DNA of 64,000 nt from an uncultured Actinomycetota bacterium. GTDB lineage: Bacteria; Actinomycetota; Acidimicrobiia; Spongiisociales; UBA4744. The position numbers and the translations under genes are program-made. Under the pieces are notes generated by a model, which worked only from the letters and a program-made list of their open reading frames with translations, ran no database searches and was not told where the DNA came from. Location of the stretch: NCBI GenBank assembly GCA_963723165.1, contig CAVRPP010000007.1:133513-197512 (forward strand), in the 5' to 3' direction. How positions within the stretch are numbered: the first letter of the stretch is position 1; every line of letters starts with the position of its first letter. Positions 1 to 64,000 of this stretch are shown here, piece after piece.

Positions 1-866
1 TCGGCAAGTCGTACGTAGCGATGGAGAATCAAGGCAATCCCTGGGGTCTGAGTCAGGCGGCCCGTGCCGATTGGGCCAAAGCGCTCGACATTGATGTGAG
101 GATCCTGGGCGAAGATGGCGTCGATTCCGCCGAGTACCTGTACTGGGTCGGATGCGCCGGTTCCTTTGACGATCGCAACGTGAAGGTGACTCAGTCGATT
201 GCCCGGCTCTTGACCGAAGCCGGGATCGACTACGCAATTCTCGGCCCGAAGGAGCAGTGCACGGGCGACCCGGCCCGACGGTCGGGCAACGAGTACCTCT
301 TCCAGCAGCTGGCGTTGACCAACATTCAGACACTCAACGACCTCGGCGTGAAGAAGGTCATCACCCAGTGCCCGCATTGTTTCAACACACTCAAGAACGA
401 ATACCCTCAGCTCGGGGGAGACTATGAAGTGCTTCACCACAGTCAGCTGCTCATGTCTCTGGTGAACGAGGGTCGTCTCGCGGCTGCAGCGACAGGCGAG
501 AAGAAGAAGATCACCTACCACGATCCGTGCTACCTGGGCAGGCACAACGATATCTTCGTAGCGCCCCGGTCGGTTATCGCCTCCATCGGAGGCGTAGACC
601 TGGTCGAAATGGAACGCTGCGGCAACGAATCGTTCTGCTGTGGTGCGGGCGGTGCACAGTTCTGGATGGAGGAGCAGATCGGCAAGAAGGTCAGCGTGGA
701 GCGGGCCGGTGAGGCCATCGGGACCGGGGCCGACGAGGTGGCCGTCGGCTGTCCCTTCTGTTACATCATGATCGACGACGGGGTCAAAGAATTGGGCCGC
801 GGCGACGATGTGAAAGTGCGAGACCTTGCCGAGATCCTCGCCGAGCAGGTCTTTGAAGCCGACTGA
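1..866 (+). CDS. (Fe-S)-binding oxidoreductase with two cysteine-rich CCG domains (HdrD/GlcF/LutA-like). C-terminal part only; the 5' end lies outside the window.
   Basis: ORF 21..866 is open to the window start in frame. Motifs CPHCFNT, DPCYLGRHN, CCGAGG and GCPFCY are typical of CCG domains. Confidence 0.7.
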   Translation, partial: GKSYVAMENQGNPWGLSQAARADWAKALDIDVRILGEDGVDSAEYLYWVGCAGSFDDRNVKVTQSIARLLTEAGIDYAILGPKEQCTGDPARRSGNEYLFQQLALTNIQTLNDLGVKKVITQCPHCFNTLKNEYPQLGGDYEVLHHSQLLMSLVNEGRLAAAATGEKKKITYHDPCYLGRHNDIFVAPRSVIASIGGVDLVEMERCGNESFCCGAGGAQFWMEEQIGKKVSVERAGEAIGTGADEVAVGCPFCYIMIDDGVKELGRGDDVKVRDLAEILAEQVFEAD

Positions 867-1005
867 GGTTCCTCGCGCGTTCCGCGTTCGTAGCCGCACC
901 GCTGGTGACTAGTCACGAAACAGGTTTCCCTGATTGATACCCTCAGCGACGTGACGAACGCAGAGAGTAGCGGTAGGGTTCGATCTGTTGGAGCTGGGAG
1001 GCTCA

Positions 1006-1293
1006 ATGGCTCGCATCATCAATTGCAAAAAGGGACTGCACAACTACTCGTCGGCCGGTGAGGTAGGCGGAGGGATCGCCCGTCGCAGTTGCTTCGAGTG
1101 CGGCCAGGTACAGATCGATTTGAGTGGTTCGGCAGGCGTTGCCGACACCGACTTGTTCACCGAAACCAAGCTGGCCTCGATTTTCGAGGTGGAAGCCCTC
1201 CTGGCCAAAGTCGCCACCGCCCCCGTTGAGGTACGCCGCGCTTTTGGGGAAGCTCCGGCCAGAAGGCGCCGGCCTGCCCGGGCAGCCGGGTAA
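1006..1293 (+). CDS. Hypothetical small Cys-containing protein
   Basis: ATG is preceded by GGGAGG. CxxC-like pairs (INCKKG, SCFECGQ). No family recognised. Confidence 0.35.
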   Translation: MARIINCKKGLHNYSSAGEVGGGIARRSCFECGQVQIDLSGSAGVADTDLFTETKLASIFEVEALLAKVATAPVEVRRAFGEAPARRRRPARAAG

Positions 1294-1388
1294 AGAACAG
1301 TCAGTCTTGCACGGGAGGAGGGCGGCCCCACGGGCCGCCCTTCACGATCTGCCGGCGTCGCCGACCCGGATCGGTCGGTGGCCCATAT

Positions 1389-2861
1389 TCACGGGCCGGC
1401 TCGCCAGACGACTCCAGACCGTGGGGGGACCGTCATCTGTAGCAGCCGACCGTCCCTGCGGATCTCACCGGCTCCCCAGAGAGCCTCGAGGTGTTCTCCG
1501 CCGGTGGGGTTCTGCACAGAAGCGGTTGCCGCTTTCTGGCCTGCGTTGACGGCCACGACCAATTGCTCGTGTCCGGCTTCCCGGACGAACGCATAGAGGT
1601 CCGACCCCTGCGGGGCGGACAATTTCCGGTAGGAACCATGCGGCAAAGCAGCGTGGGTTTTTCGGAGCGCAATCAGCGTGCGGTAGGTGTCCAGGATTCG
1701 CTGGTTCCAAGACTCTTTCTTCTCCCACGGGAACGAGCCACGCGATCCCGGTTCCTTGCCGCCGGTCATTCCGATTTCGTCGCCGTAATAGACGCACGGT
1801 GCGCCAGGATGTGTGAACAACAGCAAAGCCGCCAGCACGACGGAGTCCACATCACCGCCGGCCACCGTCAAAGACCGGGCCGTGTCATGGGATCCGAGCA
1901 GATTGAGGTTTGATTTCACGGTGTGGTCGGGGTAGATCGTGAGGAGCCATTCCACGGTGTCGCCGTATCCGGCTGCGTCGATCGGGGGCGCGACCGGGTG
2001 GTCGACGTTCTCGGAGAGTCCGGGATCAACGCGATCTCCGGCTACAAAGGCGAGTGTTTTCCCGGCGAATATGTAGTTCATGGCGGCGTCGAATCGATCA
2101 CCCGGGTTGAGCCAGGCTCTGGCATCGCCCCAGATCTCGCCGACCAGATACGCATCGGGGTTGATCGCCCTCACCCGGGCGCGGAACTCTTCCCAGAACC
2201 CGGCCGTCTTGATTTCGTACGGAACGTCCAGCCGCCAGCCGTCGATTCCCCAACTGGTCCAATACTCGGCGACCTGCATGAGGTACTCACGGGCGTCCGG
2301 GTGCTCAGTATTGAACGTGGGGAGGGCCGGGTTTCCCCACCAGGCGTGGTAGTTGGCAGGCAGTCCGGCCCGATACGGGTTGAGTGGCAACCCGGTGATG
2401 GTGAACCACTCCAACCACGGAGAGTCGACTCCGTTCTCGAGGATGTCGTTGAATTGGCAGAAGCCGCGACTGGCGTGATTGAAGACCCCGTCGAGAATGA
2501 CTCGTATCCCGCGCTCGTGGCAGGCGGCCAGCAACGCGCGGAACGCTTCATCGCCGCCGAGCAAGGGGTCGACCCGGTAATAGTCGTGCGTGTGATAGCG
2601 GTGGTTGGACGCAGACTGGAAGATGGGGTTGAGATAGATGGCGTTGATGCCGAGATCGGTCAGCCAGTCCAGCCGTTCAACCACCCCGACGAGGTCGCCG
2701 CCCTTGTACCCATGCCGGGTGGGCGGTGAATCCCACTCCTCCAGGTTCGTTGGCTTGGACACCTGCGGGGAGCGGGCGAACCGATCCGGGAAGATCTGAT
2801 AGAAGACGGCGTCGGCGGCCCAGGCCGGTGGCCGGTCGAGTGCAGTTCGGGCTTCGGACAT
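1389..2861 (-). CDS. Glycoside hydrolase family 13 (alpha-amylase family) protein
   Basis: 490 aa with GH13 signatures: DGVFNH, GWRLDV, EIWGD, LLGSHDT, YYGDEIGM. Confidence 0.9.
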   Translation of the reverse strand: MSEARTALDRPPAWAADAVFYQIFPDRFARSPQVSKPTNLEEWDSPPTRHGYKGGDLVGVVERLDWLTDLGINAIYLNPIFQSASNHRYHTHDYYRVDPLLGGDEAFRALLAACHERGIRVILDGVFNHASRGFCQFNDILENGVDSPWLEWFTITGLPLNPYRAGLPANYHAWWGNPALPTFNTEHPDAREYLMQVAEYWTSWGIDGWRLDVPYEIKTAGFWEEFRARVRAINPDAYLVGEIWGDARAWLNPGDRFDAAMNYIFAGKTLAFVAGDRVDPGLSENVDHPVAPPIDAAGYGDTVEWLLTIYPDHTVKSNLNLLGSHDTARSLTVAGGDVDSVVLAALLLFTHPGAPCVYYGDEIGMTGGKEPGSRGSFPWEKKESWNQRILDTYRTLIALRKTHAALPHGSYRKLSAPQGSDLYAFVREAGHEQLVVAVNAGQKAATASVQNPTGGEHLEALWGAGEIRRDGRLLQMTVPPRSGVVWRAGP

Positions 2862-2929
2862 TGGGCAGACTCTATCGACTCGCCGCCCGTCCGATCGTCA
2901 GTCACTGATGCCGGCTGCCTGCTCTTGGT

Positions 2930-3121
2930 TCAGGACTGAGCCACCTGGCCGCGCACTCGCGGAAAGCGTACCGGGGTGTGCAGGCGGCACGTCTGCCTGG
3001 CGTTGTAAGTCGAAAGCCGTGTATCGCAGTCCTTTTGGGCGCACACACGTCCTGCCTCATACGTCCCGGGCTTGCGGACGTATCCGCCTGCCTTCTTTGC
3101 CTTCAGGATGTCGCTCATCAT
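2930..3121 (-). CDS. Hypothetical small protein with zinc-ribbon-like Cys cluster
   Basis: Internal ATG (MMSDILKAKK...) of ORF 2930..3226. C-x4-C...C-x2-H pattern. Divergent from an AT-rich promoter region. Confidence 0.35.
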   Translation of the reverse strand: MMSDILKAKKAGGYVRKPGTYEAGRVCAQKDCDTRLSTYNARQTCRLHTPVRFPRVRGQVAQS

Positions 3122-3374
3122 GATCCTTTCAGAAATCCCATCGTCCACTGAGACGGTGAAGATCGTGTGAAGGGTTTCTGAGAATTGTCTAAGAATTGAG
3201 CGCAGCTCGCAACTCGCAAGAACCAAACCAAATTATTTGGCAGTTTGTGGCAGGTCTAAGTCACGGTCGGGTCTAGTGTCACTGCACCAAGGCAGCCGTC
3301 CTGGTGAAACGAAACAACATCGTCCATCCGGACAACGCGCCGGGGGATCTTGAGACGCAGGAGGCGTGGGAGTT

Positions 3375-4097
3375 ATGGGGATCAAGTACGCGAAGTCTCT
3401 TCTGGCGACGATCGTGGTGGCGCTTGTCGCCTCGGCGTGCAGTGGTGCGGACGACAACGCCGAGCCCACGGTACTCACCACCGTGACCGTGGCTCCTTCC
3501 GATGCTGGTGGTGCCGGCGGCGACGATCCGGCGCCCGAACCCGGAGGCAGCGATTCGGATGAACCATCGTCCGTTGATGAGGCGCCTCCGGCAGACGCGG
3601 GCGGGAGCGGTTCGGGTGGAGATGGCGTCATCCTGGCCGACGTCTGCTCGGACGGCCAGCCGGTGAACGGTGCGGTCTCCTTGGATGACCTGGTGACTTT
3701 CGGCCTTTTCGCTTCCAACGAAGCAACGGTTGAGGGCAACGGTGCCTATGACGCTTCGACCTATGGTCTATTCGGATTCCTGTGCAACATCACGGAAGTC
3801 GGCGGCCAGGAGAACTTCATCACGATTGGCGTGAGCGATGGGAGCGGAGTTTGGGACATTGCCGTTGGCAGCGGGCCGATCGAGCAGATCGGAGACTGGG
3901 AAGTGATCGTCGGGAGCAACTGGTTGTCCCCGTTGACAATGCGAACGACCGACAGCGCAGGGAATCAGGACAGCCTGTTCGTCACATGGGTTCCCGGCGA
4001 CGGCTCCATTCCCGACGCGGAAACCCTTGAGCGAGTGATGCGTCCGCTCGCCGAGGCCATGGCTACCCGGACCACCGTGAACATACCTCGGGGCTGA
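3375..4097 (+). CDS. Secreted lipoprotein, function unknown
   Basis: Signal peptide with lipobox LVASAC, followed by a low-complexity Asp/Gly/Ser-rich linker and a C-terminal globular region. ATG at 3375 is better spaced from GGAGG than GTG at 3366. Confidence 0.6.
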   Translation: MGIKYAKSLLATIVVALVASACSGADDNAEPTVLTTVTVAPSDAGGAGGDDPAPEPGGSDSDEPSSVDEAPPADAGGSGSGGDGVILADVCSDGQPVNGAVSLDDLVTFGLFASNEATVEGNGAYDASTYGLFGFLCNITEVGGQENFITIGVSDGSGVWDIAVGSGPIEQIGDWEVIVGSNWLSPLTMRTTDSAGNQDSLFVTWVPGDGSIPDAETLERVMRPLAEAMATRTTVNIPRG

Positions 4098-4423
4098 CGC
4101 CGCGAAATGGGCGATCTCGCCTGCGAAGTGGTTTCCGGGGACATGGATCCTCCGGGATAATCGATCAGTGGCGATTCGGAGGCTGAGGCGCGGCCATCGT
4201 GCCGGGCCGGGGCGGGCTCTCGGGCCAACCAACGGGCGTCGAACATGTCGCGCACGACTTTCCCGGTGTCGACAACGTCGCGATCCAACCCAACGCCATC
4301 CGTCGAGAGGCGAGCACGGACCGCCGCGAATGTCGTGTTGCCCGGGACGGGCGGGCTGGAGCGACTACGAAATGGCCGAATCGCTCTACTGCTGCCGACT
4401 GCCTGACGACTAACCTCCGCGCC

Positions 4424-5233
4424 ATGGTGATCGGCTATCAAGGTGAGCGCTACTCATACAGCGACCGGGCATCCCGGGAGATGTTTCCGGACGGTGATCT
4501 GATCGGATATCCAAATTTCGTGGCAGCGTTCGCCGCGTTGGCGAACGGTGCAGTCGAACGACTAGTTCTCCCGATCGAGAACTCCACAACCGGGAGCGTG
4601 CTGGCCGTTCTCGATCGGCTGGTTGACGCCCCGGCCCGCATCGTCGCAGAACACCAGGTCGAAGTACGGCACGCCCTCCTGGGGTTGCCCGGAGCGTCGC
4701 TCGACGAAATCAAGCAGGTCCGTTCTCACCCCGAAGCGCTCTCGCAGGCCGAAGCAATAATCCAGGCCCGGGGTTGGCAACCGATACCAACTCATGACAC
4801 GGCGGGTGCGGTCCGGCAAACGGCCGAGCACCAGAACCCGGCTGAAGCGGCACTGGCACCGCCGGAGGCCGCTGGACCGCACAACCTCGAAGTATTGATG
4901 TCCGATGTGGTGGATCGAACCCACAACACCACACGGTTCGTTGTCTTGGCGGGAGGTCAACCGACCATCGCCGCCGAGGCCGATAAATCGAGCATGGCCT
5001 TCGAAACCCAGCATCGGCCGGGCGCGCTGGCCCTGGCGCTGACGGAACTCGGACTGCGCGGTGCCAACCTGACGCGAATCGAATCGCGCCCAACCGACAC
5101 CCCCTGGCGTTACCGCATGTTTGTCGATCTCATCCATCGGCCGGGCCCGGAAGGGTTTGCGGAGGTATTCAATCCGCTGCCCGGCTCGATGGCCGCGCTT
5201 CACCATCTCGGAACCTACCGGGCCGAGGTCTAA
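4424..5233 (+). CDS. pheA: Prephenate dehydratase
   Basis: Internal ATG of ORF 4199..5233. PDT domain (LPIENSTTGSV, TRF motif) plus C-terminal ACT domain (ESRP). Confidence 0.9.
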   Translation: MVIGYQGERYSYSDRASREMFPDGDLIGYPNFVAAFAALANGAVERLVLPIENSTTGSVLAVLDRLVDAPARIVAEHQVEVRHALLGLPGASLDEIKQVRSHPEALSQAEAIIQARGWQPIPTHDTAGAVRQTAEHQNPAEAALAPPEAAGPHNLEVLMSDVVDRTHNTTRFVVLAGGQPTIAAEADKSSMAFETQHRPGALALALTELGLRGANLTRIESRPTDTPWRYRMFVDLIHRPGPEGFAEVFNPLPGSMAALHHLGTYRAEV

Positions 5234-5280
5234 GAGGGGACGCCGGGTCCGCCTCGGTCCGCTGTTTCCCGGATCACCAC

Positions 5281-6333
5281 TCAATCGAGGTCCGCCGGGA
5301 ACAGTCGATGGAGGGGCTCCAGAAGCCTGACCATGTCGGAGCTCGGAGGGCCCGCCACCCGGGCAACATCGTGAATCTCCGGGAGGTGTGGCAGCAGTAC
5401 CTTGGGCTCCAGGCCCAGCCAGTGGCGGGCGGCACGGACGGTATCTTCCCGACGGTCGGCGGGTACACGGTTGAGGACCAGAGCGGGGAGCGGCGCCGCC
5501 CAGGCCTCGACGGTTGCCGCCGCTCTCACCAAACCCTTGGGAGTTGCCTCGCACGTCAGGATCCGGGAAGCGGCCCGATAGAGCAAAGGATCGTCCGGTT
5601 CGCTCACTCCGAGGTCGACGACGATGCGGTCGAAGGTTCCCTCCGCAGCCTGGATGACCTCGTTGATCAGTGCAGAGGTGAGGGGACCGGAGTGGCGAAT
5701 CGGCGGGCCGGCCAGGAGCGACAGCGGTCCTATCCGACGAACCTCGGAGGGGAATACTCCGGACAGCAAGACCGCGTCGGCTGCGTGTGCAACATCAGGA
5801 GCGGGCAGCACCCCCAGCCTCACGGAGAGCGAAGGTCCCTGCCGGTCCAGGTCGATCAACAGGGTCGACCGTTGCTCGGCGAGACCCCACGCCAGACTGA
5901 GAGCAATCTCGGAAATGCCGGGGGCACCTCGACCGCCCGTGACCGTGATCAAGCTGCCGGACCCGACGGGGGCCGGGGGCGGCTGCCGCAACGTTCGGAC
6001 GATGTGGAGGATGCGGTCCGGGGGCGTTGAGTCGGGGAGCACCTCATCGGCACCGCCGACCGTAAGCAAGCGGCGGCCCGGTCGGTCGCTGGGCGGATAC
6101 AACCCCAACACTGCCGACCCGCCGCTTCGCCATTTCTTGATCACCGTGGGAGTGACCCAGGCAGTTTCGGCTCCGGCGATAATCACGTCGAGCTCGCCGG
6201 TTCGACGATCGAGGTCGGACGGTTGATGGGCTCGCGCTACCAAACGGACCATGCTGGTCGAGCGTGCCATGTCCGCGAACGTGGACTCCCAGGGGCGGGC
6301 AGAGAGAACGGTGGCGACCCGCGGACGGGTCAT
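5281..6333 (-). CDS. CpaE/TadZ-like (ParA/MinD superfamily) protein with degenerate Walker A; Ssd-like helicase/secretion-neighbourhood CpaE-like family
   Basis: Start MTRPRVATVLS sits at an ATGA overlap with the upstream gene. N-terminal receiver-like region, then TVTGGRGAPGIS in place of GGKGGVGKT, then a MinD-like fold. Confidence 0.7.
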   Translation of the reverse strand: MTRPRVATVLSARPWESTFADMARSTSMVRLVARAHQPSDLDRRTGELDVIIAGAETAWVTPTVIKKWRSGGSAVLGLYPPSDRPGRRLLTVGGADEVLPDSTPPDRILHIVRTLRQPPPAPVGSGSLITVTGGRGAPGISEIALSLAWGLAEQRSTLLIDLDRQGPSLSVRLGVLPAPDVAHAADAVLLSGVFPSEVRRIGPLSLLAGPPIRHSGPLTSALINEVIQAAEGTFDRIVVDLGVSEPDDPLLYRAASRILTCEATPKGLVRAAATVEAWAAPLPALVLNRVPADRREDTVRAARHWLGLEPKVLLPHLPEIHDVARVAGPPSSDMVRLLEPLHRLFPADLD

Positions 6334-6635
6334 GTGCTGGTCGATTGGATGACAACGATGTGCGCCAGGGCAAGGCACATGGTGATGCGGTTTGTCAGGA
6401 GGATCACGTGATCCACCCCGACGGCCGCGATGGTGCCGGTCCTGGTCTCGCCGTCGATGGTGGTGACCCGGACGGCTTCGTCCCGATCCTCGGCGTCCAG
6501 CAATCGATCGCGGATGGTGCTTCGTCGTCGCAACGTGATGGCCGCAGCCTCTTGCTCGGCGTTCAGGACCTCGGCCAGCTGCAGCCGCAAGCGGCGGGAG
6601 ATCTCGATGAGGTCGGGATGTTGTAGCGGATCCAT
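6330..6635 (-). CDS. Hypothetical protein translationally coupled to the CpaE-like gene
   Basis: RBS AAGGTG upstream of ATG at 6635. Stop overlaps the downstream start as ATGA. AT-rich promoter region upstream. Confidence 0.5.
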   Translation of the reverse strand: MDPLQHPDLIEISRRLRLQLAEVLNAEQEAAAITLRRRSTIRDRLLDAEDRDEAVRVTTIDGETRTGTIAAVGVDHVILLTNRITMCLALAHIVVIQSTST

Positions 6636-6770
6636 CGCACCTTAGAATATTGTCGAATACTCTCATCAAACGATAACTTCACACTATTCGATCGACAACT
6701 GATCCGTTCTGTTTTGTTTCGCGCCCCGGGTCCCTTGCTCATCTGCGCTGGTTCCCATAGCCTGGGGCCG

Positions 6771-6992
6771 ATGGACTGGATCGACGTCAACATCCCCAAG
6801 GAATGGCTTTCAGTAGCCGACATTTGCGAATACATGGATGTGTCTCCCTTCGTGGTCACCAGCGTGTTGCGAAGCGGCCGCCTGCCCGCGGTGAAATTCG
6901 GCCGGGAGTGGCGGGTCGCCCGGAAGGACTTTGAGGTGTGGCTCAACGAGGAACGCGCCAGAGCGGTGAGCCTGGAAGAGCCTCAGCACTGA
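6771..6992 (+). CDS. Excisionase-family (MerR-like) helix-turn-helix DNA-binding protein
   Basis: LSVADICEYMDVSPFVVTSVLRSGRLPAVKFGREWRV matches the excisionase-family HTH. Divergent from the CpaE-like operon. Confidence 0.55.
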   Translation: MDWIDVNIPKEWLSVADICEYMDVSPFVVTSVLRSGRLPAVKFGREWRVARKDFEVWLNEERARAVSLEEPQH

Positions 6993-7011
6993 ACCCTCGG
7001 AGTAACGTGAC

Positions 7012-7296
7012 GTGATGACGACTACGCCGCGCCACGACCAGGTCGGAGACACCCGGGTTGATCTGGATCGACCCTGGAACGTTGTCGTGTGGAACGACCC
7101 GGTCAATCTCATGACTTACGTCGCGTATGTGTTCAGGAAGCTTTTCGGTTTCTCCAAGGAGAAGGCGACCCGGCTGATGCTGCAAGTGCACAACGAAGGC
7201 AGGGCGATAGTCGCCACCGGTCCCCGCGAGAAGATGGAAATGGACTGCTTCCGACTTCACCGGCACGGCTTGTGGGCCACGATGGAACGAGTATGA
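7012..7296 (+). CDS. clpS: ATP-dependent Clp protease adaptor ClpS
   Basis: [27 protein letters not shown]...LMLQVHNEG is the canonical ClpS core. Confidence 0.9.
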
Positions 7297-7763
7297 AGGG
7301 TCCCTTCCGGCTCGTGGCTGGTCAAGTTGAGCTGAGTCTGGATTCCCGGGAGGCCAATGCTCTGTTGGCCGTTCCCGACCTGCTCGATTCGGTCGGCGCC
7401 ACCGGTGTGGATCCCGGAGCCGATCGCCTGGACCAGGCTCCGTACCCGGATGACAAAGAGGCGGCCGCGGAATACCGGCGGCTGATGGCCGACGAGATGG
7501 CACAATCCCGGGCCGCCGATCGTTCGGCCTTTTCGCTCACGGTTGAGCAATCCCCTGGCGGCGTGACCCTTTCGGCCGGTGAGGGTGAAGCATGGTTGCG
7601 CGTCCTTGCCGAGGCGCGCCTGGTTCTTGCTTCGCGGATGGACATCAGCGAGGACGGATGGGAAGACGACCTCCATGAGGATGATCCGGCGGTGGCCCTC
7701 CTCCACTATTTGGGGTGGCTCCAGCAGTCGCTGGCGGAGACTCTTGAAAGCACCCTGTTGTGA
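7293..7763 (+). CDS. DUF2017 domain protein (ClpS-associated)
   Basis: ATGA overlap with the clpS stop. Acidic 156 aa protein. clpS followed by a DUF2017 gene is a conserved actinobacterial arrangement. Confidence 0.65.
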
Positions 7764-8974
7764 TGGATCCGACGGTTGAGATCGATGTCCACGATATGGC
7801 GCACGGGGGTGAGGGTGTTGGTCGCCACGACGGCAAGGCCGTTTTTGTAGCCGGGGCCATTCCCGGCGAGCGAGTTCGCGTGACTCTCGTCACCGAGAAA
7901 AGGAACTGGGCCCGCGCCGATCTCGAAGAGGTGTTGACCCCGGTTTCGGCCAGGGCCGTGCCTCCCTGCCCGCACTTCGACGATTGCGGAGGGTGTCAGT
8001 GGCAGCACATGGCCAACGCCGAACAGCTGAAATGGAAGTCGGCGATCGTGGCCGGTCAGCTGCGTCACCTCGGCGGGGTTGTCAGGCCCGAAATCGCCCC
8101 GATCGTGAACTCGAGCGAGCCCTTTGGCTACCGCAACCGGATGACGTTCCACGTCGGGAACGGCCACCCCGGTCTGTATCGCCATCGCAGCAAACAGCTG
8201 GTTCCCATCTTCGCTTGCCTCTTGCTAGTCCCGGGTCTGAGGGAGTTGTACGGGCGGCTCGGCGACCTGTCGGGTGTGGATGAAATCACGCTGCGGATGG
8301 GCGTCACCACCGGAGAACGGGCTGTACTCATCCGTGGGCGGGTGCCCGAGCAGGCGGCGGAATGGAAGGCCTCCGTCGTCCGTCTGGCCGGCCGGCGATT
8401 CGAACCCGTGATCGGGCCACCCTCCATCCACGAGGCAGTCGGCGGCGTTCGCTTCAGGATCACCGGCCCGGCCTTCTTCCAGGTGAACACTGCCGGGGCC
8501 GAAACACTTGCCGAAATCGTTGGCGACGCTCTGCAACCCACCGGCTCAGACACGCTGCTCGACGCCTATGCCGGCGTCGGGCTGTTTTCTGCAACGGTCG
8601 GTAGGTCGGCGGGCAGGGTGATCGCAGTGGAATCGAGCGGAGTCGCCCTGGGCGACTTACGCCACAACCTGGGCGAGGCCGGGATTGCGAATCACGAGGT
8701 TGTGCGGGGGCGGTTCGAAGAGGTCGCCCCCGCTACATCATGGAGCATCGCGGTTTGCGACCCTCCCCGGACCGGGCTCGGCGAGCTTGGGGTCGCTGCT
8801 CTGGTGGGGGGAGCGCCGCGGCGCATCGCCTATGTCTCGTGCGACCCGGCCAGCCTGGCGCGAGACACACGAATGCTCGACGGGGCGGGTTATCGCTTGA
8901 AGAAGGTGACCCCGGTAGATCTGTTCCCGCAGACCTTTCACGTCGAAGCCGTGGCCGAATTCGAGCTCAAGTAG
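7763..8974 (+). CDS. TRAM-domain class I SAM-dependent RNA (uracil-5)-methyltransferase (RumA/RlmD-like)
   Basis: N-terminal TRAM domain, CPHFDDCGGCQWQH Fe-S cluster, SAM-binding fold and C-terminal catalytic CDPPR motif. Start overlaps the upstream stop. Confidence 0.85.
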   Translation: MDPTVEIDVHDMAHGGEGVGRHDGKAVFVAGAIPGERVRVTLVTEKRNWARADLEEVLTPVSARAVPPCPHFDDCGGCQWQHMANAEQLKWKSAIVAGQLRHLGGVVRPEIAPIVNSSEPFGYRNRMTFHVGNGHPGLYRHRSKQLVPIFACLLLVPGLRELYGRLGDLSGVDEITLRMGVTTGERAVLIRGRVPEQAAEWKASVVRLAGRRFEPVIGPPSIHEAVGGVRFRITGPAFFQVNTAGAETLAEIVGDALQPTGSDTLLDAYAGVGLFSATVGRSAGRVIAVESSGVALGDLRHNLGEAGIANHEVVRGRFEEVAPATSWSIAVCDPPRTGLGELGVAALVGGAPRRIAYVSCDPASLARDTRMLDGAGYRLKKVTPVDLFPQTFHVEAVAEFELK

Positions 8975-8980
8975 GCTCCT

Positions 8981-10543
8981 CTACGGAACCGTACAACCGA
9001 GCGCGTCCGGGGGAGTCTCCCGCCAGGTTCCGGGCCGCGGGATGAACGCATCGGCCAGCGCCGGGTCGAACTCGAAACCGGCGACGGCTGAAACGCTGGG
9101 TGGCCGGAAGTGAATCTCGAGACGGTTGCTCGAAACGTCCTTATCGCCGTACATGGCGCCGTAGATGGTGGTCTGGCTAGACGCTCCGAAGGTTCCGCCT
9201 GCATAGATCAAATGATGGATCTGGCCCTCAACAGAGTTGGCACTGTTGGCCATCGTGACATCGCTCGTTGGCTCGACCCCGGCGATCACCACGGTGGCCG
9301 GTGCCAGAGCCGGGTCGCTCACTCCGTTGGGTGTGCCGCGCACTTCGAGGTCGCCCTTGAACGCCAGCACGAAATCGCCTGCCAGGATCGCCTTGTCCAT
9401 GTTGAGAGTGAATGAGCCGGGATCGTTGACGAAGTGCGCTCCGGTCAGGGCCGAGTCGTTGGCCTGGTACCAGGTGTCGAACTGCGCCCAGGTGGCGTGA
9501 TTGAACACCGTCACACCGGCGTCGGTGTACTTGGTTGGATCCCACACGAAATTCGGCAGCGAGATTTGGGGCACCGGGGCGATGCCGGTGGCGTTCCACA
9601 CATACCCCGCCGCAGTGGGTGGAGTGTCAACTGTGGTGGAGGGCCCTGCCACCTGCAGGTTGCGGCCGACCGAAGACTGATTTCCTTTGAACTTCGACTT
9701 GACGAACCCCGATACGGCCGTGTCGTTGAGGATGATGACATCGGCGCCGTTGGTTCCAAACTTGCTGCCCTTGTTGTCCTGTACAAAGCCGTTGACCTTG
9801 GTTTCTCCTGCGATTTCGGCGTTGGCCCCGTTGCTGATGAGCAGGTCGCCGTAGACCAACATCTGGCCAACGCCCGGCGCACCATCATCATTCGGATAGA
9901 TGCGCGTGTAGTTGCCGATGGCCAGGTCGTCGCCGGAGTACGCATCGCCGTAGATCTCTTTCCGGTTGCCGGCCGTCAAGCCGCCCTCGGCGGCGAACAG
10001 GGCGTAGTAAAACCCGCCACCGATCGGGACGAGTTCGACTTCGATCACGACTTTCTTCGAGACTGCCTGCACGGCATTGTGGTTGGGCGCCCATCCCCAC
10101 GACTCGATCAGATACGACCGGGCGGAAGCCAGGGGAAGGGCGCGAACCCAGTACTCACCCTGAACGTCGTTGGTGCCGTCGATGACCGTCTCGAGGGTAT
10201 CCAGATCACAGGTAGTTCCGGTGATGCCGGTGGTGGCCATGCCCGCATCAGCGTCGTCTCGTATGCCCCCCTCGTTGGAGGCAAGCAGGTACATCATTTC
10301 GCGTGCGCCCGCCTCGGCCACGTTGACTGCAGTGGCCAGATGCCGGTCGTACCCGACTTCCTCCAATTCGTGGACCGAGACGGAGTACCAGGTTGCACCC
10401 AGGATGAAGATCACGACGGCCACCGAAAGAGCCGAGGCAATGCCGATCCCGTCATCGTCAAGCAGCAGCTTCTTGAACAAGGCTTTCATGCTGGTGATAT
10501 CGGCACCCCGTGGTCGATTCTGGAGCAGGTCCTCGGCGTTCAT
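8981..10543 (-). CDS. Membrane-anchored large secreted protein with TadE/TadG-like N-terminal hydrophobic segment
   Basis: ATG at 10543 overlaps the stop of the upstream pilin-like gene (ATGA). N-terminus DDDGIGIASALSVAVVIFILGA resembles the Tad-like N-terminal helix. Rest is Gly/Asn/Thr-rich and probably extracellular. Confidence 0.5.
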   Translation of the reverse strand: MNAEDLLQNRPRGADITSMKALFKKLLLDDDGIGIASALSVAVVIFILGATWYSVSVHELEEVGYDRHLATAVNVAEAGAREMMYLLASNEGGIRDDADAGMATTGITGTTCDLDTLETVIDGTNDVQGEYWVRALPLASARSYLIESWGWAPNHNAVQAVSKKVVIEVELVPIGGGFYYALFAAEGGLTAGNRKEIYGDAYSGDDLAIGNYTRIYPNDDGAPGVGQMLVYGDLLISNGANAEIAGETKVNGFVQDNKGSKFGTNGADVIILNDTAVSGFVKSKFKGNQSSVGRNLQVAGPSTTVDTPPTAAGYVWNATGIAPVPQISLPNFVWDPTKYTDAGVTVFNHATWAQFDTWYQANDSALTGAHFVNDPGSFTLNMDKAILAGDFVLAFKGDLEVRGTPNGVSDPALAPATVVIAGVEPTSDVTMANSANSVEGQIHHLIYAGGTFGASSQTTIYGAMYGDKDVSSNRLEIHFRPPSVSAVAGFEFDPALADAFIPRPGTWRETPPDALGCTVP

Positions 10544-11187
10544 GGGCAATTGGCCGAGTTGGGGGTCCAGATGTTTCGACCCGAGATCTCTGTTGTACCG
10601 AGCCGGGCGTTGATCCGGTCGTTGATGTTCTGATCGACCCAGATCCGGATGGTGATGACCTTTCCCTGGGAAGGAAGCGCCGACGCCACCCCACCCTGGT
10701 TGGTGAACACGGGCACTCCGACCGTTCCCAGTGGCCGGCCCACTTTGGTGTTGTAGTCGTCGTCAACGATGGTCTCGTTCTGGACCCCGCCGATCACGGT
10801 GCGCCAGGTGACGCCATCGTCTGAGGATCGTCGCAAGTCGGTGGCTTGTCCGTCGCCGTCGTCGTCGCGGAGTTCGTAGATGAGGTCAACAAAACCCACG
10901 GCACTGGTGGTGGCCGTGTAAGCGCGAGTGCGGAATTCCAACCGATCGGAATCGAAGCCGGGGAGCGGGTCGCACACTCGTTCGGCGCTCCGAAAGTCGC
11001 GGTCCAGCTGCTGCAGAACGAGGCGAACGTCGTCGTTGGAGCGTGCGGTACCCTCCAGGTCACGGGTGGCGAACATCGTGGTTCGTAGCAGGGACAGGAA
11101 GACGGCCGCGACAATCGTCATCAGCATCATGGCCACCATCAGCTCGGCGAGGGACAGGCCACGATCTGAGCGGTGCAGGCGGCTCAT
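10540..11187 (-). CDS. Prepilin-type N-terminal cleavage/methylation domain protein (pseudopilin-like)
   Basis: Internal start MSRLHRSDRG|LSLAELMVAMMLMTIV matches the G|xxxxE prepilin motif followed by a hydrophobic helix. TGATG junction with the upstream gene. Confidence 0.6.
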   Translation of the reverse strand: MSRLHRSDRGLSLAELMVAMMLMTIVAAVFLSLLRTTMFATRDLEGTARSNDDVRLVLQQLDRDFRSAERVCDPLPGFDSDRLEFRTRAYTATTSAVGFVDLIYELRDDDGDGQATDLRRSSDDGVTWRTVIGGVQNETIVDDDYNTKVGRPLGTVGVPVFTNQGGVASALPSQGKVITIRIWVDQNINDRINARLGTTEISGRNIWTPNSANCP

Positions 11188-13118
11188 CAGCTGGCATCCG
11201 GATCGATGTAGAGAGCCGTGACCCCGACTCCGCCCAGGTCGAAGGTGAGGTTGACGTTGTAGAGGGTGCCGTCCAAGAGGAGGTCGGCGTCGACCAGGGT
11301 GTCGACCACGCGGTAACTGATGTTTCCGGTAACCATCCCCGTGGCCTGGAATCGAGCTTCGGAAACGTCCATGTTGGTGTCTTCGGTGTAGGACCGACAC
11401 GGCGTGCGGACCAGAATCGACCCCTGGATCTCGTAGTGCAGTTGAGGGTCACCGCTCGGTGTGATATCCCAGGTGAGCGGCCCGCCGGCACCGTCGCCGA
11501 TGTCTATTACGTCTGGTGCCGGAAGAGCCGAGCAACTCCCGATAGCACCAAATCCTGAGTAGATGGTGACGTATTTGCCGGGAGGGGATGGATCCCAGAC
11601 CTTGATGATCACATCCCCGCTGGTGGACACTGCGGGCGGACGGGCCGCATTCTGACCTGCAGCGAGATCGGTGCCGGATAACCGAGGGGTCTCAACAATG
11701 ACCCAGCCTTTGAACTTGTTGTTCTCCAGCGGGCCGACCGAGTCCGGGAAGAGGTAGATAGGCTCGCCCTCCCAGCTGTAGTCAATGCGCACCTGGCGGT
11801 CGGTGGAGGGAGAAGGAGCGTTGTAGCGGTCGACATTGGCCGAATAGTCGAGCGCCGGGCCGACGGAATCGTGTCCGCGGGCAACAAATGCGAATTCGTA
11901 GAACGCGGCATCCAAAGACGCGCCCAGTTTTGCTTCATACAAGGTGCGAACCGCAGCGTCCGAGTATTCGATGAAGCCCCCGTTGGTGCGGTCGGCCGAA
12001 ACCAACCCGAACCCGGCATATGGCAGGCCATCTACTTTCGGGTCCAGGCCCGTCGGGTTGTATTCGGTCCACAGCTCGGCCCAATACTCGCTGGCTTTCG
12101 GAGCCAGGAGGTTGGTGAGGTCGGCGACATTGAAGTCGTAAGGGTGGGCGCCGCTGATCTGAAATGGGGGCGGCAGGGTGGTCAGGATAGCGTTGGAGTC
12201 GTCCAAGGGTGCGGTCGAGACTGCGTCGTCATCGGCTGCTCGCAGCACGTCAACCGGTTCCGGACGAACAATGACATCGTCGGCGGTATTGAACAATCCG
12301 TCCGGCCCGGCGTACCTCACCTCTCCGGAGGTGGCCGAGCTTCGCACGATCTCGGATGAGATGTAGTCGCTGGTACCGGAGACAAACCCGTCTGAGAAGA
12401 CAAGATTTGCCTGGAAAAGCCCTCGTGGAGCTGCCACCCAGGCGCGGGATCCGCTCACATCGCCGGTTACGGTCAGCGAGCCACCGTCCATCGTCACCTC
12501 GCCGTGCATGAGCGGCTGCGACGGCTCGGTGAAGGGAGAAACGAGGGTGGAGAGGCGCACGTCGTGCGGCAGGCCGCCGGGAGCTTGCCAGGCAACCATG
12601 GAGGTTATGCGCCGGTACTTCTCGGTGGCCGGATCGAGCGGATCCGTCCGCACCGACGTCACGAACAAGTAGCGGTCGAAGTCGGTGTTATCTCGCGTTT
12701 GGAGATCGTGAAACGAGAGGAACGGGTCGAAGGTTGCTCCGTTCACGAAGACGATCTCCTCCCCTCCAAAATCCCAGTTGCTTGTCAATGGGTTCAATGT
12801 CAGGTCGGTGCCGAAGACACCCGTGACCGGGTCGCTGAACGTCGTACAGCCGACCTCGGTCGGACAGGTAGTTCCGTTGGCGAGTGATGTCAGGCCCATG
12901 TGATTCCACTCGAGCGACCGGGCCCTTTCCAGTAACTCCGAAGCGAAAGCCGTTGCCGACGCCTGGCGTTTGGTCTCGACGATGACGCGGGTTCCCGTGT
13001 CCATGGTTCGCAGCAGGGCGACTACCAGAGCGAAAACGATGGCCAGCGCCACGACCGACTCGACAATCGTGAACCCTGATTCCCCGTGCAACCGCGCGGC
13101 AAAGCGCTTCCCAATCAT
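11187..13118 (-). CDS. Large (643 aa) prepilin-type N-terminal domain protein (giant pseudopilin / tip-adhesin-like)
   Basis: N-terminus ESG|FTIVESVVALAIVFALV is a near-canonical type IV pilin G|FTLIE motif. The long C-terminal region is beta-rich and extracellular-looking. Confidence 0.6.
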   Translation of the reverse strand: MIGKRFAARLHGESGFTIVESVVALAIVFALVVALLRTMDTGTRVIVETKRQASATAFASELLERARSLEWNHMGLTSLANGTTCPTEVGCTTFSDPVTGVFGTDLTLNPLTSNWDFGGEEIVFVNGATFDPFLSFHDLQTRDNTDFDRYLFVTSVRTDPLDPATEKYRRITSMVAWQAPGGLPHDVRLSTLVSPFTEPSQPLMHGEVTMDGGSLTVTGDVSGSRAWVAAPRGLFQANLVFSDGFVSGTSDYISSEIVRSSATSGEVRYAGPDGLFNTADDVIVRPEPVDVLRAADDDAVSTAPLDDSNAILTTLPPPFQISGAHPYDFNVADLTNLLAPKASEYWAELWTEYNPTGLDPKVDGLPYAGFGLVSADRTNGGFIEYSDAAVRTLYEAKLGASLDAAFYEFAFVARGHDSVGPALDYSANVDRYNAPSPSTDRQVRIDYSWEGEPIYLFPDSVGPLENNKFKGWVIVETPRLSGTDLAAGQNAARPPAVSTSGDVIIKVWDPSPPGKYVTIYSGFGAIGSCSALPAPDVIDIGDGAGGPLTWDITPSGDPQLHYEIQGSILVRTPCRSYTEDTNMDVSEARFQATGMVTGNISYRVVDTLVDADLLLDGTLYNVNLTFDLGGVGVTALYIDPDAS

Positions 13119-13174
13119 GGGTTGGTTATCGGCGCCTCAGACCAGGTTCTGTATAGCCAATACCGACGATCGAA

Positions 13175-13519
13175 TCAGTGCGGCAGGGGTTCCAGGTCGA
13201 TCGGGAGCCCGGCTTGATGCCAGGCGATGATGCCGCCGGCCAGGTTGAGGACATTCTCCATCCCGGCCTCACGCATGAGGGCTGCAACGGCCATAGCGGA
13301 ACGGTTGCCCGACCGGCATTGCAGGATAACCGTACGGTCTCGCGGCAACTCCTCGAACCAGTCGTTGATCTCCGAAAGGGGCATGAACTCGGCTCCGGGG
13401 ATGCGGACTTCCTCCCATTCGTCGGCTTCGCGAATGTCCACCATCAGAGCTCCGGCAGCCATTAGGCCGGAAGCCCCGGTCGGATCGGTTTCGGGTACGC
13501 CCCCGAAGAGGTCGGTCAT
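13175..13519 (-). CDS. Single-domain rhodanese (sulfurtransferase)
   Basis: Active-site loop CRSGNRS and rhodanese fold motifs. Confidence 0.8.
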   Translation of the reverse strand: MTDLFGGVPETDPTGASGLMAAGALMVDIREADEWEEVRIPGAEFMPLSEINDWFEELPRDRTVILQCRSGNRSAMAVAALMREAGMENVLNLAGGIIAWHQAGLPIDLEPLPH

Positions 13520-13617
13520 GGCGAGGACGATAGTCGAGATGGGCTCTTCGCCAATTGTCGCCGGGAGCTCCAGTCGCCCGGTAGCCTTTGGTGGTGCAAA
13601 TCCCCACTTCTCGTTCT

Positions 13618-14853
13618 ATGCCTGGAACGTACCGGCCCGGTGCGACCCGGCGCCGGATCGGTTCGGTCGTGGTTGGAGCCTTGCTGATATCGGCGTTCTC
13701 CGTTGGTCCAGTCGCCGCCCTGGGTTCGGCAGAAGAACGGGTGTTGACGATTGGGGAGGTCGGTGGGATGTCCCCGGAGGTCGAGGCAACCATCACCTCC
13801 GCGGCGGAAAGGTTCGGTGCCCGTTGGGCAACGTTCCATCGCGGGACCTTACGGATGACTGCGGTGGAGCGAGGTGACGAGATCGTCCAGGAGGCGCCCT
13901 CCGGCTACTTCTACCCTATGTCGACGACTGCAGTGGAAGGGAGACGAGCGGCCCCTCTGCTGGGGGACAAAGTGACCGCGGTGCTCTTGAGCGGCCGGGT
14001 GGTGTTCGGTGAAACATCAGCGAAGTTGCGCGGGGCGATGGTGGGAGATCGGGTGACCCTGATCGGATGGGACGGACGGAGTTATCAATTCGACGTCGGC
14101 GCCATCGTGGCCGACGAGTTGATCGGCTGGGCGGAACTGGTTCTGGATGCGGAAGTTGCTTCGAAGATCGGCTTCGACCGTGCTTCGTTTGTCGCCCTGT
14201 GGGACTACGGACCCGAGGATGAGTTGTTGCTGGCCCTGTGGTCCCGTGTACCCGACGCCCTGCTCACCATCAACACTTCCTTCGACCCCGACGATCCCGA
14301 TGCGGTCTTGCCCACCGTCCTGGTCAAAGAGAAGTTTGGCGAGTTTGCCTACCGTCCTACGAGCGGGGACCGCATCATCCTGGATTCAGCATGGCGTCGC
14401 GCCAACATCGTCAATGTTGATCTCCCGTATCTGGGCCCTTTCCGCTGCCACAAAGACATCGTGCCGCTGCTCGAAGGAGCTATCGAGGAGATAGAGACCC
14501 AGGGTCTGGCCTGGATGATCGATCGCCAGGATTTTCAGATCGCAGGAGGGTGCTACAACGCCCGCCTGATCCGGGGCGGCGACAAGGGTGGGGCTGTGTC
14601 CCGCCACACGTGGGGCATTGCCGTTGACATCAATCCCGGCGACAACCCCTACGGTGGCCGGGTGGGAATGGACGTCCGTATCGGTGAGATCTTCCGCAAG
14701 TGGGGTTTTGCCTGGGGGGCCGGTTGGCGTTACACCGACGGCGGTCACTTCGAGTGGACCCACTCGGCGGCCGAAGCTGCGGTCGCCCTCAATCCCGGCA
14801 GCCGGTCACCCGCCACCGGCGATCTCTTCGGGGAATCCGACGGGTGGAGTTAG
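13618..14853 (+). CDS. Secreted peptidase M15 (VanY-like D-Ala-D-Ala carboxypeptidase) family protein
   Basis: Signal peptide after an internal start. C-terminal Zn-binding motifs HTWGIAVDINP and DGGHFEW. Confidence 0.75.
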   Translation: MPGTYRPGATRRRIGSVVVGALLISAFSVGPVAALGSAEERVLTIGEVGGMSPEVEATITSAAERFGARWATFHRGTLRMTAVERGDEIVQEAPSGYFYPMSTTAVEGRRAAPLLGDKVTAVLLSGRVVFGETSAKLRGAMVGDRVTLIGWDGRSYQFDVGAIVADELIGWAELVLDAEVASKIGFDRASFVALWDYGPEDELLLALWSRVPDALLTINTSFDPDDPDAVLPTVLVKEKFGEFAYRPTSGDRIILDSAWRRANIVNVDLPYLGPFRCHKDIVPLLEGAIEEIETQGLAWMIDRQDFQIAGGCYNARLIRGGDKGGAVSRHTWGIAVDINPGDNPYGGRVGMDVRIGEIFRKWGFAWGAGWRYTDGGHFEWTHSAAEAAVALNPGSRSPATGDLFGESDGWS

Positions 14854-15051
14854 CTCTACCGGAGAGACCGAACCCCGTGTAGTGTCAGAACTGAGTGAGG
14901 TGCTGTACGACGACTGAGTTTTGGCTGCGGTCCTCTCGCCCTGCGCTCGGCGTGCTTTTGCGCACCCGGGCCGACCAATGTGCTGTCCCCCCACTGCTCT
15001 GCTGCGCGCAACAACCATCTGCGGCCTTTGGCCGTCGGAGGAAGGAGACTC

Positions 15052-16185
15052 ATGCAGGTTGACCAGATTCGGCAATTCACCAACTCCACGTACCCGGTGT
15101 TGTCCGTTTATGTGAACCGGGTCGGCACTCCCCGGGACCGAACCTCGACCGGGGCCAGGCTTTCGGAGTTGCTCCGCCCGATTCGCGAGGCCGTCGACGG
15201 TGGAGGGCTGAGTCACGAGGCAGCCATGTCATTGCGATCCGATTTGAAGACCGTTCAGAATCTGGCCGATCGCATTGATGCCGACCCTGCATCGGTTGCC
15301 GTTTTTTCGTGTCATGGTGCCGACTGGTTTCACTACGTGCCTGTGAGCAGACCGGTGTGGGATGTAGCCCGGATCGGGAACCGGGCATACCTTCGTCCCC
15401 TCCGGTTGGCCGAGCAGGAATTCCGGTCGGCAGTTGTGATCTTCGAGCCTCGACGCTCGGTGTTGTTCGTCAAGAGTGGTGAGGTGTTCACCGAATACGG
15501 CGAGGTCGTCGAGGAGTCGATAAGAAAGTCCAACTACGGCGGTTTCGCCGGTTACGAGGAGCGCGGGGTCCGAAGCCATGCCGACGCAGTCGTGCAGCGC
15601 CATTTCAAGGAGACCGCCGACCTCGTGTTTCGCCTCTTCCAGAGCGAGGGATTCGATTTCCTCTTCCTGGGCGGACATCAGGATTCGATCGAGGAGGGGT
15701 CAGGACTCCTCCATCCGTACGTACAGGCGCGGGTCGCAGGCTCGTTTGTCATCGATACACACACGATGACACCTGCCCTGGTCAAAGAGCAGGTTGTCGT
15801 CCTCGAGCAGGCAGCCGTCGCCGCCCGCGAGGCGGACCGGGTGCAGGAACTACTCGATACGGCCGGAGCGGGAGGCCAGGCGGTGCTCGGCATCGCCGGC
15901 GTGCTGGCAGCGGTCAACGCTCGGGCGATCAACCGTTTGATCGTTTCCGGGAGCTTCACCAAGGAAGGAACCGTGTGCGAATCCTGCGGCTGGCTCGCCC
16001 GGAACGGCACGAACTGCCCGGTCTGCGGATCGGTGACCCGACCAACCGAGGACCTTGTGGACGAGATCATCGAGACAACGATCGGAGAGAGTGGCGAAGT
16101 TCTTCAGGTGTCGATTGCTTCGGCCCTCGACCGTCAGGCCATCGGAGCGTTGCTCCGCTTCCCGCTGCCGGCCGGCATCACGTAG
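15052..16185 (+). CDS. eRF1-like (bacterial archaeo-eukaryotic release factor family, Rv2629-like) protein with C-terminal zinc ribbon
   Basis: ATG preceded by GAAGGAG. eRF1-like domain organisation. CESCGW...CPVCG zinc ribbon at the C-terminus. Confidence 0.5.
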   Translation: MQVDQIRQFTNSTYPVLSVYVNRVGTPRDRTSTGARLSELLRPIREAVDGGGLSHEAAMSLRSDLKTVQNLADRIDADPASVAVFSCHGADWFHYVPVSRPVWDVARIGNRAYLRPLRLAEQEFRSAVVIFEPRRSVLFVKSGEVFTEYGEVVEESIRKSNYGGFAGYEERGVRSHADAVVQRHFKETADLVFRLFQSEGFDFLFLGGHQDSIEEGSGLLHPYVQARVAGSFVIDTHTMTPALVKEQVVVLEQAAVAAREADRVQELLDTAGAGGQAVLGIAGVLAAVNARAINRLIVSGSFTKEGTVCESCGWLARNGTNCPVCGSVTRPTEDLVDEIIETTIGESGEVLQVSIASALDRQAIGALLRFPLPAGIT

Positions 16186-16262
16186 GCGATCGCTGCCCTG
16201 TCGACCATGCAGAAACGCGCTGGAGATGTGGTCGGAGCTTTGCAGTCCGATAACGTAGGGCC

Positions 16263-17348
16263 ATGACGGACGAGCAGACACGCCTCGAGCAGTGGAAACA
16301 GGATGGCAAGAGCGCGGCTGTTGCCACAGTGGTACGTGTGCAGGGATCGGCCCCCCGACCGGAAGGATCGAGGTTGCTGGTGTCCTCGGCCGAGGAACTG
16401 GAGGGGTCGGTCAGCGGAGGTTGTGTCGAGAACGATGTAGCGCTCCATGCGCTGCAGGTGCTCACATCGGGTCAACCCAAACTGGTGACCTACGGCATCG
16501 CCGACGAGGACGCCTTCGAGGTTGGCCTGGCCTGCGGGGGGACGATCCAGGTGTATATCGAACCGGCCGAGGCAGATGAAATCACCGGGGCCGTCGAGCA
16601 GTTGGTTTCCGGCGGGCGCCTGGGCGCCCGCGTCATGGCAGTTACCGGTGGGGAATGGAAGGCCGTCATCGATGCGAAGGACGGCATCGTGGCCGGGTCG
16701 ATCCCCGACGCGCTCGTCGGCGATGTCACTAGTGATGCAGTTCGCCTCATGACCGACGAGAAGAGCCGGACCCTCAGCTATGGCGATACTGATGTCTTCT
16801 TCGAGTCGATCGCTCCGCCACCCCGGTTGCTGGTTTTCGGAGCCGGCCCCTTCGCAGAACCGCTCTGCAAGCTTGGTTCACAGGTCGGTTATCAGGTGAC
16901 GGTGATCGATCCGCGACCTGCTTTTGCCCGTGCCGAGCTGTTTCCCGATGCTCACGAGGTGATTGTTGCCTGGCCGGAAAGTGTGCTCGATACCCGGCCC
17001 TGGGATGGGAGTTATGTGGTCGTGTTAAACCACAATCAGCGTCTGGAGGATCCTGTGATCCGGCGGGCGCTGGCCGAACCCATTGCCTATCTCGGGGTGA
17101 TGGGCAGCAGGCGAACTCATGCCGACCGGCTGGCGAGGTTGACCGCAGATGGTTTCCCGCCGGCCGACCAGGAGAAGATCTACGGTCCGATCGGGTTGGA
17201 CATTGGAGCCGAGACGCCGGCGGAAGTCGCGCTGTCGATCTTGGCCGAAATGACGACAGTCCGTTACGGCAGCGGGGCAGGCGATTCATTGAAGGGGACA
17301 CAGGGAAGGATCCATCCGCAACGGAAGGACGACCAGGGAGACGTATAG
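16263..17348 (+). CDS. XdhC/CoxI family molybdoenzyme maturation factor
   Basis: XdhC_CoxI N-terminal domain plus Rossmann-like C-terminal domain (LLVFGAGPFAEPL). Confidence 0.85.
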   Translation: MTDEQTRLEQWKQDGKSAAVATVVRVQGSAPRPEGSRLLVSSAEELEGSVSGGCVENDVALHALQVLTSGQPKLVTYGIADEDAFEVGLACGGTIQVYIEPAEADEITGAVEQLVSGGRLGARVMAVTGGEWKAVIDAKDGIVAGSIPDALVGDVTSDAVRLMTDEKSRTLSYGDTDVFFESIAPPPRLLVFGAGPFAEPLCKLGSQVGYQVTVIDPRPAFARAELFPDAHEVIVAWPESVLDTRPWDGSYVVVLNHNQRLEDPVIRRALAEPIAYLGVMGSRRTHADRLARLTADGFPPADQEKIYGPIGLDIGAETPAEVALSILAEMTTVRYGSGAGDSLKGTQGRIHPQRKDDQGDV

Positions 17349-17379
17349 TGATCCGCGTCATCAATCACCCGTTTCACCC

Positions 17380-17970
17380 ATGAGCATTACCGCCCTCATC
17401 CTGGCCGCCGGACCTTCGACTCGTCTCGGTCGGCCAAAGCAACTGCTTCCGTGGGGAGGTCCGACACTTCTGGAGAAAGTTGTTCATCAGACGTTGACGT
17501 GGCCGGTTGATTCCGTGTGGGTGGTGCTTGGGAGCCGGTACCAGGAAATCCTGGACACGGTCGATTTCGGTGATGCCGGTGTCATTGAGAACCCCGAATG
17601 GGAGGAAGGGATGGCCTCATCGATGCGCGTCGGTCTCGACTCGGCCAGTCGCGATCCTTCCGCCGAAGCCGCCTTCATCGTGATGGGTGATCAACCCGGC
17701 ATCGATCCGACGGTGGTAGCTGCCGTGCTGGATCACCGCCATTCGAGTGATGCCCTTGCCATCGTCCCGAAGTACCGGTACGTGCGCGGCCACCCCGTCC
17801 TGGTCGCCCGGGCGCTATGGGCGCGACTGATGAGCCTGGAAGGCGACCAAGGGGGACGCAATCTTCTGCAAGCCCATCCGGACTGGGTCGAAGAGGTCTT
17901 CTTTGAGCAACTGGCCCCCCGCGACGTCGATACCTCCGACGACGTGACGGATCTGCAACCGCGCGGGTAG
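17380..17970 (+). CDS. mocA: Molybdenum cofactor cytidylyltransferase (MocA/MobA-like nucleotidyltransferase)
   Basis: ALILAAGPSTRLGRPKQLLP nucleotidyltransferase motif. Adjacent to xdhC. Confidence 0.8.
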   Translation: MSITALILAAGPSTRLGRPKQLLPWGGPTLLEKVVHQTLTWPVDSVWVVLGSRYQEILDTVDFGDAGVIENPEWEEGMASSMRVGLDSASRDPSAEAAFIVMGDQPGIDPTVVAAVLDHRHSSDALAIVPKYRYVRGHPVLVARALWARLMSLEGDQGGRNLLQAHPDWVEEVFFEQLAPRDVDTSDDVTDLQPRG

Positions 17971-18183
17971 GCATCAGTCATCCATGCCAACCGGGAGACA
18001 TTCTTCCTGTGGCCGATTGATCGGGTCTTGTGTTTGCCCGAACTTCGCATCAACCCGCATGGCAAGTCGGCCCGGGGTCCCACCGTCCGGCTTCGATTCC
18101 TCCCGGCATGCCGATCAGGTCGCTGGCTAGTCTGGCCGCTGGGCCGCGTTGCGGAGGATGTTGGAGCACAGGAAGGGAGTGGG

Positions 18184-18588
18184 ATGGCCACTATTGACGC
18201 GATTGCAGGATTGGATCCCAAGACTGCAACCAGGTTCCGCAAATCGAGAGTGCGGACCACCGAGGCTCTCCTCAAACGAGCTGCCACGCGGCGCGGGCGC
18301 AAGGAACTCGCCGCCGCTACCCGGCTGGACGAGAAGCAAATACTCGTTTGGTTGAACCGTGCCGACTTGATGCGCGTCAAGGGTATTGGTTCGGAATACT
18401 CAGACCTGCTCGAGGCCGCCGGCGTCGACACCATCAAAGAGTTGCGGAGACGCAATCCGGTTTCACTCGCAAAGAAGATGGTGCAGATCAATGAGGCGAA
18501 GAAGCTTGTGCAAAGGCTCCCGACCGAGGGGATGGTGGAGAGCTGGGTGGCTCACGCCTCGGAGTTAGAACCTGTGATCTCCCATTGA
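18184..18588 (+). CDS. DUF4332 domain protein
   Basis: Internal ATG with GGAAGGGAG RBS. DUF4332-like helix-hairpin-helix region (GIGSEYSDLLEAAGVDTIKEL). Confidence 0.55.
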   Translation: MATIDAIAGLDPKTATRFRKSRVRTTEALLKRAATRRGRKELAAATRLDEKQILVWLNRADLMRVKGIGSEYSDLLEAAGVDTIKELRRRNPVSLAKKMVQINEAKKLVQRLPTEGMVESWVAHASELEPVISH

Positions 18589-18610
18589 TTCTCTGACCGG
18601 ATAGATCGAG

Positions 18611-18635
18611 GGGGCCCGTCGTGGGCCCCCTCTCT
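18611..18635. terminator. Bidirectional intrinsic terminator (10 bp GC stem, 5 nt loop) between convergent genes
   Basis: GAGGGGGCCCGTCGTGGGCCCCCTC is followed by TCTTCTC on the plus strand. It sits between the two convergent stop codons. Confidence 0.6.
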
Positions 18636-18657
18636 TCTCGCCGGCTTGTCGCTCGGC

Positions 18658-19188
18658 TCAGGCGGTGGTGGTCGCCTTCTTGGCTACCGGCTTTTTGGCT
18701 GCGGTGGTCTTGGCTACCGGCTTTTTGGCTGCGGTGGTCTTGGCTACCGGCTTTTTGGCTGCGGTGGTCTTGGCTACCGGCTTTTTGGCTGCGGTGGTCT
18801 TGGCTACCGGCTTTTTGGCTGCGGTGGTCGCCTTGGCAACGGGCTTCTTGGCTGCGGTGGTCGCCTTGGCGGGTGCTTCCTTCTCGCCTACGGGCCGGAA
18901 GGACGACCGCCAGTTGCTCAACATGTCGTCGAGCTGCTCTCGGAGCTTGCCAACCTGCTCCTGGATCTGGTCGAAGTCCATCTTGGCGCCGATGTCCTCC
19001 ACGAAGTCCTCAACCATCGTGCGGTCGGTGACCTTCGTGACGACTTTCTCGCCTTCCTTGGCCCATACGTCGTAGTCCTTGGTGAGCTTTTCGCTCATCT
19101 CGTTGACGCGTTCCGACAACTTGCGAGCGGTGACGACGGGAACGCCCACTGCTGCGTAGAGCACTTTCTTGGTCGTGTCGACAATCAT
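18658..19188 (-). CDS. HbhA-like / phasin-family coiled-coil protein with C-terminal Lys/Ala/Pro-rich repeats
   Basis: N-terminal phasin/HbhA-like coiled coil. Six AKKPVAKTTA repeats at the C-terminus. ATGA coupling to the upstream XRE gene, as in the mycobacterial Rv0474-hbhA pair. Confidence 0.75.
   Translation of the reverse strand: MIVDTTKKVLYAAVGVPVVTARKLSERVNEMSEKLTKDYDVWAKEGEKVVTKVTDRTMVEDFVEDIGAKMDFDQIQEQVGKLREQLDDMLSNWRSSFRPVGEKEAPAKATTAAKKPVAKATTAAKKPVAKTTAAKKPVAKTTAAKKPVAKTTAAKKPVAKTTAAKKPVAKKATTTA
18661..18873. repeat. 30 bp tandem direct repeat (5 perfect copies plus degenerate copies) encoding the Lys-rich C-terminal repeats
   Basis: tggctaccggctttttggctgcggtggtct is repeated head-to-tail from 18681 to 18830, flanked by diverged copies. 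Confidence 0.9.
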
Positions 19189-19559
19189 TCCTTTTCCTCC
19201 TTTGCTCCCGATTGAACGAATGTTCGGTAGATATCGAGGAGCACTTGCTTTTGTCTTTGGTTCAGTTCCGGGTCCGTTTCGACCGCCTCGACGACCGTCG
19301 GCGGATTGAATCCGTCCTCCAACAGTCCGGCCCTCGAGTAGAGCGACTCGGCCTGGATGGAAAGGCCACGGGCGATCGACTTGAGAATCTCGGCAGAGGG
19401 CTTGCGAAGTCCCCGTTCGATCTGGCTCAGGTAGGGATTCGAGATCCCCGCCTTGTCGGCCAGCTTCCGAAGGGAGATGTTGGCTCGCTCGCGCTGTTGC
19501 CTGATGAAAGCGCCGAGGTCGGCACCTTTCTTCTCTTCAGTCGTGTCTTCTTTGGCCAC
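19185..19559 (-). CDS. XRE-family helix-turn-helix transcriptional regulator
   Basis: LRKLADKAGISNPYLSQIERG is an HTH_XRE motif. Confidence 0.85.
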   Translation of the reverse strand: MAKEDTTEEKKGADLGAFIRQQRERANISLRKLADKAGISNPYLSQIERGLRKPSAEILKSIARGLSIQAESLYSRAGLLEDGFNPPTVVEAVETDPELNQRQKQVLLDIYRTFVQSGAKEEKE

Positions 19560-19653
19560 CCTTAGCAGTATATTGCGGAGTGCTAACTATTGCAAGCAGG
19601 ACCACGGGTACCCATCCCATCAGGGAGGCGAGGAGAAGTTCGGCCCTCGCTGT

Positions 19654-19872
19654 TCAGTCAGGATCGAATGCCCGGGCGAGGTCGTCGAGGAATTCCTCTT
19701 CCCGGCCGGTGTGCCCGTCGAGGATCAGATCGCCGGAAATCGTCCAGGCGTGCAGGCACCAGGGACAGAAGTATTCGCCGTTTTCAAGGCGCACCGCGTC
19801 ACGAGCTGCGCAGTGGGGACAATCATTGGCAATGGGCACGTGAGGTGATTCTGCCCGATCCGGCCCGCGCAT
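19654..19872 (-). CDS. Small zinc-ribbon protein (CPHC...CPWC)
   Basis: 72 aa with two CxxC pairs. Lies 18 bp downstream of the acyltransferase gene on the same strand. Confidence 0.4.
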   Translation of the reverse strand: MRGPDRAESPHVPIANDCPHCAARDAVRLENGEYFCPWCLHAWTISGDLILDGHTGREEEFLDDLARAFDPD

Positions 19873-19889
19873 TGCGAACCGGGCTCGTT

Positions 19890-21074
19890 CTAGAAGATGG
19901 TGGTTCGCTCGCTCAGCATTCTGTCGAGTGCCCGTTGCACCCGGTTGCGGACTTCTTCGGCGAGTTCCAAGACCGTGAGCCGATCAGGGCGATCGGTGGC
20001 GGGCCCGACGTCGATTGGTTGCAGGAAGCGTATCTCCCAACGGACCGGCAATGGGATCGGGTTGAGCCAGACGGCCATCTCATCGACGCGCTGTTGGGGA
20101 AAAACCATCCGCACCAGTTGGGCAAGCCGTTTCGATGTGAATAAGGCCGGGTGTACGTCCTCGGAGCCCATGATGGCGACGGGGACGATCGGCGCACCGG
20201 AGCGCATCGCCAGCTTGACGAACCCGCCTCGGCCAAATCGCTGCAACCGGTAGGCATCAGCTCCTGACTTCTGAAATCCCTGGACGCCCTCGGGGAATAC
20301 GCCCAGGAGGTGACCGTTTTCGAGGACCCACTGCGCATCCTCCTTGGCCGCGTAGGCGGCTCCCGATTTGCGGTAGAGGTGCGAGTAGGTGGGGATCATG
20401 TTGAAGATCTCGGTCCCGATGACACGCACACGGCGGGGGAGGGGGCACTCATTGGTTACTGCCATCTGCAACATCAGAGCGTCGTACGGGATCGCCGCGC
20501 CGCCGTGGTTCGCAGCGAGGACGGCCGCACCATCCATAGGCACATGTTCGGTCCCGCGCGCCTCTACCCGGAAGTAGTCGAAGTACACGAAGTTGCCGAC
20601 GTGCCACATCATCTCGGCAATGACCGGATCCAGTCCGAGGGCGTCTATGTCGTAGCTGGCTATCTGCAAATGCCGGATGAGCTCAGGCCACGTGTCAAAG
20701 CCGAGGGCGCCGGCCGCTGGGATGGCCAGGTCCGAGAAGTTGCTGCCGCCGTGCAATGCGCATCGATTGCTGTCCATCACAGGTGGGAGACCGCAGGTGA
20801 AACCCTCAATCGTGACGAAGTCACAGACTCGATCCCGGTCGACCATCAATCCAAGTCGTTCGCGGGTCGCCCGCCGGCGCTCTCCGCCGCGCACCCGGAC
20901 GGACCGGGCGGTATCCGTCAACGGGGGACGCTGAGGTTCCTCACTAGCTTTGAGTCCTGCGGCGACGGATTGGACCAGCCCGGCCTTGCTCATCGAGGAT
21001 CGGCCTTTGATCGCCAGGGCTCGTGCCAGCGATCTGAGTTCCTTGACGCTGAGCCGGTTGAGGATCTCTTCCAT
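19890..21074 (-). CDS. Lysophospholipid (PlsC-family) acyltransferase with N-terminal Rho_N-like domain and Cys cluster
   Basis: N-terminus LSVKELRSLARALAIKGRSSMSKAGLVQSV is Rho_N/SAP-like. NHGGAAIPYD and FPEG acyltransferase motifs. Confidence 0.8.
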   Translation of the reverse strand: MEEILNRLSVKELRSLARALAIKGRSSMSKAGLVQSVAAGLKASEEPQRPPLTDTARSVRVRGGERRRATRERLGLMVDRDRVCDFVTIEGFTCGLPPVMDSNRCALHGGSNFSDLAIPAAGALGFDTWPELIRHLQIASYDIDALGLDPVIAEMMWHVGNFVYFDYFRVEARGTEHVPMDGAAVLAANHGGAAIPYDALMLQMAVTNECPLPRRVRVIGTEIFNMIPTYSHLYRKSGAAYAAKEDAQWVLENGHLLGVFPEGVQGFQKSGADAYRLQRFGRGGFVKLAMRSGAPIVPVAIMGSEDVHPALFTSKRLAQLVRMVFPQQRVDEMAVWLNPIPLPVRWEIRFLQPIDVGPATDRPDRLTVLELAEEVRNRVQRALDRMLSERTTIF

Positions 21075-21079
21075 GTGCG

Positions 21080-22024
21080 TTACCCGGACGACCCGGCCGG
21101 CAGACGTTCGTAGGTGGCCAGCACCAGGCGGCGGCAGTTCAGACTCGGGTTGAAACCCAGGGTCTCACGCATCGCCCGCGTGTCTACCACTCGCCCGTAC
21201 TTGAGGAGGCCGTCCAGGTGCCGCGGAAGTGAAGCACCAAATGGCCGCAACGCCTTCATGGCGAGTTGCCGCTGACGGGCCGGGAGGCGTTGGTTGATCC
21301 GACTGCCCAGGCGCAAGATTCTGCTCAGGTAGAGCTGCCCCTCGCTGCTGATGTTGAACGTACCAGGGGTCGGATGATCTATGGCATGTTCTATGCCCAG
21401 AACGGCGTCGTCTTCGTGCACGAACTGCAAGCGCGGGTCGCTGCCCAGCAAGGTCGGAACGACCGGCAGCCGCAGGTAGCGGCTGAGCCGATTCCCGATG
21501 GAGGCTCCCACGATCGGATTGAACCGCAAGACCGTGAAGGTGACATCCGGCAGTTCGTCCTCGAGCTGGGATACCGCCGCTTCGACATCTCGCAGGCTGC
21601 GTTCATATCGCGTCGGTCGGGCCGGTGTCGCCGTGGATTCGCGGATAACCGACGGATTGCGCGGTCCCGATCCGTACACGGCTGCGTCGGATTTCACGAT
21701 CACGTTCTTGACTTCGGTTAAGCGTCCGATGGCCCCGAACAAAGCCTGGGCGCCCAGGACGACGCTCGATCTTGAGTGATCGGACCCCAGGAGAGCGGAC
21801 CGGTCGAGCGTCTGCAGGTGCACCACAGTGGATGGTCGGACGGAGATCACGTGATCCGCGAACTCGAGGACGTCCAGAGTCGACAAGTGAAAGTTCGACG
21901 AGAATTCAACCGTCGGTTCGACCTCATCCACGGCGAAGACTTCTGTATTGGCGCGGGTTTCGAGGCTGCGGACCAAGCAGCCGCCCACCCACGACGATGC
22001 CCCGGTTACGAGGATCCTGTCCAT
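21080..22024 (-). CDS. NAD-dependent epimerase/dehydratase (SDR) family protein
   Basis: N-terminal Rossmann motif VTGASSWVGG. 5 bp upstream of the acyltransferase gene, probably one operon. Confidence 0.8.
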   Translation of the reverse strand: MDRILVTGASSWVGGCLVRSLETRANTEVFAVDEVEPTVEFSSNFHLSTLDVLEFADHVISVRPSTVVHLQTLDRSALLGSDHSRSSVVLGAQALFGAIGRLTEVKNVIVKSDAAVYGSGPRNPSVIRESTATPARPTRYERSLRDVEAAVSQLEDELPDVTFTVLRFNPIVGASIGNRLSRYLRLPVVPTLLGSDPRLQFVHEDDAVLGIEHAIDHPTPGTFNISSEGQLYLSRILRLGSRINQRLPARQRQLAMKALRPFGASLPRHLDGLLKYGRVVDTRAMRETLGFNPSLNCRRLVLATYERLPAGSSG

Positions 22025-22093
22025 GGTCGAAGTGTAGGCCCGGCAGACCCAACCGCTTCCTGCCGGGCCGGTACGTGGGTACCATTCCCAGTC

Positions 22094-22342
22094 ATGGAAG
22101 GACTCTTGCTCGAATTCGGCGAAGACCGAGCTCGCGAGTCGATTGTCGAGCTGGCCGAGGAACTCGTAGAGGATCCCCGTTGCCGGCTCGTGTTGATGGG
22201 CGCGGATCAGAATGGTGTCGTCCTGGTTACCATCTGGGATGCGGAAGTTATCGGCGAGGTAGAGGCCGGGTTGGCCGCCGACGGAACCCGGCTACGGCGT
22301 CTGACTCTGGTCAACCCGACTAGCCCGGGACTGCCGTCCTGA
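22094..22342 (+). CDS. Hypothetical small acidic protein (possibly DUF3107-like)
   Basis: This is the portion of ORF 21776..22342 that lies outside the antisense overlap with the epimerase gene. Weak resemblance to actinobacterial DUF3107. Confidence 0.3.
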   Translation: MEGLLLEFGEDRARESIVELAEELVEDPRCRLVLMGADQNGVVLVTIWDAEVIGEVEAGLAADGTRLRRLTLVNPTSPGLPS

Positions 22343-22388
22343 ACCCGAGAAGACCGACGAAAACAGTGAGCTGCCGCGAGATGGCGAG

Positions 22389-23411
22389 ATGAGTTCGATG
22401 ATCATTGTGATGAAACCTGAAGCGACTCAGGACGACGTGGACCAGGTCCTCGCCCGCCTCGACACGATCGGGTCCGAAGCGCACGTATCAGTCGGACAAA
22501 CCCATACCGTCATCGGGGTCATCGGTGATCGCGATCGGATTCAGCAGTTGCCGTGGGAGGCTTTCTCGGGGGTGGAGCGAGCGGTACCGGTGCTCAAGCC
22601 GTTCAAGTTCGTCAGCCGGGACTTCCGGGAAGCCGACACCATCGTCGAAGTCCGGGGGGCTCGGGTGGGGGGTGGGTACTTTGCCGTGGTCGCCGGCCCC
22701 TGTGCCGTTGAGAGTCGCGAACAGCTCTTCCGGACCGCAGAAGCCGTCAAGCAAGCAGGCGCCCACATCTTGCGCGGCGACGCTTTCAAACCTCGCACGT
22801 CGCCCTATGCCTTCCAGGGTCTCGGTGAGAAGGGCCTCGAGCTGATGGCCGAGGCCAGGGACGAATTCGATATGCCCTTCGTAGCCGAGGTGCTCGACCC
22901 TCGCGATGTCGAGCTGGTGTCTTCGTATGCCGACATTCTCCGGGTCGGCACTCGCAATATGGCCAACTTCACTCTGTTGACCGAGGTGGGCCGTCAGGGT
23001 CGCCCCGTCCAGTTGAAGCGGGGCTTCACCGCCACGGTGGAGGAGTGGCTGAACGCCGCCGAGTACATCTACAAAGAGGGAAACCACCAGATCATCATGG
23101 TCGAGCGGGGAATCAGGACTTTTGAAACCTCGACCCGCAACACTCTCGATATCAGCGCCGTCCCGGTTCTGAAGGGTCTGTCCCATCTGCCGGTGATGGT
23201 CGACCCTTCACATTCCGGAGGTCATCGTCCGCTCGTGGCACCGCTCTCCCGGGCGGCGATCGCCGTTGGTGCGGACGGGTTCATGGTCGATGTCCATCAC
23301 GCTCCCGATACTGCGCTGGTCGACGGCGCCCAGGCATTGCTCCCCGCCGAATTCGCGGCGCTGATGGATCAAATCAGGAGCTTGGCGGCTGCCCTCAATC
23401 TTCAGATCTGA
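22389..23411 (+). CDS. 3-deoxy-7-phosphoheptulonate (DAHP) synthase, type I-beta with N-terminal regulatory domain
   Basis: The ferredoxin-like N-terminal domain is followed by a KDSA-like barrel (GPCAVES, RGDAFKPRTSPY, VDPSHSGG). Confidence 0.85.
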   Translation: MSSMIIVMKPEATQDDVDQVLARLDTIGSEAHVSVGQTHTVIGVIGDRDRIQQLPWEAFSGVERAVPVLKPFKFVSRDFREADTIVEVRGARVGGGYFAVVAGPCAVESREQLFRTAEAVKQAGAHILRGDAFKPRTSPYAFQGLGEKGLELMAEARDEFDMPFVAEVLDPRDVELVSSYADILRVGTRNMANFTLLTEVGRQGRPVQLKRGFTATVEEWLNAAEYIYKEGNHQIIMVERGIRTFETSTRNTLDISAVPVLKGLSHLPVMVDPSHSGGHRPLVAPLSRAAIAVGADGFMVDVHHAPDTALVDGAQALLPAEFAALMDQIRSLAAALNLQI

Positions 23412-23415
23412 CGTC

Positions 23416-24438
23416 GTGCCAAACGCCGCCATCATCGGAACCGGGTTGATCGGAACCTCTGTAGGGCTGGCGCTGCGGGCTTCCGGATGGTTCGTGACCG
23501 GTTGGGATCCCGATCGGGATGCCTTGCAGGCTGCGCTGGACTTCGCCGGTATCGATGAGCGGGCGGATGACTCCGATCAGGCTATTGACGGGGCAGAGCT
23601 CGTTGTGCTGGCCGGCCCGCCCGCGACGGTGGTAGCCGGACTCCCCGGATTAGTCACGCAGACACTGGTCACCGACGTGGCCGGGATCAAGGTGCCGGTG
23701 GTCGCGGCCGCGGGGCATCTAGCCCACTTCGTCGGGGGCCACCCGATGGCCGGTCGGGAGCACGCCGGTCCCCGGGCGGCATCTGCGGCGCTCTTTCGGG
23801 GGGCGACCTGGATCCTCTGCTCCGACGGCGCCTCTCCGGGCGACCTTGCCCGGATGCAAGAGGTAGTCACCAGCGTCGGAGCCGTGCCGGTCGTCATGAC
23901 GGCTGCCGAACACGATGCGGCGGTTGCCACCATCAGCCACTTGCCGCAAGTTCTTGCGTCGGTCCTGGTCCGGTTGGCCGCCGAAGACCCGCACGCTTTG
24001 GACCTGGCCGCGGGAAGCTTCCGGGATCTGACCAGGGTTGCCCTCAGTGAGCCTGCCTGGTGGGCGGACCTGCTGATGATCAACCAAAACGAAGTGCGGA
24101 ATGTTCTGGGATCACTCGTCGAGGCTCTGGGCGATTGGTCCTCCGCCCTCGAGGGTGGTGCCGTTGAGCAGCTGGCGACCGAGCTCCAATCGGCGCGTCA
24201 TGTGCGTCGGGCCATGGCCCCCCCGGTTGTAGCCGTCGGCGTGATCATGCAAGATCGGCCGGGTGAACTCGGGGCGGTTGGCCGGGCCCTAGCCGCAGGC
24301 GGTGTAGACGTGAGAGACCTGCAACTTCGTCATGGCCCGCATGGTGGAGGAGGTGTGCTGACCCTGTCGGTGCGCCCCGGGGAAGCTGAGACACTTCGCG
24401 ACGCGCTGATCGCAGAAGGTTTCGACCTGGAGGAGTAG
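23416..24438 (+). CDS. tyrA: Prephenate dehydrogenase with C-terminal ACT domain
   Basis: GTG start 5 bp after the DAHP synthase gene. IIGTGLIGTS Rossmann motif, HPMAG motif and ACT domain. Confidence 0.85.
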   Translation: MPNAAIIGTGLIGTSVGLALRASGWFVTGWDPDRDALQAALDFAGIDERADDSDQAIDGAELVVLAGPPATVVAGLPGLVTQTLVTDVAGIKVPVVAAAGHLAHFVGGHPMAGREHAGPRAASAALFRGATWILCSDGASPGDLARMQEVVTSVGAVPVVMTAAEHDAAVATISHLPQVLASVLVRLAAEDPHALDLAAGSFRDLTRVALSEPAWWADLLMINQNEVRNVLGSLVEALGDWSSALEGGAVEQLATELQSARHVRRAMAPPVVAVGVIMQDRPGELGAVGRALAAGGVDVRDLQLRHGPHGGGGVLTLSVRPGEAETLRDALIAEGFDLEE

Positions 24439-24512
24439 GACTGCTCTGTTCCTCGATCGGTGCTCCTACATTCGACACGAGGGACAACGAGCGAAGAACG
24501 AAAAGCGAACGA

Positions 24513-24540
24513 TGTCCGGGGCGCATCGCAATGCGCCCCG
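24513..24540 (-). terminator. Hairpin terminator downstream of the cytochrome gene
   Basis: CCGGGGCGCAT-CGCA-ATGCGCCCCGG is followed on the minus strand by a T-rich tract. Confidence 0.45.
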
Positions 24541-24548
24541 GACGAGTC

Positions 24549-25649
24549 TCACGGCCCCGGCAAGACGTCGACGATGACGTCCTGATTGGCGGCCAGTTCC
24601 TCAGGGAGCACTTTGTCTGCCGTCAGGAACAGCGACTCGTTGCCGTGGCACGAGTCACATGAGGCGTTCTGCAGTGTGTTCCGCTGGATGTTGTGGGGTG
24701 TGGCCGGAGCAAATGTCGGCCGGGCATCGAACTCGGGGAGCAGGTTCGTCCCGTAGAACGAGAAGCTGTCCGGGTCGATGGGCACATGACGTACCACTGT
24801 GTAGCTCCAGGGTCGCTGCTCTGTGGGCTCGGCGTTCTTGCCGATGTAGAACGCCATTTCCGACGGTTCGATCTTGAAGTACGGCGTACCTGCATCCGAC
24901 GTCTGCACGTGGCAGCTGTAGCAGTTCTTGTAGTCGACCGAATGGCATACCTGACACGACAGGTTTGCCGAATGGATCGAGTGCTGCTGGTTGCCATCTG
25001 CCCCGCCTTCGACATCCGGGTGACAGTCGACGCATTCGACGGCCGCATCGTCGTAGCGATGCTCCTGTTCGGGAACGTCCCCATGCATCTCCGCAGCACC
25101 GTGACAGTCGAAACACGCCATGCCGCCGGGGTTGAAGTGGACGTCGGCGGGATACATACCGCCGTCTGCCGTCGCGTTCTTACCCTTGTACTCGTCGTTG
25201 ATCCGGCTCCCGTGGCAGCCCGTGCAGGTCAGGTTCATCGGTGGCGGATTCTTGAACGAGTGACCGTCAAGGAGTCCGCCCCCGGCGCTGGTCGGCCGGC
25301 TCACATGGCACTGGCCGCACGACGTGTGGCAACCGGCGCAATGATTCTCGAAGGCCAGCTCCAATCCGGGTGAGAGCTCCTCGCTGCCGGTCCTTTCGGC
25401 CAAAACGGTCAGGTAACCGTCGAGGGTCGAGTGCAGGCTCATCGCTTCGGTGGTGCTGATGTCGTTGTGGCAGCTGGCGCACGTCTCGATGGAGTTCGGG
25501 TCTCGGACCATGCCGGTGTGGGCGGCCTCTATCCCGTTCGCCTGGCCATCACCACCGTGGCAGGCGATACAGCCGAGAGCTCCGTGAGTTGTCTCAAAGA
25601 AAGCGTCGTCACTGACGAAAACCTGTTCCCATGCCTCTAACTGAGGCAC
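24549..25649 (-). CDS. Decaheme c-type cytochrome (no signal peptide of its own)
   Basis: Ten CxxCH motifs in 366 aa. GTG start preceded by GGAGG. In frame with the upstream lipoprotein heme gene across one TGA. Confidence 0.8.
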   Translation of the reverse strand: MPQLEAWEQVFVSDDAFFETTHGALGCIACHGGDGQANGIEAAHTGMVRDPNSIETCASCHNDISTTEAMSLHSTLDGYLTVLAERTGSEELSPGLELAFENHCAGCHTSCGQCHVSRPTSAGGGLLDGHSFKNPPPMNLTCTGCHGSRINDEYKGKNATADGGMYPADVHFNPGGMACFDCHGAAEMHGDVPEQEHRYDDAAVECVDCHPDVEGGADGNQQHSIHSANLSCQVCHSVDYKNCYSCHVQTSDAGTPYFKIEPSEMAFYIGKNAEPTEQRPWSYTVVRHVPIDPDSFSFYGTNLLPEFDARPTFAPATPHNIQRNTLQNASCDSCHGNESLFLTADKVLPEELAANQDVIVDVLPGP

Positions 25650-25658
25650 TGAACCTCC

Positions 25659-25964
25659 TCAGCCTTCACCTTCGCTGAGGGTCTCGGTGGCCACGGGTTC
25701 CACGGCCATGGCTTGCAGGGTGGCTTTGTCGGTGTGGCAGACGACACAACTGGCGTCGGCCGCCGCGGATGGGTCGGTAGTGGTCGTTGTCTGGACAGCA
25801 GTGGTAGTAGTTGTTTCCGGCGCCGTAGTCTCACTCGAAGTTGTCGTGTCATCGGCACCGCTGGTGCAACCGGCGGCCAGGAGGCCGACGAGCATCACGC
25901 CAAACACGGATAGGGTTGCTTTTCTCATCTCACCTCCTTTGGAGGAGGAGGGGCGCCGGAACAC
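25659..25964 (-). CDS. Lipoprotein with Thr-rich linker and one c-type heme motif (CVVCH)
   Basis: Start at MRKATLSVFGVMLVGLLAAGC (lipobox) with RBS AAGGAGGTG. Thr/Ser linker. One CxxCH. Confidence 0.7.
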   Translation of the reverse strand: MFRRPSSSKGGEMRKATLSVFGVMLVGLLAAGCTSGADDTTTSSETTAPETTTTTAVQTTTTTDPSAAADASCVVCHTDKATLQAMAVEPVATETLSEGEG

Positions 25965-25985
25965 CGACGCCCCTCTACCGGAGGG

Positions 25986-27065
25986 TTATCCGGTGACCGT
26001 CGGGTAGTCGGGGGCGGAGCTGAACGGCGTTTGGGCCAAGATGTCGACGTCGTCGGTCCAGCCCATCATTCCGAACTTCATGTTGATGACGTCGTAGCCG
26101 AGCAGTTTAAGGGCAGTAGCCGCTACCTGGCCGGTGTGGCCGGTGTAGCAGTACACCATGATTGGCTGATCGGTCGGCAGCGAAGGCAGGTTGGCCGTGT
26201 CGGCGATCTCTTTCCAGTAGATATTGATGGCCCCTTCGACATGCCCCAGGTCATACGACTCGGCGGCTCGCACGCTCACGACGAAGTAGTCGTTGGAATC
26301 GTCACCATCCGCCATGTTGTCGAACAGTGCCGACGCTCCCGCAACGGGCGTCCAGTCGGCCAGCATGGCCCGGGCGGAGGCGAGAGCAATGGCCGAAGCC
26401 TCGGTCTCACCGGTAGCCAGGACCGGAAGGTCGTAGGTTTCGGTGGCAACGGTTGGCTCGGTGACGGTCGGATAGCCGGGGGAAGTTGTGAAGGGGGTGG
26501 TTGCCACGACGTCGAGGTCGTTGGTCCAGCCCATCATCCCGTACTTCATGTTCTGGACGTCATAACCCAGCAACTTCAGCAACGTTGCGGCTACCTGGCC
26601 GGTGTGACCGGTGTAGCAGTAGACCACGATCGGTTGATCGGTGGGCAACTGGGCCAGGCTGTCCTCGTCGACGATGGTTTTCCAGGGGATGTTGATGGCC
26701 CCTTCGATATGACCGAGCGCGTAGGCGTCGGGGGCCCGCACGCTGACGACGAACGGATCGTTGGAGTCGTCACCGTCGGTCAGGTTCTCGTAGAGGGCGT
26801 CGGCGCTGATGACCGGCTTCCACTCAGTCAGCACAGCATTGACATGCTCGGCGAGCACCAGCTCCTCGGCGACCATGGCCTCCGTGGTGGTCGGCGCTTC
26901 GGTGGTCGTCGTGGCTTCGGTGGTCGTCGTTGTGGCCTCGGTTGTGGCCGGCGCCGCAGTAGTGGTGGTCTCTTCAGCCGCGTCGTCGGCACATCCCGCC
27001 AGCACGATCATGCTGAATACCGTGAACACCGCCAGCAGCTTGAAGACTTTGGTTCTCCGTGACAT
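25986..27065 (-). CDS. Tandem-rhodanese lipoprotein (two rhodanese domains, each with a CYTGH active-site loop)
   Basis: Lipobox VLAGC with RBS AAGGAG. Thr-rich linker. Two duplicated domains of about 150 aa with VYCYTGHTGQ. Confidence 0.85.
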   Translation of the reverse strand: MSRRTKVFKLLAVFTVFSMIVLAGCADDAAEETTTTAAPATTEATTTTTEATTTTEAPTTTEAMVAEELVLAEHVNAVLTEWKPVISADALYENLTDGDDSNDPFVVSVRAPDAYALGHIEGAINIPWKTIVDEDSLAQLPTDQPIVVYCYTGHTGQVAATLLKLLGYDVQNMKYGMMGWTNDLDVVATTPFTTSPGYPTVTEPTVATETYDLPVLATGETEASAIALASARAMLADWTPVAGASALFDNMADGDDSNDYFVVSVRAAESYDLGHVEGAINIYWKEIADTANLPSLPTDQPIMVYCYTGHTGQVAATALKLLGYDVINMKFGMMGWTDDVDILAQTPFSSAPDYPTVTG

Positions 27066-27076
27066 CAGGTTGCTCC

Positions 27077-27094
27077 TTGTGAAACAATTCACAA
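27077..27094 (-). promoter_or_regulatory. Perfect CRP/GlxR-type palindrome TTGTGAA-TTGT-TTCACAA (TGTGA-N6-TCACA) abutting the rhodanese RBS
   Basis: Seen directly in the sequence. The AAGGAG RBS overlaps its 3' end and the ATG follows 12 nt later. Confidence 0.45.
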
Positions 27095-27206
27095 CCTCCC
27101 TCGTGGGGAATCCTACAGGGCGTACGCATGGTCAAAAGCCCCTGTAGCGGGGCAAAGGGGCCCAACAAATGGGGCATTTCGACCCTATGCGCCTTTGTGC
27201 ATCGAG

Positions 27207-30070
27207 TCAGAGCTCAGGACCTATGAGCAGACCGGCCAACCTTGCCGCGGCTGCGCCGGGCCGGGCCAACCAGCGGCTCTGAAAGCAGTCGGTAATGCGC
27301 CACCCGGCTCGGCGGAGAGCCTGATGACGTTCGATGTGCGCCTCAGGTCCGGAAGGATGGACGACGCACTCAACTCCGATGGCCCCCCTTTCGTCCCCGA
27401 CGGAGAGGTCTACGTGCCATCCGGCCACCGGGTAGTTGGCGGTCACAGCCACCGAATAGGTGTCGAGTTCGCCTGCCAGGTCGGCGATCCACTCGACCGG
27501 GCGGGCGGATGCCTGGGAAGGAAGAGGCGGGTGGTGAGCGTGCCTCAGGTAGTCGGCCAGGAGACCCTTGGGGAGATGGTCGGGTTCCAGTGATGTGACG
27601 AGAATCATCTGGGTCCGTGCCCGGGTCACCAGCACATTGAGAAGATTCGGGTCCTCCACGAACCGCAGAGAATTTCCGAGGTCCTCTTTCGAGATCGTGA
27701 GCGAGGCGATCACTACGTCCCGTTCGTTTCCCTGGAAGGCATGAACTGTGCCGGTCCGCAACCCGAGCCGCTCCAGCTCCTCGGGGCCGAAATCGTCGAG
27801 GACGGCTTCCTCGAGGGCGTCGGCCTGAGCCCGAAAAGGGGTGATAACACCGACGCTCGTAGCGCCGGCCGCCCGGGCGTTCCGGATTTCCTCCAACACA
27901 GCCTCTACTTCTGCCCGATTGACTCCGCTTGTGTCCCGGTTCCCGCGCGGGTACGCACGCGAATGGCATCCCGGGTTTCCGTTGCAGGGTGCTGGGTCAT
28001 ATATCGCAACTTCCCGTCGTAGAAGGTTCGATCCGAGAAGGCGATGATGTGCGGCACCGAGCGGAAATGTTCATCGAGCCAGGTGACCGGTGCCGCTCCG
28101 GCGGCCGCGTCGAACAGGCTATTGCGGCGCACATCGAGCAGGCGGGCCAGGTCACCGTCGATCCCGTGAGCCCGGGCAGCGGTGGCGCCGGCCTCGTCGG
28201 CGACGAAGGAAACGTGACGGAGCTGGCGCGGGTCCCCAACAATCAAGGCCCGTCGAGCTCTGGCTAATGCTGGAGCGGCGCGGGTCTGATCGATTTGGCT
28301 CGCCTCGTCGAATATGACCACGTCGAAAATCCCGGGCGTTGTGGGAAGGGTGTCATCGATCTCGGTCAGTGTGCCCAGCCAGAGCGGGAGCACATCCAGG
28401 AAGTGATCTCCCGACAGTTCTCGGAGGGCACGGCGGCGTTGCACCCGACCGGCGCGAAGCGCTGAGGCCAGCGCCGCAACGGCTCTTGTCGACGTGCGAC
28501 GGTTGTTCCGGCGGGCCCGGCGACGGGCTTCGATCGCTTCACCGGCCGCGATTCGCCAACTCGATTCGGCTTGTTCGAGTTGCCGCCATAGAGGTTCGAG
28601 GGTGAGACCTCCACCGGTCAGCCCGTCCCGCACCGCAGCTTCTGCGTGGGCCGCATCAATCGCGACGGCAATCTGTTCGAGGGTGGCATCGGAGCGGGCG
28701 CCCACCCTCCGGCGAAGCTGTTTTTCGGCCTGGTTCCCGCGGAATCGGGCGAGCAGGCCCCGTGTCCCTGTTGCCCTGGTATGCAAGCGATCGACCTCCT
28801 GCAGGTCGGTGTCCTCGTCGAGCACTCCGGGGGCCTGCGAGGTCATCAAGGCGAGAGCATCTCTCCGTTCGAGGCCCTCCGAGAAGGCCTGTTCCCTTGC
28901 CAGCAAGTCTTGAAGCCGCGCCCGCACGCCGTCGGCCTGCCGCCGGGCCTTCGCCAGTCCCTCCTCGAGCTGGTTGAGTTCTGCAGGCGAATACGGACGT
29001 GCCATGCCTTCCGAGAGCTCGGCCGCAGCGGAGGCACGATGCTCGCGACGGCCGAATCGGATGAAGCGCGGCCCCGGGTTACGTTCCAGGAGATCGGCTA
29101 TGACATCCGCGGCGTAGGTGGACTGGGTGGCGACGAGGACCGTGTGCCCGCGTCCGACCTCATCGATGGCAGCTGCAGCAACCAGGTGGCTCTTGCCGGT
29201 TCCCGGCGGACCGGAAACGACCGTGATGTTTTCGTGACGCGCCCTCGCCAGCGCTTCTCGCTGGCGGGCGTTGAGCGGCAAAGGGGATTCAATCGGCAAC
29301 TCGGCGCCGTGGGGCTCATCATCACGAGATGCGTACAGTGTCTCGAAGGCAGTGCCGGAAAGGTTTTCGGAAGCCCAGCCGAGGAGCGCTCCGCGTACAT
29401 TCGGCGCTGCAGTATCACGAACGGTGTAGACCGCAGCTCCCGCAAACACTCGGAGTCCTGGTCCTTGTCGCCCGGCCATAGGGTCGGCGTCGGGACCTTC
29501 GACTCGCGCAGGCGGCAGGCCCGCCTTGTTCACCGCCTCGGCAATCCAGGACTGGAATCGTGGCATACGGTCGAGCAGTTCCCGGCCGGCAGGTACGGCG
29601 CCACCCCCAAACGGGTCCGATGAGTTCTCCAGCGGTTCACGGGCGGTGTCGTCGAAAAGCGCGTCGGGCATTTCAACATCGCCTTCATGGATCACGCGAT
29701 GGGTCCCCGGTCCCCACCGCTGCAGCCGGATCGGCGCGGACAGCAACGGCACACAGAAACGCGTCGGTTTGTCGTGGAAGTTGGCCGAGCCGCACAAGAA
29801 AAGCCATCCGATCCGGAGCAAACGTTCCGCCGGGTGCAACGAGTCGATGGCCGCGAGTCGGTTCAGGTCGCGATTGGCTACCTCGCGCAGCGTCGACGAA
29901 CCGTCCGTGACAACCGGTTCAACGAGGGAGGGGCGCCAGCCGAGGTAGGCGAATTCACTGCTCCGGTGGACGACGTCGAACACCTTCCGACCTTCCGGGG
30001 CGAGATCGGCGAGATAGCGGAGTATGTCCTGGGAGCCGGCCATTAGATGCGCATTCTTGGATCGGACCAT
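27207..30070 (-). pseudogene. SF1 (Upf1-like, AAA_11/AAA_12) DNA helicase with C-terminal DUF559 endonuclease-like domain, interrupted by a frameshift near 27940-27990
   Basis: ORF 27905..30070 carries Walker A GPPGTGKSH through FYDGKL. The downstream frame reads ...SGVNRAEVEAVLEEIRNARAAGATSVGVITPFRAQ...VHAFQGNERD...NVLVTRAR, then the DUF559 motif GW.VD....AIGVECVVH.....GWRI. Confidence 0.75.
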
Positions 30071-30188
30071 TCAACCATCGGTCACGGCGACGTTCTTTGT
30101 TATTCGTTCTTGGTCCGTCGGTGTGGTCCGCGGCCCGGCGATCCCGGCGACACGCGAAGGACCAAATACGGGAACGGGTAACGCCCCC

Positions 30189-31367
30189 CTAGCTCCAGTC
30201 GCAGGCCATCAACCGCAGCATTGCTGTAGTACCGGCCACGATGCCGGTTTCGATGGCGGCTTCGTCGAGGTCGAACCAGGCAGAGTGCAGGTCGGTTTTG
30301 CGATCCGGCAACCGGGCTCCGAGCCGAAACAGCGCTCCGGGGATCTCCTGCAGAAAATACGAGAAATCCTCTGCTCCGAGACTTGCGTGCGTCAATGCCA
30401 CCGCCTGGGTTCCGAGCACACTGGAGACGGCATACTCGACCTCGGCCACCACGAATTGGTCGTTTACCACCGGGGGGATCCCGACTTCGTAGTCGATGAT
30501 GGCAGTCGCCCCGAGCGGCGCCACGATCTCGTGGACGAGCCGTTCGATGAGTTTCGGCATCCGTTCCCAGGTGTCCTGATCGAGGGTTCTGCACGTTCCG
30601 CTCAGCTCAACCGAGGCGGGGATCACGTTACCGGCGATGCCTCCCTGCACCCGTCCGAAGACAAGTGACAGGGGCTTACGGGCGTCGACCAGGCGGTCGA
30701 GGAACGCCGGCAACTGGGTGATGACCTGGCCTGCGGCGAAGATCGTGTCGACTGAGTCGTGAGGTCGGGCTGTATGGCCGCCCGGCCCGTCGATGGTGAT
30801 GAGGAACCGATCCGACGAGCTGGTGATCGGGCCGGTCTTGAAACCGATCTGCCCGGGAGGAAGGGTCGGATCGACGTGAAAGGCGATGATGGCCTGCACT
30901 CCGTCGATGGCGCCCTCACGGAGGAGGTCGTCGGCGCCGCCAGGGAACAGCTCCTCGGCAGGCTGAAAGAGGAATCGCACCCGGCCCGGGAGAGGGCCAA
31001 GTTCTTTGAGTGCAAGGGCGATCCCAACCGCGATCGCGGTATGGGCATCGTGACCGCAAGCGTGCATGAGACCGGGCAGTTCTGATGCGAACGGCAGACC
31101 GGTTTGCTCCCGAATGGGGAGGGCATCCAGGTCGGCCCTGAACGCCACCAGCGAACCGGAATCTCCGAGCTCGGCGATCAAACCGGTGTCTGCGGACCGC
31201 ACCCGGCTCGATATTCCCGCACCGGCAAGGGCCCTGACTACCAACTGGGTGGTGGCAAACTCCTGGCGGCCGAGCTCGGGACGGCGATGGATGGCCCGTC
31301 GCAACTCAACGGCGCGCGGTGCCACCCGGGCGGCAATAGAGCGTATTTCGTCGAGGTCGTATTCCAT
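30189..31367 (-). CDS. M20 family amidohydrolase (N-acyl-amino-acid amidohydrolase / hippurate hydrolase-like)
   Basis: Internal ATG (MEYDLDEI...). Metal-binding motifs HACGHD and FQPAEE. Confidence 0.85.
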   Translation of the reverse strand: MEYDLDEIRSIAARVAPRAVELRRAIHRRPELGRQEFATTQLVVRALAGAGISSRVRSADTGLIAELGDSGSLVAFRADLDALPIREQTGLPFASELPGLMHACGHDAHTAIAVGIALALKELGPLPGRVRFLFQPAEELFPGGADDLLREGAIDGVQAIIAFHVDPTLPPGQIGFKTGPITSSSDRFLITIDGPGGHTARPHDSVDTIFAAGQVITQLPAFLDRLVDARKPLSLVFGRVQGGIAGNVIPASVELSGTCRTLDQDTWERMPKLIERLVHEIVAPLGATAIIDYEVGIPPVVNDQFVVAEVEYAVSSVLGTQAVALTHASLGAEDFSYFLQEIPGALFRLGARLPDRKTDLHSAWFDLDEAAIETGIVAGTTAMLRLMACDWS

Positions 31368-31450
31368 ATAGCTGCGGTGGCTCCCGGAGAGCGGATTCGG
31401 CTGGATGCATGCTATCGGGTTGGGTCGGTGGCCGGTAGTGGCCGACACGG

Positions 31451-34396
31451 TCAATCCTTATAGAACCGCTCCTCAACCAGTCGCCGCGCCCTCCTGGTGA
31501 GCCGCCGGTATTCCTCACGAACCGACGATCGCGGGGCGTCGAAACGGCCCAGAGAGAGAGCCAGGCGGGACAACTCATCCTGATCGGTCGGAAGCGAATC
31601 GACCGGGCGGCCGTATTGCAGGAACAAGCGGTTCCGGACGGTTCCGCAGAAGCGGTAAGCGGCGACCAGATCACGAGCGGCCGACGACGGCAGGCGGCCG
31701 GCCTCGGTGAGCACTTCGAGCGCAGCCTCCGTTCCCTGGGTGCGCAGATCGGGGTTCCGGCTCCCAAACCGCATCTGATGGAGCTGGACGAGGAATTCGA
31801 TGTCGTTCATGCTGCCTTTGCCGAGTTTGAGGTGGAAGTCCGGATCCTCGCCGGGCCCGAGCCGTTCCCGTTCGATGCGGGCTTTCATGGTGCGGATGGC
31901 GCGGATGGCGTCGGGGTTGAGGGTTTCGGGGTAGACGTGGGGGGCGATGAGTTGGGTGAATTGTTCTCCGAGGTGGGGGTCGCCGGCGGCAGGGCGGGCT
32001 TTGATCAGCGATTGGAATTCCCAGGTTTGGGCCCATTTGTCGTAGTAGCCGGCGTAACCGTCGAGGGAACGGGCCAGCGGACCGTTCTTGCCTTCCGGCC
32101 GGAGGTCGGCGTCGACCCTGAAGGCGGCCCCTTCGGGAGTGACTTTGCCGAGGGCGGCCATGAACTCGGCGGCGGTCTTGTTGGCGTAGAGGCGGACCTG
32201 TTCGGGGTCTGCCCCGGCGGGGGGGTCGTAGACGAACAGCATGTCGATGTCGGAGGAGTAGTTGAGTTCTTGTCCTCCCCATTTGCCCATGGCGATCACG
32301 GTGAAGGGGACGGCGGGCAGGTCTTTGAAGGTGGGGGAGCGTCGCAGTTCCTCACCAACGGCGGCCAGAGCGGCCGCTGCGGCGGCGTCGGCGGTGTCGG
32401 CCAGGTCCCGGCCCACTTCGGGCATCGTTGCCTGCCCCAACAAATCCCGCACCGCGATCCACAACAACCTCCGCCGCACAAACCGCCGCACCGCCCGGAA
32501 TCGTTCGGGATAGCTACTTCGCAGCAACACCCTCTGGGTGGCGTTATTGACGAGCTCCGCTTTGGTCGGCAGGGCTGCCAGTGCCCGGTCGTCTCCCAGC
32601 CTGGTGAGAAACTCGGGGATCCGGTCGAGCATCTGTCCGAGAAGGCGGCTGGTTCCCAACAACCGGCACAGGCGTTCGGCCGCGACGGGCGCATCACGGA
32701 GGGTGCCGATCAGTGCCGCATTGTCGGGGAGGGAGGTCACGAGGAGCCGCAGCTGCTCGAGACCGAGGTCCGGGTGGGGGGCGTCCGACAGCCAGTCCAT
32801 CATCAGCGGCAACAGCTGCTGCATCAGCCGGGAGCGTCGCGACAACCCGGTGGTCAACTCGGCCAGTGCCCGTTGAGCCGCTTCGGCGTCCTGGAAGCCG
32901 AGTACAGCTAGTTGACGAGCCGCGCCTTCGGGTGACAGATGCACGGTGGGCGAGGCGGCAAAGGCCTCAAGCAACGGTCGATAGAAGAGGCGCTCGTGAA
33001 TGGTGCGGATGGTTGCGCGGTGCCGCACCAATTCCTCCTCGAAGTGGTCGAGAGCGTCGTGCTGCTCGTCGTCCCGGAATCCCATGCTTTTCGCCAGGCG
33101 GGTCCGCGAGGGCCGGTCCTCCGGCAGCGTGTGGGTCTGCTGCAGATCGTATATCTGGATGCGATGCTCGAGGTTGCGCAACCACTCATAGGAAGCGGCC
33201 AGATCCCGGGCATCATCGTCGCGTACGTAGTCGTGTTCCCCGAGGGTCACGAGCACGTCCAGAGTGCTCGGTGAACGCAACGCCTCGTCGAAGCGGCCGT
33301 GGACGAGTTGGAGCAATTGCACGGCGAACTCGACGTCCCTGATTCCCCCGAATCCCCGCTTGATCTCAGAGTACGAAACCCCGCTTTCCTCGGCCCGACC
33401 CTCGATGCGGGCTTTCATGGTGCGGATGGCGCGGATGGCGTCGGGGTTGAGGGTTTCGGGATAGACGTGGGGGGCGATGAGTTGGGTGAATTGTTCTCCG
33501 AGGTGGGGGTCGCCGGCGGCAGGGCGGGCTTTGATCAGCGATTGGAATTCCCAGGTTTGGGCCCATTTGTCGTAGTAGCCGGCGTAACCGTCGAGGGAAC
33601 GGGCCAGCGGACCGTTCTTGCCTTCCGGCCGGAGGTCGGCGTCGACCCTGAAGGCGGCCCCTTCGGGAGTGACTTTGCCGAGGGCGGCCATGAACTCGGC
33701 GGCGGTCTTGTTGGCGTAGAGGCGGACCTGTTCGGGGTCTGCCCCGGCGGGGGGGTCGTAGACGAACAGCATGTCGATGTCGGAGGAGTAGTTGAGTTCT
33801 TGTCCTCCCCATTTGCCCATGGCGATCACGGTGAAGGGGACGGCGGGCAGGTCTTTGAAGGTGGGGGAGCGTCGCAGTTCCTCACCAACGGCGGCCAGAG
33901 CGGCTGCTGCGGCGGCGTCGGCGGTGTTGGCCAGGTCCCGGCCCACTTCGGGCATCGTTGCCTGCCCCAACAAATCCCGCACCGCGATCCACAACAACCT
34001 CCGCCGCACAAACCGCCGCACCGCCGTCAGGCGCCCGGCAGGGGAGTCGCCGTCGACCGGTTCATCCAGCTCCGGCACCTCCGCCGGTCTGAACCAATCG
34101 GGTTTGGCCCGAACCGTTGAGGCGAGAGCCCGGCTCGAACCGGTAATGGCCACGAGGGCCCGGCCGACGACGGGATCATCGAGCGCCTCTTCGGCCAACC
34201 GGGGTGCTGCTTCGAGGATGGCGATGATCCGGTCCAGGGTCGGTCCGGGTTCAGGCCCGTGCCGTGCCGTCCGCAACAACTCCCGGGCCGGTGGCGCGAC
34301 GAGCCCGTCCTCGCCGATCCACCCGACCGCGGCAAAACGCGGCACGAGTGGTTCGGCAATTCCGAGACGGGCCGGCGAAGCGTCGGTGGTCATCAA
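31451..34396 (-). CDS. glnE: Bifunctional glutamine synthetase adenylyltransferase/adenylyl-removing enzyme
   Basis: 981 aa with two GlnE nucleotidyltransferase halves (GKWGGQELNYSSDIDMLFVY twice). Confidence 0.9.
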   Translation of the reverse strand: MMTTDASPARLGIAEPLVPRFAAVGWIGEDGLVAPPARELLRTARHGPEPGPTLDRIIAILEAAPRLAEEALDDPVVGRALVAITGSSRALASTVRAKPDWFRPAEVPELDEPVDGDSPAGRLTAVRRFVRRRLLWIAVRDLLGQATMPEVGRDLANTADAAAAAALAAVGEELRRSPTFKDLPAVPFTVIAMGKWGGQELNYSSDIDMLFVYDPPAGADPEQVRLYANKTAAEFMAALGKVTPEGAAFRVDADLRPEGKNGPLARSLDGYAGYYDKWAQTWEFQSLIKARPAAGDPHLGEQFTQLIAPHVYPETLNPDAIRAIRTMKARIEGRAEESGVSYSEIKRGFGGIRDVEFAVQLLQLVHGRFDEALRSPSTLDVLVTLGEHDYVRDDDARDLAASYEWLRNLEHRIQIYDLQQTHTLPEDRPSRTRLAKSMGFRDDEQHDALDHFEEELVRHRATIRTIHERLFYRPLLEAFAASPTVHLSPEGAARQLAVLGFQDAEAAQRALAELTTGLSRRSRLMQQLLPLMMDWLSDAPHPDLGLEQLRLLVTSLPDNAALIGTLRDAPVAAERLCRLLGTSRLLGQMLDRIPEFLTRLGDDRALAALPTKAELVNNATQRVLLRSSYPERFRAVRRFVRRRLLWIAVRDLLGQATMPEVGRDLADTADAAAAAALAAVGEELRRSPTFKDLPAVPFTVIAMGKWGGQELNYSSDIDMLFVYDPPAGADPEQVRLYANKTAAEFMAALGKVTPEGAAFRVDADLRPEGKNGPLARSLDGYAGYYDKWAQTWEFQSLIKARPAAGDPHLGEQFTQLIAPHVYPETLNPDAIRAIRTMKARIERERLGPGEDPDFHLKLGKGSMNDIEFLVQLHQMRFGSRNPDLRTQGTEAALEVLTEAGRLPSSAARDLVAAYRFCGTVRNRLFLQYGRPVDSLPTDQDELSRLALSLGRFDAPRSSVREEYRRLTRRARRLVEERFYKD
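31872..32495. repeat. Intragenic direct repeat copy A (624 bp, about 99.5% identical to copy B) inside glnE
   Basis: Aligns base for base with 33402..34025 (offset 1530 bp) with 3 mismatches. Identical antisense ORFs confirm the offset. Confidence 0.9.
33402..34025. repeat. Intragenic direct repeat copy B inside glnE
   Basis: See copy A. Confidence 0.9.
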
Positions 34397-34420
34397 CGCC
34401 AGGCTAGGCCGTTGCCCAAT

Positions 34421-34475
34421 CCCGTTCTGGCGTCAATAAGTGAGGCACAGGCCCCGGAAGTGACGCCAGAACGGG
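34421..34475. repeat. 55 bp palindromic repeat element, copy 1 (15 bp perfect arms CCCGTTCTGGCGTCA / TGACGCCAGAACGGG, 25 nt loop)
   Basis: Lies between the stop of the NTF2-like gene and the glnE start. Related copies at about 39845 and 40848. Confidence 0.7.
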
Positions 34476-34934
34476 TTAGATCTGCGGCTCGGGGATCCTC
34501 TCGACGTATGGCGCCCGCCAGGCGGGGGCTTCGAACGGCTGGGCGAAATAGGTAGTGAGCTTGTAGACCTTCCCGTCCTTGAACTCGCCGATCCAGACCC
34601 CGAAATAGCGTTCGCCGTTCGGATACTCCAGGAATGCCTCGACGGTGAAGGTATGTCCGGCTTCTGAGACCTGGATGGTCGGCAGACCGAATGGCAGCGG
34701 CGACGGTATGACGTTGGTTCTGCCCGGCTCCGCTCCACTGGTGCTGATCACGTCACCCTCCGGTAGGCCCGGATACGCCGAGACGATGGCTTTGAACTTC
34801 TCTAGACCCCTGATCAGTTCGCCCGACTGCGGGTAGGTCTCAACAAAGTCGGGGTGCAGGATCTCGGCCAGCGACTCCAGGTCGTTGCTCATGAACGCTT
34901 CAACCCATAGGTCGACAAGTGCACGGATGTCCAT
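34476..34934 (-). CDS. NTF2-like (SnoaL / ketosteroid isomerase-like) protein
   Basis: 152 aa. The pattern DLWVEAF...DFVETYPQSG is typical of SnoaL-like folds. Confidence 0.55.
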   Translation of the reverse strand: MDIRALVDLWVEAFMSNDLESLAEILHPDFVETYPQSGELIRGLEKFKAIVSAYPGLPEGDVISTSGAEPGRTNVIPSPLPFGLPTIQVSEAGHTFTVEAFLEYPNGERYFGVWIGEFKDGKVYKLTTYFAQPFEAPAWRAPYVERIPEPQI

Positions 34935-35035
34935 TGTCTCTTTCCCTCTGATGCGGTTGCTGAGAACCTACTGAAACCGACCGGGTCGAAGCGGCCTCAA
35001 CCGGGTATTTGATACTGGTCTTCTAGGCTTCACTC

Positions 35036-36751
35036 ATGGACTTTCTTCGCGTTGCGGGCGCCCAGTTGAATCTGGTGGTGGGGGATCTCGAGGGAAATCA
35101 CGACCGAATCACCCGGGCGATGGCATGGGCCGAGAATGAGCAAGCAGACGTTCTGTTGCTCCCCGAGCTGGCCATCACCGGATATCCGCCCGAGGACCTC
35201 TTAATCCGCGGTGCCTTTGTCGACGCCAATCTCGACATTCTCCGCCGGTTGGCCGAAGCGGCAGCCGACGTTGTCACTGTGGTTGGGTTTGCGGATCGGG
35301 TCGGTCCAGTGGCCGACCCGCTCGAGGACGCTGCCGTTCGATCGGTGGCCAACGCCGCCGCCCTTCTCCACCGGGGCGAGATACGCGGGGTGTACCACAA
35401 GGTGTTGCTTCCCAATTACGGAGTCTTCGACGAGGACCGGTATTTCGTTCCCGGCCGGGAGCCGGCCCGGATCTGGGACGTCGGCGGCGTTCCGGTCGGC
35501 GTCTCGATATGTGAGGACATCTGGATTCCGGAAGGACCTCCCACCCACCAGGCCGCGGCCGGTGCCCGTCTGTTGCTCAACATCAACGCTTCGCCCTATC
35601 ACACCGACAAGGCCGAGGAACGGGCCAATTTGCTCGCCGGCCAAGCCTCCCGGTCGGCGGTGCCGGTCGTCTACGTCAACCTGGTCGGCGGCCAGGATGA
35701 GCTGGTCTTCGAGGGTGACAGCATGGTCTTCGACGCCTCCGGTGGTCTCCTGTACCGGGCGGCTGAGTTTGCCGAAGAACTGTTCGTGGTGGATGTGCCG
35801 CTCCCGGCACCTCGCTCTCCCGGTACTGCCGTTGTGAAGGTTCGCCACGACCCGGTGGTCACTCGATCGGCCCGGCCAATCCCCGATTCTGCCGCCCGGC
35901 TCGAACCGGAAGAGGCCGAGATCTACGCGGCGCTGGTGACCGGACTGCAGGATTACGTGCGTAAGAACGGCTTCACCGAGGTCGTGATTGGATTGTCGGG
36001 CGGCATCGATTCAGCCCTGTCCGCAGCCGTCGCCGCAGATGCCCTCGGCCCGGACGCCGTGTGGGGAGTAGCGATGCCCACCCGGTTTTCCTCAGAAGGC
36101 TCGGTGCTCGACGCGGCTGAGCTGGCCAGACTGCTCGGCATCCGATTCGACGTCATTCCTATCGACGACACCTTCGAAGAGTTCCTGACCTCGCTGAAAC
36201 CGGCCTTCGAAGGTACGGATTTCGGGGTCGCAGAGGAGAACCTCCAGGCGCGGATTCGCGGCGCGATCGTGATGGCCCTATCCAACAAGTTTGGACACAT
36301 GGTGGTAACGACCGGCAACAAGTCGGAAGTCGCCGTGGGTTACGCCACTCTCTACGGAGACATGGCGGGTGGTTTCTCGGTGCTCAAGGATGTCTTCAAG
36401 ACGCTTGTCTATCGGCTGGCAGAGTGGCGGAACTCTGAGGCTGAAGTTATCCCCCGATCGATCATCGACAAGCCACCGTCGGCCGAGCTGCGACCCGATC
36501 AGAAAGACAGCGACAGTCTCCCCCCGTACGACCTCCTCGATCAGATCCTGATCCGTTACGTAGAGGAAGACAGGTCGTTGCATGACATCATCGGAGACGG
36601 TTTTGATCCCGACCTTGTCCGTCGAGTTGCCGGCCTGGTTGATCGCAATGAGTACAAGCGGCGCCAGGCGGCACCCGGTGTGAGGATCACTCGCAAGGCA
36701 TTCGGGAAGGATCGCCGCCTCCCCATCACCAACCGCTACCGGGAGTCGTGA
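35036..36751 (+). CDS. nadE: Glutamine-dependent NAD+ synthetase
   Basis: N-terminal CN-hydrolase domain (LPELAITGYPPEDLL) and C-terminal NAD synthase domain (SGGIDSA). Confidence 0.9.
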   Translation: MDFLRVAGAQLNLVVGDLEGNHDRITRAMAWAENEQADVLLLPELAITGYPPEDLLIRGAFVDANLDILRRLAEAAADVVTVVGFADRVGPVADPLEDAAVRSVANAAALLHRGEIRGVYHKVLLPNYGVFDEDRYFVPGREPARIWDVGGVPVGVSICEDIWIPEGPPTHQAAAGARLLLNINASPYHTDKAEERANLLAGQASRSAVPVVYVNLVGGQDELVFEGDSMVFDASGGLLYRAAEFAEELFVVDVPLPAPRSPGTAVVKVRHDPVVTRSARPIPDSAARLEPEEAEIYAALVTGLQDYVRKNGFTEVVIGLSGGIDSALSAAVAADALGPDAVWGVAMPTRFSSEGSVLDAAELARLLGIRFDVIPIDDTFEEFLTSLKPAFEGTDFGVAEENLQARIRGAIVMALSNKFGHMVVTTGNKSEVAVGYATLYGDMAGGFSVLKDVFKTLVYRLAEWRNSEAEVIPRSIIDKPPSAELRPDQKDSDSLPPYDLLDQILIRYVEEDRSLHDIIGDGFDPDLVRRVAGLVDRNEYKRRQAAPGVRITRKAFGKDRRLPITNRYRES

Positions 36752-36803
36752 GCACCGACTCCGGTTCGTCGGTTCGGGACGGCACAGCACTATCCTCCTG
36801 CCC

Positions 36804-37625
36804 ATGCGAGTCATGATCGACGGCCATCCGGTCGACCCCCAAGCGGCAACCATCTCGGTATTCGATTGGGGCTTGTTACGCGGCGACGGCATCTTTGAAG
36901 CCATCCGTTGCTACCGGGGTCACCTGTTCCAACTCGACGCGCACCTGGCCCGTCTCCAACGCAGTGCGGCCAAGATGCAGATCGACCTGCCGGAGATATC
37001 AGAACTTGCCCGATGGGCGCAAGCGGTTGGAGAGGACGGCGGGGATTGCTCGATCAGGATCCTCGTGACCCGGGGAGGATCCGACCCGGACGTGGATAGC
37101 CCCGGGCGGGTCGTGGTGCTCTGGGAACCGGTTCCCGCAATGCCCGAAGCCGTCTCGGTGCGGCCCACACCGGCCCCGTGGCAGTCCGGGGGCCTTCCGT
37201 GGGAGTTGATGGGGGCGAAGACCCTCTCGTACGCGCCCAACATGGCGGCGTGGCGCACGGCCCGGGCGGAAGGCTTCAGCGACGCACTGCTGATATCCCG
37301 TGATGGTTATGTGCTCGAAGGCCCGACCTTCTCCGTTGGCTGGGTGGTCGACGGCAACGTCGAGACCCCTTCGCTCGACCTGGGGATACTTGCATCGATC
37401 ACCCGGATGGTCGCCCTCGAGGAGGCTGCCGGGCTCGGGCTGGTGGTCGTTGAAGGGCGCTTCGACCTCGATCGATTGTTGGGGGCCGATGAGGTCTTCG
37501 CACTGTCAACCCTTAAAGAAGTCAAACCAATTGACCGGGTGGGTTCCACCAGGTTTGCGGCGGGCCCGGTCACCGGGAAACTCGCTGCCGCTTATGCCGC
37601 CAGGGTTGTATCGGAGACATCCTGA
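36804..37625 (+). CDS. Aminotransferase class IV (aminodeoxychorismate lyase / branched-chain aminotransferase-like)
   Basis: Fold-type IV PLP-enzyme motifs (FDWGLLRGDGIFE, ILVTRG). Confidence 0.7.
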   Translation: MRVMIDGHPVDPQAATISVFDWGLLRGDGIFEAIRCYRGHLFQLDAHLARLQRSAAKMQIDLPEISELARWAQAVGEDGGDCSIRILVTRGGSDPDVDSPGRVVVLWEPVPAMPEAVSVRPTPAPWQSGGLPWELMGAKTLSYAPNMAAWRTARAEGFSDALLISRDGYVLEGPTFSVGWVVDGNVETPSLDLGILASITRMVALEEAAGLGLVVVEGRFDLDRLLGADEVFALSTLKEVKPIDRVGSTRFAAGPVTGKLAAAYAARVVSETS

Positions 37626-37696
37626 GCGAGCAAGCCCGGGAACTCACCGGGGACGGCATCCGTTTCAGATCTAGCGACAAAGGCAAAAGGACACCT

Positions 37697-38179
37697 ATGC
37701 GACGTTTCTCAATCCTCATCCTGGCTCTCGCCCTCGTTGCGACTGCCTGTAACCGTGGCGACGACACCGAACTGACGACCACCACCAGCACCAGCCTGTC
37801 GCAAACCACCTCGACGACGGCGGGTGGAGACGGAAGCGACGGCGGCACCACTACCACCGTGGGTGCCACTGCGCCGCCGGAGTACGAGATCATCGCCGGA
37901 GACACAGGAGCCGGGGAGTACGTGATCCTGGTTGAACCGGGAACCTATACCCAGCAGGATCTGCAGAACATCATGGAAGGCATCGTCGATGAGTATGCGC
38001 CGGTCACGGCCCATTTGATCGACAGCGAGGACGCCAGCGCTCTGGTGCTCCAAGAAGAGGTAACCGAAGCAGAACAGGCCATCCTCGACGCCCACTATTT
38101 CGCCCGGGTGGTGAATGGTACAACTCTCGAATTCCTCGGCCCCTACGCCGACCTGGATTCGGTGTATATCGGATCCTGA
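37697..38179 (+). CDS. Lipoprotein, function unknown
   Basis: Lipobox LVATAC and a Thr-rich linker. Confidence 0.6.
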   Translation: MRRFSILILALALVATACNRGDDTELTTTTSTSLSQTTSTTAGGDGSDGGTTTTVGATAPPEYEIIAGDTGAGEYVILVEPGTYTQQDLQNIMEGIVDEYAPVTAHLIDSEDASALVLQEEVTEAEQAILDAHYFARVVNGTTLEFLGPYADLDSVYIGS

Positions 38180-38237
38180 CGCTCAATTTTTCCGCCTCCC
38201 GGGTCGATACCTGTGTTGAGACCTGACGTGGAGGTTT

Positions 38238-39887
38238 GTGCTGGAACCGCGGGTATTGCTCGTTGACTCGGATCCTGTAGCCAGGACCGTGACATCCAAT
38301 GTTCTGTCGTCTGCGCGTCTCGAAGTAGTCGGCGAGGCCGCCAGCGGCGAGCAGGCCCTGGCGCTCGCCCGGTCCACCCATCCGACAGTGGCCGTCATCG
38401 ACGCTGGTCTGTCCGGGATCGGGCCGGCAAATACGGCCCGCCGGTTACGCGAAGAATCCGATCGGCGGATGGAGATTGTGGCCGTCGCCTCGTTCGAGAA
38501 CATCGGTCGTATCGGGGACATGGTTGCCGCCGGTGCCGCCGCCTATGTGGTCAAGGGCAAACCGGCCGAGCTGATAGCGGCAGTCAGATCCGTTTCCGTT
38601 GGCTCAGGGCTTCTGTCGGCGGAAGCGAGCCGCCCGGTGCTCGAAGAAGTGTCCCGGCTCTACGACCGGGAACGGGTGCGGAACGTTGAGTTGGAGAAGA
38701 TGGTGTCCCGCTTGCAGGCGCTGTCGGTCACCGATTCCCTGACGGGCCTCAAGAACCACGGGTTCTTTTTCGATCGACTGGCAGAAGAACTCGAACGAGG
38801 AGGGCGCTACGGCCGGCCGGTGGCTGTGATCATTGCCGATATCGACAACTTCAAGCTGGTCAACGACGCGTACGGCCACGCCGCCGGGGACGCCGTGCTC
38901 AGAACACTCGGTGATGTGTTCCGGACGCAGTTGCGGGAAGTGGACCTCGCCTGTCGGATCGGCGGCGAGGAATTCGGGTTTGTGCTGCCGGAGACCGACC
39001 AGGAGGGCGGCATGCGGGCGGCCGAAAGGATCCGAACCGCGGTCGCTGCTCACACCATTGCAGAAGTCGGGAACGTCACGGTGAGCCTGGGTGTTGCCGT
39101 ATTCCCCGAGCATGCGACCGAACGCGACGAACTACTCGAATCGGCCGACACCGCGCTCTATCAGGCCAAACATGAGGGCAAGAACTGCTCGAGGTTGGCT
39201 GGCAGCTCGTCGATGACGGTGCAGCTCACCAGGGCCCGGCCGACCACCGGACCCGTGGTCGGGGCGCTGCTGGCGGCGCTGCGAATGCGCGTGCCCTACC
39301 TGGCCGAACACTCGGTTCGGGTCGCCGAATTGGCTCCCGTGATCGGTGAAGGGCTGGGCCTTTCTGTTGCCCGGCTGGGCAGGCTGCGCCTGGCCGCCCT
39401 GCTCCACGACGTCGGCATGTTGGGCGTTCCGGATTCGATCCTCGTCAAGCCCGGGCCGCTGGATGAGGCCGAGTGGGACGTGGTGCGTGATCACCCGCAA
39501 AACGGTTTTGATCTCGTCGTCGACGCGGTCCATGTTGAGGTAGCGGAAGCGGTGCTGTGTCACCACGAACGTATGGACGGGGCCGGTTATCCACGAGGTT
39601 TGGCGGGTGCCGAGGTCCCTCTGCTCGCCAGGATTCTGCTGGTGGCAGATGCATTCGATGCGATGACGATGCCCCGCTCGTACCAGCGATCGCTCACCAG
39701 GGCCGACGCTCTTGCGGAACTCCAGCGCAACGTTGGCGCTCAGTTCGACGAGAAAGTGGTTGAGGTACTGGCCGCCCACCTCAGCGGTGGCGGCCCGTCG
39801 AACGTGCTCGAGTTCCCCGACGCGGCTTCGCCGGCTGACCAAACCCCGTTCTGGCGTCGATTTCTGAGTCCATGTGACGGCTTTTGA
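38238..39887 (+). CDS. Response-regulator receiver, GGDEF and HD-GYP three-domain c-di-GMP turnover protein
   Basis: GTG start after GGAGG. REC domain, GGEEF motif and HD-GYP (HHERMDGAGYP). The last 13 codons and the stop are supplied by palindromic repeat copy 2. Confidence 0.85.
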   Translation: MLEPRVLLVDSDPVARTVTSNVLSSARLEVVGEAASGEQALALARSTHPTVAVIDAGLSGIGPANTARRLREESDRRMEIVAVASFENIGRIGDMVAAGAAAYVVKGKPAELIAAVRSVSVGSGLLSAEASRPVLEEVSRLYDRERVRNVELEKMVSRLQALSVTDSLTGLKNHGFFFDRLAEELERGGRYGRPVAVIIADIDNFKLVNDAYGHAAGDAVLRTLGDVFRTQLREVDLACRIGGEEFGFVLPETDQEGGMRAAERIRTAVAAHTIAEVGNVTVSLGVAVFPEHATERDELLESADTALYQAKHEGKNCSRLAGSSSMTVQLTRARPTTGPVVGALLAALRMRVPYLAEHSVRVAELAPVIGEGLGLSVARLGRLRLAALLHDVGMLGVPDSILVKPGPLDEAEWDVVRDHPQNGFDLVVDAVHVEVAEAVLCHHERMDGAGYPRGLAGAEVPLLARILLVADAFDAMTMPRSYQRSLTRADALAELQRNVGAQFDEKVVEVLAAHLSGGGPSNVLEFPDAASPADQTPFWRRFLSPCDGF

Positions 39888-39896
39888 CGCCGGAAC
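39845..39896. repeat. Palindromic repeat element, copy 2 (left arm perfect, right arm partly degenerate)
   Basis: CCCGTTCTGGCGTCGA...TGACGCCGGAAC. It encodes ...PFWRRFLSPCDGF* of the GGDEF protein and sits immediately 5' of the DUF559 gene. Confidence 0.65.
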
Positions 39897-39939
39897 TGAT
39901 GGGGCGCTACGTGTCCCACCCGGGTGGCATGGTTGTCCG

Positions 39940-40890
39940 ATGGATGCCTACCGCAGTCTGGCGGTCATTGCCCAGCAACAACATGGGGTTGTCTCACTCG
40001 ACCAGGCCCGCACCGTTGGTCTCGCCGAACACGAGGTGCGTAGCCTCCTGGAACGCGGGCGCTTTCCGCGACCGGCCACGGGAGTCTTGACGATCGCCGG
40101 TTGCCCACCGAGCTGGGAACAAGACGTGATGATTGCCGTTTCCGCCGGCGGCGAAGCCGCCCTGGCCTCTCATCAGACCGCTGCATTTCTCTGGGATCTG
40201 ACCGGTTTCAGGCCGGACCGAATCGAAGTTGTGATGCCGCGTTGGGATCGTTCCCGCCGTGGGTTTTTGGTGCACGAATCCAAAGACCTCGAACCGGAGG
40301 ATGCCGATCGGGTGGACGGCATACCAGTCACCTCTGCCGTGCGAACGGTCGTCGACCTCGGGGCGACCGCACCCTGGTTGGTCGAGTCGGCTCTCGAGCG
40401 AGGAATCAGGCACCGGCTGTGCACCCTTGATGAAGTGTCCAGATTTGTGGCGCGGGTTGGGCGGCGCGGTCGCAGGGGAGTCGGGACGATCCGGCCCCTC
40501 ATCGAACATCGAGCACGGTGGGACGGCGCAACCGAGAGTGAACTCGAAGATCTGTTCAGGCGGGCGTGGAGCTTGCCCGGACGACCCGAGCCCATCGCCC
40601 AGCACCGCATTGAGGATGTCGACGGGTCCTTTGTTTGCCGGGCGGACTTTGCCTTTCCCGAGGCCCTCCTCAGGATCGAGCTCGATTCCGAGGCCTTCCA
40701 CATGGACCGTCCTACGTTCCGTAAGGATCGATCGGTGCAAAACCGCACCGAATTACTCGGGTGGCGGACCCTGCGTTACACGTGGTGGGATCTCACCACC
40801 CGTCCGGGTGAGGTGGTCAGAGAGGTCGGGGTGGCTCTCGGTGTAGACCCGTTCTGGCGTCGATCCTCGTCACCAGAAGTCGGATATTGA
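39940..40890 (+). CDS. DUF559 (Vsr-like endonuclease fold) protein with AbiEi-like N-terminal domain
   Basis: Internal start MDAYRSLAVIAQQQHGVVSL. C-terminal DUF559 motif FVCRADFAFPEALLRIELDSEAFH...LLGWRTLRYTW. The C-terminal tail and stop are encoded by palindromic repeat copy 3. Confidence 0.7.
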   Translation: MDAYRSLAVIAQQQHGVVSLDQARTVGLAEHEVRSLLERGRFPRPATGVLTIAGCPPSWEQDVMIAVSAGGEAALASHQTAAFLWDLTGFRPDRIEVVMPRWDRSRRGFLVHESKDLEPEDADRVDGIPVTSAVRTVVDLGATAPWLVESALERGIRHRLCTLDEVSRFVARVGRRGRRGVGTIRPLIEHRARWDGATESELEDLFRRAWSLPGRPEPIAQHRIEDVDGSFVCRADFAFPEALLRIELDSEAFHMDRPTFRKDRSVQNRTELLGWRTLRYTWWDLTTRPGEVVREVGVALGVDPFWRRSSSPEVGY

Positions 40891-40903
40891 CGCCAGAACG
40901 GGG
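40848..40903. repeat. Palindromic repeat element, copy 3 (16 bp arms CCCGTTCTGGCGTCGA / TGACGCCAGAACGGGG)
   Basis: Direct orientation relative to copy 2. Its TGA forms the DUF559 stop codon. Confidence 0.7.
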
Positions 40904-40910
40904 AGGAGGG

Positions 40911-42362
40911 CTAGAGCAGGGCGGCAGCGACCAGCAGGAAACCACCGAAGCCGACCAGGTCAGTGATCAGGGTCAGGAAGATGCTGGACGCCTGGGCAGG
41001 GTCGGCTCCCAGTTTGCGAAGGACCAGGGGGATGCTGGCCCCGGCCAACCCAGCAACGGACACGTTTCCGAATGCCGCCAGGGCAACAACCGCGCCGACC
41101 TCCACCGGCGGGGCCACCGACGAAAAAACCCCGGAGTCGATGAGAAACATCGCCAGCAATCCGGCGAGAATGCCCAGGGTCAGACCGTTGAGCATTCCGA
41201 TGCTGAACTGCCGGCCGACCACCTGCAGTACCTGGCTACGCGGAACATCATCGGTGGCCAGGGAGCGGATGACGACGGCCAAACTCTGAAAGCCGCCGTT
41301 GCCGCCGAGCAGCGCGATGACGGGCATGAGGGCGGCCAGCACCGGTTCGTCGCTGATGACCCCGGTCTGGCGCTCGATAACAAAGGCGACCAGCAGGGCC
41401 ATGATGAGGTTGAGGCTCAGCCAGGGGAGCCGCATCCGAACGGAGCCGAGAACGGGAGTGAAGATCGTCTCCCCGGCGCCGGCTCCTGTGGCCACGGCGA
41501 AGTCTTCGCTGGCTTCAGCCTGGATCGCTTCGATCAGTTCGTCGTTGGTGACCATGCCCAGCAGTCGTCCCCGGTCGTCAATCACCGGGATGCTGAACAG
41601 GTGGTAGCGCTGGGTCAGATCCGCAGCTTCTTCCCGGTCGGCCAAAGCACGGACGGCAACCGGATTAGAGATCATCGCCTCGTCCAGCCCTACCCCGGGC
41701 CGTTTGAAGACGAGATCGCGGAACGACAACACTCCCACCAGGGCATCGTCGTCGTCCACTATGTAGACGTACGAGAGGTCCTCGAGTTCCTCGTTCATCT
41801 GACGAACCCGTTCGATCGCCTCCCCGGCCGTCATCCCGACCGGCAGTTTGGCCACCTCGGTGGTCATGAGGCCGCCTGCCGAGTCGGGCGGATAGGCCAG
41901 CAAGCGGCGGACGTCTGCCTCCGCCGGGTCGTTCATCGCCTCGAAAATCTCTTCCCGGGCCTCAGGTTCGAGTGCTCCGACCAGGTCTGCAGCTTCGTCC
42001 GCCGGCATTCCTTCCAGGAAATCGGCGGCCGTTTCTGGATCGAGTTCCTCGAGGATGTCCGCGGCCAGGTCGTCCTGCATCTCCTCGAGGACGTCGGCCG
42101 CATTGTCCGGATGGAGGTCGGCGAGAAGGTCGGTGGCTGCGTCCTCGCCGAGTTCTTCGAGGATGTCGGCTGCGTCGTGTGGATCGGCCTCGGCGATGGC
42201 CGTCCACTCCTCAGCGTGGGTGTCCAGGTATTCCTCGACCTCGCGCGGCGCCAGTTGGGCGCGGCGCCGCAACAATTGGGCGACTTCGCGCGGTCTGCGG
42301 GGTCGCAGCTTCACGATGCTCGTGTCCTCGGCACGGGATACCTCCAACCCGCCGGAACGCAC
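40911..42362 (-). CDS. mgtE: Magnesium transporter MgtE
   Basis: MgtE_N acidic repeats, tandem CBS domains and a C-terminal MgtE membrane domain. Confidence 0.85.
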   Translation of the reverse strand: MRSGGLEVSRAEDTSIVKLRPRRPREVAQLLRRRAQLAPREVEEYLDTHAEEWTAIAEADPHDAADILEELGEDAATDLLADLHPDNAADVLEEMQDDLAADILEELDPETAADFLEGMPADEAADLVGALEPEAREEIFEAMNDPAEADVRRLLAYPPDSAGGLMTTEVAKLPVGMTAGEAIERVRQMNEELEDLSYVYIVDDDDALVGVLSFRDLVFKRPGVGLDEAMISNPVAVRALADREEAADLTQRYHLFSIPVIDDRGRLLGMVTNDELIEAIQAEASEDFAVATGAGAGETIFTPVLGSVRMRLPWLSLNLIMALLVAFVIERQTGVISDEPVLAALMPVIALLGGNGGFQSLAVVIRSLATDDVPRSQVLQVVGRQFSIGMLNGLTLGILAGLLAMFLIDSGVFSSVAPPVEVGAVVALAAFGNVSVAGLAGASIPLVLRKLGADPAQASSIFLTLITDLVGFGGFLLVAAALL

Positions 42363-42430
42363 CGGTGGGCGGAGTTCAGGGTAACGCCTGCGGGACGGCC
42401 ACTAGGTGTATCCGCCCGGGCTGCGCGAGG

Positions 42431-42907
42431 TCAGCCTTCGAAGGGCCGGATGCCGGTCACGGTCATGGAGAACTTTCCACCCGGCGCCTCGTAGGAGACC
42501 TCGTCGTCGATGCGGGCCCCGAGCAACGCTTTGCCCAAAGGTCCACCAGGCGAAGCGAGCAGATACGCCGGGACCCGGTTCTCGGCCGGCGCAACAAAGT
42601 ATTCCGACGTTTCGCCGTCGCTGTCGGTCACCGTAACGATGGAGCCGATTTCGACCTGTCCGGTATCGGCCACTTCACGGACCTCGGCGGTGTCAAGCAG
42701 ATGGCGAATCTGCCTGATCCGGGCTTCCATCATGCCTTGCTCGTTCTTGGCAGCGTCGTAGTCTGCATTCTCGCGAATATCCCCGTGCGAACGGGCTTCG
42801 GCGATGCGTTCAGATATCTCGTGCCGGGCGTCACCCTGCAGATAGGAAAGCTCCTCCTGCAGTTTGTTGTGAGCAGCCGGCGTGAGCCAGGTGGTCTCGT
42901 CGGTCAT
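42431..42907 (-). CDS. greA: Transcription elongation factor GreA
   Basis: Internal start MTDETTWLTPAAHNKLQEEL. Coiled-coil N-terminal domain plus FKBP-like C-terminal domain. Confidence 0.9.
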   Translation of the reverse strand: MTDETTWLTPAAHNKLQEELSYLQGDARHEISERIAEARSHGDIRENADYDAAKNEQGMMEARIRQIRHLLDTAEVREVADTGQVEIGSIVTVTDSDGETSEYFVAPAENRVPAYLLASPGGPLGKALLGARIDDEVSYEAPGGKFSMTVTGIRPFEG

Positions 42908-42926
42908 GACCGGGCAGGATAGCTCC

Positions 42927-43829
42927 ATGCAGGAGAAAGGTAACCCTAAGTTCGGGTCGGCCGTCGGTCTGGCCCTTTTCGCCGCTCTGCTGTGGGGTGT
43001 GAGCGGGACGGTGGCGGCAGACGCGTTCAATGAGGTGGCGCCCGCCAGGGTCGCCCAGGTTCGGTCCCTGATCGCACTCGTCTTCCTCGTCCCCTACGCG
43101 TGGCGCCGGCGGCTCTTGCGAACGCACGGGGCGGGGAGAGAGTTGGTCGCCTTCGGGTTGATCCTGGCCACCGTTCACGTCACGTACTACTGGGCATTGC
43201 AGCGATTGGGAGTAGGACCCGGGGTAACCGTTCAGTTCCTCGGACCGATCCTGGTCCTGGTGTGGATGGCTGTTGCTCAGAAGCGTCCGGTTCCCCGCCC
43301 CATGTGGCTGGCCGGGCTGGCGGCGCTGACCGGGACGGTGATGGTCACCCGGGCGTGGGATGTCGGCTCTCTTGACCTTCTCGGGTTGCTCGCAGGACTC
43401 GCTTCCGCCGTGACCTTCGGTGTCTACCTCTTGACCGGCGAGCATCTGACCAAACGACTATCCCCGGTGACCTTGCTCACCTATGGCTTCCTCGTCGCGG
43501 CGGTGTTCTGGGCGATAGCCCAGCCCCTGTGGGACTTCCCAACGGATCTGTCCACCAGGGTGTGGATCGAATTGGTCTGGGTGGGGGTGGGCGGAACGAT
43601 GATCCCGTTCCTCGCCACCATGGCCGCCCTGAAGCGGGCATCTGCCGGACTGGTGGGTGTAGTGGCCTCCATCGAACCGGTTGTGGCGGCTGTGTCCGCC
43701 TGGTTGTTTCTATCCCAATCGCTGCTGGCCGTTCAGATCGTCGGGGGTTTGTTCGTTGTCGCGGCCGTGGCGGCCGTTCAGCGCTGGGGTGTGGCCGAAC
43801 TGGAGGTCCCCCTCGATTCGGTTCGGTGA
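42927..43829 (+). CDS. EamA/DMT superfamily transporter
   Basis: Ten predicted TM helices in two EamA repeats. Confidence 0.75.
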   Translation: MQEKGNPKFGSAVGLALFAALLWGVSGTVAADAFNEVAPARVAQVRSLIALVFLVPYAWRRRLLRTHGAGRELVAFGLILATVHVTYYWALQRLGVGPGVTVQFLGPILVLVWMAVAQKRPVPRPMWLAGLAALTGTVMVTRAWDVGSLDLLGLLAGLASAVTFGVYLLTGEHLTKRLSPVTLLTYGFLVAAVFWAIAQPLWDFPTDLSTRVWIELVWVGVGGTMIPFLATMAALKRASAGLVGVVASIEPVVAAVSAWLFLSQSLLAVQIVGGLFVVAAVAAVQRWGVAELEVPLDSVR

Positions 43830-43876
43830 CGGGCAGGTTCTGTTTGGCTTCCCCTCCACGCTGAGCGCCGAAACCC

Positions 43877-44209
43877 TCAGCCGGCCGTGACCTCTCCAAG
43901 AATTTTGCTCAGGACAGCGAGACGGTCGGGAACAGCCCGGTAGTACACCCAGCGTCCCCTCTTCTCCCGCTCGACGAGGCCGGCCTCGAAGAGCACCTTG
44001 AGGTGGTGGCTGACCGTCGGCTGCGATACCCCGATCGGTTCGACCAGATCGCAGGCGGCGCACGCTTCACCCATGCTGGCGATAACGCTGAGCAGTCGCA
44101 GACGGGCAGGGTCGCCGAGCACCCGGAACCACTCAGCCAGTTGGGCGGCCTGGGGCCTGTCGAGGGGTTCCGTCGCCAGGGGTGCGCAGCATTCGACGAT
44201 CGGTTCCAT
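43877..44209 (-). CDS. ArsR/SmtB-family metalloregulator
   Basis: ECCAPL metal-binding site and the HTH VSQPTVSHHLKVL. Start uncertain (44209 or 44239). Divergent from selD. Confidence 0.7.
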   Translation of the reverse strand: MEPIVECCAPLATEPLDRPQAAQLAEWFRVLGDPARLRLLSVIASMGEACAACDLVEPIGVSQPTVSHHLKVLFEAGLVEREKRGRWVYYRAVPDRLAVLSKILGEVTAG

Positions 44210-44306
44210 CTTTCGATGATCCCACATATTGATGCTCATCGCTATGACGACGGGCCGGTGATTGGAATGAATGTGGCAGACTGCCGATCGGAAAGGAGGT
44301 GGTGTC

Positions 44307-45350
44307 ATGGCGGAGAAACTGACTGAGTTCTCGCACGGCAGCGGCTGAGCATGCAAGCTCGGTCCTGACGAGCTGGCGCAGGTCTTGCGCCCTTTGCACA
44401 ACCATCCAACCACCCTCCACCCCGACCTGGTCGTAGGTTTGTCCTCCGGGGACGATGCCGGGGTCCTACGGCTGCCCGACGGACGCCTGATGGTGCAGAC
44501 GGTTGACTACTTCACGCCGGTGGTCGACGACCCTGGCGATTGGGGCCGGATCGCCGCGGCCAATGCACTGTCCGATGTCTACGCCATGGGAGGGACGCCA
44601 TCAACCGCTCTGCAGCTGATCGGTTGGCCCCGCGGGACGCTGTCCTTTGATCTGCTCGGTGAGGTGATTCTCGGTGGAATCGGCAAACTCGAGGAAGCCG
44701 GCTGTCTGCTGATCGGTGGCCACTCGATCGATTCCCCCGAACCAACATACGGCTTTGCGGTCACCGGATTTGTCGAACCGGATCATCTCACTACCAACGG
44801 GGGAGCCCGTACCGGCGACCGCCTCGTCCTCACCAAGCCGATCGGTACCGGGATCATTTCGACCGCCATCAAGAACCACAAGGCCAATCCCGGGATGATC
44901 GTTGAAGCGATCAGCGTCATGGCAGAGCTCAATGCGGGGGCGGCCCGGGCAATGTCCGCCGTGGGTGTCAACGGGGCGACGGACGTGACGGGCTTCGGGC
45001 TGCTCGGCCACCTCGGAGAGATGGTGGCCGCCAGCGGAGTGGCCGCAATCATCCGGCACGCCGCCGTGCCGCTGATCGACGGCGTACGCGACCTGGCCCT
45101 GGCCGGTGTGGTCCCTGGAGGCACGGCACGGAACCTGGTTGCTGTGGAACGGTTTACCGATTTCGGGAACCTCAACGCGGCCGATCAGCTGATCCTGGCC
45201 GACGCTCAGACCAGTGGCGGCCTCCTGATTTCGGTGGCCGCCGACCGGACCCGCGATCTGGTCGAAGCACTGACCAGCGAGGGGACGAGAACCGCGGCCG
45301 TCGTTGGCGAGATTACCGGGGATCAACCCGGCACGATCGCCGTCCGCTAG
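44307..45350 (+). CDS. selD: Selenide, water dikinase (selenophosphate synthetase), selenocysteine-containing form
   Basis: ATG after GGAAAGGAGG. Reads MAEKLTEFSHGSG-U(TGA 44346..44348)-ACKLGPDEL and continues in frame into ORF 44385..45350. A hairpin AGCUCG-GUCCUGA-CGAGCU starts 8-9 nt after the UGA. Confidence 0.9.
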
Positions 45351-45357
45351 GGGACTG

Positions 45358-46557
45358 ATGGGACAGGACACCGGGCCGGGGTTTGGCAGGCAAACGTGGG
45401 CACTGACCGTCGCAATTGCATTCGTGATGACGGGAGTGAGCCTGGTGGCCCCGATCATTCCGCTCTACGCCCTCGAGTTCGGCGTGAGTTATACCGCCGC
45501 CGGTGCCTTGATCACCGGGTTCGCCCTTGCCCGGCTCATGTTCAGCCTTCTGGGCGGCGTGGCCGGTGATCGGTATGGAGCCAGGCGAATCGCCGTCGGG
45601 GGCGCCCTCCTGCTGACCGTTTCGAGCGTGACTGCCGCCCTGGCCCCCTCATATGCGGCGCTCCTCGCTTCGCGCTTCGTCGAGGGGATGGGATCCGCAA
45701 TTCTGGCAACGACCGCCGCACAGTATCTGGTTCAGACGACCCCGAAGCCGCGTTTGGGTCGCACCATGGCGCTGTATCAGACCGGCCTGCTGATCGGGGT
45801 TGCCATCGGTCCCTTCATCGGTGGTCGCCTGGCCGAACTAGGAGACTTCCGGACGCCCTTCTGGGCGTACGCCGCCCTCGGGCTCGTGGTGGCCGTGCTG
45901 GTGACGGTGTTCATCACCGATCTGCCCCCGTCCGGCAAGACCGCGGGTGAGTCGTTCCGGGCAACCGGGGACATTCTCAAGATGCCCTCATTCCGGGTCA
46001 TCCTCTTTGTGGCGTTCTCGCTCTTCATCATGCGAGGAGGTGCCCGGATCACCCTCATTCCGCTTTTCGGCAGTGAGGTCGTCGGCCTGACCCCTTCTCA
46101 GATTGGAGACGTGCTGTCTATCTCGGCCGTCACCAATCTGTTGATCGTCAATCCGGGTGGGCAACTCGTTGATCGCATCGGTCGCAAGCCGGTCGCCATC
46201 GTGGGTCTCGTCCTGGCCGGTGTGGCCACTGCCGCATACGGCTTTTTCGAGACGTATGGTTCACTGCTCGTCGTGTCGGGATTGTTCGGGCTCACCTCTG
46301 GACTGGCGTCGATCCCGCCCCCGACCATGGTCGGGGACCTGGCGCCGGCAGGAGCCGAAGGTTCGGCCGTCGGCTTGTACCGCACTTCGGGCGATTTGGG
46401 TTTCATCGTTGGGCCAATCGTCATGGGAGTCGTGGCCGACGCCGGAGCCTTCGCGACCGGGTTCATCATCAGCGGCGTGTTGTTGGGCCTGGCCGCCCTG
46501 GCGCTGACCAGGATTCCCGAGACTCGCCACCGGTCCGGTACCGTGAAAACGACATGA
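45358..46557 (+). CDS. MFS transporter
   Basis: Twelve predicted TM helices. MFS motif [12 protein letters not shown]. Confidence 0.8.
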
Positions 46558-46985
46558 CCGACCGGGAACGCCTCGAGAAGATCGCCGGCGCCCTTTCGAT
46601 CGGCCGGGTGGAGCGTCATGTCTTCCTATGCGCCCAACAATCGACGCCGCGCTGCTCGACGGCGGCGGAAAGCGGAGAGGCCTGGACGTATTTGAAGAAC
46701 CGGCTCAAAGAACTGGACCTCACCAGTCCTCCTCCTCACTGGCGCGGTGATTTCACGGTCGATCCGCCGACGACGGCTCCGGGCGTTGGCAAGGTGTTGA
46801 GGAGCAAAGTGGACTGCTTCCGCGTCTGCGAACAAGGCCCCATTGCGGTCGTGTATCCCGATGGGGTGTGGTATCACTCGGTCGACGTCAACGTCATGGA
46901 GAGAATCATCCAGGAGCACCTCATCGGCGGATCGCCGGTCACCGAGTATGTGTTTGCCACCGGTCGGCTTGGACAGATGGATTGA
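46554..46985 (+). CDS. Thioredoxin-like [2Fe-2S] ferredoxin domain protein
   Basis: ATGA overlap with the MFS gene stop. Cys pattern HVFLC...C...[10 protein letters not shown]. Confidence 0.6.
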
Positions 46986-46995
46986 GGAGACCGTC

Positions 46996-47928
46996 ATGAA
47001 CACATTTTGGAAATGGGCAGTGGGCGCAGCGGCCTTTTGGAGGCTGTTCGGGCCGGAACCCGGCCACCGATATAGCACCAAGCAGGAGCACCCGCTGCGG
47101 GTGCCTGGACGCACAGTGTTCGTGGGCGACCGGGAATTCTTCCTCCGGGAAGCCGGGCCGATCGACGGTCCGCCTCTGGTCCTCATTCACGGTCTCGGCA
47201 ACAACTCTTTGGAGAATTGGTACGAGTTGATCAAACGGCTCCAGCATCGGTACCGGCTGATTGCCGTCGACATGCGCAATCACGGCAAGAGTGACAAACC
47301 GCGGGAACGTTTCGAAATCGGCCGGATGGCAGACGAGGTCGCCGCCATGATGGACGCGGTCGGTATCGACCGGGCGGCGGTGGCCGGGTTCTCGATGGGG
47401 GGCATGATCGCCCAGGAATTGGCTCACCGCCACCCGCACCGGGTGTCACGGATGGTGCTGATGGGAACTACCGCACACCACGCCCGCTTGCGTCGGGAAG
47501 TTGGCTGGCTCGGGTTCGTCTTCGGACGGGCTCTGGAGCGTTTGACCGGCAAGGCCCTTTCGCTCTTCACCTACCGGTACATGATCCTGACGGGCGCCGT
47601 TCCGGCCCGGTACGACCGGTGGTACCGGGAGACAACTCTCGATCGGGACGCCGATCTCTACTACGCGGCTGCCTTCGCGGTCATCAGCTTCGATAGCCGC
47701 GATTGGGTCGGCCGCTTGGACGTACCGGCGCTGGTGATCATTTCGGTGAAAGATCAACTGGTCCCCGTCTCATGGCAATACGACCTGGCCGGGAGGTTGA
47801 AAGACGCCCAAGTTGTCGAACTGGTCGACGGCGGTCACGAGCATCCCTGGACACACGCCGACCGTATCGCCACGGCCATCGACAAGTTCGTCGGCGGACC
47901 GAACCTGCGGGTGGTCGAAGCGTCCTGA
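46996..47928 (+). CDS. Alpha/beta hydrolase
   Basis: RBS GAGGAGA. HGLGNNS and GFSMGG (nucleophile elbow). Confidence 0.8.
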   Translation: MNTFWKWAVGAAAFWRLFGPEPGHRYSTKQEHPLRVPGRTVFVGDREFFLREAGPIDGPPLVLIHGLGNNSLENWYELIKRLQHRYRLIAVDMRNHGKSDKPRERFEIGRMADEVAAMMDAVGIDRAAVAGFSMGGMIAQELAHRHPHRVSRMVLMGTTAHHARLRREVGWLGFVFGRALERLTGKALSLFTYRYMILTGAVPARYDRWYRETTLDRDADLYYAAAFAVISFDSRDWVGRLDVPALVIISVKDQLVPVSWQYDLAGRLKDAQVVELVDGGHEHPWTHADRIATAIDKFVGGPNLRVVEAS

Positions 47929-48025
47929 GTTGCCGGCTAGCGGCGTCCAGTCGGCCGACCGACTGACGACTGATAACTGACAACTGATAACTGGAACTTC
48001 GAACCAACCCTGCCATCATGGACCC

Positions 48026-48505
48026 ATGACCGCTCCGCCGGCGATCCAGGAAACGTACCCGGAGGACGTGGCGCACTGCTACGGGTGTGGCCGCCTGAAC
48101 GAACACGGCTATCAGATCAAAACCCGGGCACACGGGGAAGGGACCATAACCGGGTTCGTCCCGGAGAGTTTTCACACAGCCATACCCGGGTACATCTACG
48201 GGGGGCTGATCGCGAGTCTCATCGACTGCCATTCCACGGGGTCGGCCGCAATCTTCTCGATGCAGGACGCGGGCCTAGAGATCGGTAGCGAACCATCTCC
48301 TCGCTTCCTGACCGCCCACCTCGAGGTCGACTACCTCGAACCGACGCCCTTGGCTCGGGTCACGCTGATCGGCAAAGCGATCGAAGTGAAAGATCGCAAG
48401 ATCACCGTCGTAACCGAATTCGTCGTCGACGGCGAGGTGACGGCCCGCGGGTACGCGGTCTTGGTCAAGATGCCAGAAGGGATGATCGAGGCCATGTCCG
48501 ATTAG
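48026..48505 (+). CDS. PaaI-family hotdog thioesterase with N-terminal Cys pair
   Basis: CYGCG, then a hotdog fold (GYIYGGLIASLID). Confidence 0.7.
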   Translation: MTAPPAIQETYPEDVAHCYGCGRLNEHGYQIKTRAHGEGTITGFVPESFHTAIPGYIYGGLIASLIDCHSTGSAAIFSMQDAGLEIGSEPSPRFLTAHLEVDYLEPTPLARVTLIGKAIEVKDRKITVVTEFVVDGEVTARGYAVLVKMPEGMIEAMSD

Positions 48506-48536
48506 TCGGCGGTGAACGGTCGGCTACCGTCAGGGT

Positions 48537-49070
48537 ATGTCGATGCCTCCTGTGCTGCTTTCCACGGAACAGATCGACGAACGGGTAGGCGCCCTTGCCG
48601 CGGAGATCGACGCTGCGTACGCAGGTGCGGGACGGTTGGTTCTGATCGGGGTGCTCAAAGGGTCGTTCATCTTCCTTTCCGATCTGGCGCGGAAACTGAC
48701 GATTCCCCATCGTGTGGAATTCATTGCCGTGTCCAGTTACGGCGCCAAGGAGAGCGAAGCTGCCGATCCGGTTCGTCTGCTCATGGATGTCCGCCACGCC
48801 ATCGACGGCGAGCATGTGCTGATCGTCGAAGACATCGTCGACACGGGCCACACGCTCGCCTATCTCCGGCGCCTGTTCGAAGTGCGCGGTCCCGCCTCGC
48901 TCAAGATCTGCACGATGCTGCACAAGCCGGATCGCACGGAGCAGGAGGTTGGTCTCGACTTTCTCGGGTTCACCATCCCCGATGTCTGGGTCGTCGGCTA
49001 TGGACTCGACTACGCAGAGCGTTACCGGACCCTTCCCTACATTGGTGAGCTTCCGCCGGAGATGCGCTGA
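48537..49070 (+). CDS. hpt: Hypoxanthine phosphoribosyltransferase
   Basis: PRPP-binding motif LIVEDIVDTGHTL. Typical Hpt length. Confidence 0.9.
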   Translation: MSMPPVLLSTEQIDERVGALAAEIDAAYAGAGRLVLIGVLKGSFIFLSDLARKLTIPHRVEFIAVSSYGAKESEAADPVRLLMDVRHAIDGEHVLIVEDIVDTGHTLAYLRRLFEVRGPASLKICTMLHKPDRTEQEVGLDFLGFTIPDVWVVGYGLDYAERYRTLPYIGELPPEMR

Positions 49071-49117
49071 CGGCGGCCCCGGCATCGTCGGTACATGACC
49101 CTTCTATCCTGTAAATC

Positions 49118-50908
49118 ATGAGCATCTACGACGCCCCCCTTCGTGACATCACCTTCACCCTCGAGCACCTGGCCGGTCTTCCCGAGCTCACCACGTGGGA
49201 GCAGTTTTCGCATGCCGATTCCGACATGCTCTATGGAGCCCTCGATGAGGCAGGGCGGTTTATCGGCGAGGTCATCGCCCCGACCAACGTGATCGGAGAT
49301 CAGACCGGGAGCAAGCTCAACGACGACGGAACCGTGACCACCCCTCCGGGTTTCAGGGAGGCCTACGCGCGCTTCGTCGACTCCGGATGGGGCACGCTTC
49401 CCTTCCCGAGCGCATACGGGGGACAGGACCTCCCCTGGGTGGTGGGGATCGCGGTGGTCGAGATGCTCAAATCCGCCAACATGGCCTGGTCACTCTGTCC
49501 GATGCTGACCCAAAGTGCAATCGATGCTCTCATCCATCACGGCAGTCCCGAACAGCAGGCGACCTACCTGGAGAAACTGGTGACCGGCGAATGGACCGGC
49601 ACGATGCTGCTCACCGAACCTGAGGCCGGATCCGACGTAGGAGCACTCCGGGCGAAAGCGACTCCGGACGGGGACGGCACGTGGCGCATCACCGGATCAA
49701 AGATCTTCATCACCTGGGGTGAGCACGACGTCGCCGACAACATCATCCACATGGTGCTGGCCCGCACCCCCGGCGCCCCGCCCGGAACGAGAGGCATATC
49801 CCTGTTCATCGTCCCCAAATACCTCGTGAACACAGACGGGAGCATGGGAGACCGCAACGACATCAAGACCGTTTCCCTCGAGCACAAGATCGGCATTCAC
49901 GGCAGCCCCACCTGCGTGATGTCCATGGGAGATGAGGGAGAAGGGGCGGTCGGATACCTCATCGGAGAAGAGAACCGGGGCATGGCCTACATGTTCACGA
50001 TGATGAATAACGCCCGTCTGGCCGTCGGGGTTGAAGGTCTGTCGATTTCCGAGCGGGCCTATCAGCAGGCGCTCGAGTTCGCCCAGGTGCGCCGACAAGG
50101 GCGGGCGATTGGAGCCCCAAAAACCGAGAGTTCGCTCATCATCGAACACCCTGATATCCGTCGCATGCTGATGACCATGAAGGCAAACATCGAGGCGATG
50201 CGCGGGTTGATATACCTGACGGCCGGCTCGATCGACCGGTCAAGGCACCACCCCGACGAGGCGGAACGGGTTCGACACGAGGAGTTGTTGGCTCTGCTGA
50301 CTCCTGTCGCCAAGGCCTGGCCCACCGATCGCGGCGTCGAGATGACCTCGCTCGGAATTCAGATCCACGGTGGGATGGGATACGTGGAGGAGACCGGAGC
50401 CGCCCAGCACTGGCGCGACTCGCGCATCGCTCCGATTTATGAAGGAACCAACGGGATCCAGGCCATAGACCTGGTTTTGCGCAAGCTCCCTTTGCGCAAA
50501 GGTGATGTAGCCCGGGAGTTGTTCGCAAAGATGGCGAGCCTGGATGCCGATCTCGAGACCGCAGGCGAAGACTTCGTTTCGATGCGCGCTTCGCTCGCCA
50601 CAGGGCTGGACGCTCTCGAAAGGTCCACAGAGTGGTTGTTGAGTTGTGAGGACCCCAACGATGCTCTCGCTGGAGCGACCCCGTACCTGGAGCTGTTCGG
50701 GACTGTGACGGGGGGATGGCTGTTGGCTAAGGGGGCCGTCGCAGCGTCCAAAGCGCTCGAGGAGAATGACGACCCGTTCCTGCGGGCCAAGTTCACAACG
50801 GCCCATTTCTATTGCACTCAATTGCTGCCGCGTGCCGTTGGGCTGGCCCCTTCGGTGATGGCCGGTGCGGCTGATCTCTTCGAAATCGGCCCCGAATCGC
50901 TCACCTAG
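49118..50908 (+). CDS. Acyl-CoA dehydrogenase (long FadE-type)
   Basis: ACAD N-terminal, middle and C-terminal domains (TEPEAGSD, GEENRGM, IYEGTNGIQ). Confidence 0.85.
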   Translation: MSIYDAPLRDITFTLEHLAGLPELTTWEQFSHADSDMLYGALDEAGRFIGEVIAPTNVIGDQTGSKLNDDGTVTTPPGFREAYARFVDSGWGTLPFPSAYGGQDLPWVVGIAVVEMLKSANMAWSLCPMLTQSAIDALIHHGSPEQQATYLEKLVTGEWTGTMLLTEPEAGSDVGALRAKATPDGDGTWRITGSKIFITWGEHDVADNIIHMVLARTPGAPPGTRGISLFIVPKYLVNTDGSMGDRNDIKTVSLEHKIGIHGSPTCVMSMGDEGEGAVGYLIGEENRGMAYMFTMMNNARLAVGVEGLSISERAYQQALEFAQVRRQGRAIGAPKTESSLIIEHPDIRRMLMTMKANIEAMRGLIYLTAGSIDRSRHHPDEAERVRHEELLALLTPVAKAWPTDRGVEMTSLGIQIHGGMGYVEETGAAQHWRDSRIAPIYEGTNGIQAIDLVLRKLPLRKGDVARELFAKMASLDADLETAGEDFVSMRASLATGLDALERSTEWLLSCEDPNDALAGATPYLELFGTVTGGWLLAKGAVAASKALEENDDPFLRAKFTTAHFYCTQLLPRAVGLAPSVMAGAADLFEIGPESLT

Positions 50909-51166
50909 AGAAGAGTTTGCCGCCCACGCTCGGAGCGAACAGGCGAAATTGTCGGAGAGAGTGGCAAGGACGGTCCCGGTCCCGAGTGACCACCCTCGGG
51001 TGCGGTGAGGTTATCTAGCCCGCTAGGTACGTGTCGATATCGGACACTCCGCTGATGGGGTCTTCTTGCTCGGCATCGGGTGATCTGCGTGCCTACGGAT
51101 CGGAGGCAAACTGATCCGTGCCTTCTCGCTAGCATTCGCTCTGAGCGATCAACATCGGAGTGGAGA

Positions 51167-51589
51167 ATGGCCGAGGCGCTCATAATTGTGGGTGTGGCCG
51201 CCAATGTGGTGTTCTGGATCGTGATGATTCTCGCCCGTGGCCCCTCGATGGAGACTCGCCAGGTTGTCAAGTGGGGAATCCTCCTGGCGCTCCTGCCCGG
51301 CTTGGGTGTGCTCGGCTTGTTCTTGTATCGATCAGATAGCTATGGGTTGTTCTTTGTCGTGATGCTGGTCGCGCTGGTGGTTCTGGGCCTCGTACTCCTC
51401 GCTCGTGACCGCCACTCGATGGAGACTGGCCAGGTTGTCAAGTGGGCAATCCTCCTGGTGCTCCTTCCCGGCTTGGGTGTGCTCGGCTACTTCTTCTGGC
51501 GGTTGGAAAACGCAATCCAGCGTGGCACTCCCGGCCGCCCGGACGAATCCGCGTCGTTCCTGCGAAGCCCTGGCTTCAAGGATAAGTAG
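51167..51589 (+). CDS. Small membrane protein with two tandem PLDc_N-like repeats
   Basis: RBS GGAG. Internal duplication SMET(R/G)QVVKW(G/A)ILL.LLPGLGVLG.F. Confidence 0.55.
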   Translation: MAEALIIVGVAANVVFWIVMILARGPSMETRQVVKWGILLALLPGLGVLGLFLYRSDSYGLFFVVMLVALVVLGLVLLARDRHSMETGQVVKWAILLVLLPGLGVLGYFFWRLENAIQRGTPGRPDESASFLRSPGFKDK

Positions 51590-51649
51590 GGCGACGCCAT
51601 CGAGGAGGTGACAGTTCAGCCGGCCACTCGGCGGACTGCCCACTCCTCG

Positions 51650-52843
51650 CTAATCCCTCCACGCTTCCCAATACACGCCAAGGCGTTGGACGAACCGATT
51701 GGTGGGTTCTGCATACACCCGCAGACCTTTGGCCCGCGCCCGCTGGTGGAGATCGCGGCGGCGTTGCTCGATGAGAGCGTCGAGAAGCTCACGTTGTCGT
51801 TTCCCTGAAGTGAGGGAGTGGTCGTCGTGGAGGAGTCTTCGCAGTTCGGCGAGGTCGTGAGCGGTTCCTAGTGTTTCTCCGAGATCATCGACCGCGAACG
51901 CCATCCCTCCGATCACCTCAGGCCACAAACCGTTGAGTGTTTCCAACTGGAAGCGGAGATATCGCACTCGTTTCCGCCAATCGTGGAAGCTCTCCGCCGA
52001 CGGTGACCGATAGGCGTCGGCCATGCGGAGTCGGCCCCGATGGTAAGTCCTGGCGAGACCGGGTGCGACCGCTGCATACGTGTTCCTGATTGAGGGTTTG
52101 GCGTTGGGCCTGCCGAGTGTGCCTTCCAACGGCAGGGCCGCGTGCCGGGCCCGGGCCGACCGCAGTGTGCGCACGATCTGTCGGCGTTGCTCTGGATCGC
52201 CGATGGAGTGTTTGACGGCGCTGGACCGCCGGGCCTTGAGGGCACGACGCACGTCGTCGAAGACGTCGGTGACAAGCACCTCGTCGAACCGGTCTTCGAT
52301 CGCGGATAGCGTGTCGACGGCCACTGCGGCGCTGCGAGCTTCGGAGATGAGGCGTCCGGCGTCCCGTAGTTGAACGTTCTCGAACTGGTAGACGTCGTGT
52401 CCCAGCTCGCCCAGAACGAGCCGGAGGAGGCCCCGGACCCGGCGCATTGCTTTGCGGGCCTCGTGAACCGTCTTTTTCGGGGAAAGGTCGCCTCCGACAA
52501 GAACGTCGATGGCGTAGTCGAGATGCTCGAGGCTGAGGCGCTGGACACCCTGTTGCAGTGACTCTCTTCTCCGCAGTCGAATGGATGGCTGTTTCAGCTT
52601 CCGTGCCGGGGGTAGGGGAACCTGGCGGGACTGTTGCGCCGGTTGAGAAGATGGGCTCTTCAACTGTGGCGGCTGTGCCGCTTGATGGTTTTCATCGAAG
52701 CGAATGACAAGATGGATCTCGGGCTGCTTGTTCCAGGGTGGCAGATGGTCTCTCAGGTCGACGACGACGGCGCCGGAGGGCGGGGGAGCCGGTGTGGGTG
52801 GTGGCGTGGTGACTACATGTAGGGGCGAAGGGGAAGTATCCAT
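51650..52843 (-). CDS. CHAD domain protein (start uncertain; the Pro/Gln-rich N-terminal 100 aa may not be translated)
   Basis: C-terminal 270 aa has the CHAD helical pattern with conserved His/Arg. Confidence 0.6.
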   Translation of the reverse strand: MDTSPSPLHVVTTPPPTPAPPPSGAVVVDLRDHLPPWNKQPEIHLVIRFDENHQAAQPPQLKSPSSQPAQQSRQVPLPPARKLKQPSIRLRRRESLQQGVQRLSLEHLDYAIDVLVGGDLSPKKTVHEARKAMRRVRGLLRLVLGELGHDVYQFENVQLRDAGRLISEARSAAVAVDTLSAIEDRFDEVLVTDVFDDVRRALKARRSSAVKHSIGDPEQRRQIVRTLRSARARHAALPLEGTLGRPNAKPSIRNTYAAVAPGLARTYHRGRLRMADAYRSPSAESFHDWRKRVRYLRFQLETLNGLWPEVIGGMAFAVDDLGETLGTAHDLAELRRLLHDDHSLTSGKRQRELLDALIEQRRRDLHQRARAKGLRVYAEPTNRFVQRLGVYWEAWRD

Positions 52844-53051
52844 CTTGTGAACGTTACACCTCGTCGATCTGCAGCCGGTGAGTTTCGATGTCGTCGCTGC
52901 ATTGAACCGGCCGTCCCCCCAAGGTCAGTCGTGCGCATCGGTTCGGTGAGAGGCACTGCGACTATCTGAGTTGTCGCCTCCACGATCTACCCGGGTAGGT
53001 TCGGCGGTAGGCTTGATGCGCCGCACCGGCTGACGTAGAAAGGGGGGCCTA

Positions 53052-53225
53052 GTGGACGACAGCTTCGTCTGGCCCGCAGGAGTCATGCTTGCGGGAGTGG
53101 GCGTCTGGATCGCACTGATCGTCTGGCGTGCGTTCATCGGCCGCCGGAGAGAATGGCCACCCTGGATAGAACCAGGCATGTGTCTCACCGCAGGTGGCCT
53201 CATCCTCATCTCCGGTTTCGCCTGA
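53052..53225 (+). CDS. Putative small two-TM membrane peptide
   Basis: GTG follows AAAGGGGGG. The 57 aa product is hydrophobic and is not in the ORF track because it is shorter than 60 aa. Confidence 0.25.
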   Translation: MDDSFVWPAGVMLAGVGVWIALIVWRAFIGRRREWPPWIEPGMCLTAGGLILISGFA

Positions 53226-53782
53226 CTCTTGATAGACGGCCCGGTCGTGGGCCAAATCGTTCGACTCGGACTACTGCTTGGCCTGGCCGCATACGCCTAC
53301 CGGAAGATCGGCAAGGGTGTGGCTCTAGCCCAGATGGCGGCGGCGGCCCTTGTAGGCGTCCTCGCCCTGGTGGTGACCTTCTAGCGACCCTGCATATCGA
53401 TTCAACCGCCGTCAATCATGGCGGTCGCATCGATAGCCGGTTTCGACTCGGAGTGCGGCGCCCAGACCCAGCCCCTTTCCAGGTTCCCCTCCTTGGCAGA
53501 AGCCAGATTGCGGCAATCGTTGGGTAATCGCCAGAGTTGACAGTCATCTCATCGTTGGGGGCATCCCGACCAGGTCGCCACCCGACGACTATCCGCAGCG
53601 GCGTCCGGGATGACCCAACGGCCACGGAAATTGCCACCAACCGTTCAGCTCGGTGGCGGTCCGGCGGGTGCGGCGATGGGGGATTCTTCTGTCCCCGCCA
53701 TCTCCCATAGTATGGAATTGGGAATTGGATGCGATCAGGAACAAGCGATCGTGCGATCGCTTTGTGCGAAAGCGAGGCAGGG

Positions 53783-54178
53783 ATGGGGAGTCGACCAGTT
53801 GGACCGGGTCTCGTGGACACGAAGGTGAACATACGGATACTGCTCGCTGCGTTCTGGATATGCCATTTCCTGCTGTGGACATTCGGTGACATGTTCTCAG
53901 TGGCACAGGAGATGGGCGAGCCTGTCACCGATTCGTTGTTCCTCTTCGTTGCGCCTACGACTGCGATCGTGCAGGCTCTGATGGTCGCCTTTTGCTTGGT
54001 GGGGCGTCCCGCCTCCGTTCGGCTGGCCAACCTGATCGTGGCTCCTGTGTACCTGTTGCTCAACGTAGTTTTCTTTGTTGATGCCACACAGGGTTGGGAG
54101 TATTACCTGGGCATCGGCTATGTGCTGTTCAACGTGCTGATCTTCTGGCATGCGTACAGGTGGCCCACGAACGAGTAG
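53783..54178 (+). CDS. Hypothetical four-TM membrane protein
   Basis: Internal ATG of ORF 53729..54178. Hydrophobic segments. Lies in a lower-GC region. Confidence 0.45.
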   Translation: MGSRPVGPGLVDTKVNIRILLAAFWICHFLLWTFGDMFSVAQEMGEPVTDSLFLFVAPTTAIVQALMVAFCLVGRPASVRLANLIVAPVYLLLNVVFFVDATQGWEYYLGIGYVLFNVLIFWHAYRWPTNE

Positions 54179-54756
54179 AGCCCCCGCCCATATCCCTCAC
54201 TCTGCGCTCCCGGCTCAGGTGACATTGAGTGAACCCCGATAACGGGGGGCAGGCGAGTCGCCCATACCTACGAGCGAACCGGCATTCTGCGCTACCCGCC
54301 GGGTGACATTCAGACACCCTCGCATGAGCCTGGCTTGGGTAGCTGCAGGGAAGTAGCACCTCGGAACCAATCGAACGGATGACCGACGATGGAGACCGCC
54401 ATGCTGTCCTGCCATGACCGGCGGCTGCCCCTAGACAGCAGGCGGAGTGCCGCCGGTGTGGGCGTAGTCTTTTCTGGCCGTTATCCACCAGCTGCCATCG
54501 ATGTGCGCCACGGTGAACAAGTCGAGGAAGTCGCAACCGAAGTAGTCGGTTTCGACCAACACTGCTATCCAAGGAGATCCTCGACAGGATGGACGGACTC
54601 AAGCCACCGTGCGAGATCGCAGACCAGGCAAGCCGGTTCGTGCAGCTCGGCCGGCAAAATCGCTACCTCTTGAAGGAGCGGGCCGATGCAGCGCGTGACA
54701 ACGACACTGCGGCTGCACCTCCGCTGGCTAACCCGTTAGGGCTTCATCAACAACAG

Positions 54757-55614
54757 TCAAACGGTCCGCCAATGGCTCAGGTCCCTCCCAAGAAGCTTCT
54801 CCAGCTCGAGAATGTCAGCTTCGAACGAGGGCAGCATGGCGGCCCGTTCCTCCGGTGTCATGTGCTGCCGGTCGAGATTGGCGTTCCTCGCGTTCCTCAG
54901 CGTCTTGATCAGACCTTTCGGTAGGAAAGGCGCAAGAGCCCGCTTGATCGGGTTCTTCCCACCCAAGAGCCAGTGAAAGGCCTTCACCTTCGGCACTCCA
55001 GAGACAGTGAACTGGACGTCCGTGTCGATATCCACCTCAGGATCGACCCCGAGGAATGTGAAGACCTCGCTCAGCACTTCCTTCGGTTTGGCCCTGAGAT
55101 CCTCGGTGAATACGACCTTGAGCTGCTCAGGTGGAAAGATGGTCAGATACCGGGACAAATGCTTGTAATAGAGGCCGTTATCGACGTAGTTGTGGCGCCG
55201 GTCTGCGGGTCGCTCCGCGTCTGCGGCGATAGCGTCGAGGAAATGCTCCTCTGGCTCTTCCTTCTCTCATTCCTTGGAAAGTGAACCCCGAGAACGCCCT
55301 GGCACATGGGTCTCTCAGGATGGCGATCAGGCGCACATGGGGAATGAGTTTGTGAATCTCATCCGGAGCATGCTCATCGGCGAGGTAGCCGGGGGAACCT
55401 TCGCCGACTGCGAGATAGCCATCTGACCCTTCGAAGAGCGCCTGGTAACTCTCCAGAGTTTGCGCTTTGCCTTCCTTGTAGACCTTGCCAGACCAGAAGT
55501 ACGCGGGCTCCTTTTGCTGCTCGTGAAGATCCCCGGATGCTGGCGTATGTATTGAAACAAAGACGTCGAACCCGCTTTCGGTGCGCCGATCAATAAGAAA
55601 TTGGGCAAAGCCAC
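54757..55614 (-). pseudogene. Sulfotransferase-family gene disrupted by at least two frameshifts
   Basis: Three ORF pieces in frames 0/1/0: the N-terminal PAPS-binding motif LLIGAPKAGSTSL (55327..55614), the middle KEPAYF...ILRDPCARAFSGF (55178..55687) and the C-terminal half (54757..55158). About 55% GC. Confidence 0.7.
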
Positions 55615-55861
55615 TACGTCTCCTTCTGCTCTTGAGGCAGCTTAGAGCCTGGTAGCGGAGCGTACGCAGGGATCCGGATGCCGGCAAACCGGCCCGCCAT
55701 TTTTGCTTTTGTGCGCGGAGACTTCATCCCTGCACGGAGCTCAGGAATCGGCGCCGCTCGGCAGGGGCTCAGCATGATCCCGGCACCGGGATCGGGGATG
55801 CTTGCTCGCACTCTCCCAAGTGTGCAACCATCCGTCACCACCCGACCGGGAGAAGGGTCGC

Positions 55862-56200
55862 ATGGATCGCAAGGACCTCGTGCGTCGATACAAAGAAACG
55901 CCGCGTCCTGCCGGCATATATCGGGTCGTGCATCGGCCGAGCGGTCGGACTGTGCTCGGGGCCAGTCCTGATGCACCGGCGATGCTCAACCGCATCCGGG
56001 CGCAGCTCACACTGAACAGCCATCCCAATAGGCAGATGCAGAGCGACTGGGATGCCGACGGCCAAGATGGCTTCACCTTCGACGTTCTGGACTTGCTCGA
56101 CCAGTCCGATCGTCCCGCTGAAGACGTCAGCGGAGACTTGCAGACGCTTCTCGAACTATGGCACGAGAAGCTGCGAGCCGAGCCGGGGTCTTCGTACTGA
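55862..56200 (+). CDS. GIY-YIG nuclease-family small protein
   Basis: Internal ATG. GIYRVVH...TVLGAS resembles the GIY-YIG motifs. Confidence 0.5.
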   Translation: MDRKDLVRRYKETPRPAGIYRVVHRPSGRTVLGASPDAPAMLNRIRAQLTLNSHPNRQMQSDWDADGQDGFTFDVLDLLDQSDRPAEDVSGDLQTLLELWHEKLRAEPGSSY

Positions 56201-56250
56201 ATCACCGCTGGTACTCCGAGCGCCGATTGACGGGCGGCAACCCTCTCGAT

Positions 56251-56274
56251 ATAGTTAACCAAGAGGTTAACTAT
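56251..56274. promoter_or_regulatory. Perfect 10-4-10 palindrome ATAGTTAACC-AAGA-GGTTAACTAT, candidate ArsR-family operator
   Basis: Lies immediately upstream of the regulator start (GTG 56276 / ATG 56285). Confidence 0.5.
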
Positions 56275-56275
56275 T

Positions 56276-56626
56276 GTGACTGAGATGGACGATCGGAATC
56301 GGGTCTTCGAGGCCCTCGCCAATGAACACCGACGAGAGATCATCGGTGCGTTGAGCTTGCAGCCGCACTCCATCAGTCGGTTGGCCGGTATGCGGGGCCT
56401 TTCCTTGCCCGCCATTCACAAGCACGTAGCGGTACTCGAGAGGGCAGGCATGGTCATCCGGAAGAAGATCGGGCGGACCAACTTCCTCGCACTCAACCGG
56501 GCCCCGCTACGCAGCCTGCAGGAATGGATAGGGCAGTTCAACCCCTACTGGGGCAACGAGGCAGAGACCCTGGAGAACTATGCCCGGCACCTGGGCACCA
56601 ATACCCCAGAAGGAGGGGACCTATGA
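56276..56626 (+). CDS. ArsR/SmtB-family helix-turn-helix transcriptional regulator
   Basis: HRREIIGALSLQPHSISRLAGMRGLSLPAIHKHVAVLERAGMV is a winged HTH. Confidence 0.75.
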   Translation: MTEMDDRNRVFEALANEHRREIIGALSLQPHSISRLAGMRGLSLPAIHKHVAVLERAGMVIRKKIGRTNFLALNRAPLRSLQEWIGQFNPYWGNEAETLENYARHLGTNTPEGGDL

Positions 56627-56916
56627 AGAAGTTCGTATTCCTGTACTACGGAGCATGGCCGGGGGAGCCGACCAGGGAGACCATGGACGCCTGGACGGCC
56701 TGGTTCGCGTCGATCGGCGAGAACCTGGTGGACGGCGGCAATCCGTTGGGACCAGGCAGGGAAGTCACGGCCGGTGCGAGTACGGACCTGTCCGACGCAA
56801 GCCCCATCACCGGATATTCGATCGTCAGCGCAGACAGCATGGACGACGCAGAGAAACTGCTGGTTGGCTGCCCGATCATCGACAGCGTCCGGATCTACGA
56901 AGCGATGTCCATGTAA
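56623..56916 (+). CDS. YciI-like (YCII-related) domain protein
   Basis: ATGA overlap with the regulator stop. RBS GGAGGGG. Starts MKKFVFLYYG. Confidence 0.5.
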   Translation: MKKFVFLYYGAWPGEPTRETMDAWTAWFASIGENLVDGGNPLGPGREVTAGASTDLSDASPITGYSIVSADSMDDAEKLLVGCPIIDSVRIYEAMSM

Positions 56917-56985
56917 GACGCCGATCCATGGGGAGGCCCGCACCGGGCGGTGCCTCTCCCGTGGGCGCCCCGACCTCGCCGCGCA

Positions 56986-57819
56986 TCAACCTACCGAGAC
57001 GAGGGCTACGGCAACCAGCGCCAGCGCCAGGCCGGCGAGTCGCCGTGGGGTGAGAATCTCTTTGAAAACGAGTCGGGCCAGCAGAACGCTGGCCGCAGGG
57101 AACATGGCAGCTACGACGGTGGCCACCGCCAGCGATTCGAGCCCGGCGGCGATGATGAAGAAGCCGTTTCCGATCGCCGTCAATGTCCCGGCAGCGATCC
57201 CGGGTGTCACGGCGTCGCGGGGGAGCAGTAGGTTCTTGCCGAGGCGAAGACCGATGGATGCGATCAACACTCCTCCGGCGACTCGGGCCGGGAGCAGCGC
57301 CCAGATACTCGACCCATCGGACGTGAAGCTGAAGAAGATGAGCTGGGCTCCGAAGCCGAGGCCGGCGATCAGGCCGAACCGAAGCCCGTGGCGGTCTCCG
57401 GCCAGGACCCGACTGCTGCCCCCGCTCACCAGCCAGATGGCAACGATCCCGATGACGATCCCCGCCACGACGAGGCCGGTCGGAAAGTCACCGAAGAACA
57501 CGCTCCAGACCACCGGCCAGGTGGCGGCTCCCACTGCGGCAATCGGGGAGACCACGGCGATGTCGCTGCGAGCGAAACCGGTATACAGGCCCATAACACC
57601 GATGGCGCCGCCGACGCCGGCCAGCGATCCCCACAAGATCAGCTCTCCGCTCAGGCTGCCGTCGAGGAACGGCGCGATAGCCAGCACGGTGACCGCTCCG
57701 GCCACGTGATTCCACGTCCCCACCGCCCAGGCATTGGCCCGACGACTCGCAAAACCTCCGAGGAAATCACCGGTTCCCGCAAACGCCGCCGCCAGGCCTG
57801 CTAGCAAAACGCCCATCAC
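56986..57819 (-). CDS. EamA/DMT family transporter
   Basis: 277 aa with 10 TM helices. Confidence 0.75.
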   Translation of the reverse strand: MMGVLLAGLAAAFAGTGDFLGGFASRRANAWAVGTWNHVAGAVTVLAIAPFLDGSLSGELILWGSLAGVGGAIGVMGLYTGFARSDIAVVSPIAAVGAATWPVVWSVFFGDFPTGLVVAGIVIGIVAIWLVSGGSSRVLAGDRHGLRFGLIAGLGFGAQLIFFSFTSDGSSIWALLPARVAGGVLIASIGLRLGKNLLLPRDAVTPGIAAGTLTAIGNGFFIIAAGLESLAVATVVAAMFPAASVLLARLVFKEILTPRRLAGLALALVAVALVSVG

Positions 57820-57906
57820 GGCACGCTAGCGGGTAAGGGCGTCCCGGCCGCCATCGCCCTCAAACCGCCCGACAAGCGCCCGATGGCGCGCCTCGTATGG
57901 CACCTG

Positions 57907-59152
57907 CTAGTCGGTCGCGGTCCGTTGGCGCCGCGAGGCTCGATGCAGGCGTGCATCCAGTGGGTGTGAGGCGCTTCTGCCGCCGTCCGCACGGAGCGGC
58001 CGCATGGCTGCAATTTCGACAACGTCGATGTGATGATCGAAGTGGAGCGCTCCTGCTGCGGCCAACTCGCTCTCCGCTGCCCGGCGGATGCCTGCGGTAA
58101 CCGCATTGAAGAAGTGGTAGCGGACAGATTCCACAGGATCGTCCGAGTATTGCCAGACTCCAATGATCCTGCCCCGATGCACGAGTGTGGCAGCGGAGTT
58201 GCCGCCCCCGTCGTAGACGAAATCGTGAAGCTCAGGCTCCAGAAACCGGACCCTGTCACGGTATCCCTGGACGTAAGGATCGAGCAGCGGAAGTGCCCTC
58301 ACAGATCCCTCCTGTTCATGTGCCGGATCGCTACCTCTCAGGCGGAACAGTGGTCCCGGCCAGCCTTCGACCGCTACCTCCTCGATCCGGTCACGGAGAG
58401 CTGCCAGGGCTGCTTGGGAACGCGCTTTGGTGAACCCCGTCCACCAGGAAATGTCGGCAACCGTGACCGGGCCGTATCCGGAGATGTATTGAAACACCAG
58501 TTCCTGGATGGCGGCTTCCTCCCCCCAACGGTCGAGATCCACGCCCCCAAGGACATCCTCCCAGCGGTGGTACTCGCGAACGCTCGATCGCCAGCTCCGG
58601 GGAGGAGCTCCTCCGACCAGTTGCCCTACCGTCACACATCCGGCCGACAATCCCCGACAGGTTGATCGACACCGGCAGGTCGAGTGCGTCGCGCAGGGCT
58701 CGCACGGTGAGCGGCCCCTCCGCCAGCGCTACGTAGACGGCCGCAGCAAGCTCGTCGAACCTCCGCTGCGAGAGGTTGGAATCCCGCAACCACCGGGCGG
58801 CCAATGGTTCCGCCAGGTGTCGGGTGGCGGCGGCCGCAATCTCGATGAGGTCCCCGGGAAAGATGAACATGGTCATTCGCATTGCCCGGAACCGGGCGAG
58901 GCGCCAGGAGCCCCACATCAACTCGTCGAGATCGGACCGGGTAAACCCGGGAAGACGAGCGCGAAGCGACAGGTAAGGGCTGACCGGGCTGGTGTTGTGA
59001 AGGCCGACGAGTTGGGTGGCGATGTCTTCAATGGACGACCCGGGGCAACAGAGCGAGTGGCGTCCGGCTGCACCGGCAAGCGCCGCATCGGCCGTGAGCG
59101 TTGACACGGGAGGCCCTCCACGTGTTGTCGGGCACTTCGAGGACAACCTCAC
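57907..59152 (-). pseudogene. AlkZ-like winged-helix DNA glycosylase (HTH_42 family) split by a frameshift near 58400-58650
   Basis: The N-terminal half (ORF 58391..59152) and C-terminal half (ORF 57907..58650) lie in different frames with an overlap. Confidence 0.6.
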
Positions 59153-59235
59153 TCTACGGAGGCTGCTCCATCAATCGGACGCGATCTCATGGACTCTGCA
59201 TGCTTTGGGCTGCCCCGAGTAGGTTCTATCGGGTG

Positions 59236-60045
59236 TCAGGGGAGTGTTCTCTGAAGCTCGAAGACACGGGTGGGACCCGGGAACCCTTTCAGGTCTCGTT
59301 CGTCGGCTTCGGAAAAGGCAAAACCCTTGACGACGCCGAGATCGCGAACGACGTCTGATACCAGAATGTGCCCGGCCTCGGAGGCATCACAGATCCGGCT
59401 GGCCAGGTTCACCGACGATCCGAAGATGTCATCGTGGTGGCGGACCGGCACACCTGCGGCGATACCGATCCGAACCCGGAGTTCGGGCGTTCCTCCGGCT
59501 GCGGTCCTCGCCTCGAAACCATCCTGGATTGCCACCGAGCACTCCAACGCACGGTCCACATCTTCGAAAGAAGCCATGATGCCGTCGCCGGTGTGTTTCA
59601 CCTCGCGCCCGTGCGCCGCCACCAGCGCCCGCCGGATGATCAGGTCGTGCTCGGTGAGCAGGACCATGAACGAGGACTCGCCGGCTTCTTGTAGCAATGA
59701 GGTTGAGCCTTCCAGGTCTGTGAAGAGAACCGTCCGGAACGGGTTCTTGAGTTCCGTCTCGTCTACGGGATCGTGGACGCCGCCCAGGAATCGAAAAACG
59801 TCATCCTCGGAAACGCTGATGATTTCGTTGGGGAGCATGCCGTGCGATTCCTGATGGACGGCGCTCAGGTCCTCCGGCCCGGACGCCTTGGCAAAGCAGA
59901 AGACGTTCCCATCTTCCCCGTCAAACCAGTAGGAGAGGAATTGCACGCCGTGTTTGGCCGACACTGCCAGATCGGCAGCATGTGCCTGGGCAACGTCCTC
60001 GGCGGTCGCGCCCGGCGTGTCGTGACGGTCCATGAAGAGTGGCAT
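59236..60045 (-). CDS. DUF4242 (SCO4226-like) domain fused to a class III adenylate/guanylate cyclase domain
   Basis: N-terminal MPLFMDRHD... DUF4242. Cyclase motifs FTDLEGST, HTGDGIMA and FGSSVNLASR. Confidence 0.8.
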   Translation of the reverse strand: MPLFMDRHDTPGATAEDVAQAHAADLAVSAKHGVQFLSYWFDGEDGNVFCFAKASGPEDLSAVHQESHGMLPNEIISVSEDDVFRFLGGVHDPVDETELKNPFRTVLFTDLEGSTSLLQEAGESSFMVLLTEHDLIIRRALVAAHGREVKHTGDGIMASFEDVDRALECSVAIQDGFEARTAAGGTPELRVRIGIAAGVPVRHHDDIFGSSVNLASRICDASEAGHILVSDVVRDLGVVKGFAFSEADERDLKGFPGPTRVFELQRTLP

Positions 60046-60259
60046 TCCGCATTCCTTCCTTGATGGCGCCGGCTGAGTCCTCAGACTGAGATTCCGGAGC
60101 TACATAATCGGGCCCGGTCTCAGCAGCGTACCCGGGCGGCAGGCGATCAGCACGGCGCGGGAGGGTGCCGCCGCCGGGATCACTAGTGTCCTCCCGAAGC
60201 TTCGCATCACATAGGAGAGACCGGCCGGTCTCGTGCCTCAGAACCCTGGGAGACGGAAC

Positions 60260-60550
60260 GTGTATGGACTGATTGGCAAGATCGTGACCGTCGATGGAAA
60301 ACGCGCAGAACTGGCGTCCATCCTGATCGGCATGGATGCCATGGCGGGATGCTCGAGCTACATCGTTGCCAACGACGCTTCGGATCCCAACGCCCTCTGG
60401 GTGACGGAGGTCTGGGCAAGTACCGAGGCTCACGCCGCCTCCCTCGAACTGCCGGTCGTCGTTGCGGCGATCGCAGAAGGGCGACACCTCATCGCCGGCG
60501 TTGAGAGCCGGGTGGAAACCGAACCGCTCGGAGGCATCGGCCTCGGCTGA
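60260..60550 (+). CDS. Antibiotic biosynthesis monooxygenase (ABM) family protein
   Basis: About 96 aa from the GTG start. The ferredoxin-like ABM fold is assigned from length and pattern. Confidence 0.55.
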   Translation: MYGLIGKIVTVDGKRAELASILIGMDAMAGCSSYIVANDASDPNALWVTEVWASTEAHAASLELPVVVAAIAEGRHLIAGVESRVETEPLGGIGLG

Positions 60551-60601
60551 TCGGTCGCCGGCACCTCCAACGCGCTTGTTCCGAGCACGGGGTGGCCGGC
60601 C

Positions 60602-61201
60602 TTGAGTAGCTTGGGGAAGGTGAACCGATGGAAACCACTCACTATTCGTTGGCTCGTCGGCCTCATCGTCGTCACAGCGCTGGTCCTGGCTGCGTGCGGG
60701 GGCGGAGACGCCGCGGACGAAACCACAACGACAACAACAGCTATCGCCACGACTTCGACGACAGCCGATTCGGACGGAGGCACCACCCAACCGGACGCTG
60801 TTGTCCCCGAACTGGCCGGCACGAATTGGAGCGTGGTGACGTACAGTCTTGTCGGGAGCATGACGAACCCCTGGCCGGGCACCGAACTCACGTTACGTTT
60901 CAATGATGACGGAACCGTTTCGGGCTCGACCGGCTGCAACGAATACAGCGTGATGTTCGAGGTCGAGGGTCCCTACGACGAGTTCGTGGAAGGCCAGCGA
61001 GACGAAAACGACGGTCAGGTCATCCGCTTTGGCGCCCTCACCATCACGGAGAGGGCCTGCGCTGAGTCCAACTACATGGAGCAGGAGGCAGAATTCGTCG
61101 ACCTCCTCGAGCAGGTCGGACGCTGGTTCGTCGCCAGGGGGAACCTCATTCTGCGAGCCGCCGACGCCTCCTTCTTGATTGAGGCTGAACCGATCGGGTA
61201 G
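60602..61201 (+). CDS. Lipoprotein with META (HslJ-like) domain
   Basis: Lipobox LAAC and a Thr-rich linker. META motifs LAGTNWSVV and GSTGCNEYS. Start is TTG or GTG near 60602-60620. Confidence 0.7.
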   Translation: MSSLGKVNRWKPLTIRWLVGLIVVTALVLAACGGGDAADETTTTTTAIATTSTTADSDGGTTQPDAVVPELAGTNWSVVTYSLVGSMTNPWPGTELTLRFNDDGTVSGSTGCNEYSVMFEVEGPYDEFVEGQRDENDGQVIRFGALTITERACAESNYMEQEAEFVDLLEQVGRWFVARGNLILRAADASFLIEAEPIG

Positions 61202-61313
61202 CGAAAGGTGGCCGTTGCCGCCCGGGTGGCGGACGGGAGCTCCTAAAGGGACCCGGGCATTAGTGTCGCGTCGGGAGCCGGGCTCAGGGTTTCACCTTTG
61301 CAGGAGGGTGCAC

Positions 61314-62721
61314 GTGCAGCAGTCGGATTGGGAGAAGGTCATCGAAGCGGCCATTGGTCCGGCTGTCCGATATCTCCAATCTTTGCCCGACCGACCCGTG
61401 TACCGGCCGGCCGACCCGGAGGAGATCCGGGCGCTGATCGGCGGACCTCTTCCCGAGACGGGCACCAGCCCCGAGGACGTCGTGGCGGCTCTGGCCGAAG
61501 ATCTCGAACCGTTCGTTGTCGCTCATGCTTCCGGCCGCTACTTCGGGTTCGTCATCGGCGGTCTCCATCCGGCTTCGTACGGGGCCGAACTGCTCGCTTC
61601 CACGTGGGATCAGAACTCCGGTTTGTACGCGGTCACTCCCGGAGTCGCAGTGGCCGAGGAGGTCGCAGCCGGTTGGGTTCTGGAGCTTCTCGACCTTCCC
61701 CGCGACGCCGGGGTCGGGTTCGTCACCGGCGGTCAGATGGCCACATTCACCTGTTTGGCCGCCGCTCGTCACCACGTTCTCCGAGAGGCGGGATGGGATG
61801 TTGAGGCCGACGGCCTCCAGGGAGGTCCCAAGATCAATGTGGTCGTCAAGTCCGAGTGGCACTCGACTGTTCCCCGGGCTTTGCGGTTCCTCGGTTTGGG
61901 CGACTCAACCGCAGTGGTGGTTCCCTCGGATGATCAATCGCGTATCGAACCCGAAGCGCTGGAGGAGGCTTTGGCCGGTCTGGAGGGGCCGACCATCGTG
62001 TGCGTTGAGTCCGCCAACGTCAACACCGGGTCGTTCGACCCGTTCGAGGCGGTGGCCGACATCGCCGACCGCCATCGGGAGCGGGGCAACCCGACCTGGG
62101 TACACGTGGACGGGGCGGTCGGGCTCTGGGCGCGGGCTTCTGCCGACCACAACAACCTCACGGCCGGTCTCGCAACGGCTCGATTCCTGGTCGACCGATG
62201 CCCACAAACTCCTCAACGTCTCGTACGACTCGGGGATTGCTATCTCCCGCCACGCCGCCGCACACCGGGCTGCCATGAGTATCCATGCCTCATATCTCAT
62301 TCAGTCCGACGGGGCGGCCCGCGACCAGATGGACTGGAATCCGGAGTTCTCCCGCCGGGCGCGGGGCCTGGCCGTGTACGCCACGCTGCGCTCCTTGGGC
62401 CGGAGCGGAGTCGCCGGGATTGTGGACCGAACGTGTTCCCTGGCGAGGCGCTTCGCCGACCAATTGGCAGCAAGCGGCCGGGCCGAGGTGATGAACGAAG
62501 TGGTGTTCAATCAGGTATTGGTCCGGTGGCTCTCTCCCGACGGGGACCACGATGCCTTCAACGACAGGGTGATAGCCGCAATTCAGGCCGACGGCACCGC
62601 CTTCTTCAGCGGCACCACCTGGGACGGGATGCGCCTGATGCGAATCTCCGTTTCTGACTGGGCGACCGATGAGGACGACATCGACCGGGCCGTCGAAGCG
62701 CTGCTCCGTTGTGCCGGGTGA
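61314..62721 (+). pseudogene. PLP-dependent decarboxylase (group II, aspartate-aminotransferase superfamily) with a +1 frameshift near 62140-62175
   Basis: GTG start after AGGAGG. The N-terminal 290 aa are in frame 0. The C-terminal part (ADSWSTDAHKLLNVSYDSG...) lies in ORF 61516..62721. Confidence 0.65.
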
Positions 62722-62764
62722 CCTTTTCGCAACGGACGCTGATAAGTCTTGCGGAGGGTTCGGA

Positions 62765-62912
62765 GTTCCGGCAGAATATGGCGGTCGAGGGGGAGTAGCC
62801 CCCGGGATCGACCGTCATTCCGGCAGATTGCTGCCCGGTTCCCCGGCCCACCCGTTCGGGTGGGAGCGAGACCTTCGACTGTCCGTCTGGTGATGGTCGA
62901 AAGGATGCTCCG
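62765..62912 (+). ncRNA. Candidate yybP-ykoY (manganese) riboswitch leader of the TerC gene
   Basis: GGGGGAGUAGC and GGGAGCGAGACC...AAAGGAUG motifs with flanking complementary segments (GGUCGA/UCGACC) upstream of the TerC-family gene. Recalled from memory of the consensus and not aligned. Confidence 0.5.
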
Positions 62913-63899
62913 TTGATTCTGGCCGCAGTCGAAGGCGACCGTTCGAATTTCGTCGATCTCGACGTCCCCATCTGGGCGTGGATCCTATTACTCGTGTTGA
63001 TCGTTGCCCTACTGGCGATCGACCTGTACCGGCACCGCGACGCACACGCTCCCTCCCCGAAAGAGGCTCTCCACGAGTCGCTTGTGTGGGTGGCGTGCGG
63101 GCTCGCCTTCTCGGTCTTCATTGCCGTCACCTTCGGTTACGACGCCTTCGGTGAGTACATCAGCGGTTATCTGATCGAGAAGTCCCTCAGCATCGATAAC
63201 GTCTTTGTTTGGTCGATGTTGTTCGCCACTCTGGCGATCCCCTTGAAATATCAGCATCGGGTGCTGTTCTGGGGCATCTTTGGCGCTCTCGCTCTGCGAG
63301 CGATCTTCATCCTGCTGGGGACCGCTCTCATCAGCCGGTTCTGGTGGCTGCTGCTGGTCTTCGGCGTGTTTCTCGTCTACACCGGCGTCAAGATCATCCG
63401 CCACCGGGCCGATGAGGGAACCAAAGAAGCCACCCGGGGCCTCGGGTTGTTGCGCAAGATCATGCCTGTCACCGAACAGCTCGACGGACAGAAGTTCTTC
63501 ACCAGACTCAACGGGCGGCGAGCAGCCACCCCTCTGCTATCCGCCCTGTTCGTCGTCGAGATCACCGACATCATCTTCGCCGTCGACTCGGTCCCCGCCA
63601 TCCTGGCCGTCTCCAACGAGCCCTACCTCGTGTTCGCCTCCAACGCTTTCGCCATCCTGGGTCTGCGGGCCATGTACTTCCTGCTGGCAAATGCCAAAGA
63701 ACGGTTCCACTTCCTGTCACACGCTCTCGGTGGCATCTTGATCTTTGTCGGCATCAAGATGGCCGTTTCGCACTGGTATCACATGAACACCTATCTGTCG
63801 CTGGCGATCATCGTGACAATGTTGGTCGCCGCCATCGTGTTCAGCACGAGGCGCGCTAAGCAGCTGGCGCCAAGGGATACGGCCTCCCACACCGGCTAG
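62913..63899 (+). CDS. TerC-family integral membrane protein (Alx-like putative Mn exporter)
   Basis: TTG start. TerC motifs (EKSLSIDNVFV, FAVDSVPAILAVS). Confidence 0.85.
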   Translation: MILAAVEGDRSNFVDLDVPIWAWILLLVLIVALLAIDLYRHRDAHAPSPKEALHESLVWVACGLAFSVFIAVTFGYDAFGEYISGYLIEKSLSIDNVFVWSMLFATLAIPLKYQHRVLFWGIFGALALRAIFILLGTALISRFWWLLLVFGVFLVYTGVKIIRHRADEGTKEATRGLGLLRKIMPVTEQLDGQKFFTRLNGRRAATPLLSALFVVEITDIIFAVDSVPAILAVSNEPYLVFASNAFAILGLRAMYFLLANAKERFHFLSHALGGILIFVGIKMAVSHWYHMNTYLSLAIIVTMLVAAIVFSTRRAKQLAPRDTASHTG

Positions 63900-64000
63900 A
63901 GGCGATCGGAGAGACGGTCGGCATGCTCCCGATCCCGTCGCGCTAGGTTCGGGCATGAGGGACCTTCATGGCCTATTCATCTTCTGTCCGGCTGGCGGCG

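Follow-up and report, generated by a model that had tools for sequence, protein, structure and literature searches.

Three adjacent genes for pilin-like proteins (g1, g2 and g3; Table 1), two of them unusually large, lie in the genome of an uncultured Actinomycetota bacterium apart from any pilus assembly gene, and the question arises which structure the three proteins could belong to. The first-pass annotation of the window, the whole 64 kb stretch of DNA that was analysed, had listed three open reading frames here, with a rhodanese gene just upstream on the same strand and a divergent M15 peptidase gene. Translation confirmed the reading frames, which are intact, tightly packed and on the minus strand, and Pfam identified both flanking genes. 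The description of all three products as type IV pilin-like, the two large ones being modular minor or tip pilins, was also upheld.

Table 1. Features of the pilin-like locus, in positions of the window (slash, predicted cleavage site)
Feature	Position	Strand	Length	Remark
g1	11187..13118	minus	643 aa	intact ORF, by translation
g2	10540..11187	minus	215 aa	N-terminus MSRLHRSDRG/LSLAELMVAMMLMTIVAAVFL
g3	8981..10543	minus	520 aa	ORF as listed; 502 aa (8981..10489) if ATG at 10489
Spacer, rhodanese gene to g1	13119..13174	minus	56 nt	
Rhodanese gene	13175..13519	minus		upstream of g1, same strand; Pfam
Peptidase_M15_4 gene	13588..14853	divergent from trio		Pfam

All junctions within the trio had been described as overlapping. 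This holds for g1 and g2, which overlap by 1 nt in TGATG, whereas the ATGA overlap of g2 with g3 exists only if g3 starts at 10543. Because a short leader, [ED][ED]G/IGIVTAL, is conserved in the alignment of g3 N-termini from relatives, the ATG at 10489, located 50 nt past the g2 stop, is judged the more likely start, giving a predicted protein of 502 aa with the N-terminus MKALFKKLLLDDDG/IGIASAL; the predicted cleavage site is identical for both starts. No sigma-70-like site was detected between 8700 and 13700. Since the spacer upstream of g1 gave no regulatory element, transcription of the trio may start ahead of the rhodanese gene and include it, or may depend on an unrecognised promoter.

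Each of the three proteins opens with a short leader whose last residue is Gly, and a hydrophobic helix comes next. In g1, the leader is 15 aa long with cleavage predicted after Gly15 (MIGKRFAARLHGESG/FTIVESVVALAIVFALVVALL), and the alpha1 helix (residues 18-68) is followed by a small PilV/GspI-like pilin head (about 70-200) with the invariant pair Cys85/Cys91 and by a C-terminal beta-rich domain of about 440 aa (203-640). The g1 N-terminus scored 13.2 bits against Pfam N_methyl, under the cut-off, and its NCBIfam matches to ComGE, HpsB, XpsI and GspI were likewise all below cut-off. The AlphaFold model of g1 (pLDDT 78.6) is of high confidence in the C-terminal domain and low in the pilin head. 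With this model no significant match was found in PDB or BFVD, and none was found in PDB by sequence; the C-terminal module, for which an adhesin or vWA fold had been considered, is neither vWA nor lectin. In g1 a PilV/GspI-like pilin is thus joined to a beta-rich domain for which no structural relative was detected. The g2 protein, with cleavage predicted before Leu11 and the family-invariant Cys72/Cys214 and Glu at +5, passes both Pfam N_methyl (24.8 bits against the curated cut-off of 21.2) and TIGR02532 (18.3 against 16.3). Among the 31 members of the g2 family, sub-threshold NCBIfam matches were to ComGF (10), Verru_Chthon cassette C (6), GspJ PRK08808 (5) and HpsC (3); two Ppd models of E. 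coli (PRK10557 and PRK10506) also matched g2 weakly, and the NCBI names of its homologues include 'PulJ/GspJ family protein'. Accordingly g2 is classified as a PilW/GspJ/ComGF-like minor pilin, both this and the PilV/GspI assignment of g1 being based on sub-threshold N-terminal HMM matches, gene order and source annotations.

The third protein had been described as carrying a Tad-like helix. This view was abandoned: no TadE (PF07811) or Tad (PF13400) match was found in the trio at E<=0.1, and the window's g3 matches no curated pilin HMM, but Pfam PilX_N is passed by a relative (L030:3337-4689) that matches the g3 profile with 190 bits. The g3 leader ends in DDDG and the mature N-terminus, IGIAS, is without Glu5; among the homologues the Gly at -1 and the helix are kept and Glu5 is never present. 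The AlphaFold model of g3 (pLDDT 89.9) consists of the alpha1 helix (residues 12-71) and a four-stranded pilin sheet, with what appears to be a beta-solenoid of about 300 aa inserted ahead of the last strand; Cys94 and Cys499 are invariant. Foldseek ranked ComZ first (6QVI; E=5.7e-9, probability 1.00), ahead of tapirin and ice-binding beta-solenoids. Despite the strong E-value the TM-score with ComZ is low, 0.27, probably owing to the long helix and the domain orientation, and the two proteins share no detectable sequence similarity. According to PMC6561018, ComZ is a tip pilin resembling GspK into which a beta-solenoid is inserted. We therefore class g3 as a tip pilin of the PilX/GspK/ComZ type, without Glu5 as in tip pilins.

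An exhaustive HMM search detected 495 relatives. Uncultured Acidimicrobiia and related Actinomycetota share the trio as a conserved module. Conservation of the N-termini in orthologues had been named beforehand as the check on the pilin assignment. Among homologues with identities as low as about 32%, some 60 for g1 and 31 for g2, the Gly at -1 and the Glu at +5 are invariant or nearly so (for g1, G15, F16 and E20 across 61 homologues), indicating that the prepilin motifs exceed chance. The invariant Cys pair present in each of the three families fits exported proteins. The dN/dS values (0.09-0.11 for g1, about 0.10-0.13 for g2 and 0.13-0.19 for g3) indicate strong purifying selection. Of 21 distinct GTDB Acidimicrobiia loci found, 18 lie on contigs that cover all three genes, and every one of these keeps the order g1-g2-g3.

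The claim that no assembly machine lies within 20 kb was extended to the whole window: Pfam analysis of all credible genes gave no T2SSE ATPase, T2SSF platform or A24 peptidase, and scans for Walker-A and prepilin motifs gave no machine or major pilin gene. In distant relatives, homologous trios are located between pilA and pilD in complete pilB-pilT-pilC-pilA-...-pilD-pilMNO clusters, including pilB-pilT-pilC-pilA-[590/217/476]-211-[647/222/501]-pilD (L028), pilA-[653/209/482]-pilD-pilM-N-O (L029) and pilB-pilT-pilC-pilA-pilA'-[605/203/467]-pilD-pilM-N-O (L031). The profiles of the window's families match the three genes of these trios in the same order, and the leaders of the window's trio and of the machine-linked pilins share an acidic-rich ending, ...[ED][EDR]G. 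On two Acidimicrobiia-type contigs an apparently orphan trio precedes, by about 10 kb, a pil cluster without its own minor pilins. One of them (L040), 99.9% identical to a GTDB Acidimicrobiia locus (L015), has the order relA-[trio]-aspS-rarA-alaS-ruvX-mltG-DUF4388-pilB, its PilB having MshEN and T2SSE domains. The other (L039), where a 31-bit g1 match, the leader motifs and the order of the genes are the basis for assigning the trio, has the order relA-[trio-like genes]-MBL-...-alaS-...-pilB-pilT-pilC-pilA-pilD-pilM; its pil cluster contains no minor pilins. Since pilB starts about 10 kb downstream of the trio in these family members, trios differ in how isolated they are rather than in being isolated or not. 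The trio of the window's clade has moved to a different neighbourhood (M15 peptidase, rhodanese and rlmD), with the rhodanese gene 5' of the trio in this clade only and relA there in distant relatives. For this clade linkage with a machine is by homology only. The relatives indicate that the partner machine would be type IVa (PilB/PilT/PilC/PilD/PilM/PilO) and not Tad. In the Acidimicrobiia order UBA5794, free-living members have been reported to carry type IVa pilus genes (PMC12008989).

The trio is therefore best explained, with good probability, as the core minor-pilin set for priming and tip formation of a type IVa pilus of which the machine is encoded elsewhere, in the canonical order PilV/GspI-like (g1), PilW/GspJ-like (g2) and PilX/GspK/ComZ-like (g3). 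The proposal of a satellite minor-pilin operon thus stands, except for its Tad option, as the relatives' clusters are type IVa. The observations behind it are the conserved pilin signatures, the resemblance of the g3 model to ComZ, purifying selection and the type IVa linkage in relatives. What we infer is that the proteins are processed, form a trimer and sit at the tip, what kind of ligand they would bind, and that the source genome encodes a machine. Each protein would be inserted into the membrane via a class III signal peptide and cut after the conserved Gly by a PilD-type prepilin peptidase. On the PilC/PilMNO platform the three N-terminal helices would then come together as a GspI-J-K-like trimer, g3 taking the apex, where Glu5 could be dispensed with because no subunit is placed above it. 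This trimer would prime PilB-driven polymerisation of the major pilin and remain at the fibre tip, the g3 beta-solenoid and the g1 C-terminal domain serving as a functional head for a surface, a polymer or DNA. The pilB, pilT, pilC, pilA, pilD and pilMNO genes of the source genome would be located outside the window.

The trio could otherwise be a stand-alone or relic complex, the type IVa machine having been lost in the window's lineage: a membrane-anchored or peptidase-released surface complex such as an adhesin or envelope factor, with no fibre assembly or with a generic A24 peptidase as its sole service. This is unlikely. The lack of a machine in 64 kb, the movement of the window-clade trio away from the relA-hisS/alaS-pil region and the alaS locus of some relatives, which has lost or lacks pilB/T/C and retains just an ORF for an A24-like peptidase, all agree with it, but the strict conservation of the Gly at -1 and of Glu5 (g1 and g2) with dN/dS near 0.1 is expected if filament-type assembly is still selected. 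In addition, the trio tracks pilB in the informative loci, being absent together with pilB/T/C from the sister loci L036, L042 and L055, in a table that is tiny (two loci with both, three with neither). In other phyla minor-pilin operons are normally separate from their machine, which also counts against a stand-alone role.

Even less probable is that the trio caps a short T2SS-like or Hps-like pseudopilus for export of protein or polysaccharide across a monoderm wall, rather than a long adhesive or retractile pilus. The N-termini of g1 and g2 resemble the HpsB/HpsC and GspI/GspJ models, and HpsA-type PilX beta-solenoids of cyanobacteria are tied to polysaccharide secretion (bioRxiv 10.64898/2026.02.12.705559). 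These similarities are, however, sub-threshold and N-terminal only, and a retractile pilus is suggested by the linked clusters, since these encode PilT together with a major pilin typical of type IVa. One machine could serve both jobs, in which case secretion is a functional nuance and not a separate identity.

Tad loci are common in Actinomycetota (see also PMC12008989), and a gene for a weakly CpaE/Ssd-like ATPase is located about 2.3 kb from the trio (5284..6669). A TadE/TadF/TadG-like accessory set of a Flp/Tad pilus with a CpaF/TadA machine is nevertheless largely refuted and very improbable, as Pfam gave neither Tad-type match, the N-termini of g1 and g2 match N_methyl, ComG, Gsp and Hps models, the modelled g3 fold is ComZ/GspK-like, all machine-linked homologues adjoin PilB (MshEN and T2SSE), PilT, PilC, PilM, PilO and a PilD with an A24_N_bact domain, and the CpaE-like gene scored 43 against a cut-off of 154 bits with no tadA/B/C beside it.

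Read as a type IVa priming and tip set, the trio can be compared with several known systems. The T2SS pseudopilus tip complex GspI-GspJ-GspK, reportedly described by Korotkov and Hol in 2008 and which we take to be PDB 3CI0, has the same I-J-K order, a K-type member without Glu5 and with an inserted domain, and presumably the same three-helix bundle starting assembly. The relatives of the trio are, however, linked to PilT-containing type IVa clusters and not to T2SS, the g3 insert is a beta-solenoid instead of alpha-helical, and g1 is about five times the size of GspI. With ComZ-PilA2 of Thermus thermophilus (6QVI; PMC6561018), g3 shares the hydrophobic N-terminal helix, the GspK-like pilin sheet, a large triangular beta-solenoid and a non-canonical N-terminus. 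The DNA-binding lysines of ComZ are not mappable on g3, of which the partners are a 643 aa modular pilin and a GspJ-like pilin instead of PilA2, and the host, presumably a monoderm actinobacterium as judged from its phylum, would have no secretin to pass.

The cyanobacterial core sets PilX(beta-solenoid)-PilV-PilW-FimT, including HpsA-D, are likewise minor-pilin cassettes, often separate from the machine, with a PilX built like g3 that pairs with PilV and PilW, is proposed as a tip plug and is an obligate partner of PilV (bioRxiv 10.64898/2026.02.12.705559). To HpsB and HpsC of these sets g1 and g2 show weak matches. The differences are in phylum, in the absence from the operon of a fourth core member (FimT/FimU/GspH-like), and in the very large extra domain of the PilV-like g1. 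PilB and PilC of Streptococcus sanguinis (PMC8179133) also combine a pilin module with a large functional module in a monoderm type IV pilus, of a type other than the module of g1.

Location apart from the motor genes is a common arrangement, and the finding is real but fairly ordinary. The operons fimU-pilVWXY1E of P. aeruginosa and ppdA-ppdB-ygdB-ppdC of E. coli are detached from pilBCD/pilMNOPQ and needed to prime assembly. The trio differs from the former in having no PilY1 gene, and the adhesin or plug role of PilY1 may be taken by the extra domains of g1 and g3.

The three genes g1, g2 and g3 are consecutive on the minus strand of the window (G+C content, 62-65%). As described in the first-pass annotation, a rhodanese gene and a divergent M15_4 peptidase gene, both identified by Pfam, flank the trio. 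The overlapping junctions proposed there were retained for g1/g2, which share one base (TGATG), while the ATGA overlap of g2 and g3 is present only with the longer reading of g3. The start of g3 at the ATG at 10489 (MKALFKKLLLDDDG/IGIASAL) is favoured because its relatives carry a short conserved leader, ...[ED][ED]G/IGIVTAL..F.VF.LGA.WY..S.HELDE; the predicted cleavage site is identical with either start. The dN/dS ratios against four relatives were 0.09-0.19 for g1, g2 and g3, values that are approximate because dS is near saturation. A promoter scan of 8700-13700 gave zero sites and an Rfam search zero matches; terminator-like matches were uninformative, with none between g3 and rlmD.

Coordinates and gene orders of the features discussed (slash, predicted cleavage site; L-numbers, loci of relatives)
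Sequence	Feature	Coordinates	Strand	Details
Window	g1	11187..13118	-	643 aa, intact ORF; start MIGKRFAARLHGESG/FTIVESVVALAIVFALVVALL
Window	g2	10540..11187	-	215 aa, intact ORF; start MSRLHRSDRG/LSLAELMVAMMLMTIVAAVFL
Window	g3	8981..10489 (more likely) or 8981..10543	-	502 aa or 520 aa, intact ORF
Window	CpaE/Ssd-like ParA-family P-loop ATPase	5284..6669	-	TIGR03815 43 bits, cut-off 154
Window	rhodanese	13175-13519
Window	multihaem cytochrome	24549-25649	-	MtrC/MtrF-like domain
Window	two-rhodanese-domain protein	25986-27092	-	Thr/Ala-rich N-terminal linker
Window	glnE	31451-34396	-	direct repeat, 31872-32495 and 33402-34025
Window	ArsR-type regulator	43877-44413	-
Window	AIR-synthase-family protein	44385-45350	+	Pfam AIRS/AIRS_C only
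Window	short or fragmentary ORFs only	~52900-59200		lone EamA fragment; AlkZ-like match
L030	g3 homologue	3337-4689
L028	two tandem trios	10001-18963
L030	two tandem trios	1098-8788
L040	gene upstream of pilB	14137-15057		DUF4388
L034	gene upstream of pilB	15151-16221
L028	gene upstream of pilB	3530-4720		very weakly Roadblock/LC7-like (E=0.027)
L031	gene upstream of pilB	3799-4605
L028	gene order			pilB-pilT-pilC-pilA-[trio]-x-[trio]-pilD
L029	gene order			pilA-[trio]-pilD-pilM-N-O
L031	gene order			pilB-pilT-pilC-pilA-pilA'-[trio]-pilD-pilM-N-O
L040	gene order			relA-[trio]-aspS-rarA-alaS-ruvX-mltG-DUF4388-pilB
L039	gene order			relA-[trio-like genes]-MBL-...-alaS-...-pilB-pilT-pilC-pilA-pilD-pilM

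All three proteins carry a class III signature that is kept across homologues: the leader is short and charged, its last residue is Gly(-1), and a hydrophobic alpha1N stretch of about 20 aa comes next. In AlphaFold models, the alpha1 helix extends over residues 18-68 of g1 and 12-71 of g3. The Gly at -1 and the Glu at +5 (E20 in g1, E15 in g2) are invariant in the g1 and g2 families, down to about 32% identity. In the g3 family, the Gly and the helix are kept and Glu5 is never found, position +5 being Ser or Thr in all homologues; the lack of Glu5 is a known exception for tip pilins of the GspK/PilX type. The processing motifs seen at first pass are thus conserved in the orthologues, which leaves the first-pass reading unrefuted on this point. 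Each family also has an invariant Cys pair (C85/C91 in g1, C72/C214 in g2, C94/C499 in g3), and an acidic ending, ...[ED][EDR]G, is common to the leaders of the trio in the window and to those of machine-linked pilins. With curated models, g2 exceeded the cut-offs of both Pfam N_methyl (PF07963; 24.8 versus 21.2 bits) and TIGR02532 (18.3 versus 16.3 bits), g1 remained below that of N_methyl (13.2 bits), which only 3 of 28 g1-family members matched at E<=0.01, and g3 gave no family match in the Pfam and NCBIfam scans.

The best-resolved member is g3, hitherto annotated "hypothetical". Its AlphaFold model (pLDDT 89.9) consists of a 60-residue N-terminal helix, a four-stranded sheet, many short strands in succession and a last strand near the C-terminus, which in our reading of the model rejoins the pilin sheet. 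When the model was compared with PDB by Foldseek, the only strong matches were two chains of ComZ (6QVI; E=5.7e-9 and 2.6e-8, probability 1.00), with a low TM-score of 0.27, followed by weaker matches to beta-solenoid adhesins and ice-binding proteins. ComZ of Thermus thermophilus is a GspK-like tip pilin whose penultimate and last strands are separated by an inserted beta-solenoid, and has been proposed to cap the competence pilus together with PilA2 (PMC6561018). The PilX minor pilins of cyanobacteria all have the same ComZ-like build and are paired with PilV and PilW (bioRxiv 10.64898/2026.02.12.705559). The g3 model resembles these proteins in that the pilin fold is broken by a large inserted beta-solenoid. 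The window g3 itself did not match Pfam PilX_N (PF14341); a homologue that scores 190 bits with the g3 family profile (L030, 3337-4689) passes it narrowly, with 25.8 against a cut-off of 25.5 bits. Based on the predicted structure, g3 is a tip pilin of the GspK/PilX/ComZ type. The earlier label "Tad-like" was rejected because of the ComZ fold match and the PilX_N-passing homologue, and TadE/Tad matches in Pfam are absent.

The assignments of g2 and g1 are weaker than that of g3. Sub-threshold NCBIfam matches of the g2 family, mostly within residues 1-70, were to ComGF, GspJ (PRK08808), HpsC, PRK10557 and the Verru_Chthon pseudopilin cassette, some members are named PulJ/GspJ by NCBI, and a PDB search with the family profile detected only the alpha1N of major pilins; g2 is probably a PilW/GspJ/ComGF-like minor pilin. 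The N-terminus of g1 showed weak, sub-threshold matches to ComGE, HpsB, XpsI and GspI. A GspI/PilV type for this module is suggested mainly by gene order and by one NCBI annotation, "PilV family". In sequence searches of PDB with the family profiles, g1 detected nothing and g3 only noise. The g1 model (pLDDT 78.6) has a small, poorly resolved head with low pLDDT at 68-135; its beta-rich domain, some 440 aa long, is predicted well and has no relative by sequence or fold in PDB, BFVD or Pfam, and a fold search of PDB with the whole g1 chain gave no match either. Taken together, gene order, family matches and the g3 fold fit the I-J-K / V-W-X order that is canonical for core minor pilins.

For each trio protein, clustering at 90% leaves about 60 relatives, and almost all of these come from metagenome bins of uncultured Acidimicrobiia or Actinomycetota. 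A scan of GTDB with one genome per species gave 21 loci. In 18 distinct loci the contig is long enough to include the three genes, and all of these keep the order g1-g2-g3; the remaining 3 end at a contig edge, and the order is broken in none. In most of the GTDB Acidimicrobiia loci the trio is found between ruvB and mgsA/rarA, the two core-family contexts with gene annotation place it between relA and hisS, and in the window's clade it has been relocated beside the M15 peptidase, the rhodanese and rlmD.

No machine gene accompanies the trio in the window. In Pfam scans of all credible genes and in motif scans, neither a T2SSE ATPase nor a T2SSF platform, an A24 peptidase or an additional prepilin gene was detected in the 64 kb, extending the earlier statement for 20 kb, and a relaxed Walker-A pattern covering the GGTGSGK motif of TadA left the result unchanged. 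When 1.84 billion representative proteins were searched exhaustively, the g1-family profile gave 495 relatives, including a second tier of 550-650 aa proteins from Actinomycetota bins. Seven contexts of these relatives were read, and comprised three type IVa pilus clusters and four orphan trios, that is, trios without an adjacent machine. In the three complete type IVa clusters (L028, L029 and L031), all confirmed with the window-family profiles, the homologous trio lies between the major pilin gene and pilD, and the adjoining PilD carries A24_N_bact and Peptidase_A24 domains. The four orphan trios lie beside relA, an MBL-fold gene or hisS, and some are duplicated.

Because alaS-ruvX-mltG precedes the pil cluster in L028 and L031, and orphan loci have alaS about 6 kb downstream of their trio, metagenome contigs were scanned with AlaS. 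Two loci with trio and machine genes on one contig were detected, L039 and L040. In L040, which is 99.9% identical to a GTDB Acidimicrobiia locus (L015), the trio scores 788, 220 and 587 bits for g1, g2 and g3, and pilB has MshEN and T2SSE domains; this ATPase gene had been just outside the 10 kb flanks of the loci examined earlier. In L039 minor pilins are absent inside the pil cluster. Of its trio-like genes, only the g1-like ORF matches a window-family profile, weakly (31 bits), the g2-like gene passes Pfam N_methyl, and the g3-like gene has a leader with Gly(-1) and no Glu5. A trio about 10 kb away, inserted between relA and hisS, complements a pil cluster devoid of minor pilins in one lineage and in a related one. 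The trio and pilB/T/C are both missing from three sister loci (L036, L042 and L055), where relA directly adjoins the MBL gene. Altogether, type IVa machine genes and the trio share a contig in L028, L029, L031, L039 and L040. The Acidimicrobiia order UBA5794 has also been reported to include free-living members with type IVa pilus genes (PMC12008989). The main idea of the first-pass annotation, a satellite minor-pilin operon for a Tad or type IV pilus machine, was right in substance, and the linkage in relatives points to a machine of type IVa and not Tad.

Three side observations concern these loci. A conserved gene directly upstream of pilB may encode a pilus-assembly regulator. Seven loci without trio and pilB/T/C (L036, L042, L055, L033, L041, L044 and L052) have an A24-like peptidase ORF about 6 kb downstream of alaS, where other lineages have the pil cluster; this ORF may be left over from a pilus locus since lost, or may encode a peptidase retained for Tad pilins. 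The trio is present as two tandem copies in several Actinomycetota, including the locus of P0231 in addition to those listed; by analogy, this suggests two filament types from one machine, recalling the two specialised minor-pilin sets of cyanobacteria.

That the trio stands alone or is a relic, functioning without a machine in the window's lineage, is unlikely; it keeps a small share of probability because the trio has moved in the window's clade and the machine of the window's genome has not been located. In its strongest form, which we hold improbable, the trio of this clade was freed from the pilus locus and no longer depends on a PilB-type machine, acting as a peptidase-processed, membrane-rooted stub of three helices displaying a head of about 145 kDa. 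Such a head would, with the same slender chance, combine the g3 beta-solenoid and the previously unseen 440 aa domain of g1, and the stub, descended from pilus tip complexes, would count as a novel type of surface organelle in monoderms. In a milder version, the C-terminal domain of g1 may be a new fold that takes the place of PilY1 in actinobacterial type IVa pili, as their tip plug or adhesin. Tad/Flp pseudopilins (TadE, TadF, TadG) served by a Tad machine are essentially ruled out, since the trio has no Pfam match at E<=0.1 to TadE-like (PF07811) or Tad (PF13400), no tadA/B/C was found in the window or any locus, and the trio homologues are linked to PilB/T/C/M/O and not to Tad genes.

Links to neighbouring genes were also considered and rejected. 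The CpaE/Ssd-like gene, as a machine remnant, is far below the cut-off with no tadABC adjoining; its annotated N-terminal stretch of about 130 codons looks non-coding, and the true start is probably internal. A functional tie to the M15 peptidase and the rhodanese was rejected because both are kept only in the window's close clade, distant relatives of the trio lying between relA and an MBL-fold gene plus hisS. A tie to this recurrent downstream MBL-fold gene was rejected because relA-...-MBL(glyoxalase II-like)-hisS, which we take to be ancestral actinobacterial housekeeping synteny (M. tuberculosis Rv2580c-Rv2583c), also occurs without the trio, in L036, L042 and L055.

For the type IVa minor-pilin reading, the pilin signatures, the tip-pilin fold of g3, the selection and the linkage in relatives are supported by the present data. 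By analogy with GspIJK and FimU-PilVWX, PilD would cleave g1, g2 and g3, and their alpha1 helices would pack as a staggered trimer topped by the Glu5-less g3. This trimer would prime PilB-driven polymerisation of the major pilin and then remain at the tip, where the g3 solenoid and the g1 C-terminal domain would form a large head that may stand in for the absent PilY1; candidate ligands are a surface, a polymer or DNA.

Elsewhere in the window, several rhodanese genes are present, one of them adjoining the multihaem cytochrome gene, and this pair may be an extracellular electron-transfer or sulfur module. Within glnE (glutamine synthetase adenylyltransferase), a 624-nt direct repeat with only 2 mismatches gives both GlnE nucleotidyltransferase halves a near-identical block; it could be a recent internal gene conversion, a duplication or an assembly artefact. 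We read the AIR-synthase-family product, encoded next to the ArsR-type regulator, as SelD-like (selenophosphate synthetase). The segment of fragmentary ORFs, in which the AlkZ-like match is confined to profile positions 134-327 of 329, has the appearance of gene decay or of poor assembly.

To our knowledge, the type IV pili of Actinomycetota, especially those of the abundant uncultured soil and aquatic Acidimicrobiia, are almost unstudied. The trio defines a core minor-pilin set of these pili, composed of a modular PilV-like, a PilW-like and a ComZ/PilX-like beta-solenoid pilin, which can be used for genome annotation and for inference of traits such as adhesion, twitching and DNA uptake in Acidimicrobiia and other Actinomycetota lineages. 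The g1 C-terminal domain, as modelled, is a candidate new tip-adhesin fold. New here are this uncharacterised actinobacterial set and the large g1 domain without known relatives. No concept of pilus biology is altered: detached minor-pilin operons are common in other phyla, and the detached arrangement of the trio is therefore of a kind already known.

Follow-up and report, generated by a model that had tools for sequence, protein, structure and literature searches.

A conserved in-frame UGA and a putative selenocysteine in an undecaheme lipoprotein cytochrome encoded beside a tandem rhodanese

Two adjacent open reading frames on the minus strand of an uncultured Actinomycetota genome raise a question about a single codon. 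The upstream frame encodes a lipoprotein signal peptide, a Thr-rich linker and one CxxCH heme motif and ends SEGEG-TGA, and the downstream one, which lies in the same frame, encodes ten further CxxCH motifs without an export signal. Is this TGA the end of one gene, a lesion, or a sense codon within a longer gene? An initial annotation, made from sequence alone, weighed a decoded UGA (as selenocysteine or by readthrough) against a nonsense mutation or sequencing error and leaned toward selenocysteine. Its description of the two frames held, including the lack of a signal peptide on the ten-heme part, and our comparative analysis supports its leaning and effectively excludes mutation or error. 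Throughout, the window denotes the whole 64-kb stretch of DNA that was analysed. The features on which the question turns are:

25964..25659, minus strand: upstream open reading frame at its maximal extent, ending SEGEG-TGA
25662..25928, minus strand: N-terminal module of the putative selenoprotein, from ATG 25928 through signal peptide, linker and heme motif 1 to the conserved ending ...LSEGEG
25661..25659, minus strand: in-frame TGA, the proposed selenocysteine codon U90, from orthologue comparison
24552..25658, minus strand: C-terminal decaheme module (GGSVPQLEAWEQ...), ten CxxCH motifs at residues 120-428, without a signal peptide of its own

Gene layout and conservation of the in-frame TGA

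The likelier start of the upstream frame is the ATG at 25928, which is preceded by AAAGGAGG as a Shine-Dalgarno sequence. From this start the signal peptide reads MRKATLSVFGVMLVGLLAAG followed by C, with the lipobox LAAG-C21 (Cys21 at 25868..25866), and is succeeded by a Thr/Ser-rich linker and heme motif 1 (CVVCH, residues 61-65, 25748..25734). The resulting 89-aa product is identical to a database ORF (P0211). Beyond the TGA the frame continues as GGS-V (the V being GTG 25649) and PQLEAWEQ... to a terminal TGA at 24551..24549, giving a continuous product of 459 aa with U90, rather than the roughly 470 aa first estimated, and a total of eleven CxxCH motifs, one upstream and ten downstream of the TGA. 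A lipobox or signal peptide is present in at least 58 of 74 orthologues, meeting the lipobox criterion for a bacterial lipoprotein, and in three of the 74 an ordinary signal peptide takes the place of the lipobox. Pfam matches to the cytochrome (PF22113, 50 bits against a cut-off of 30; PF14522, 42 bits; PF14537, 33 bits) satisfy the criterion for a multiheme c-type cytochrome and include MtrC/MtrF pentaheme domains. Some relatives carry C-terminal extensions that bring them to 17-18 hemes and add a membrane anchor.

To ask how the TGA fares in other genomes, we assembled orthologues from 78 independent species-level genomes of Acidimicrobiia and Chloroflexota. The codon at the proposed selenocysteine site is TGA in 76 of these, TGG in one and TTG in one, and never TAA or TAG. 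By comparison, the terminal stops of the same genes (n=75) are TAG in 39 cases, TAA in 22 and TGA in only 14 (about 19%). Given this usage, finding TGA at all 76 internal stops is far above chance expectation. The flanking peptide, LSEGEG-U-GGS(V/L)PPLEAWEKV, is conserved on both sides of the codon and the frame is always preserved. The same codon is also TGA in loci from Phycisphaerae and Myxococcota, outside the 78-locus set, and hundreds of protein-database ORFs are cut exactly at this position. The comparative evidence therefore shows a conserved coding function for the UGA at 25661..25659, which is neither a mutation nor an error, since it is retained in 76 of 78 genomes across several phyla.

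The few sense replacements are themselves informative. Those with TGG and TTG are uninterrupted full-length ORFs, encoding Trp in L063 and P0071 and Leu in L057 (the same variant as P0091). Trp in P0071 was considered as a possible artefact of translating TGA under genetic code 4, an explanation rejected on finding a real TGG codon in the DNA; several distant representatives (P0241, P0246, P0253 and others) may also carry Trp, and there the artefact is not excluded. The GEG-x-GG motif around the codon has decayed in both P0071 and P0091, and no rhodanese gene lies within 6 kb of L057 or L063, features that raise the possibility that these variants have lost the function rather than preserved it with another residue. 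Cysteine aligns with U90 in distant relatives, for example P0278 (GEG-C-GGTVPEMEAWE), P0259, P0270, P0287, P0305 and P0332, and P0272 and P0277 have Cys-Cys at this position. Such forms are rare and confined to distant clades, whereas close relatives show only Trp and Leu as sense replacements; when a profile of the junction was used to look for Cys among these, it retrieved nothing but N-terminal ORFs of 35-111 aa. The one Cys-form locus that we inspected has no rhodanese within 6 kb.

The signal peptide and lipobox are borne only by the N-terminal part, the internal start codon first proposed is not conserved, and the TGG and TTG variants are continuous; therefore the locus is best read as encoding a single exported protein. 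Indeed, the two ORFs very likely form a single gene, whose product is an 11-heme lipoprotein of 459 aa with selenocysteine at position 90, although selenium incorporation is inferred, without direct evidence, and lipidation is likewise inferred. At least 482 species-level genomes, together with hundreds of metagenomic clusters, contain relatives of this cytochrome, and nearly all of the relatives that we examined are annotated as a tiny 'hypothetical' ORF plus a cytochrome lacking a signal peptide. No description of an undecaheme selenocysteine cytochrome, or of a Chloroflex rhodanese-multiheme cytochrome family, was found among the works searched, and the family is likely to be a widespread and apparently uncatalogued selenoprotein.

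A SECIS-type hairpin and selenocysteine decoding

Decoding of UGA as selenocysteine in bacteria should leave traces both in the mRNA and elsewhere in the genome, and two further features bear on this:

25649..25631, minus strand: SECIS-like hairpin (G)UGCCUC-AGUUA-GAGGCA(U), from folding and covariation
44307..45350, plus strand: selD (selenide, water dikinase), itself a selenoprotein gene, with an in-frame TGA at 44346..44348 (HGSG-U-ACKLGP)

The hairpin just downstream of the UGA has a core stem of 5 bp (25647..25643 paired with 25637..25633) and a lower stem that extends to about 25654..25625. It begins 9-11 nt after the UGA and its apical loop 16 nt after it, and it folds at -15.5 kcal/mol (z = -3.5), a stability matched by none of 200 shuffles. 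Of 77 aligned sequences, 76 retain the core stem, and the loop G and U are invariant. Compensatory changes occur at three stem pairs (GC to CG and the reverse in 14 sequences, UA to GC, and CG to GC), the observed covariation was reached by none of 500 shuffles, and 91% of cells are paired at the hairpin as compared to 37-62% in slid controls. RNAalifold independently finds the same stem. Moreover, synonymous entropy falls to about 0 bits at the CCT/CCG/GAG/GCA codons inside the hairpin (codons +5 to +9), as against 0.9-2.0 bits in the flanks. The stem is fully compensated in L084 and, as GUGCCGG/CCGGCAC, in Myxococcota despite different amino acids, and in the Leu variant L057 the stem is broken. 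Taken as comparative evidence, these data show that the hairpin is a SECIS-type element under selection at the RNA level; binding of SelB is inferred, without binding data. The element sits inside a conserved peptide (VPPLEAW), and its nucleotide conservation is partly driven by the protein.

In the E. coli fdhF mRNA the bacterial SECIS is a stem-loop within the coding sequence whose apical loop has a conserved G and U. The hairpin described here shares with fdhF-type elements its place in the coding sequence about 10 nt past the UGA and its conserved loop G and U, and differs in its short stem (5-7 bp), its 5-nt loop and its lack of an Rfam match; indeed, an Rfam scan at gathering thresholds found no catalogued SECIS or other RNA family in the 64-kb window. 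The initial annotation had already pointed to this hairpin, which held, with its start revised from 11-12 nt. Its larger stem, CUGAGG/CCUCAG, spanning the UGA did not hold: pairing needs the codons CTC-AGC, which are present only in the closest Acidimicrobiia relatives, and the stem was rejected as a functional element for want of conservation beyond them.

The selD gene, which had also been noted as a sign that this genome decodes UGA as Sec, was confirmed. With U replaced by C its product scores 387.5 bits on TIGR00476 (cut-off 125), and its UGA falls at the catalytic Cys/Sec position. As selD uses UGA at its catalytic position, a Sec-decoding apparatus is to be expected in this organism, and it is very likely, by inference from this second in-frame UGA, that the genome decodes UGA as selenocysteine. 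NCBIfam scans of 28 window ORFs, in which selD was found, gave no match for selA or selB, and ARAGORN detected no tRNA genes, including tRNA-Sec, in the 64-kb window. It is generally known that selD alone can also serve selenouridine synthesis. Selenocysteine is nonetheless favored as the specific reading of the cytochrome UGA because TGA is the only stop ever seen at the site, the SECIS-like hairpin is conserved, selD is a selenoprotein gene and distant relatives have cysteine at the position.

Three other readings of the codon were weighed against this one. An explanation confined to this one genome (nonsense mutation, pseudogene lesion, or error in sequencing or assembly) gains some credence from the fact that a single-base change suffices to create TGA and that some related metagenome-assembled loci do contain assembly frameshifts (for example L007, truncated at 208 aa), yet the recurrence of the same TGA in 76 of 78 genomes, in Phycisphaerae and Myxococcota and in hundreds of database ORFs all but rules it out. 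It is also very improbable that the locus consists of two genes, in which translation of a monoheme lipoprotein of 89 aa stops at the TGA and then restarts, coupled through GGAGG, at a GTG or TTG to make a decaheme protein. In favor of this arrangement, all loci have some GTG or TTG within three codons of the TGA with a purine-rich GGNGG upstream, and gene callers annotate two ORFs. The initial annotation had likewise placed the start of the ten-heme ORF at the GTG, preceded by GGAGG. The letters GGAGG are, however, conserved Gly-Gly codons that follow the TGA, and the GTG itself is not conserved, the position being GTG or TTG in 49 of 74 orthologous loci and GTC, CTG or TTA, which are not start codons, in the other 25. 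Attachment of c-type heme is known to require export, and the downstream product would have no signal peptide. An ordinary stop is also unlikely to be TGA in 76 of 76 cases when only 19% of terminal stops are, and the preserved frame, the conserved junction peptide and the continuous TGG, TTG and Cys variants all speak against two genes.

The remaining possibility, that the UGA is read through without selenocysteine, by near-cognate insertion of Trp, Cys or Arg, and that the hairpin merely stimulates readthrough, has in its favor that natural TGG (Trp) variants exist (L063 and P0071), Sec insertion has not been shown, and selA, selB and tRNA-Sec were not seen within the window. We nevertheless regard it as very unlikely: selD has a UGA at its catalytic position, the hairpin has SECIS geometry with an invariant G and U, and cysteine homologues at the site are the classic Sec/Cys signature, whereas the Trp and Leu variants have a degraded GEG-x-GG motif (P0071 and P0091) or no rhodanese within 6 kb (L057 and L063).

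The rhodanese partner and a possible function

If the cytochrome is a selenoprotein, as we prefer to read it, what might it do? The main clue to its function is a conserved rhodanese partner, which the initial annotation had missed:

25986..27092 (maximal ORF), minus strand: tandem-rhodanese lipoprotein gene directly upstream of the cytochrome, with a signal peptide ...MIVLAGC

This gene matches PF00581 (111 bits) over two stretches, and both domains have the active-site loop CYTGHTG (Cys159 and Cys315). Of the roughly 62 loci whose upstream DNA is long enough to tell, 58 have a homologous tandem-rhodanese gene upstream of the cytochrome on the same strand; in L083 and L084 it lies downstream instead. 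The adjacency extends to Planctomycetota and Myxococcota, and a rhodanese-cytochrome fusion exists (P0253). In addition, Chloroflexota copies are adjoined by genes for NrfC-like 4Fe-4S proteins (27 loci) and NrfD (16 + 9 loci). A role in sulfur or chalcogen chemistry is suggested by the rhodanese neighbor at 58 of some 62 loci and in two additional phyla, by the fusion in P0253, by the NrfC/NrfD genes beside Chloroflexota copies, and by the precedent of MccSep.

MccSep/ExtKL (GSU2937-2936) of Geobacter sulfurreducens is a Sec-containing pentaheme polysulfide reductase whose ext cluster includes the rhodanese lipoprotein ExtH (PMC13510729; PMC5877670), and it was this protein that first established, in 2026, that selenoproteins of the multiheme cytochrome type are genuine enzymes (PMC13510729). 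The two systems are alike in several respects. Both are annotated as two ORFs as a result of an in-frame UGA followed immediately by a SECIS-like hairpin, both are exported and place Sec in a Gly-containing loop (DGUP in MccSep, GEGUGG here), both have a rhodanese-family gene in the cluster, and in both families Sec forms predominate over a Cys-form minority. They differ in that the Sec of MccSep lies in a C-terminal Ig-like domain, as compared to a position near the N-terminus here (U90 of 459, between hemes 1 and 2), in heme number (5 versus 11), and in taxonomic range, MccSep occurring in Desulfobacterota and Nitrospirota and the present lipoprotein mainly in Actinomycetota and Chloroflexota. 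Unlike MccSep and TsdA, the cytochrome has no conserved heme-ligating Cys, no conserved non-motif Cys having been found among aligned relatives, and therefore the MccSep mechanism cannot be transferred directly. Sequence and profile searches of the PDB gave no match to MccSep chains 9wt8 and 9wt9, both of which were present, and NCBIfam ExtKL (NF040886) gave no hit at E <= 1; the criteria for the MccSep family are not met.

Other known systems offer partial parallels. In Shewanella oneidensis, the octaheme tetrathionate reductase (OTR; PDB 1sp3) likewise cleaves an S-S bond as a multiheme enzyme of respiration. Its active-site heme is reportedly ligated by Lys (Mowat et al. 2004), and its family, TIGR04315, has Sec-containing, GenBank-annotated members (2026 review, PMC13188914). 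Identity to the present protein is 18%, however, and OTR has 8 hemes rather than 11 and is soluble and periplasmic without a monoheme-plus-Sec N-terminal module. TIGR04315 gave no hit at E <= 1, leaving the OTR family HMM criterion unmet, and 1sp3 was not found by sequence or profile search; HAO and octaheme nitrite reductases were all that these PDB searches matched, weakly and locally. For the Leu variant P0091 at full length, AlphaFold2 gave a poor model (pLDDT 56.6), and the Foldseek search with it was uninformative. TsdA and SoxAX are c-type cytochromes in which a chalcogen side chain near or bound to heme performs S-S chemistry; they have two hemes, use Cys as a ligand, lack Sec and show no detectable homology, but by analogy could serve as a model if U90 ligates or approaches a heme. 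In Wolinella succinogenes, the periplasmic rhodanese-like polysulfide-sulfur transferase Sud feeds polysulfide reductase, Psr. The present locus similarly pairs an extracytoplasmic rhodanese carrier with a putative respiratory sulfur reductase, with NrfD/PsrC and PsrB/NrfC-type genes beside the Chloroflexota copies; the catalytic subunit of the Sud-Psr system is a molybdopterin enzyme, in contrast to a multiheme selenoprotein here.

From these parallels a working model can be drawn, in which each step is inferred. SelB and Sec-tRNA(Sec) would read the UGA as U90, and where Sec insertion failed only the 89-aa monoheme lipoprotein would result. The lipoprotein signal peptide would export the whole chain through the Sec translocon, with lipidation of Cys21; the eleven hemes would be attached outside the cytoplasmic membrane and the Thr-rich linker would tether the enzyme. 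The ten-heme module, with a predicted OTR-like fold, would act as an electron wire, supplied in Chloroflexota relatives from menaquinol via the adjacent NrfC/NrfD-type genes. The tandem rhodanese, with its two active-site cysteines, would take up sulfane sulfur as a persulfide, drawing on polysulfide, thiosulfate or tetrathionate or on their selenium or tellurium analogues, and pass it to the selenolate of U90, the putative catalytic nucleophile in a flexible GEG-U-GG loop between hemes 1 and 2, and the Se-S adduct would be reductively cleaved by heme electrons. The cytochrome might thus be a Sec-dependent respiratory or detoxifying S-S/chalcogen reductase acting on sulfane sulfur, an assignment by analogy with MccSep that could as readily prove wrong as right, with function, substrate and direction all inferred. 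Set against it are the absence of quinol-dehydrogenase genes adjacent to the cytochrome in the window, the Cys-form locus without a rhodanese, and the mass per heme, about 4.8 kDa, which falls in the 'peptide-minimised' range described for electron-transfer proteins rather than enzymes (PMC7096707).

A bolder version, which we offer only as a possibility, makes U90 the sixth (axial) ligand of heme 1, or places it directly over a five-coordinate heme. Such ligation is hypothetical, but it would fit because there are eleven hemes and only ten conserved non-motif His, all ten in the decaheme module, and the monoheme N-terminal module, in which U90 follows the CxxCH by about 25 residues, has no conserved His or Met. 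To our knowledge there is no natural precedent for a heme-selenium catalytic center.

It also remains possible that the protein is a selenoprotein with another role, either an extracellular electron conduit to metals or electrodes or an enzyme oxidising thiosulfate or sulfide in the TsdA-like direction, with Sec as a heme ligand or redox switch. The low mass per heme is typical of electron-transfer cytochromes, the MtrC/MtrF pentaheme matches and the anchored relatives with 17-18 hemes point the same way, and ten His for eleven hemes implies one heme with a non-His sixth ligand or none. Against these roles, the near-universal rhodanese partner, fusions included, points to handling of sulfane sulfur or selenium, the closest fold is that of an S-S-cleaving enzyme, and polysulfide reduction is the activity of the sole multiheme cytochrome with Sec that has been characterised (PMC13510729).

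Whichever role applies, a protein without detectable sequence similarity to MccSep shares its design, in which a heme wire is combined with a single selenocysteine and a partner rhodanese. Recognising the family would fix annotations, extend the prokaryotic selenoproteome, put forward a candidate, open to test, for the respiration of sulfur, polysulfide, tetrathionate or selenite by abundant uncultured bacteria of sediments, and supply a second system in which to ask why heme-based S-S chemistry recruits selenium. Should the reductase reading with a heme-Se center and rhodanese prove true, Sec-dependent multiheme respiratory reductases for sulfur or selenium would include a second class that evolved independently, widespread in sediment Chloroflexota, Acidimicrobiia, Planctomycetota and Myxococcota, with an unrecognised role in sulfur and selenium cycling.

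Two further hairpins were found on either side of the cytochrome gene:

25936..25984, minus strand: GC-rich hairpin in the intergenic gap that separates the rhodanese stop from the cytochrome start
24515..24543, minus strand: intrinsic-terminator-like hairpin with a 13-bp GC-rich stem, loop UUGC and then a U-rich tail

The intergenic hairpin folds at -37.1 kcal/mol (z = -4.5; none of 200 shuffles is as stable), and in the predicted fold CCUCC of its outer stem pairs with GGAGG of the Shine-Dalgarno sequence. The terminator-like hairpin (-33.1 kcal/mol, z = -4.7, again 0 of 200 shuffles as stable) closes the rhodanese-cytochrome unit and faces a convergent prephenate dehydrogenase gene.

Gene layout and conservation of the internal TGA

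The minus-strand cytochrome gene opens with an N-terminal ORF that encodes a lipoprotein signal peptide followed by a linker rich in Thr and a single CxxCH, and that ends ...TETLSEGEG-TGA. Downstream of this TGA the frame continues unchanged (GGS-V-PQLEAWEQVF...) through ten further CxxCH to a stop at TGA 24551..24549. The initial annotation had described this ORF layout, which held on the minus-strand sequence. The features concerned are:

25661..25659, minus strand: in-frame TGA separating the N-terminal part from the decaheme part
25649..25631, minus strand: hairpin (G)UGCCUC-AGUUA-GAGGCA(U), fold -15.5 kcal/mol, z = -3.5, 0 of 200 shuffles as stable
3' of the cytochrome gene: 13-bp terminator hairpin, from folding prediction
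27092..25986, minus strand: tandem-rhodanese lipoprotein gene, directly upstream of the cytochrome
44307..45350, plus strand: selD, 387 bits on TIGR00476 with U replaced by C

The maximal N-terminal ORF opens at GTG 25964, and ATG 25928, preceded by AAAGGAGG, encodes MRKATLSVFGVMLVGLLAAG-C21. Because this ATG has the Shine-Dalgarno-type AAAGGAGG and the N-terminal part begun there exactly matches an 89-aa database ORF (P0211), the read-through product is 459 aa, rather than the roughly 470 aa originally proposed; UGA is its codon 90, and it contains eleven CxxCH, as originally counted. Its calculated mass is 46.4 kDa as mature apoprotein and ~53 kDa with hemes. The gap separating the rhodanese and cytochrome genes holds another hairpin (25936..25984, minus strand; -37 kcal/mol, z = -4.5), whose outer stem pairs with the cytochrome Shine-Dalgarno GGAGG in the predicted fold; on that prediction only, it could possibly govern translation or mRNA processing.

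Querying a database with the fused protein retrieved 1774 relatives, the best 120 of which were nearly all 355-375 aa long and started exactly at the window's second-ORF start, and a search with a junction profile found only ORFs of 35-111 aa, all ending ...GEG. We scanned one genome per GTDB species, in which 482 genomes held a relative, and examined 80 loci, 78 of them with upstream DNA. In the comparison with orthologues that the initial annotation had proposed, the codon aligned to the window TGA was TGA at 76 of the 78 loci, TGG at one (L063) and TTG at one (L057), with Cys only in distant relatives; TAA or TAG occurred at the internal site in none of the 78. Conservation of the surrounding peptide, LSEGEG-x-GGS(V/L)P(P/Q)LEAWEKV, extends across loci without a change of frame. 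As an internal control, the genuine 3'-end stop codons of the same genes were TAG (39), TAA (22) and TGA (14), and since real stops vary in this way, a normal stop codon in the internal position would not be TGA every time. Loci from Phycisphaerae (L083) and Myxococcota (L084) share the GEG-TGA-GGSVP arrangement, and relatives of a distant Cys form were again mostly split ORFs.

The long-read MAGs closest to the window call for caution in single-genome inference: the cytochrome frame of L007 is broken after 208 aa and the rhodanese matches of L001 are divided between frames, both likely assembly indel errors.

A SECIS-like hairpin and the reading of the UGA

Two stems had been proposed around the UGA, a small hairpin downstream and a larger stem spanning it, and only the small one held. 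Across 77 TGA loci aligned in register, its stem (columns 24-28 / 34-38) is intact in 76, compensatory double changes occur at three pairs (GC to CG in 14 sequences, UA to GC, and CG to GC), and G30 and U32 of the loop never vary. Paired cells amount to 91% overall versus 37-62% with the 3' arm slid by 1-3 columns, the observed covariation was reached by 0 of 500 shuffles, and RNAalifold independently recovers the identical stem. Because the hairpin sits within a conserved peptide, we measured synonymous codon use only among sequences with the majority amino acid. Codons inside it are near-fixed (Pro CCT 76/77, Pro CCG 60/60, Leu TTG 56/62, Glu GAG 75/75, Ala GCA 55/58), and flanking codons of Gly, Glu, Val, Ser and Lys show 0.9-2.0 bits of entropy. 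The Myxococcota locus has different amino acids here (PEVPA), and the stem is nonetheless restored as GUGCCGG/CCGGCAC; in the Leu variant L057 it is lost. The apical loop starts 16 nt past the UGA, a distance that fits bacterial SECIS geometry, for example that of fdhF. The larger stem needs CTC-AGC codons present only in the nearest Acidimicrobiia, and is not conserved.

The claim that selD lies in the window also held, and selD is itself a selenoprotein gene with an in-frame TGA (44346..44348, plus strand) at the catalytic position, HGSG-U-ACKLGP. ORF callers list it only from 44385 on. A hairpin, AGCUCG-GUCCUGA-CGAGCU, lies 7 nt past its UGA, with no excess stability over shuffled sequence (z = 0.02).

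Several explanations of the internal TGA can be weighed. Nonsense mutation or sequencing error, the alternative initially offered, is excluded together with pseudogenisation, because the TGA arrangement recurs in orthologues and, across phyla, in L083 and L084. A separate decaheme gene would start at the GTG preceded by GGAGG that the initial annotation had noted; this sequence is present, but the GTG encodes a Val that follows two conserved Gly residues, and in 25 of 74 loci that position is GTC, CTG or TTA, so it fails as a conserved initiation site. Covalent heme attachment occurs only after export, and the only export signal found is in the N-terminal part, none being found in the decaheme part (of 74 orthologues, at least 58 have a recognisable lipobox and three an ordinary signal peptide). 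In the TGG, TTG and Cys variants one uninterrupted ORF spans both parts. Given the sole N-terminal export signal, the unconserved start, the continuous variants and the selD selenoprotein gene, selenocysteine insertion is very likely and far better supported than any other reading, although no protein data exist. The proposal of one 11-heme lipoprotein with a decoded UGA thus held; Sec-independent read-through is very unlikely, though not formally excluded without protein data.

Sec/Cys variation and the rhodanese partner

HMMER, run exhaustively over 1.84 billion cluster representatives, gave 584 matches. Many full-length distant relatives have Cys aligned to U90, for example P0278 (DPGEG-C-GGTVPEMEAWE), P0259, P0270, P0287, P0305 and P0332, or Cys-Cys (P0272, P0277); in others the position is Trp, Leu, His, Tyr or Met. 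In P0071 the Trp is encoded by a real TGG. Because GEG-x-GG is degraded in P0071 and in the Leu variant P0091, and no rhodanese gene was found within 6 kb of L057 (the P0091 locus) or L063, the Trp/Leu variants P0071, P0091 and L063 look like loss of Sec-dependent function rather than equivalence. No rhodanese gene was found within 6 kb of L082, the P0278 locus and sole Cys-form locus examined. Close to L082 (9714..13431, minus strand) is a very large gene (>1384 aa) for a cytochrome c assembly fusion of the ResB/CcsA type.

Each of the two rhodanese domains in the lipoprotein encoded upstream in the window has the active-site loop CYTGHTG. This gene and the cytochrome gene stand between housekeeping genes unrelated to them: prephenate dehydrogenase at one end, helicase-like ORFs at the other. 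A same-strand upstream tandem-rhodanese gene, sometimes with four domains or duplicated, occurs in 58 of ~62 loci with enough DNA, and a downstream one in a few others; in the Phycisphaerae and Myxococcota loci a rhodanese-domain gene is immediately downstream, and in P0253 a rhodanese domain is fused N-terminal to the cytochrome. JGI names many truncated decaheme ORFs (P0013, P0023, P0025 and others) 'thiosulfate/3-mercaptopyruvate sulfurtransferase'. These contain no rhodanese domain, and the name may have spread from such fusions. The two neighbouring helicase ORFs (27207..27899 and 27905..30070, minus strand) both match the same helicase-type anti-phage families (ProA, PLuB, IGHMBP2-like); one stops at TAG 27907..27905 and the other opens at 27899 in a different frame, possibly a frameshifted or split gene or an assembly error.

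In Chloroflexota, conserved neighbours 1.5-4.5 kb upstream (e.g. L019, L057, L064, L018) include, in 27 loci, a 4Fe-4S dicluster protein with a Tat signal; in 16 + 9 loci, membrane proteins of the NrfD family; and, in 10 loci, a cytochrome b561/multiheme fusion. By inference, these would together form a quinol-oxidising electron-input module. LysR (20 loci) and PadR-DUF4388 (18 loci) regulators also occur there. None of these five neighbour types is adjacent to the cytochrome in the window.

Family placement and proposed role

Pfam assigns only generic multiheme domains (PF22113, PF14522, PF14537). No NCBIfam model reaches its cut-off, the best being ExtM (29.6 bits vs 800), and ExtKL (NF040886), the GSU2204 family (NF041027) and the octaheme tetrathionate reductase (OTR) family (TIGR04315) are unmatched even at E <= 1. 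MccSep chains were present in the PDB sequence copy searched and were matched by neither the protein nor a 32-sequence profile, whose best matches were weak, local ones to HAO-type octaheme enzymes. Across 150 sequences every Cys belongs to CxxCH and ten non-motif His are conserved; with eleven hemes to ligate, we infer from sequence alone that one heme has a non-His sixth ligand or none. In MccSep and TsdA a Cys can ligate heme, whereas here no Cys is free to do so.

MccSep/ExtKL, the pentaheme selenoprotein of Geobacter sulfurreducens, was shown to reduce polysulfide and, with weaker activity, selenite by means of Sec and a His/Cys heme (Mihara et al. 2026, PMC13510729). By analogy, the present cytochrome would follow the same logic on a different chassis: an OTR-like decaheme wire would supply electrons, U90 in a glycine-rich loop by heme 1 would act as nucleophile, and the dedicated tandem rhodanese would hand over sulfane sulfur (or selenium) as persulfide. 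That it is a reductase of polysulfide, tetrathionate or related chalcogen substrates is an inference as likely wrong as right, its catalysis being untested. Other roles, for instance as an electron conduit or in oxidation, are less likely but possible. The low peptide-to-heme ratio, ~4.8 kDa per heme, speaks against the reductase reading, since electron-transfer cytochromes are placed in this range (PMC7096707).

The heme-related families in a review of the prokaryotic selenoproteome (2026, PMC13188914) number only three, namely ExtKL, the GSU2204 family and OTR-type octahemes. The literature searched contained no published description of a Sec-containing 11-heme rhodanese-linked family, and in NCBI records homologues appear at truncated length, as 'hypothetical protein' or 'multiheme c-type cytochrome'. 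This is very likely a second rhodanese-coupled family of multiheme cytochromes that contain Sec, without sequence similarity to MccSep, and one that is widespread but unannotated. Architectural variants (P0092, P0110, P0116, L016, L027, L049) carry long C-terminal extensions with 12-18 CxxCH, a C-terminal transmembrane helix and an ordinary signal peptide without lipobox.

Follow-up and report, generated by a model that had tools for sequence, protein, structure and literature searches.

A predicted selenocysteine-containing undecahaem cytochrome and its tandem-rhodanese partner: a candidate extracytoplasmic chalcogen reductase in Acidimicrobiia and other lineages

Two genes at the locus

The 64-kb stretch of acidimicrobial DNA analysed here (the window) carries two neighbouring minus-strand genes (Table 1), which would form an operon with the gene of a tandem-rhodanese lipoprotein first and that of a multihaem cytochrome second. 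A scan predicted no terminator-like site in the 57-nt gap between them, which is consistent with one operon. The rhodanese gene starts with an ATG at 27065, with AAGGAG just upstream, and its product begins with a signal peptide and the lipobox LAGC (Cys25), followed by a Thr-rich linker. In a Pfam search, PF00581 matches the protein in two stretches (E 3.7e-32), and both domains read CYTGHTG at the catalytic loop, in agreement with a CxxGxx active-site Cys loop, so that both are predicted to be catalytically competent. Open reading frame, Pfam and lipobox thus agree with the original prediction of a lipoprotein with two rhodanese domains, two CYTGH loops and a Thr-rich linker; a single-domain rhodanese elsewhere in the window, at 13175-13519, was likewise recovered. 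The ExtH model NF040901 is absent from the 21 NCBIfam matches of the tandem protein (E<=0.01).

The second gene had been read as two, a 'monohaem' lipoprotein (25659-25964) and a 'decahaem' cytochrome (24549-25649). Both share one frame with a single TGA between them. Read through, the gene starts with an ATG at 25928, preceded by AGGAGG, and encodes in order a signal peptide, the lipobox AAGC (Cys21), a Thr-rich linker, haem 1 (C61VVCH), a putative selenocysteine (Sec90) and ten more CXXCH motifs. The eleven motifs (one lies upstream of position 25659, the other ten downstream), together with an N-terminal export signal on the fused protein, are what characterizes a multihaem c-type cytochrome, and Pfam matches it to Cytochrome_C7, c3_2 and MtrC_II-IV. 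Both lipoboxes were called by the pattern [LVI][ASTG][GA]C only; one is found in most homologs of both proteins.

Table 1. Features of the rhodanese-cytochrome locus and the selD gene of the same window
Feature	Position	Strand	Basis or remark
Secreted tandem-rhodanese lipoprotein gene, 359 aa	25986..27065	-	ORF and translation, Pfam
Rhodanese domain 1 active-site loop CYTGH, Cys150	26604..26618	-	Loop conserved across phyla
Rhodanese domain 2 active-site loop CYTGH, Cys306	26136..26150	-	Loop conserved across phyla
Intergenic gap, rhodanese stop to cytochrome start, 57 nt	25929..25985	-	Holds the cytochrome Shine-Dalgarno sequence
Undecahaem c-type cytochrome lipoprotein gene, 459 aa, predicted Sec at residue 90	24549..25928	-	One frame across the TGA
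Haem-1 binding motif CVVCH	25734..25748	-	Its His 25 residues upstream of Sec90
In-frame TGA, predicted Sec codon (U90), SEGEG-U-GGSVPQLEAWE	25659..25661	-	Conserved among orthologs
SECIS-like hairpin GUGCCUC-AGUUA-GAGGCAU	25631..25649	-	Fold and covariation
selD (selenophosphate synthetase), predicted selenoprotein gene	44307..45350	+	TGA 44346-44348 in GSG-U-ACK

The in-frame UGA and the hairpin behind it

The position homologous to this TGA was compared in 46 related loci spanning Acidimicrobiia, Chloroflexota, Nitrospiraceae, Spirochaetota and Syntrophomonadaceae. It is TGA in all 46 and never TAA or TAG, which is far beyond chance. The SECIS-like hairpin starts 12 nt after the U of UGA, presents a GUU-containing apical loop at about +20 and folds with -23.4 kcal/mol (z -2.4). 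It lies at equal distance in nearly all loci, although the encoded peptides differ. In the alignment 90.3% of cells are paired and six of the eight pairs show compensatory change; not one of 500 shuffles matches this pairing, and slid registers give just 38-50%. An Rfam scan of the window returned no families and nothing for SECIS.

Distant members of the family carry other residues at the same column. Cys is found in about 15 of 39 distant full-length representatives, in a G-C-GG context (GEG-C-GG in P0182), and TGC and TGT codons were confirmed among Cys-type members. These homologs surfaced only in an exhaustive search, a junction-spanning query of 69 residues having returned just 27 small N-terminal fragments. 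A conserved UGA, a downstream stem-loop with G/U in its loop and Cys homologs are the general marks of a bacterial selenoprotein, and all three are present. Some variants have Trp, Leu, Tyr or Met instead and keep all haems, indicating that the residue is dispensable for some scaffold role.

Genes for Sec decoding adjoin the cytochrome gene in related loci: tRNA-Sec occurs in five of them, selA/selB lie directly upstream of the cytochrome (plus selD in L035), and in spirochaete loci the cytochrome gene sits within a selC-selA-selB(-selD) cluster. Within the 64-kb window there is neither selA nor selB, and ARAGORN found no tRNA-Sec. The Sec-type selD of the original prediction is present and itself carries an in-frame TGA, from which it follows that the organism should decode UGA as Sec. 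Sec would enter the cytochrome at UGA 25661-25659, aided by the hairpin immediately downstream.

Could the UGA instead be read through without Sec, by near-cognate Trp insertion or as regulated termination, to give a short monohaem lipoprotein and a full-length Trp cytochrome? About eight representatives do have a genuine TGG (Trp) at or beside the position. Yet TGG is the easiest one-step escape from TGA, and distant clades most often have Cys rather than Trp in its place. The hairpin with its GUU loop is degraded in Leu (TTG) and Trp (TGG) variants and maintained only in TGA-containing genes. Given also the linked Sec machinery and a selD that uses UGA for Sec, readthrough of this kind is extremely improbable. 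That the Trp variants are TGA codons under an alternative code was considered and rejected for P0071, P0155 and P0158, all of which carry a genuine TGG.

Scarcely more probable is that the TGA is a true stop, or its Sec incidental, and that separate monohaem and decahaem cytochromes form a surface electron conduit to minerals, as in OcwA. The match to MtrC/MtrF domain II/IV, the low ratio of peptide to haem, the lipoprotein anchor with a cell-wall-spanning linker and, in Acidimicrobiia, a GGAGG directly behind the TGA and followed by a GTG that could in principle allow re-initiation would fit such a conduit. However, signal peptide, lipobox and Thr-rich linker are all missing from the decahaem part taken alone, yet haem attachment needs export, which argues for one protein and not two. 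The GGAGG merely encodes Gly-Gly and is missing from the spirochaete, Syntrophomonadaceae and Nitrospiraceae homologs; together with the missing export signal and a universally conserved TGA, this led us to reject re-initiation at the GTG as a basis for three genes. Spirochaete homologs offer no start codon that would keep haem 2, and uninterrupted full-length homologs with a sense codon in place of TGA exist. The covarying hairpin and the Cys homologs count against the conduit as well, as does an obligate rhodanese partner that would have no role in mineral reduction. As judged from these comparative data, this reading is largely refuted.

The anatomy first proposed for the locus has to be revised in this respect. 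Three genes were claimed and two are present, the stop between monohaem and decahaem parts having been taken for a gene end and the Sec codon overlooked, although the Sec-type selD had been noticed. Thr-rich linkers, ascribed to all three products, hold for the rhodanese and the monohaem part; for the decahaem part the claim is wrong, as it has none of its own. The same error is systematic: annotation breaks Sec-type members into a very small lipoprotein and a 'decahaem' protein that lacks a signal, and a new curated model is warranted so that pipelines join both ORFs.

A widespread family with rhodanese partners

The family is abundant in public data, where a threshold of 90% identity leaves 1,774 clusters and one of 50% leaves 527 representatives. 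The spacing from the haem-1 His to Sec is 21-30 residues across it, mostly 25. The original prediction named unrelated neighbours in orthologous clusters as a possible refutation; what the clusters reveal is linkage, with a rhodanese adjoining the cytochrome on the same strand in about 40 of the 46 loci and fused to it in some. Such fusions include P0204, P0158 and a 12-haem cytochrome joined to four rhodanese domains (L020). Partner rhodaneses have two to five domains, all of which show the subfamily-specific loop CY(T/S)G(H/Q)T across phyla. Among Cys-type members, P0205 and P0180 also have a rhodanese partner; none adjoins P0182. Leu-, His- and Trp-type members are without this partner and have NrfCD beside them instead. 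From this evidence, the locus very probably encodes one cytochrome that contains Sec and has a rhodanese dedicated to it.

Other neighbours vary with the lineage. In 10 Chloroflexota loci, NrfC, NrfD and a further cytochrome are encoded upstream, and no quinol dehydrogenase adjoins the Acidimicrobiia loci; the window contains neither NrfCD nor another quinol-oxidising module. ResB and CcsA follow directly downstream of the cytochrome in nine spirochaete loci, and ccm genes lie upstream of it in Syntrophomonadaceae loci. Ccm or ResBC maturation genes are absent from the 64-kb window.

The closest precedent is MccSep/ExtKL of Geobacter sulfurreducens (GSU2937-2936), reportedly the polysulfide reductase behind Geobacter sulfur respiration and, in 2026, the first experimental multihaem selenoenzyme. 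The two systems have much in common. Each is an extracytoplasmic multihaem c-type cytochrome whose gene is split in annotation by an in-frame UGA (Sec) with a SECIS-like hairpin just downstream, and Sec- and Cys-type members coexist in both families. MccSep is a polysulfide and selenite reductase clustered with a rhodanese, the secreted rhodanese-like lipoprotein ExtH of the same ext cluster [PMC13510729, PMC5877670]. In contrast, there is no detectable sequence relationship: NF040886 was unmatched by 13 members (the window protein and 12 others, E<=1). MccSep has 5 haems compared with 11 here, and its Sec lies in a C-terminal Ig-like domain (DGUP) rather than near the N-terminus, 25 residues after haem 1, in G-x-G-U-G-G. 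A conserved Cys ligates haem 2 in MccSep, whereas the present family has no conserved haem-ligating or free Cys at all, so the MccSep mechanism is not directly transferable for want of a conserved haem-ligating Cys to partner Sec. Moreover, the present cytochrome is a lipoprotein with a Thr-rich linker and involves no porin, and while MccSep/ExtKL occurs mainly in Desulfobacterota and Nitrospirota, this family belongs to Acidimicrobiia, Chloroflexota, Spirochaetota, Syntrophomonadaceae and Nitrospiraceae. It is predicted to be a second multihaem selenoenzyme family, widespread and unrelated in sequence to MccSep.

Membership in the ExtKL/MccSep, OTR or GSU2204 families was rejected, as no model matches. 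The best NCBIfam match of the cytochrome, the ExtM model of the 'selenite/tellurite reduction operon', is weak and scores 29.6 bits where the cut-off is 800; NF041027 (GSU2204 family) is unmatched, and the neighbouring GSU2203 decahaem model is weak (17 bits against a cut-off of 325). A sequence search of the PDB with the single protein gave cytochrome c7 as its best match (E 0.8). Weak profile similarity exists to the catalytic cytochromes HAO, ONR and NrfA. Structurally, an AlphaFold model was made for the Leu-type homolog P0091 in place of the window protein; it is of moderate quality (pLDDT 69), and the loop equivalent to the Sec site, below 50, is too poorly defined for a Sec-haem geometry to be read from it. 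Foldseek against the PDB returned no matches. The sole fold neighbour of the cytochrome is the octahaem tetrathionate reductase OTR (PDB 1sp3), with 8 haems as opposed to 11. The OTR family TIGR04315 includes annotated selenoprotein members, and at the sequence level the cytochrome matched neither TIGR04315 nor the 1sp3 sequence.

In this context OcwA of Thermincola potens is of interest as a cell-surface nonahaem terminal reductase related to the NrfA/OTR class, in which haems without bis-His ligation are the putative active sites [PMC7096707]. It resembles the present cytochrome in carrying many haems and in being exposed at the surface of a monoderm cell; unlike it, OcwA has neither Sec nor a rhodanese partner and is not a lipoprotein of this architecture, and it was absent from our fold and sequence matches. 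The polypeptide-to-haem ratio of the undecahaem protein, about 4.5 kDa per haem, is by rule of thumb typical of electron-transfer and not of catalytic cytochromes [PMC7096707].

Possible chemistry of the pair

We propose that the rhodanese, as a membrane-anchored and outward-facing lipoprotein, and the cytochrome together act as an extracytoplasmic chalcogen reductase. The rhodanese cysteines would bind sulfane sulfur as a persulfide, the donor being polysulfide, elemental sulfur or thiosulfate, and possibly also selenium from selenite-derived species. The persulfide would be handed to Sec90, which would lie on a flexible Gly-rich loop beside the one haem without a conserved distal His. Attack by Sec90 would form a Se-S bond, which electrons arriving through the 11-haem chain would cleave with release of sulfide. 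In the Chloroflexota relatives these electrons would evidently come from the NrfCD-type quinol dehydrogenase and the further cytochrome. In monoderm and other lineages the pair would then do what ExtH plus MccSep/ExtKL do in Geobacter, with an unrelated cytochrome as its scaffold. A conceptual parallel is the Sud-Psr system of Wolinella succinogenes, in which a secreted rhodanese-fold sulfur carrier serves a reductase: Sud, a periplasmic rhodanese-like polysulfide-sulfur transferase, feeds a membrane-linked, quinol-dependent polysulfide reductase with an NrfD/PsrC-type anchor. That reductase, however, is a molybdopterin enzyme and not a haem selenoprotein, and the loop of Sud differs.

As a whole, the explanation of a Sec-cytochrome and a rhodanese acting as an extracytoplasmic chalcogen reductase appears reasonably probable, its firm part being the proteins. 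That the physiological reaction is the reduction of sulfane sulfur or polysulfide is plausible, though slightly short of an even chance. The general idea of an outward-facing sulfur or selenium redox module, part of the original prediction, stands with the rhodanese-cytochrome pairing conserved across phyla, while the anatomy of a triad falls away. A pure role in extracellular electron transfer is less likely than chalcogen chemistry.

The pair might also work in the oxidative direction, on thiosulfate, sulfide or persulfide, by chemistry resembling TsdA/SoxAX on a Sec- or haem-bound adduct, with electrons entering the respiratory chain of aerobic or microaerobic Acidimicrobiia. Rhodaneses take sulfur from thiosulfate, OTR is the only fold neighbour, and the Acidimicrobiia loci are without an adjoining quinol dehydrogenase. 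Enzymes of the TsdA and OTR types work reversibly, and haems with chalcogen ligands take part in thiosulfate oxidation [PMC13510729]. Against this, MccSep, the only multihaem selenoenzyme to have been characterised, is a reductase, and the Chloroflexota module is wired to NrfCD. NrfCD is usually a quinol dehydrogenase that supplies reductases. Some lineages with the family, namely Sphaerochaetaceae, Syntrophomonadaceae and Anaerolineae, are strictly fermentative or anaerobic and would have more use for an electron sink. We regard oxidation as rather unlikely.

Selenium itself could be the substrate: the rhodanese would bind it as a perselenide, and the Sec-cytochrome would reduce extracellular selenite, to detoxify it or to provide SelD with selenide. 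Selenium is scarcer than sulfur in the environment, and the ExtM match, albeit the best, lies far below its cut-off. The position of the spirochaete gene among sel genes would suit this purpose but is equally explained by the need to make a selenoprotein. MccSep does reduce selenite, and the Geobacter ext cluster was first tied to selenite/tellurite reduction [PMC13510729, PMC5877670], although selenite is the poorer MccSep substrate. Selenite or tellurite reduction, or selenium acquisition, is accordingly a distinctly unlikely main function.

Returning to sulfane-sulfur reduction, the haem ligands permit a more specific reading. Eleven haems face only ten invariant non-motif His, plus the invariant U; other clades have Cys, His or Met in the Sec column, each able to ligate haem; and a conserved Cys is lacking. 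Sec90 might thus be the distal axial ligand of one haem, which would be the first natural His/Sec-ligated c-type haem and the catalytic centre reducing rhodanese-borne persulfide or polysulfide. The same reading would make the family a class of multihaem selenoenzymes that is widely distributed but had escaped recognition, and the Sphaerochaetaceae locus a self-sufficient cassette of rhodanese, tRNA-Sec, selA, selB, Sec-cytochrome, ResB and CcsA. Taken jointly these propositions are tentative and, on present evidence, doubtful.

The family is found where sulfur and selenium respiration are poorly understood, in Acidimicrobiia, Anaerolineae and other Chloroflexota, Sphaerochaetaceae and Syntrophomonadaceae. 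If the proposed function is true, it would give these groups a molybdenum-independent extracellular reduction of sulfane sulfur or selenium. It would explain why some fermentative spirochaetes keep Sec machinery and cytochrome maturation genes beside one gene, and it would be a natural system in which to test Sec-haem chemistry and the hand-off of sulfur from a rhodanese to a selenoprotein.

Two genes, one with an in-frame TGA

The minus strand of 24549-27094 had been read as three consecutive genes, for a tandem-rhodanese lipoprotein, a monohaem lipoprotein and a decahaem cytochrome. The motifs behind this reading are real: Pfam recognizes two PF00581 stretches in the rhodanese ORF (E 3.7e-32), both domains have the CYTGH active-site loop, and translation gives one and ten CXXCH motifs in the two cytochrome ORFs. 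The gene count, however, was a misreading, as the 'monohaem' and 'decahaem' ORFs form one frame divided by a lone TGA (...LSEGEG-TGA-GGSVPQLEAWEQ..., as read from the DNA). Signal peptide, lipobox (AAGC) and the Thr-rich linker are confined to the upstream cytochrome piece and absent from the downstream one; the original prediction had placed Thr-rich linkers in all three products. Since haem attachment to a c-type cytochrome needs prior export, the 'decahaem' piece cannot stand alone. On account of the shared frame, the export signals found only upstream and the assigned starts, the locus is two genes rather than three. A scan predicted no terminator-like site in the 57-nt gap between them. 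The unit conserved between the window and close Acidimicrobiia relatives consists of these two genes alone; in the window they are flanked by housekeeping genes (aromatic amino-acid synthesis, helicase, amidohydrolase).

Elsewhere in the window, within a GlnE-like ORF (glutamine synthetase adenylyltransferase-type), a stretch of at least 300 nt is directly repeated with 100% identity, and at the protein level about 230 aa are present in two nearly exact copies. The two natural nucleotidyltransferase domains of GlnE are normally far less similar; the repeat could have arisen by recent duplication or by gene conversion, or it could be an artefact of assembly.

Features of the window and of related loci
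Feature	Sequence	Position	Strand	Remarks
Rhodanese start	window	ATG 27065	-	AAGGAG 7 nt upstream
Cytochrome start	window	ATG 25928	-	AGGAGG 5 nt upstream
In-frame TGA	window	25661-25659	-	divides the two cytochrome ORFs
GlnE-like ORF	window	31451-34396	-	
Repeat copies in GlnE-like ORF	window	31872-32171; 33402-33701		spacing 1530 nt
Tandem repeat, 30 nt	window	18678-18862		6.1 copies, 94% matches, consensus TCTTGGCTACCGGCTTTTTGGCTGCGGTGG; stretch without convincing gene
CCG-domain Fe-S oxidoreductase (HdrD/GlcF/TfrB-like), C-terminal part	window	21-866	+	cut by window start; weak similarity to NCBIfam model 'diclust_near_Sec'
Cytochrome-rhodanese fusion	L020	2612-5569		985 aa
Cassette with selD	L035	1365-7573		
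Spirochaete MAG cassette	L037, L039, L045, L046	about 1300-9300		(rhodanese), tRNA-Sec, selA, selB, Sec-cytochrome, ResB, CcsA
NDH-2-like and polyprenyl-synthase-like genes ahead of rhodanese and Sec-cytochrome	L041; also L036, L042, L046	1057-4108		Sphaerochaetaceae
Adjacent ORF pair	L043	9540-10154; 10203-12617	same strand	about 2.5 kb downstream of Syntrophomonadaceae Sec-cytochrome

Comparative evidence for selenocysteine

The search for homologs gave 1,774 clusters; among the matches listed, nearly all are about 361-370 aa long and start at the same ...LEAWE... point, and are therefore truncated at the same codon. We collected 46 loci from GTDB representative genomes of Acidimicrobiia, Anaerolineae and other Chloroflexota, Nitrospiraceae, Spirochaetota and Syntrophomonadaceae. 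The codon at the homologous position is an in-frame TGA in each of the 46 and TAA or TAG in none; ahead of it stand a signal peptide and one CXXCH, with 21-30 residues, mostly 25, between the His of haem 1 and the TGA.

In nearly all of these loci a hairpin begins 12 nt past the UGA; its apical loop, at about +20, contains GUU. The hairpin is kept although the peptide encoded there varies by clade (PPLEAW, APEFSA, GPQLGG). Across an alignment of 47 sequences 90.3% of cells pair and six of eight pairs have compensatory changes. These values were reached by none of 500 shuffles, and sliding the register gave 38-50% pairing. In P0091 (TTG, Leu) and P0071 (TGG, Trp), two close homologs that have a sense codon instead, the hairpin is degraded.

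Exhaustive searching of 1.84 billion representatives yielded 527 relatives, 39 of them continuous proteins spanning the junction. In about 15 of the 39 the residue at the Sec column is Cys, flanked by the same Gly-rich sequence (GEG-C-GG in P0182; GGG-C-GG in P0205 and P0237); His (3-4), Trp (about 8) and, in a few, Met, Tyr or Leu also occur there. The selD of the window has its own in-frame TGA, within the canonical GSG-U-ACK motif. Four Sphaerochaetaceae-type loci place tRNA-Sec, selA and selB directly upstream of the Sec-cytochrome, and L035 runs selD, tRNA-Sec, selA, selB, Sec-cytochrome, rhodanese. Taking TGA conservation, hairpin, Cys homologs, the window selD and the Sec machinery linked to it in related loci together, the cytochrome gene has the comparative marks expected of a bacterial selenoprotein gene, and readthrough of the UGA without Sec is very unlikely.

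Cytochrome, rhodanese partner and proposed chemistry

The predicted cytochrome is 459 aa long. The lipobox Cys21 and the Thr-rich linker are followed by haem 1 (C61VVCH), U90 and another ten CXXCH motifs; in many Chloroflexota members CX4CH takes the place of one haem motif. Across family members no free cysteine is conserved besides that of the lipobox. Exactly ten non-motif His are invariant (H115, 137, 166, 223, 264, 282, 316, 319, 381 and 412) and retained in the Cys, His, Trp and Leu variants; U90 is likewise invariant among Sec-type members. With eleven haems, one therefore lacks a conserved distal His. By this count Sec/Cys would be the only conserved candidate to ligate or sit over that haem, Met231 and Met270 being largely conserved too. 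An AlphaFold2 model of the Leu-type P0091 is moderate (pLDDT 68.9), poor in the loop matching the Sec site, and found no match in the PDB with Foldseek. The family profile matches PDB sequences only weakly, namely those of HAO (N-terminal haems, E ~1e-5), ONR and NrfA. On this basis the scaffold belongs, as a remote relative, to the HAO/NrfA/OTR-type superfamily of catalytic multihaem proteins.

In about 40 of the 46 loci a secreted rhodanese gene adjoins the cytochrome gene on the same strand, upstream in Acidimicrobiia, Chloroflexota and Sphaerochaetaceae and downstream in Ardenticatenia, Nitrospiraceae, one Spirochaetes bin and Syntrophomonadaceae. The partners have two, four or five domains, and every domain carries the loop CY(T/S)G(H/Q)T; only L034 and L035, whose partners have a single domain, differ. 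Fusions occur as well: tandem rhodanese is C-terminal in P0204 and N-terminal in P0158, and directly upstream of the Sec-cytochrome of L020 a 12-haem cytochrome bearing a hydrophobic segment at its N-terminus is fused to four CYTGHTG rhodanese domains. The Cys-type P0205 is directly followed by a tandem rhodanese lipoprotein (loops CYSGQSA and CYTGQTS); behind P0180, also Cys-type, a gene for a rhodanese-like lipoprotein begins. No rhodanese lies near the Leu, His and Trp types examined (P0091, P0157, P0155), which have NrfC/NrfD and other cytochromes instead. The partner thus tracks the chalcogen residue; one Cys-type, P0182, has no rhodanese neighbour.

Database-wide, JGI names many truncated cytochrome fragments 'thiosulfate/3-mercaptopyruvate sulfurtransferase', a name probably carried over from fusions such as P0204. 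In NCBI annotations of MAGs such fragments go under 'hypothetical protein' or 'multiheme c-type cytochrome' and are invariably cut short at the TGA.

Ten Chloroflexota loci have upstream genes for an NrfC-like FeS protein, NrfD and a multihaem cytochrome of about 296 aa (Pfam c7/c3-type), suggesting a supply of quinol-derived electrons. The 688-aa NDH-2-like pyridine-nucleotide-disulfide oxidoreductase and polyprenyl-synthase-like gene of Sphaerochaetaceae could be a minimal NADH-to-quinone input. ResB and CcsA follow the Sec-cytochrome directly in nine spirochaete loci, and ccm genes precede it in Syntrophomonadaceae. The self-contained spirochaete cassette suggests that Sec machinery and cytochrome maturation are carried mainly for this one protein; it may be horizontally mobile. 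The L043 pair, one ORF with a Tat signal and FeS Cys motif, the other of 804 aa and molybdopterin oxidoreductase-like by eye, looks like a putative selenoprotein of the formate-dehydrogenase type that an in-frame stop has divided.

Most likely, the tethered rhodanese domains would catch sulfane sulfur as Cys-persulfides; from a flexible, glycine-rich loop next to the haem that lacks a distal His, Sec90 would attack the persulfide or a polysulfide, and the resulting Se-S intermediate would be reduced by haem-chain electrons, freeing sulfide. The chemistry of TsdA and OTR is reversible, and the same module running oxidatively is a rival to this reductive reading; another is that the module mainly reduces selenite or tellurite, or acquires selenium. 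A low peptide-to-haem ratio (about 4.5 kDa per haem) and the variants lacking a chalcogen residue are evidence against a classical enzyme. Rhodanese and Sec speak against a pure mineral-reducing conduit, which is unlikely.

Relation to known selenoprotein cytochromes

The closest precedent is MccSep/ExtKL of Geobacter, which has an in-frame UGA and Sec in a C-terminal Ig-like domain beside a His/Cys-ligated haem, and was identified in 2026 as the polysulfide (and selenite) reductase required for S0 respiration (PMC13510729). It belongs to the extHIJKLMNOPQS cluster, whose first gene encodes the rhodanese-like lipoprotein ExtH (PMC5877670). The window locus would work like ExtH plus MccSep, yet it lies outside the MccSep family: its cytochrome has 11 haems rather than five, a different Sec position and motif, no Cys partner, lipoprotein anchoring and a different taxonomic range. 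The phyla of the window family go unmentioned in the MccSep paper (PMC13510729). A 2026 review counts only three families of cytochrome-type selenoproteins, ExtKL (NF040886), GSU2204 (NF041027) and OTR (TIGR04315) (PMC13188914); neither the window protein nor any of twelve diverse members of its family matched these models, and their best matches were local, far below threshold and to generic multihaem models such as ExtM. Our literature searches found no description of this cytochrome family. Judged from its sequences, it is a conserved, uncurated family of predicted Sec-containing undecahaem cytochromes with a dedicated rhodanese partner.
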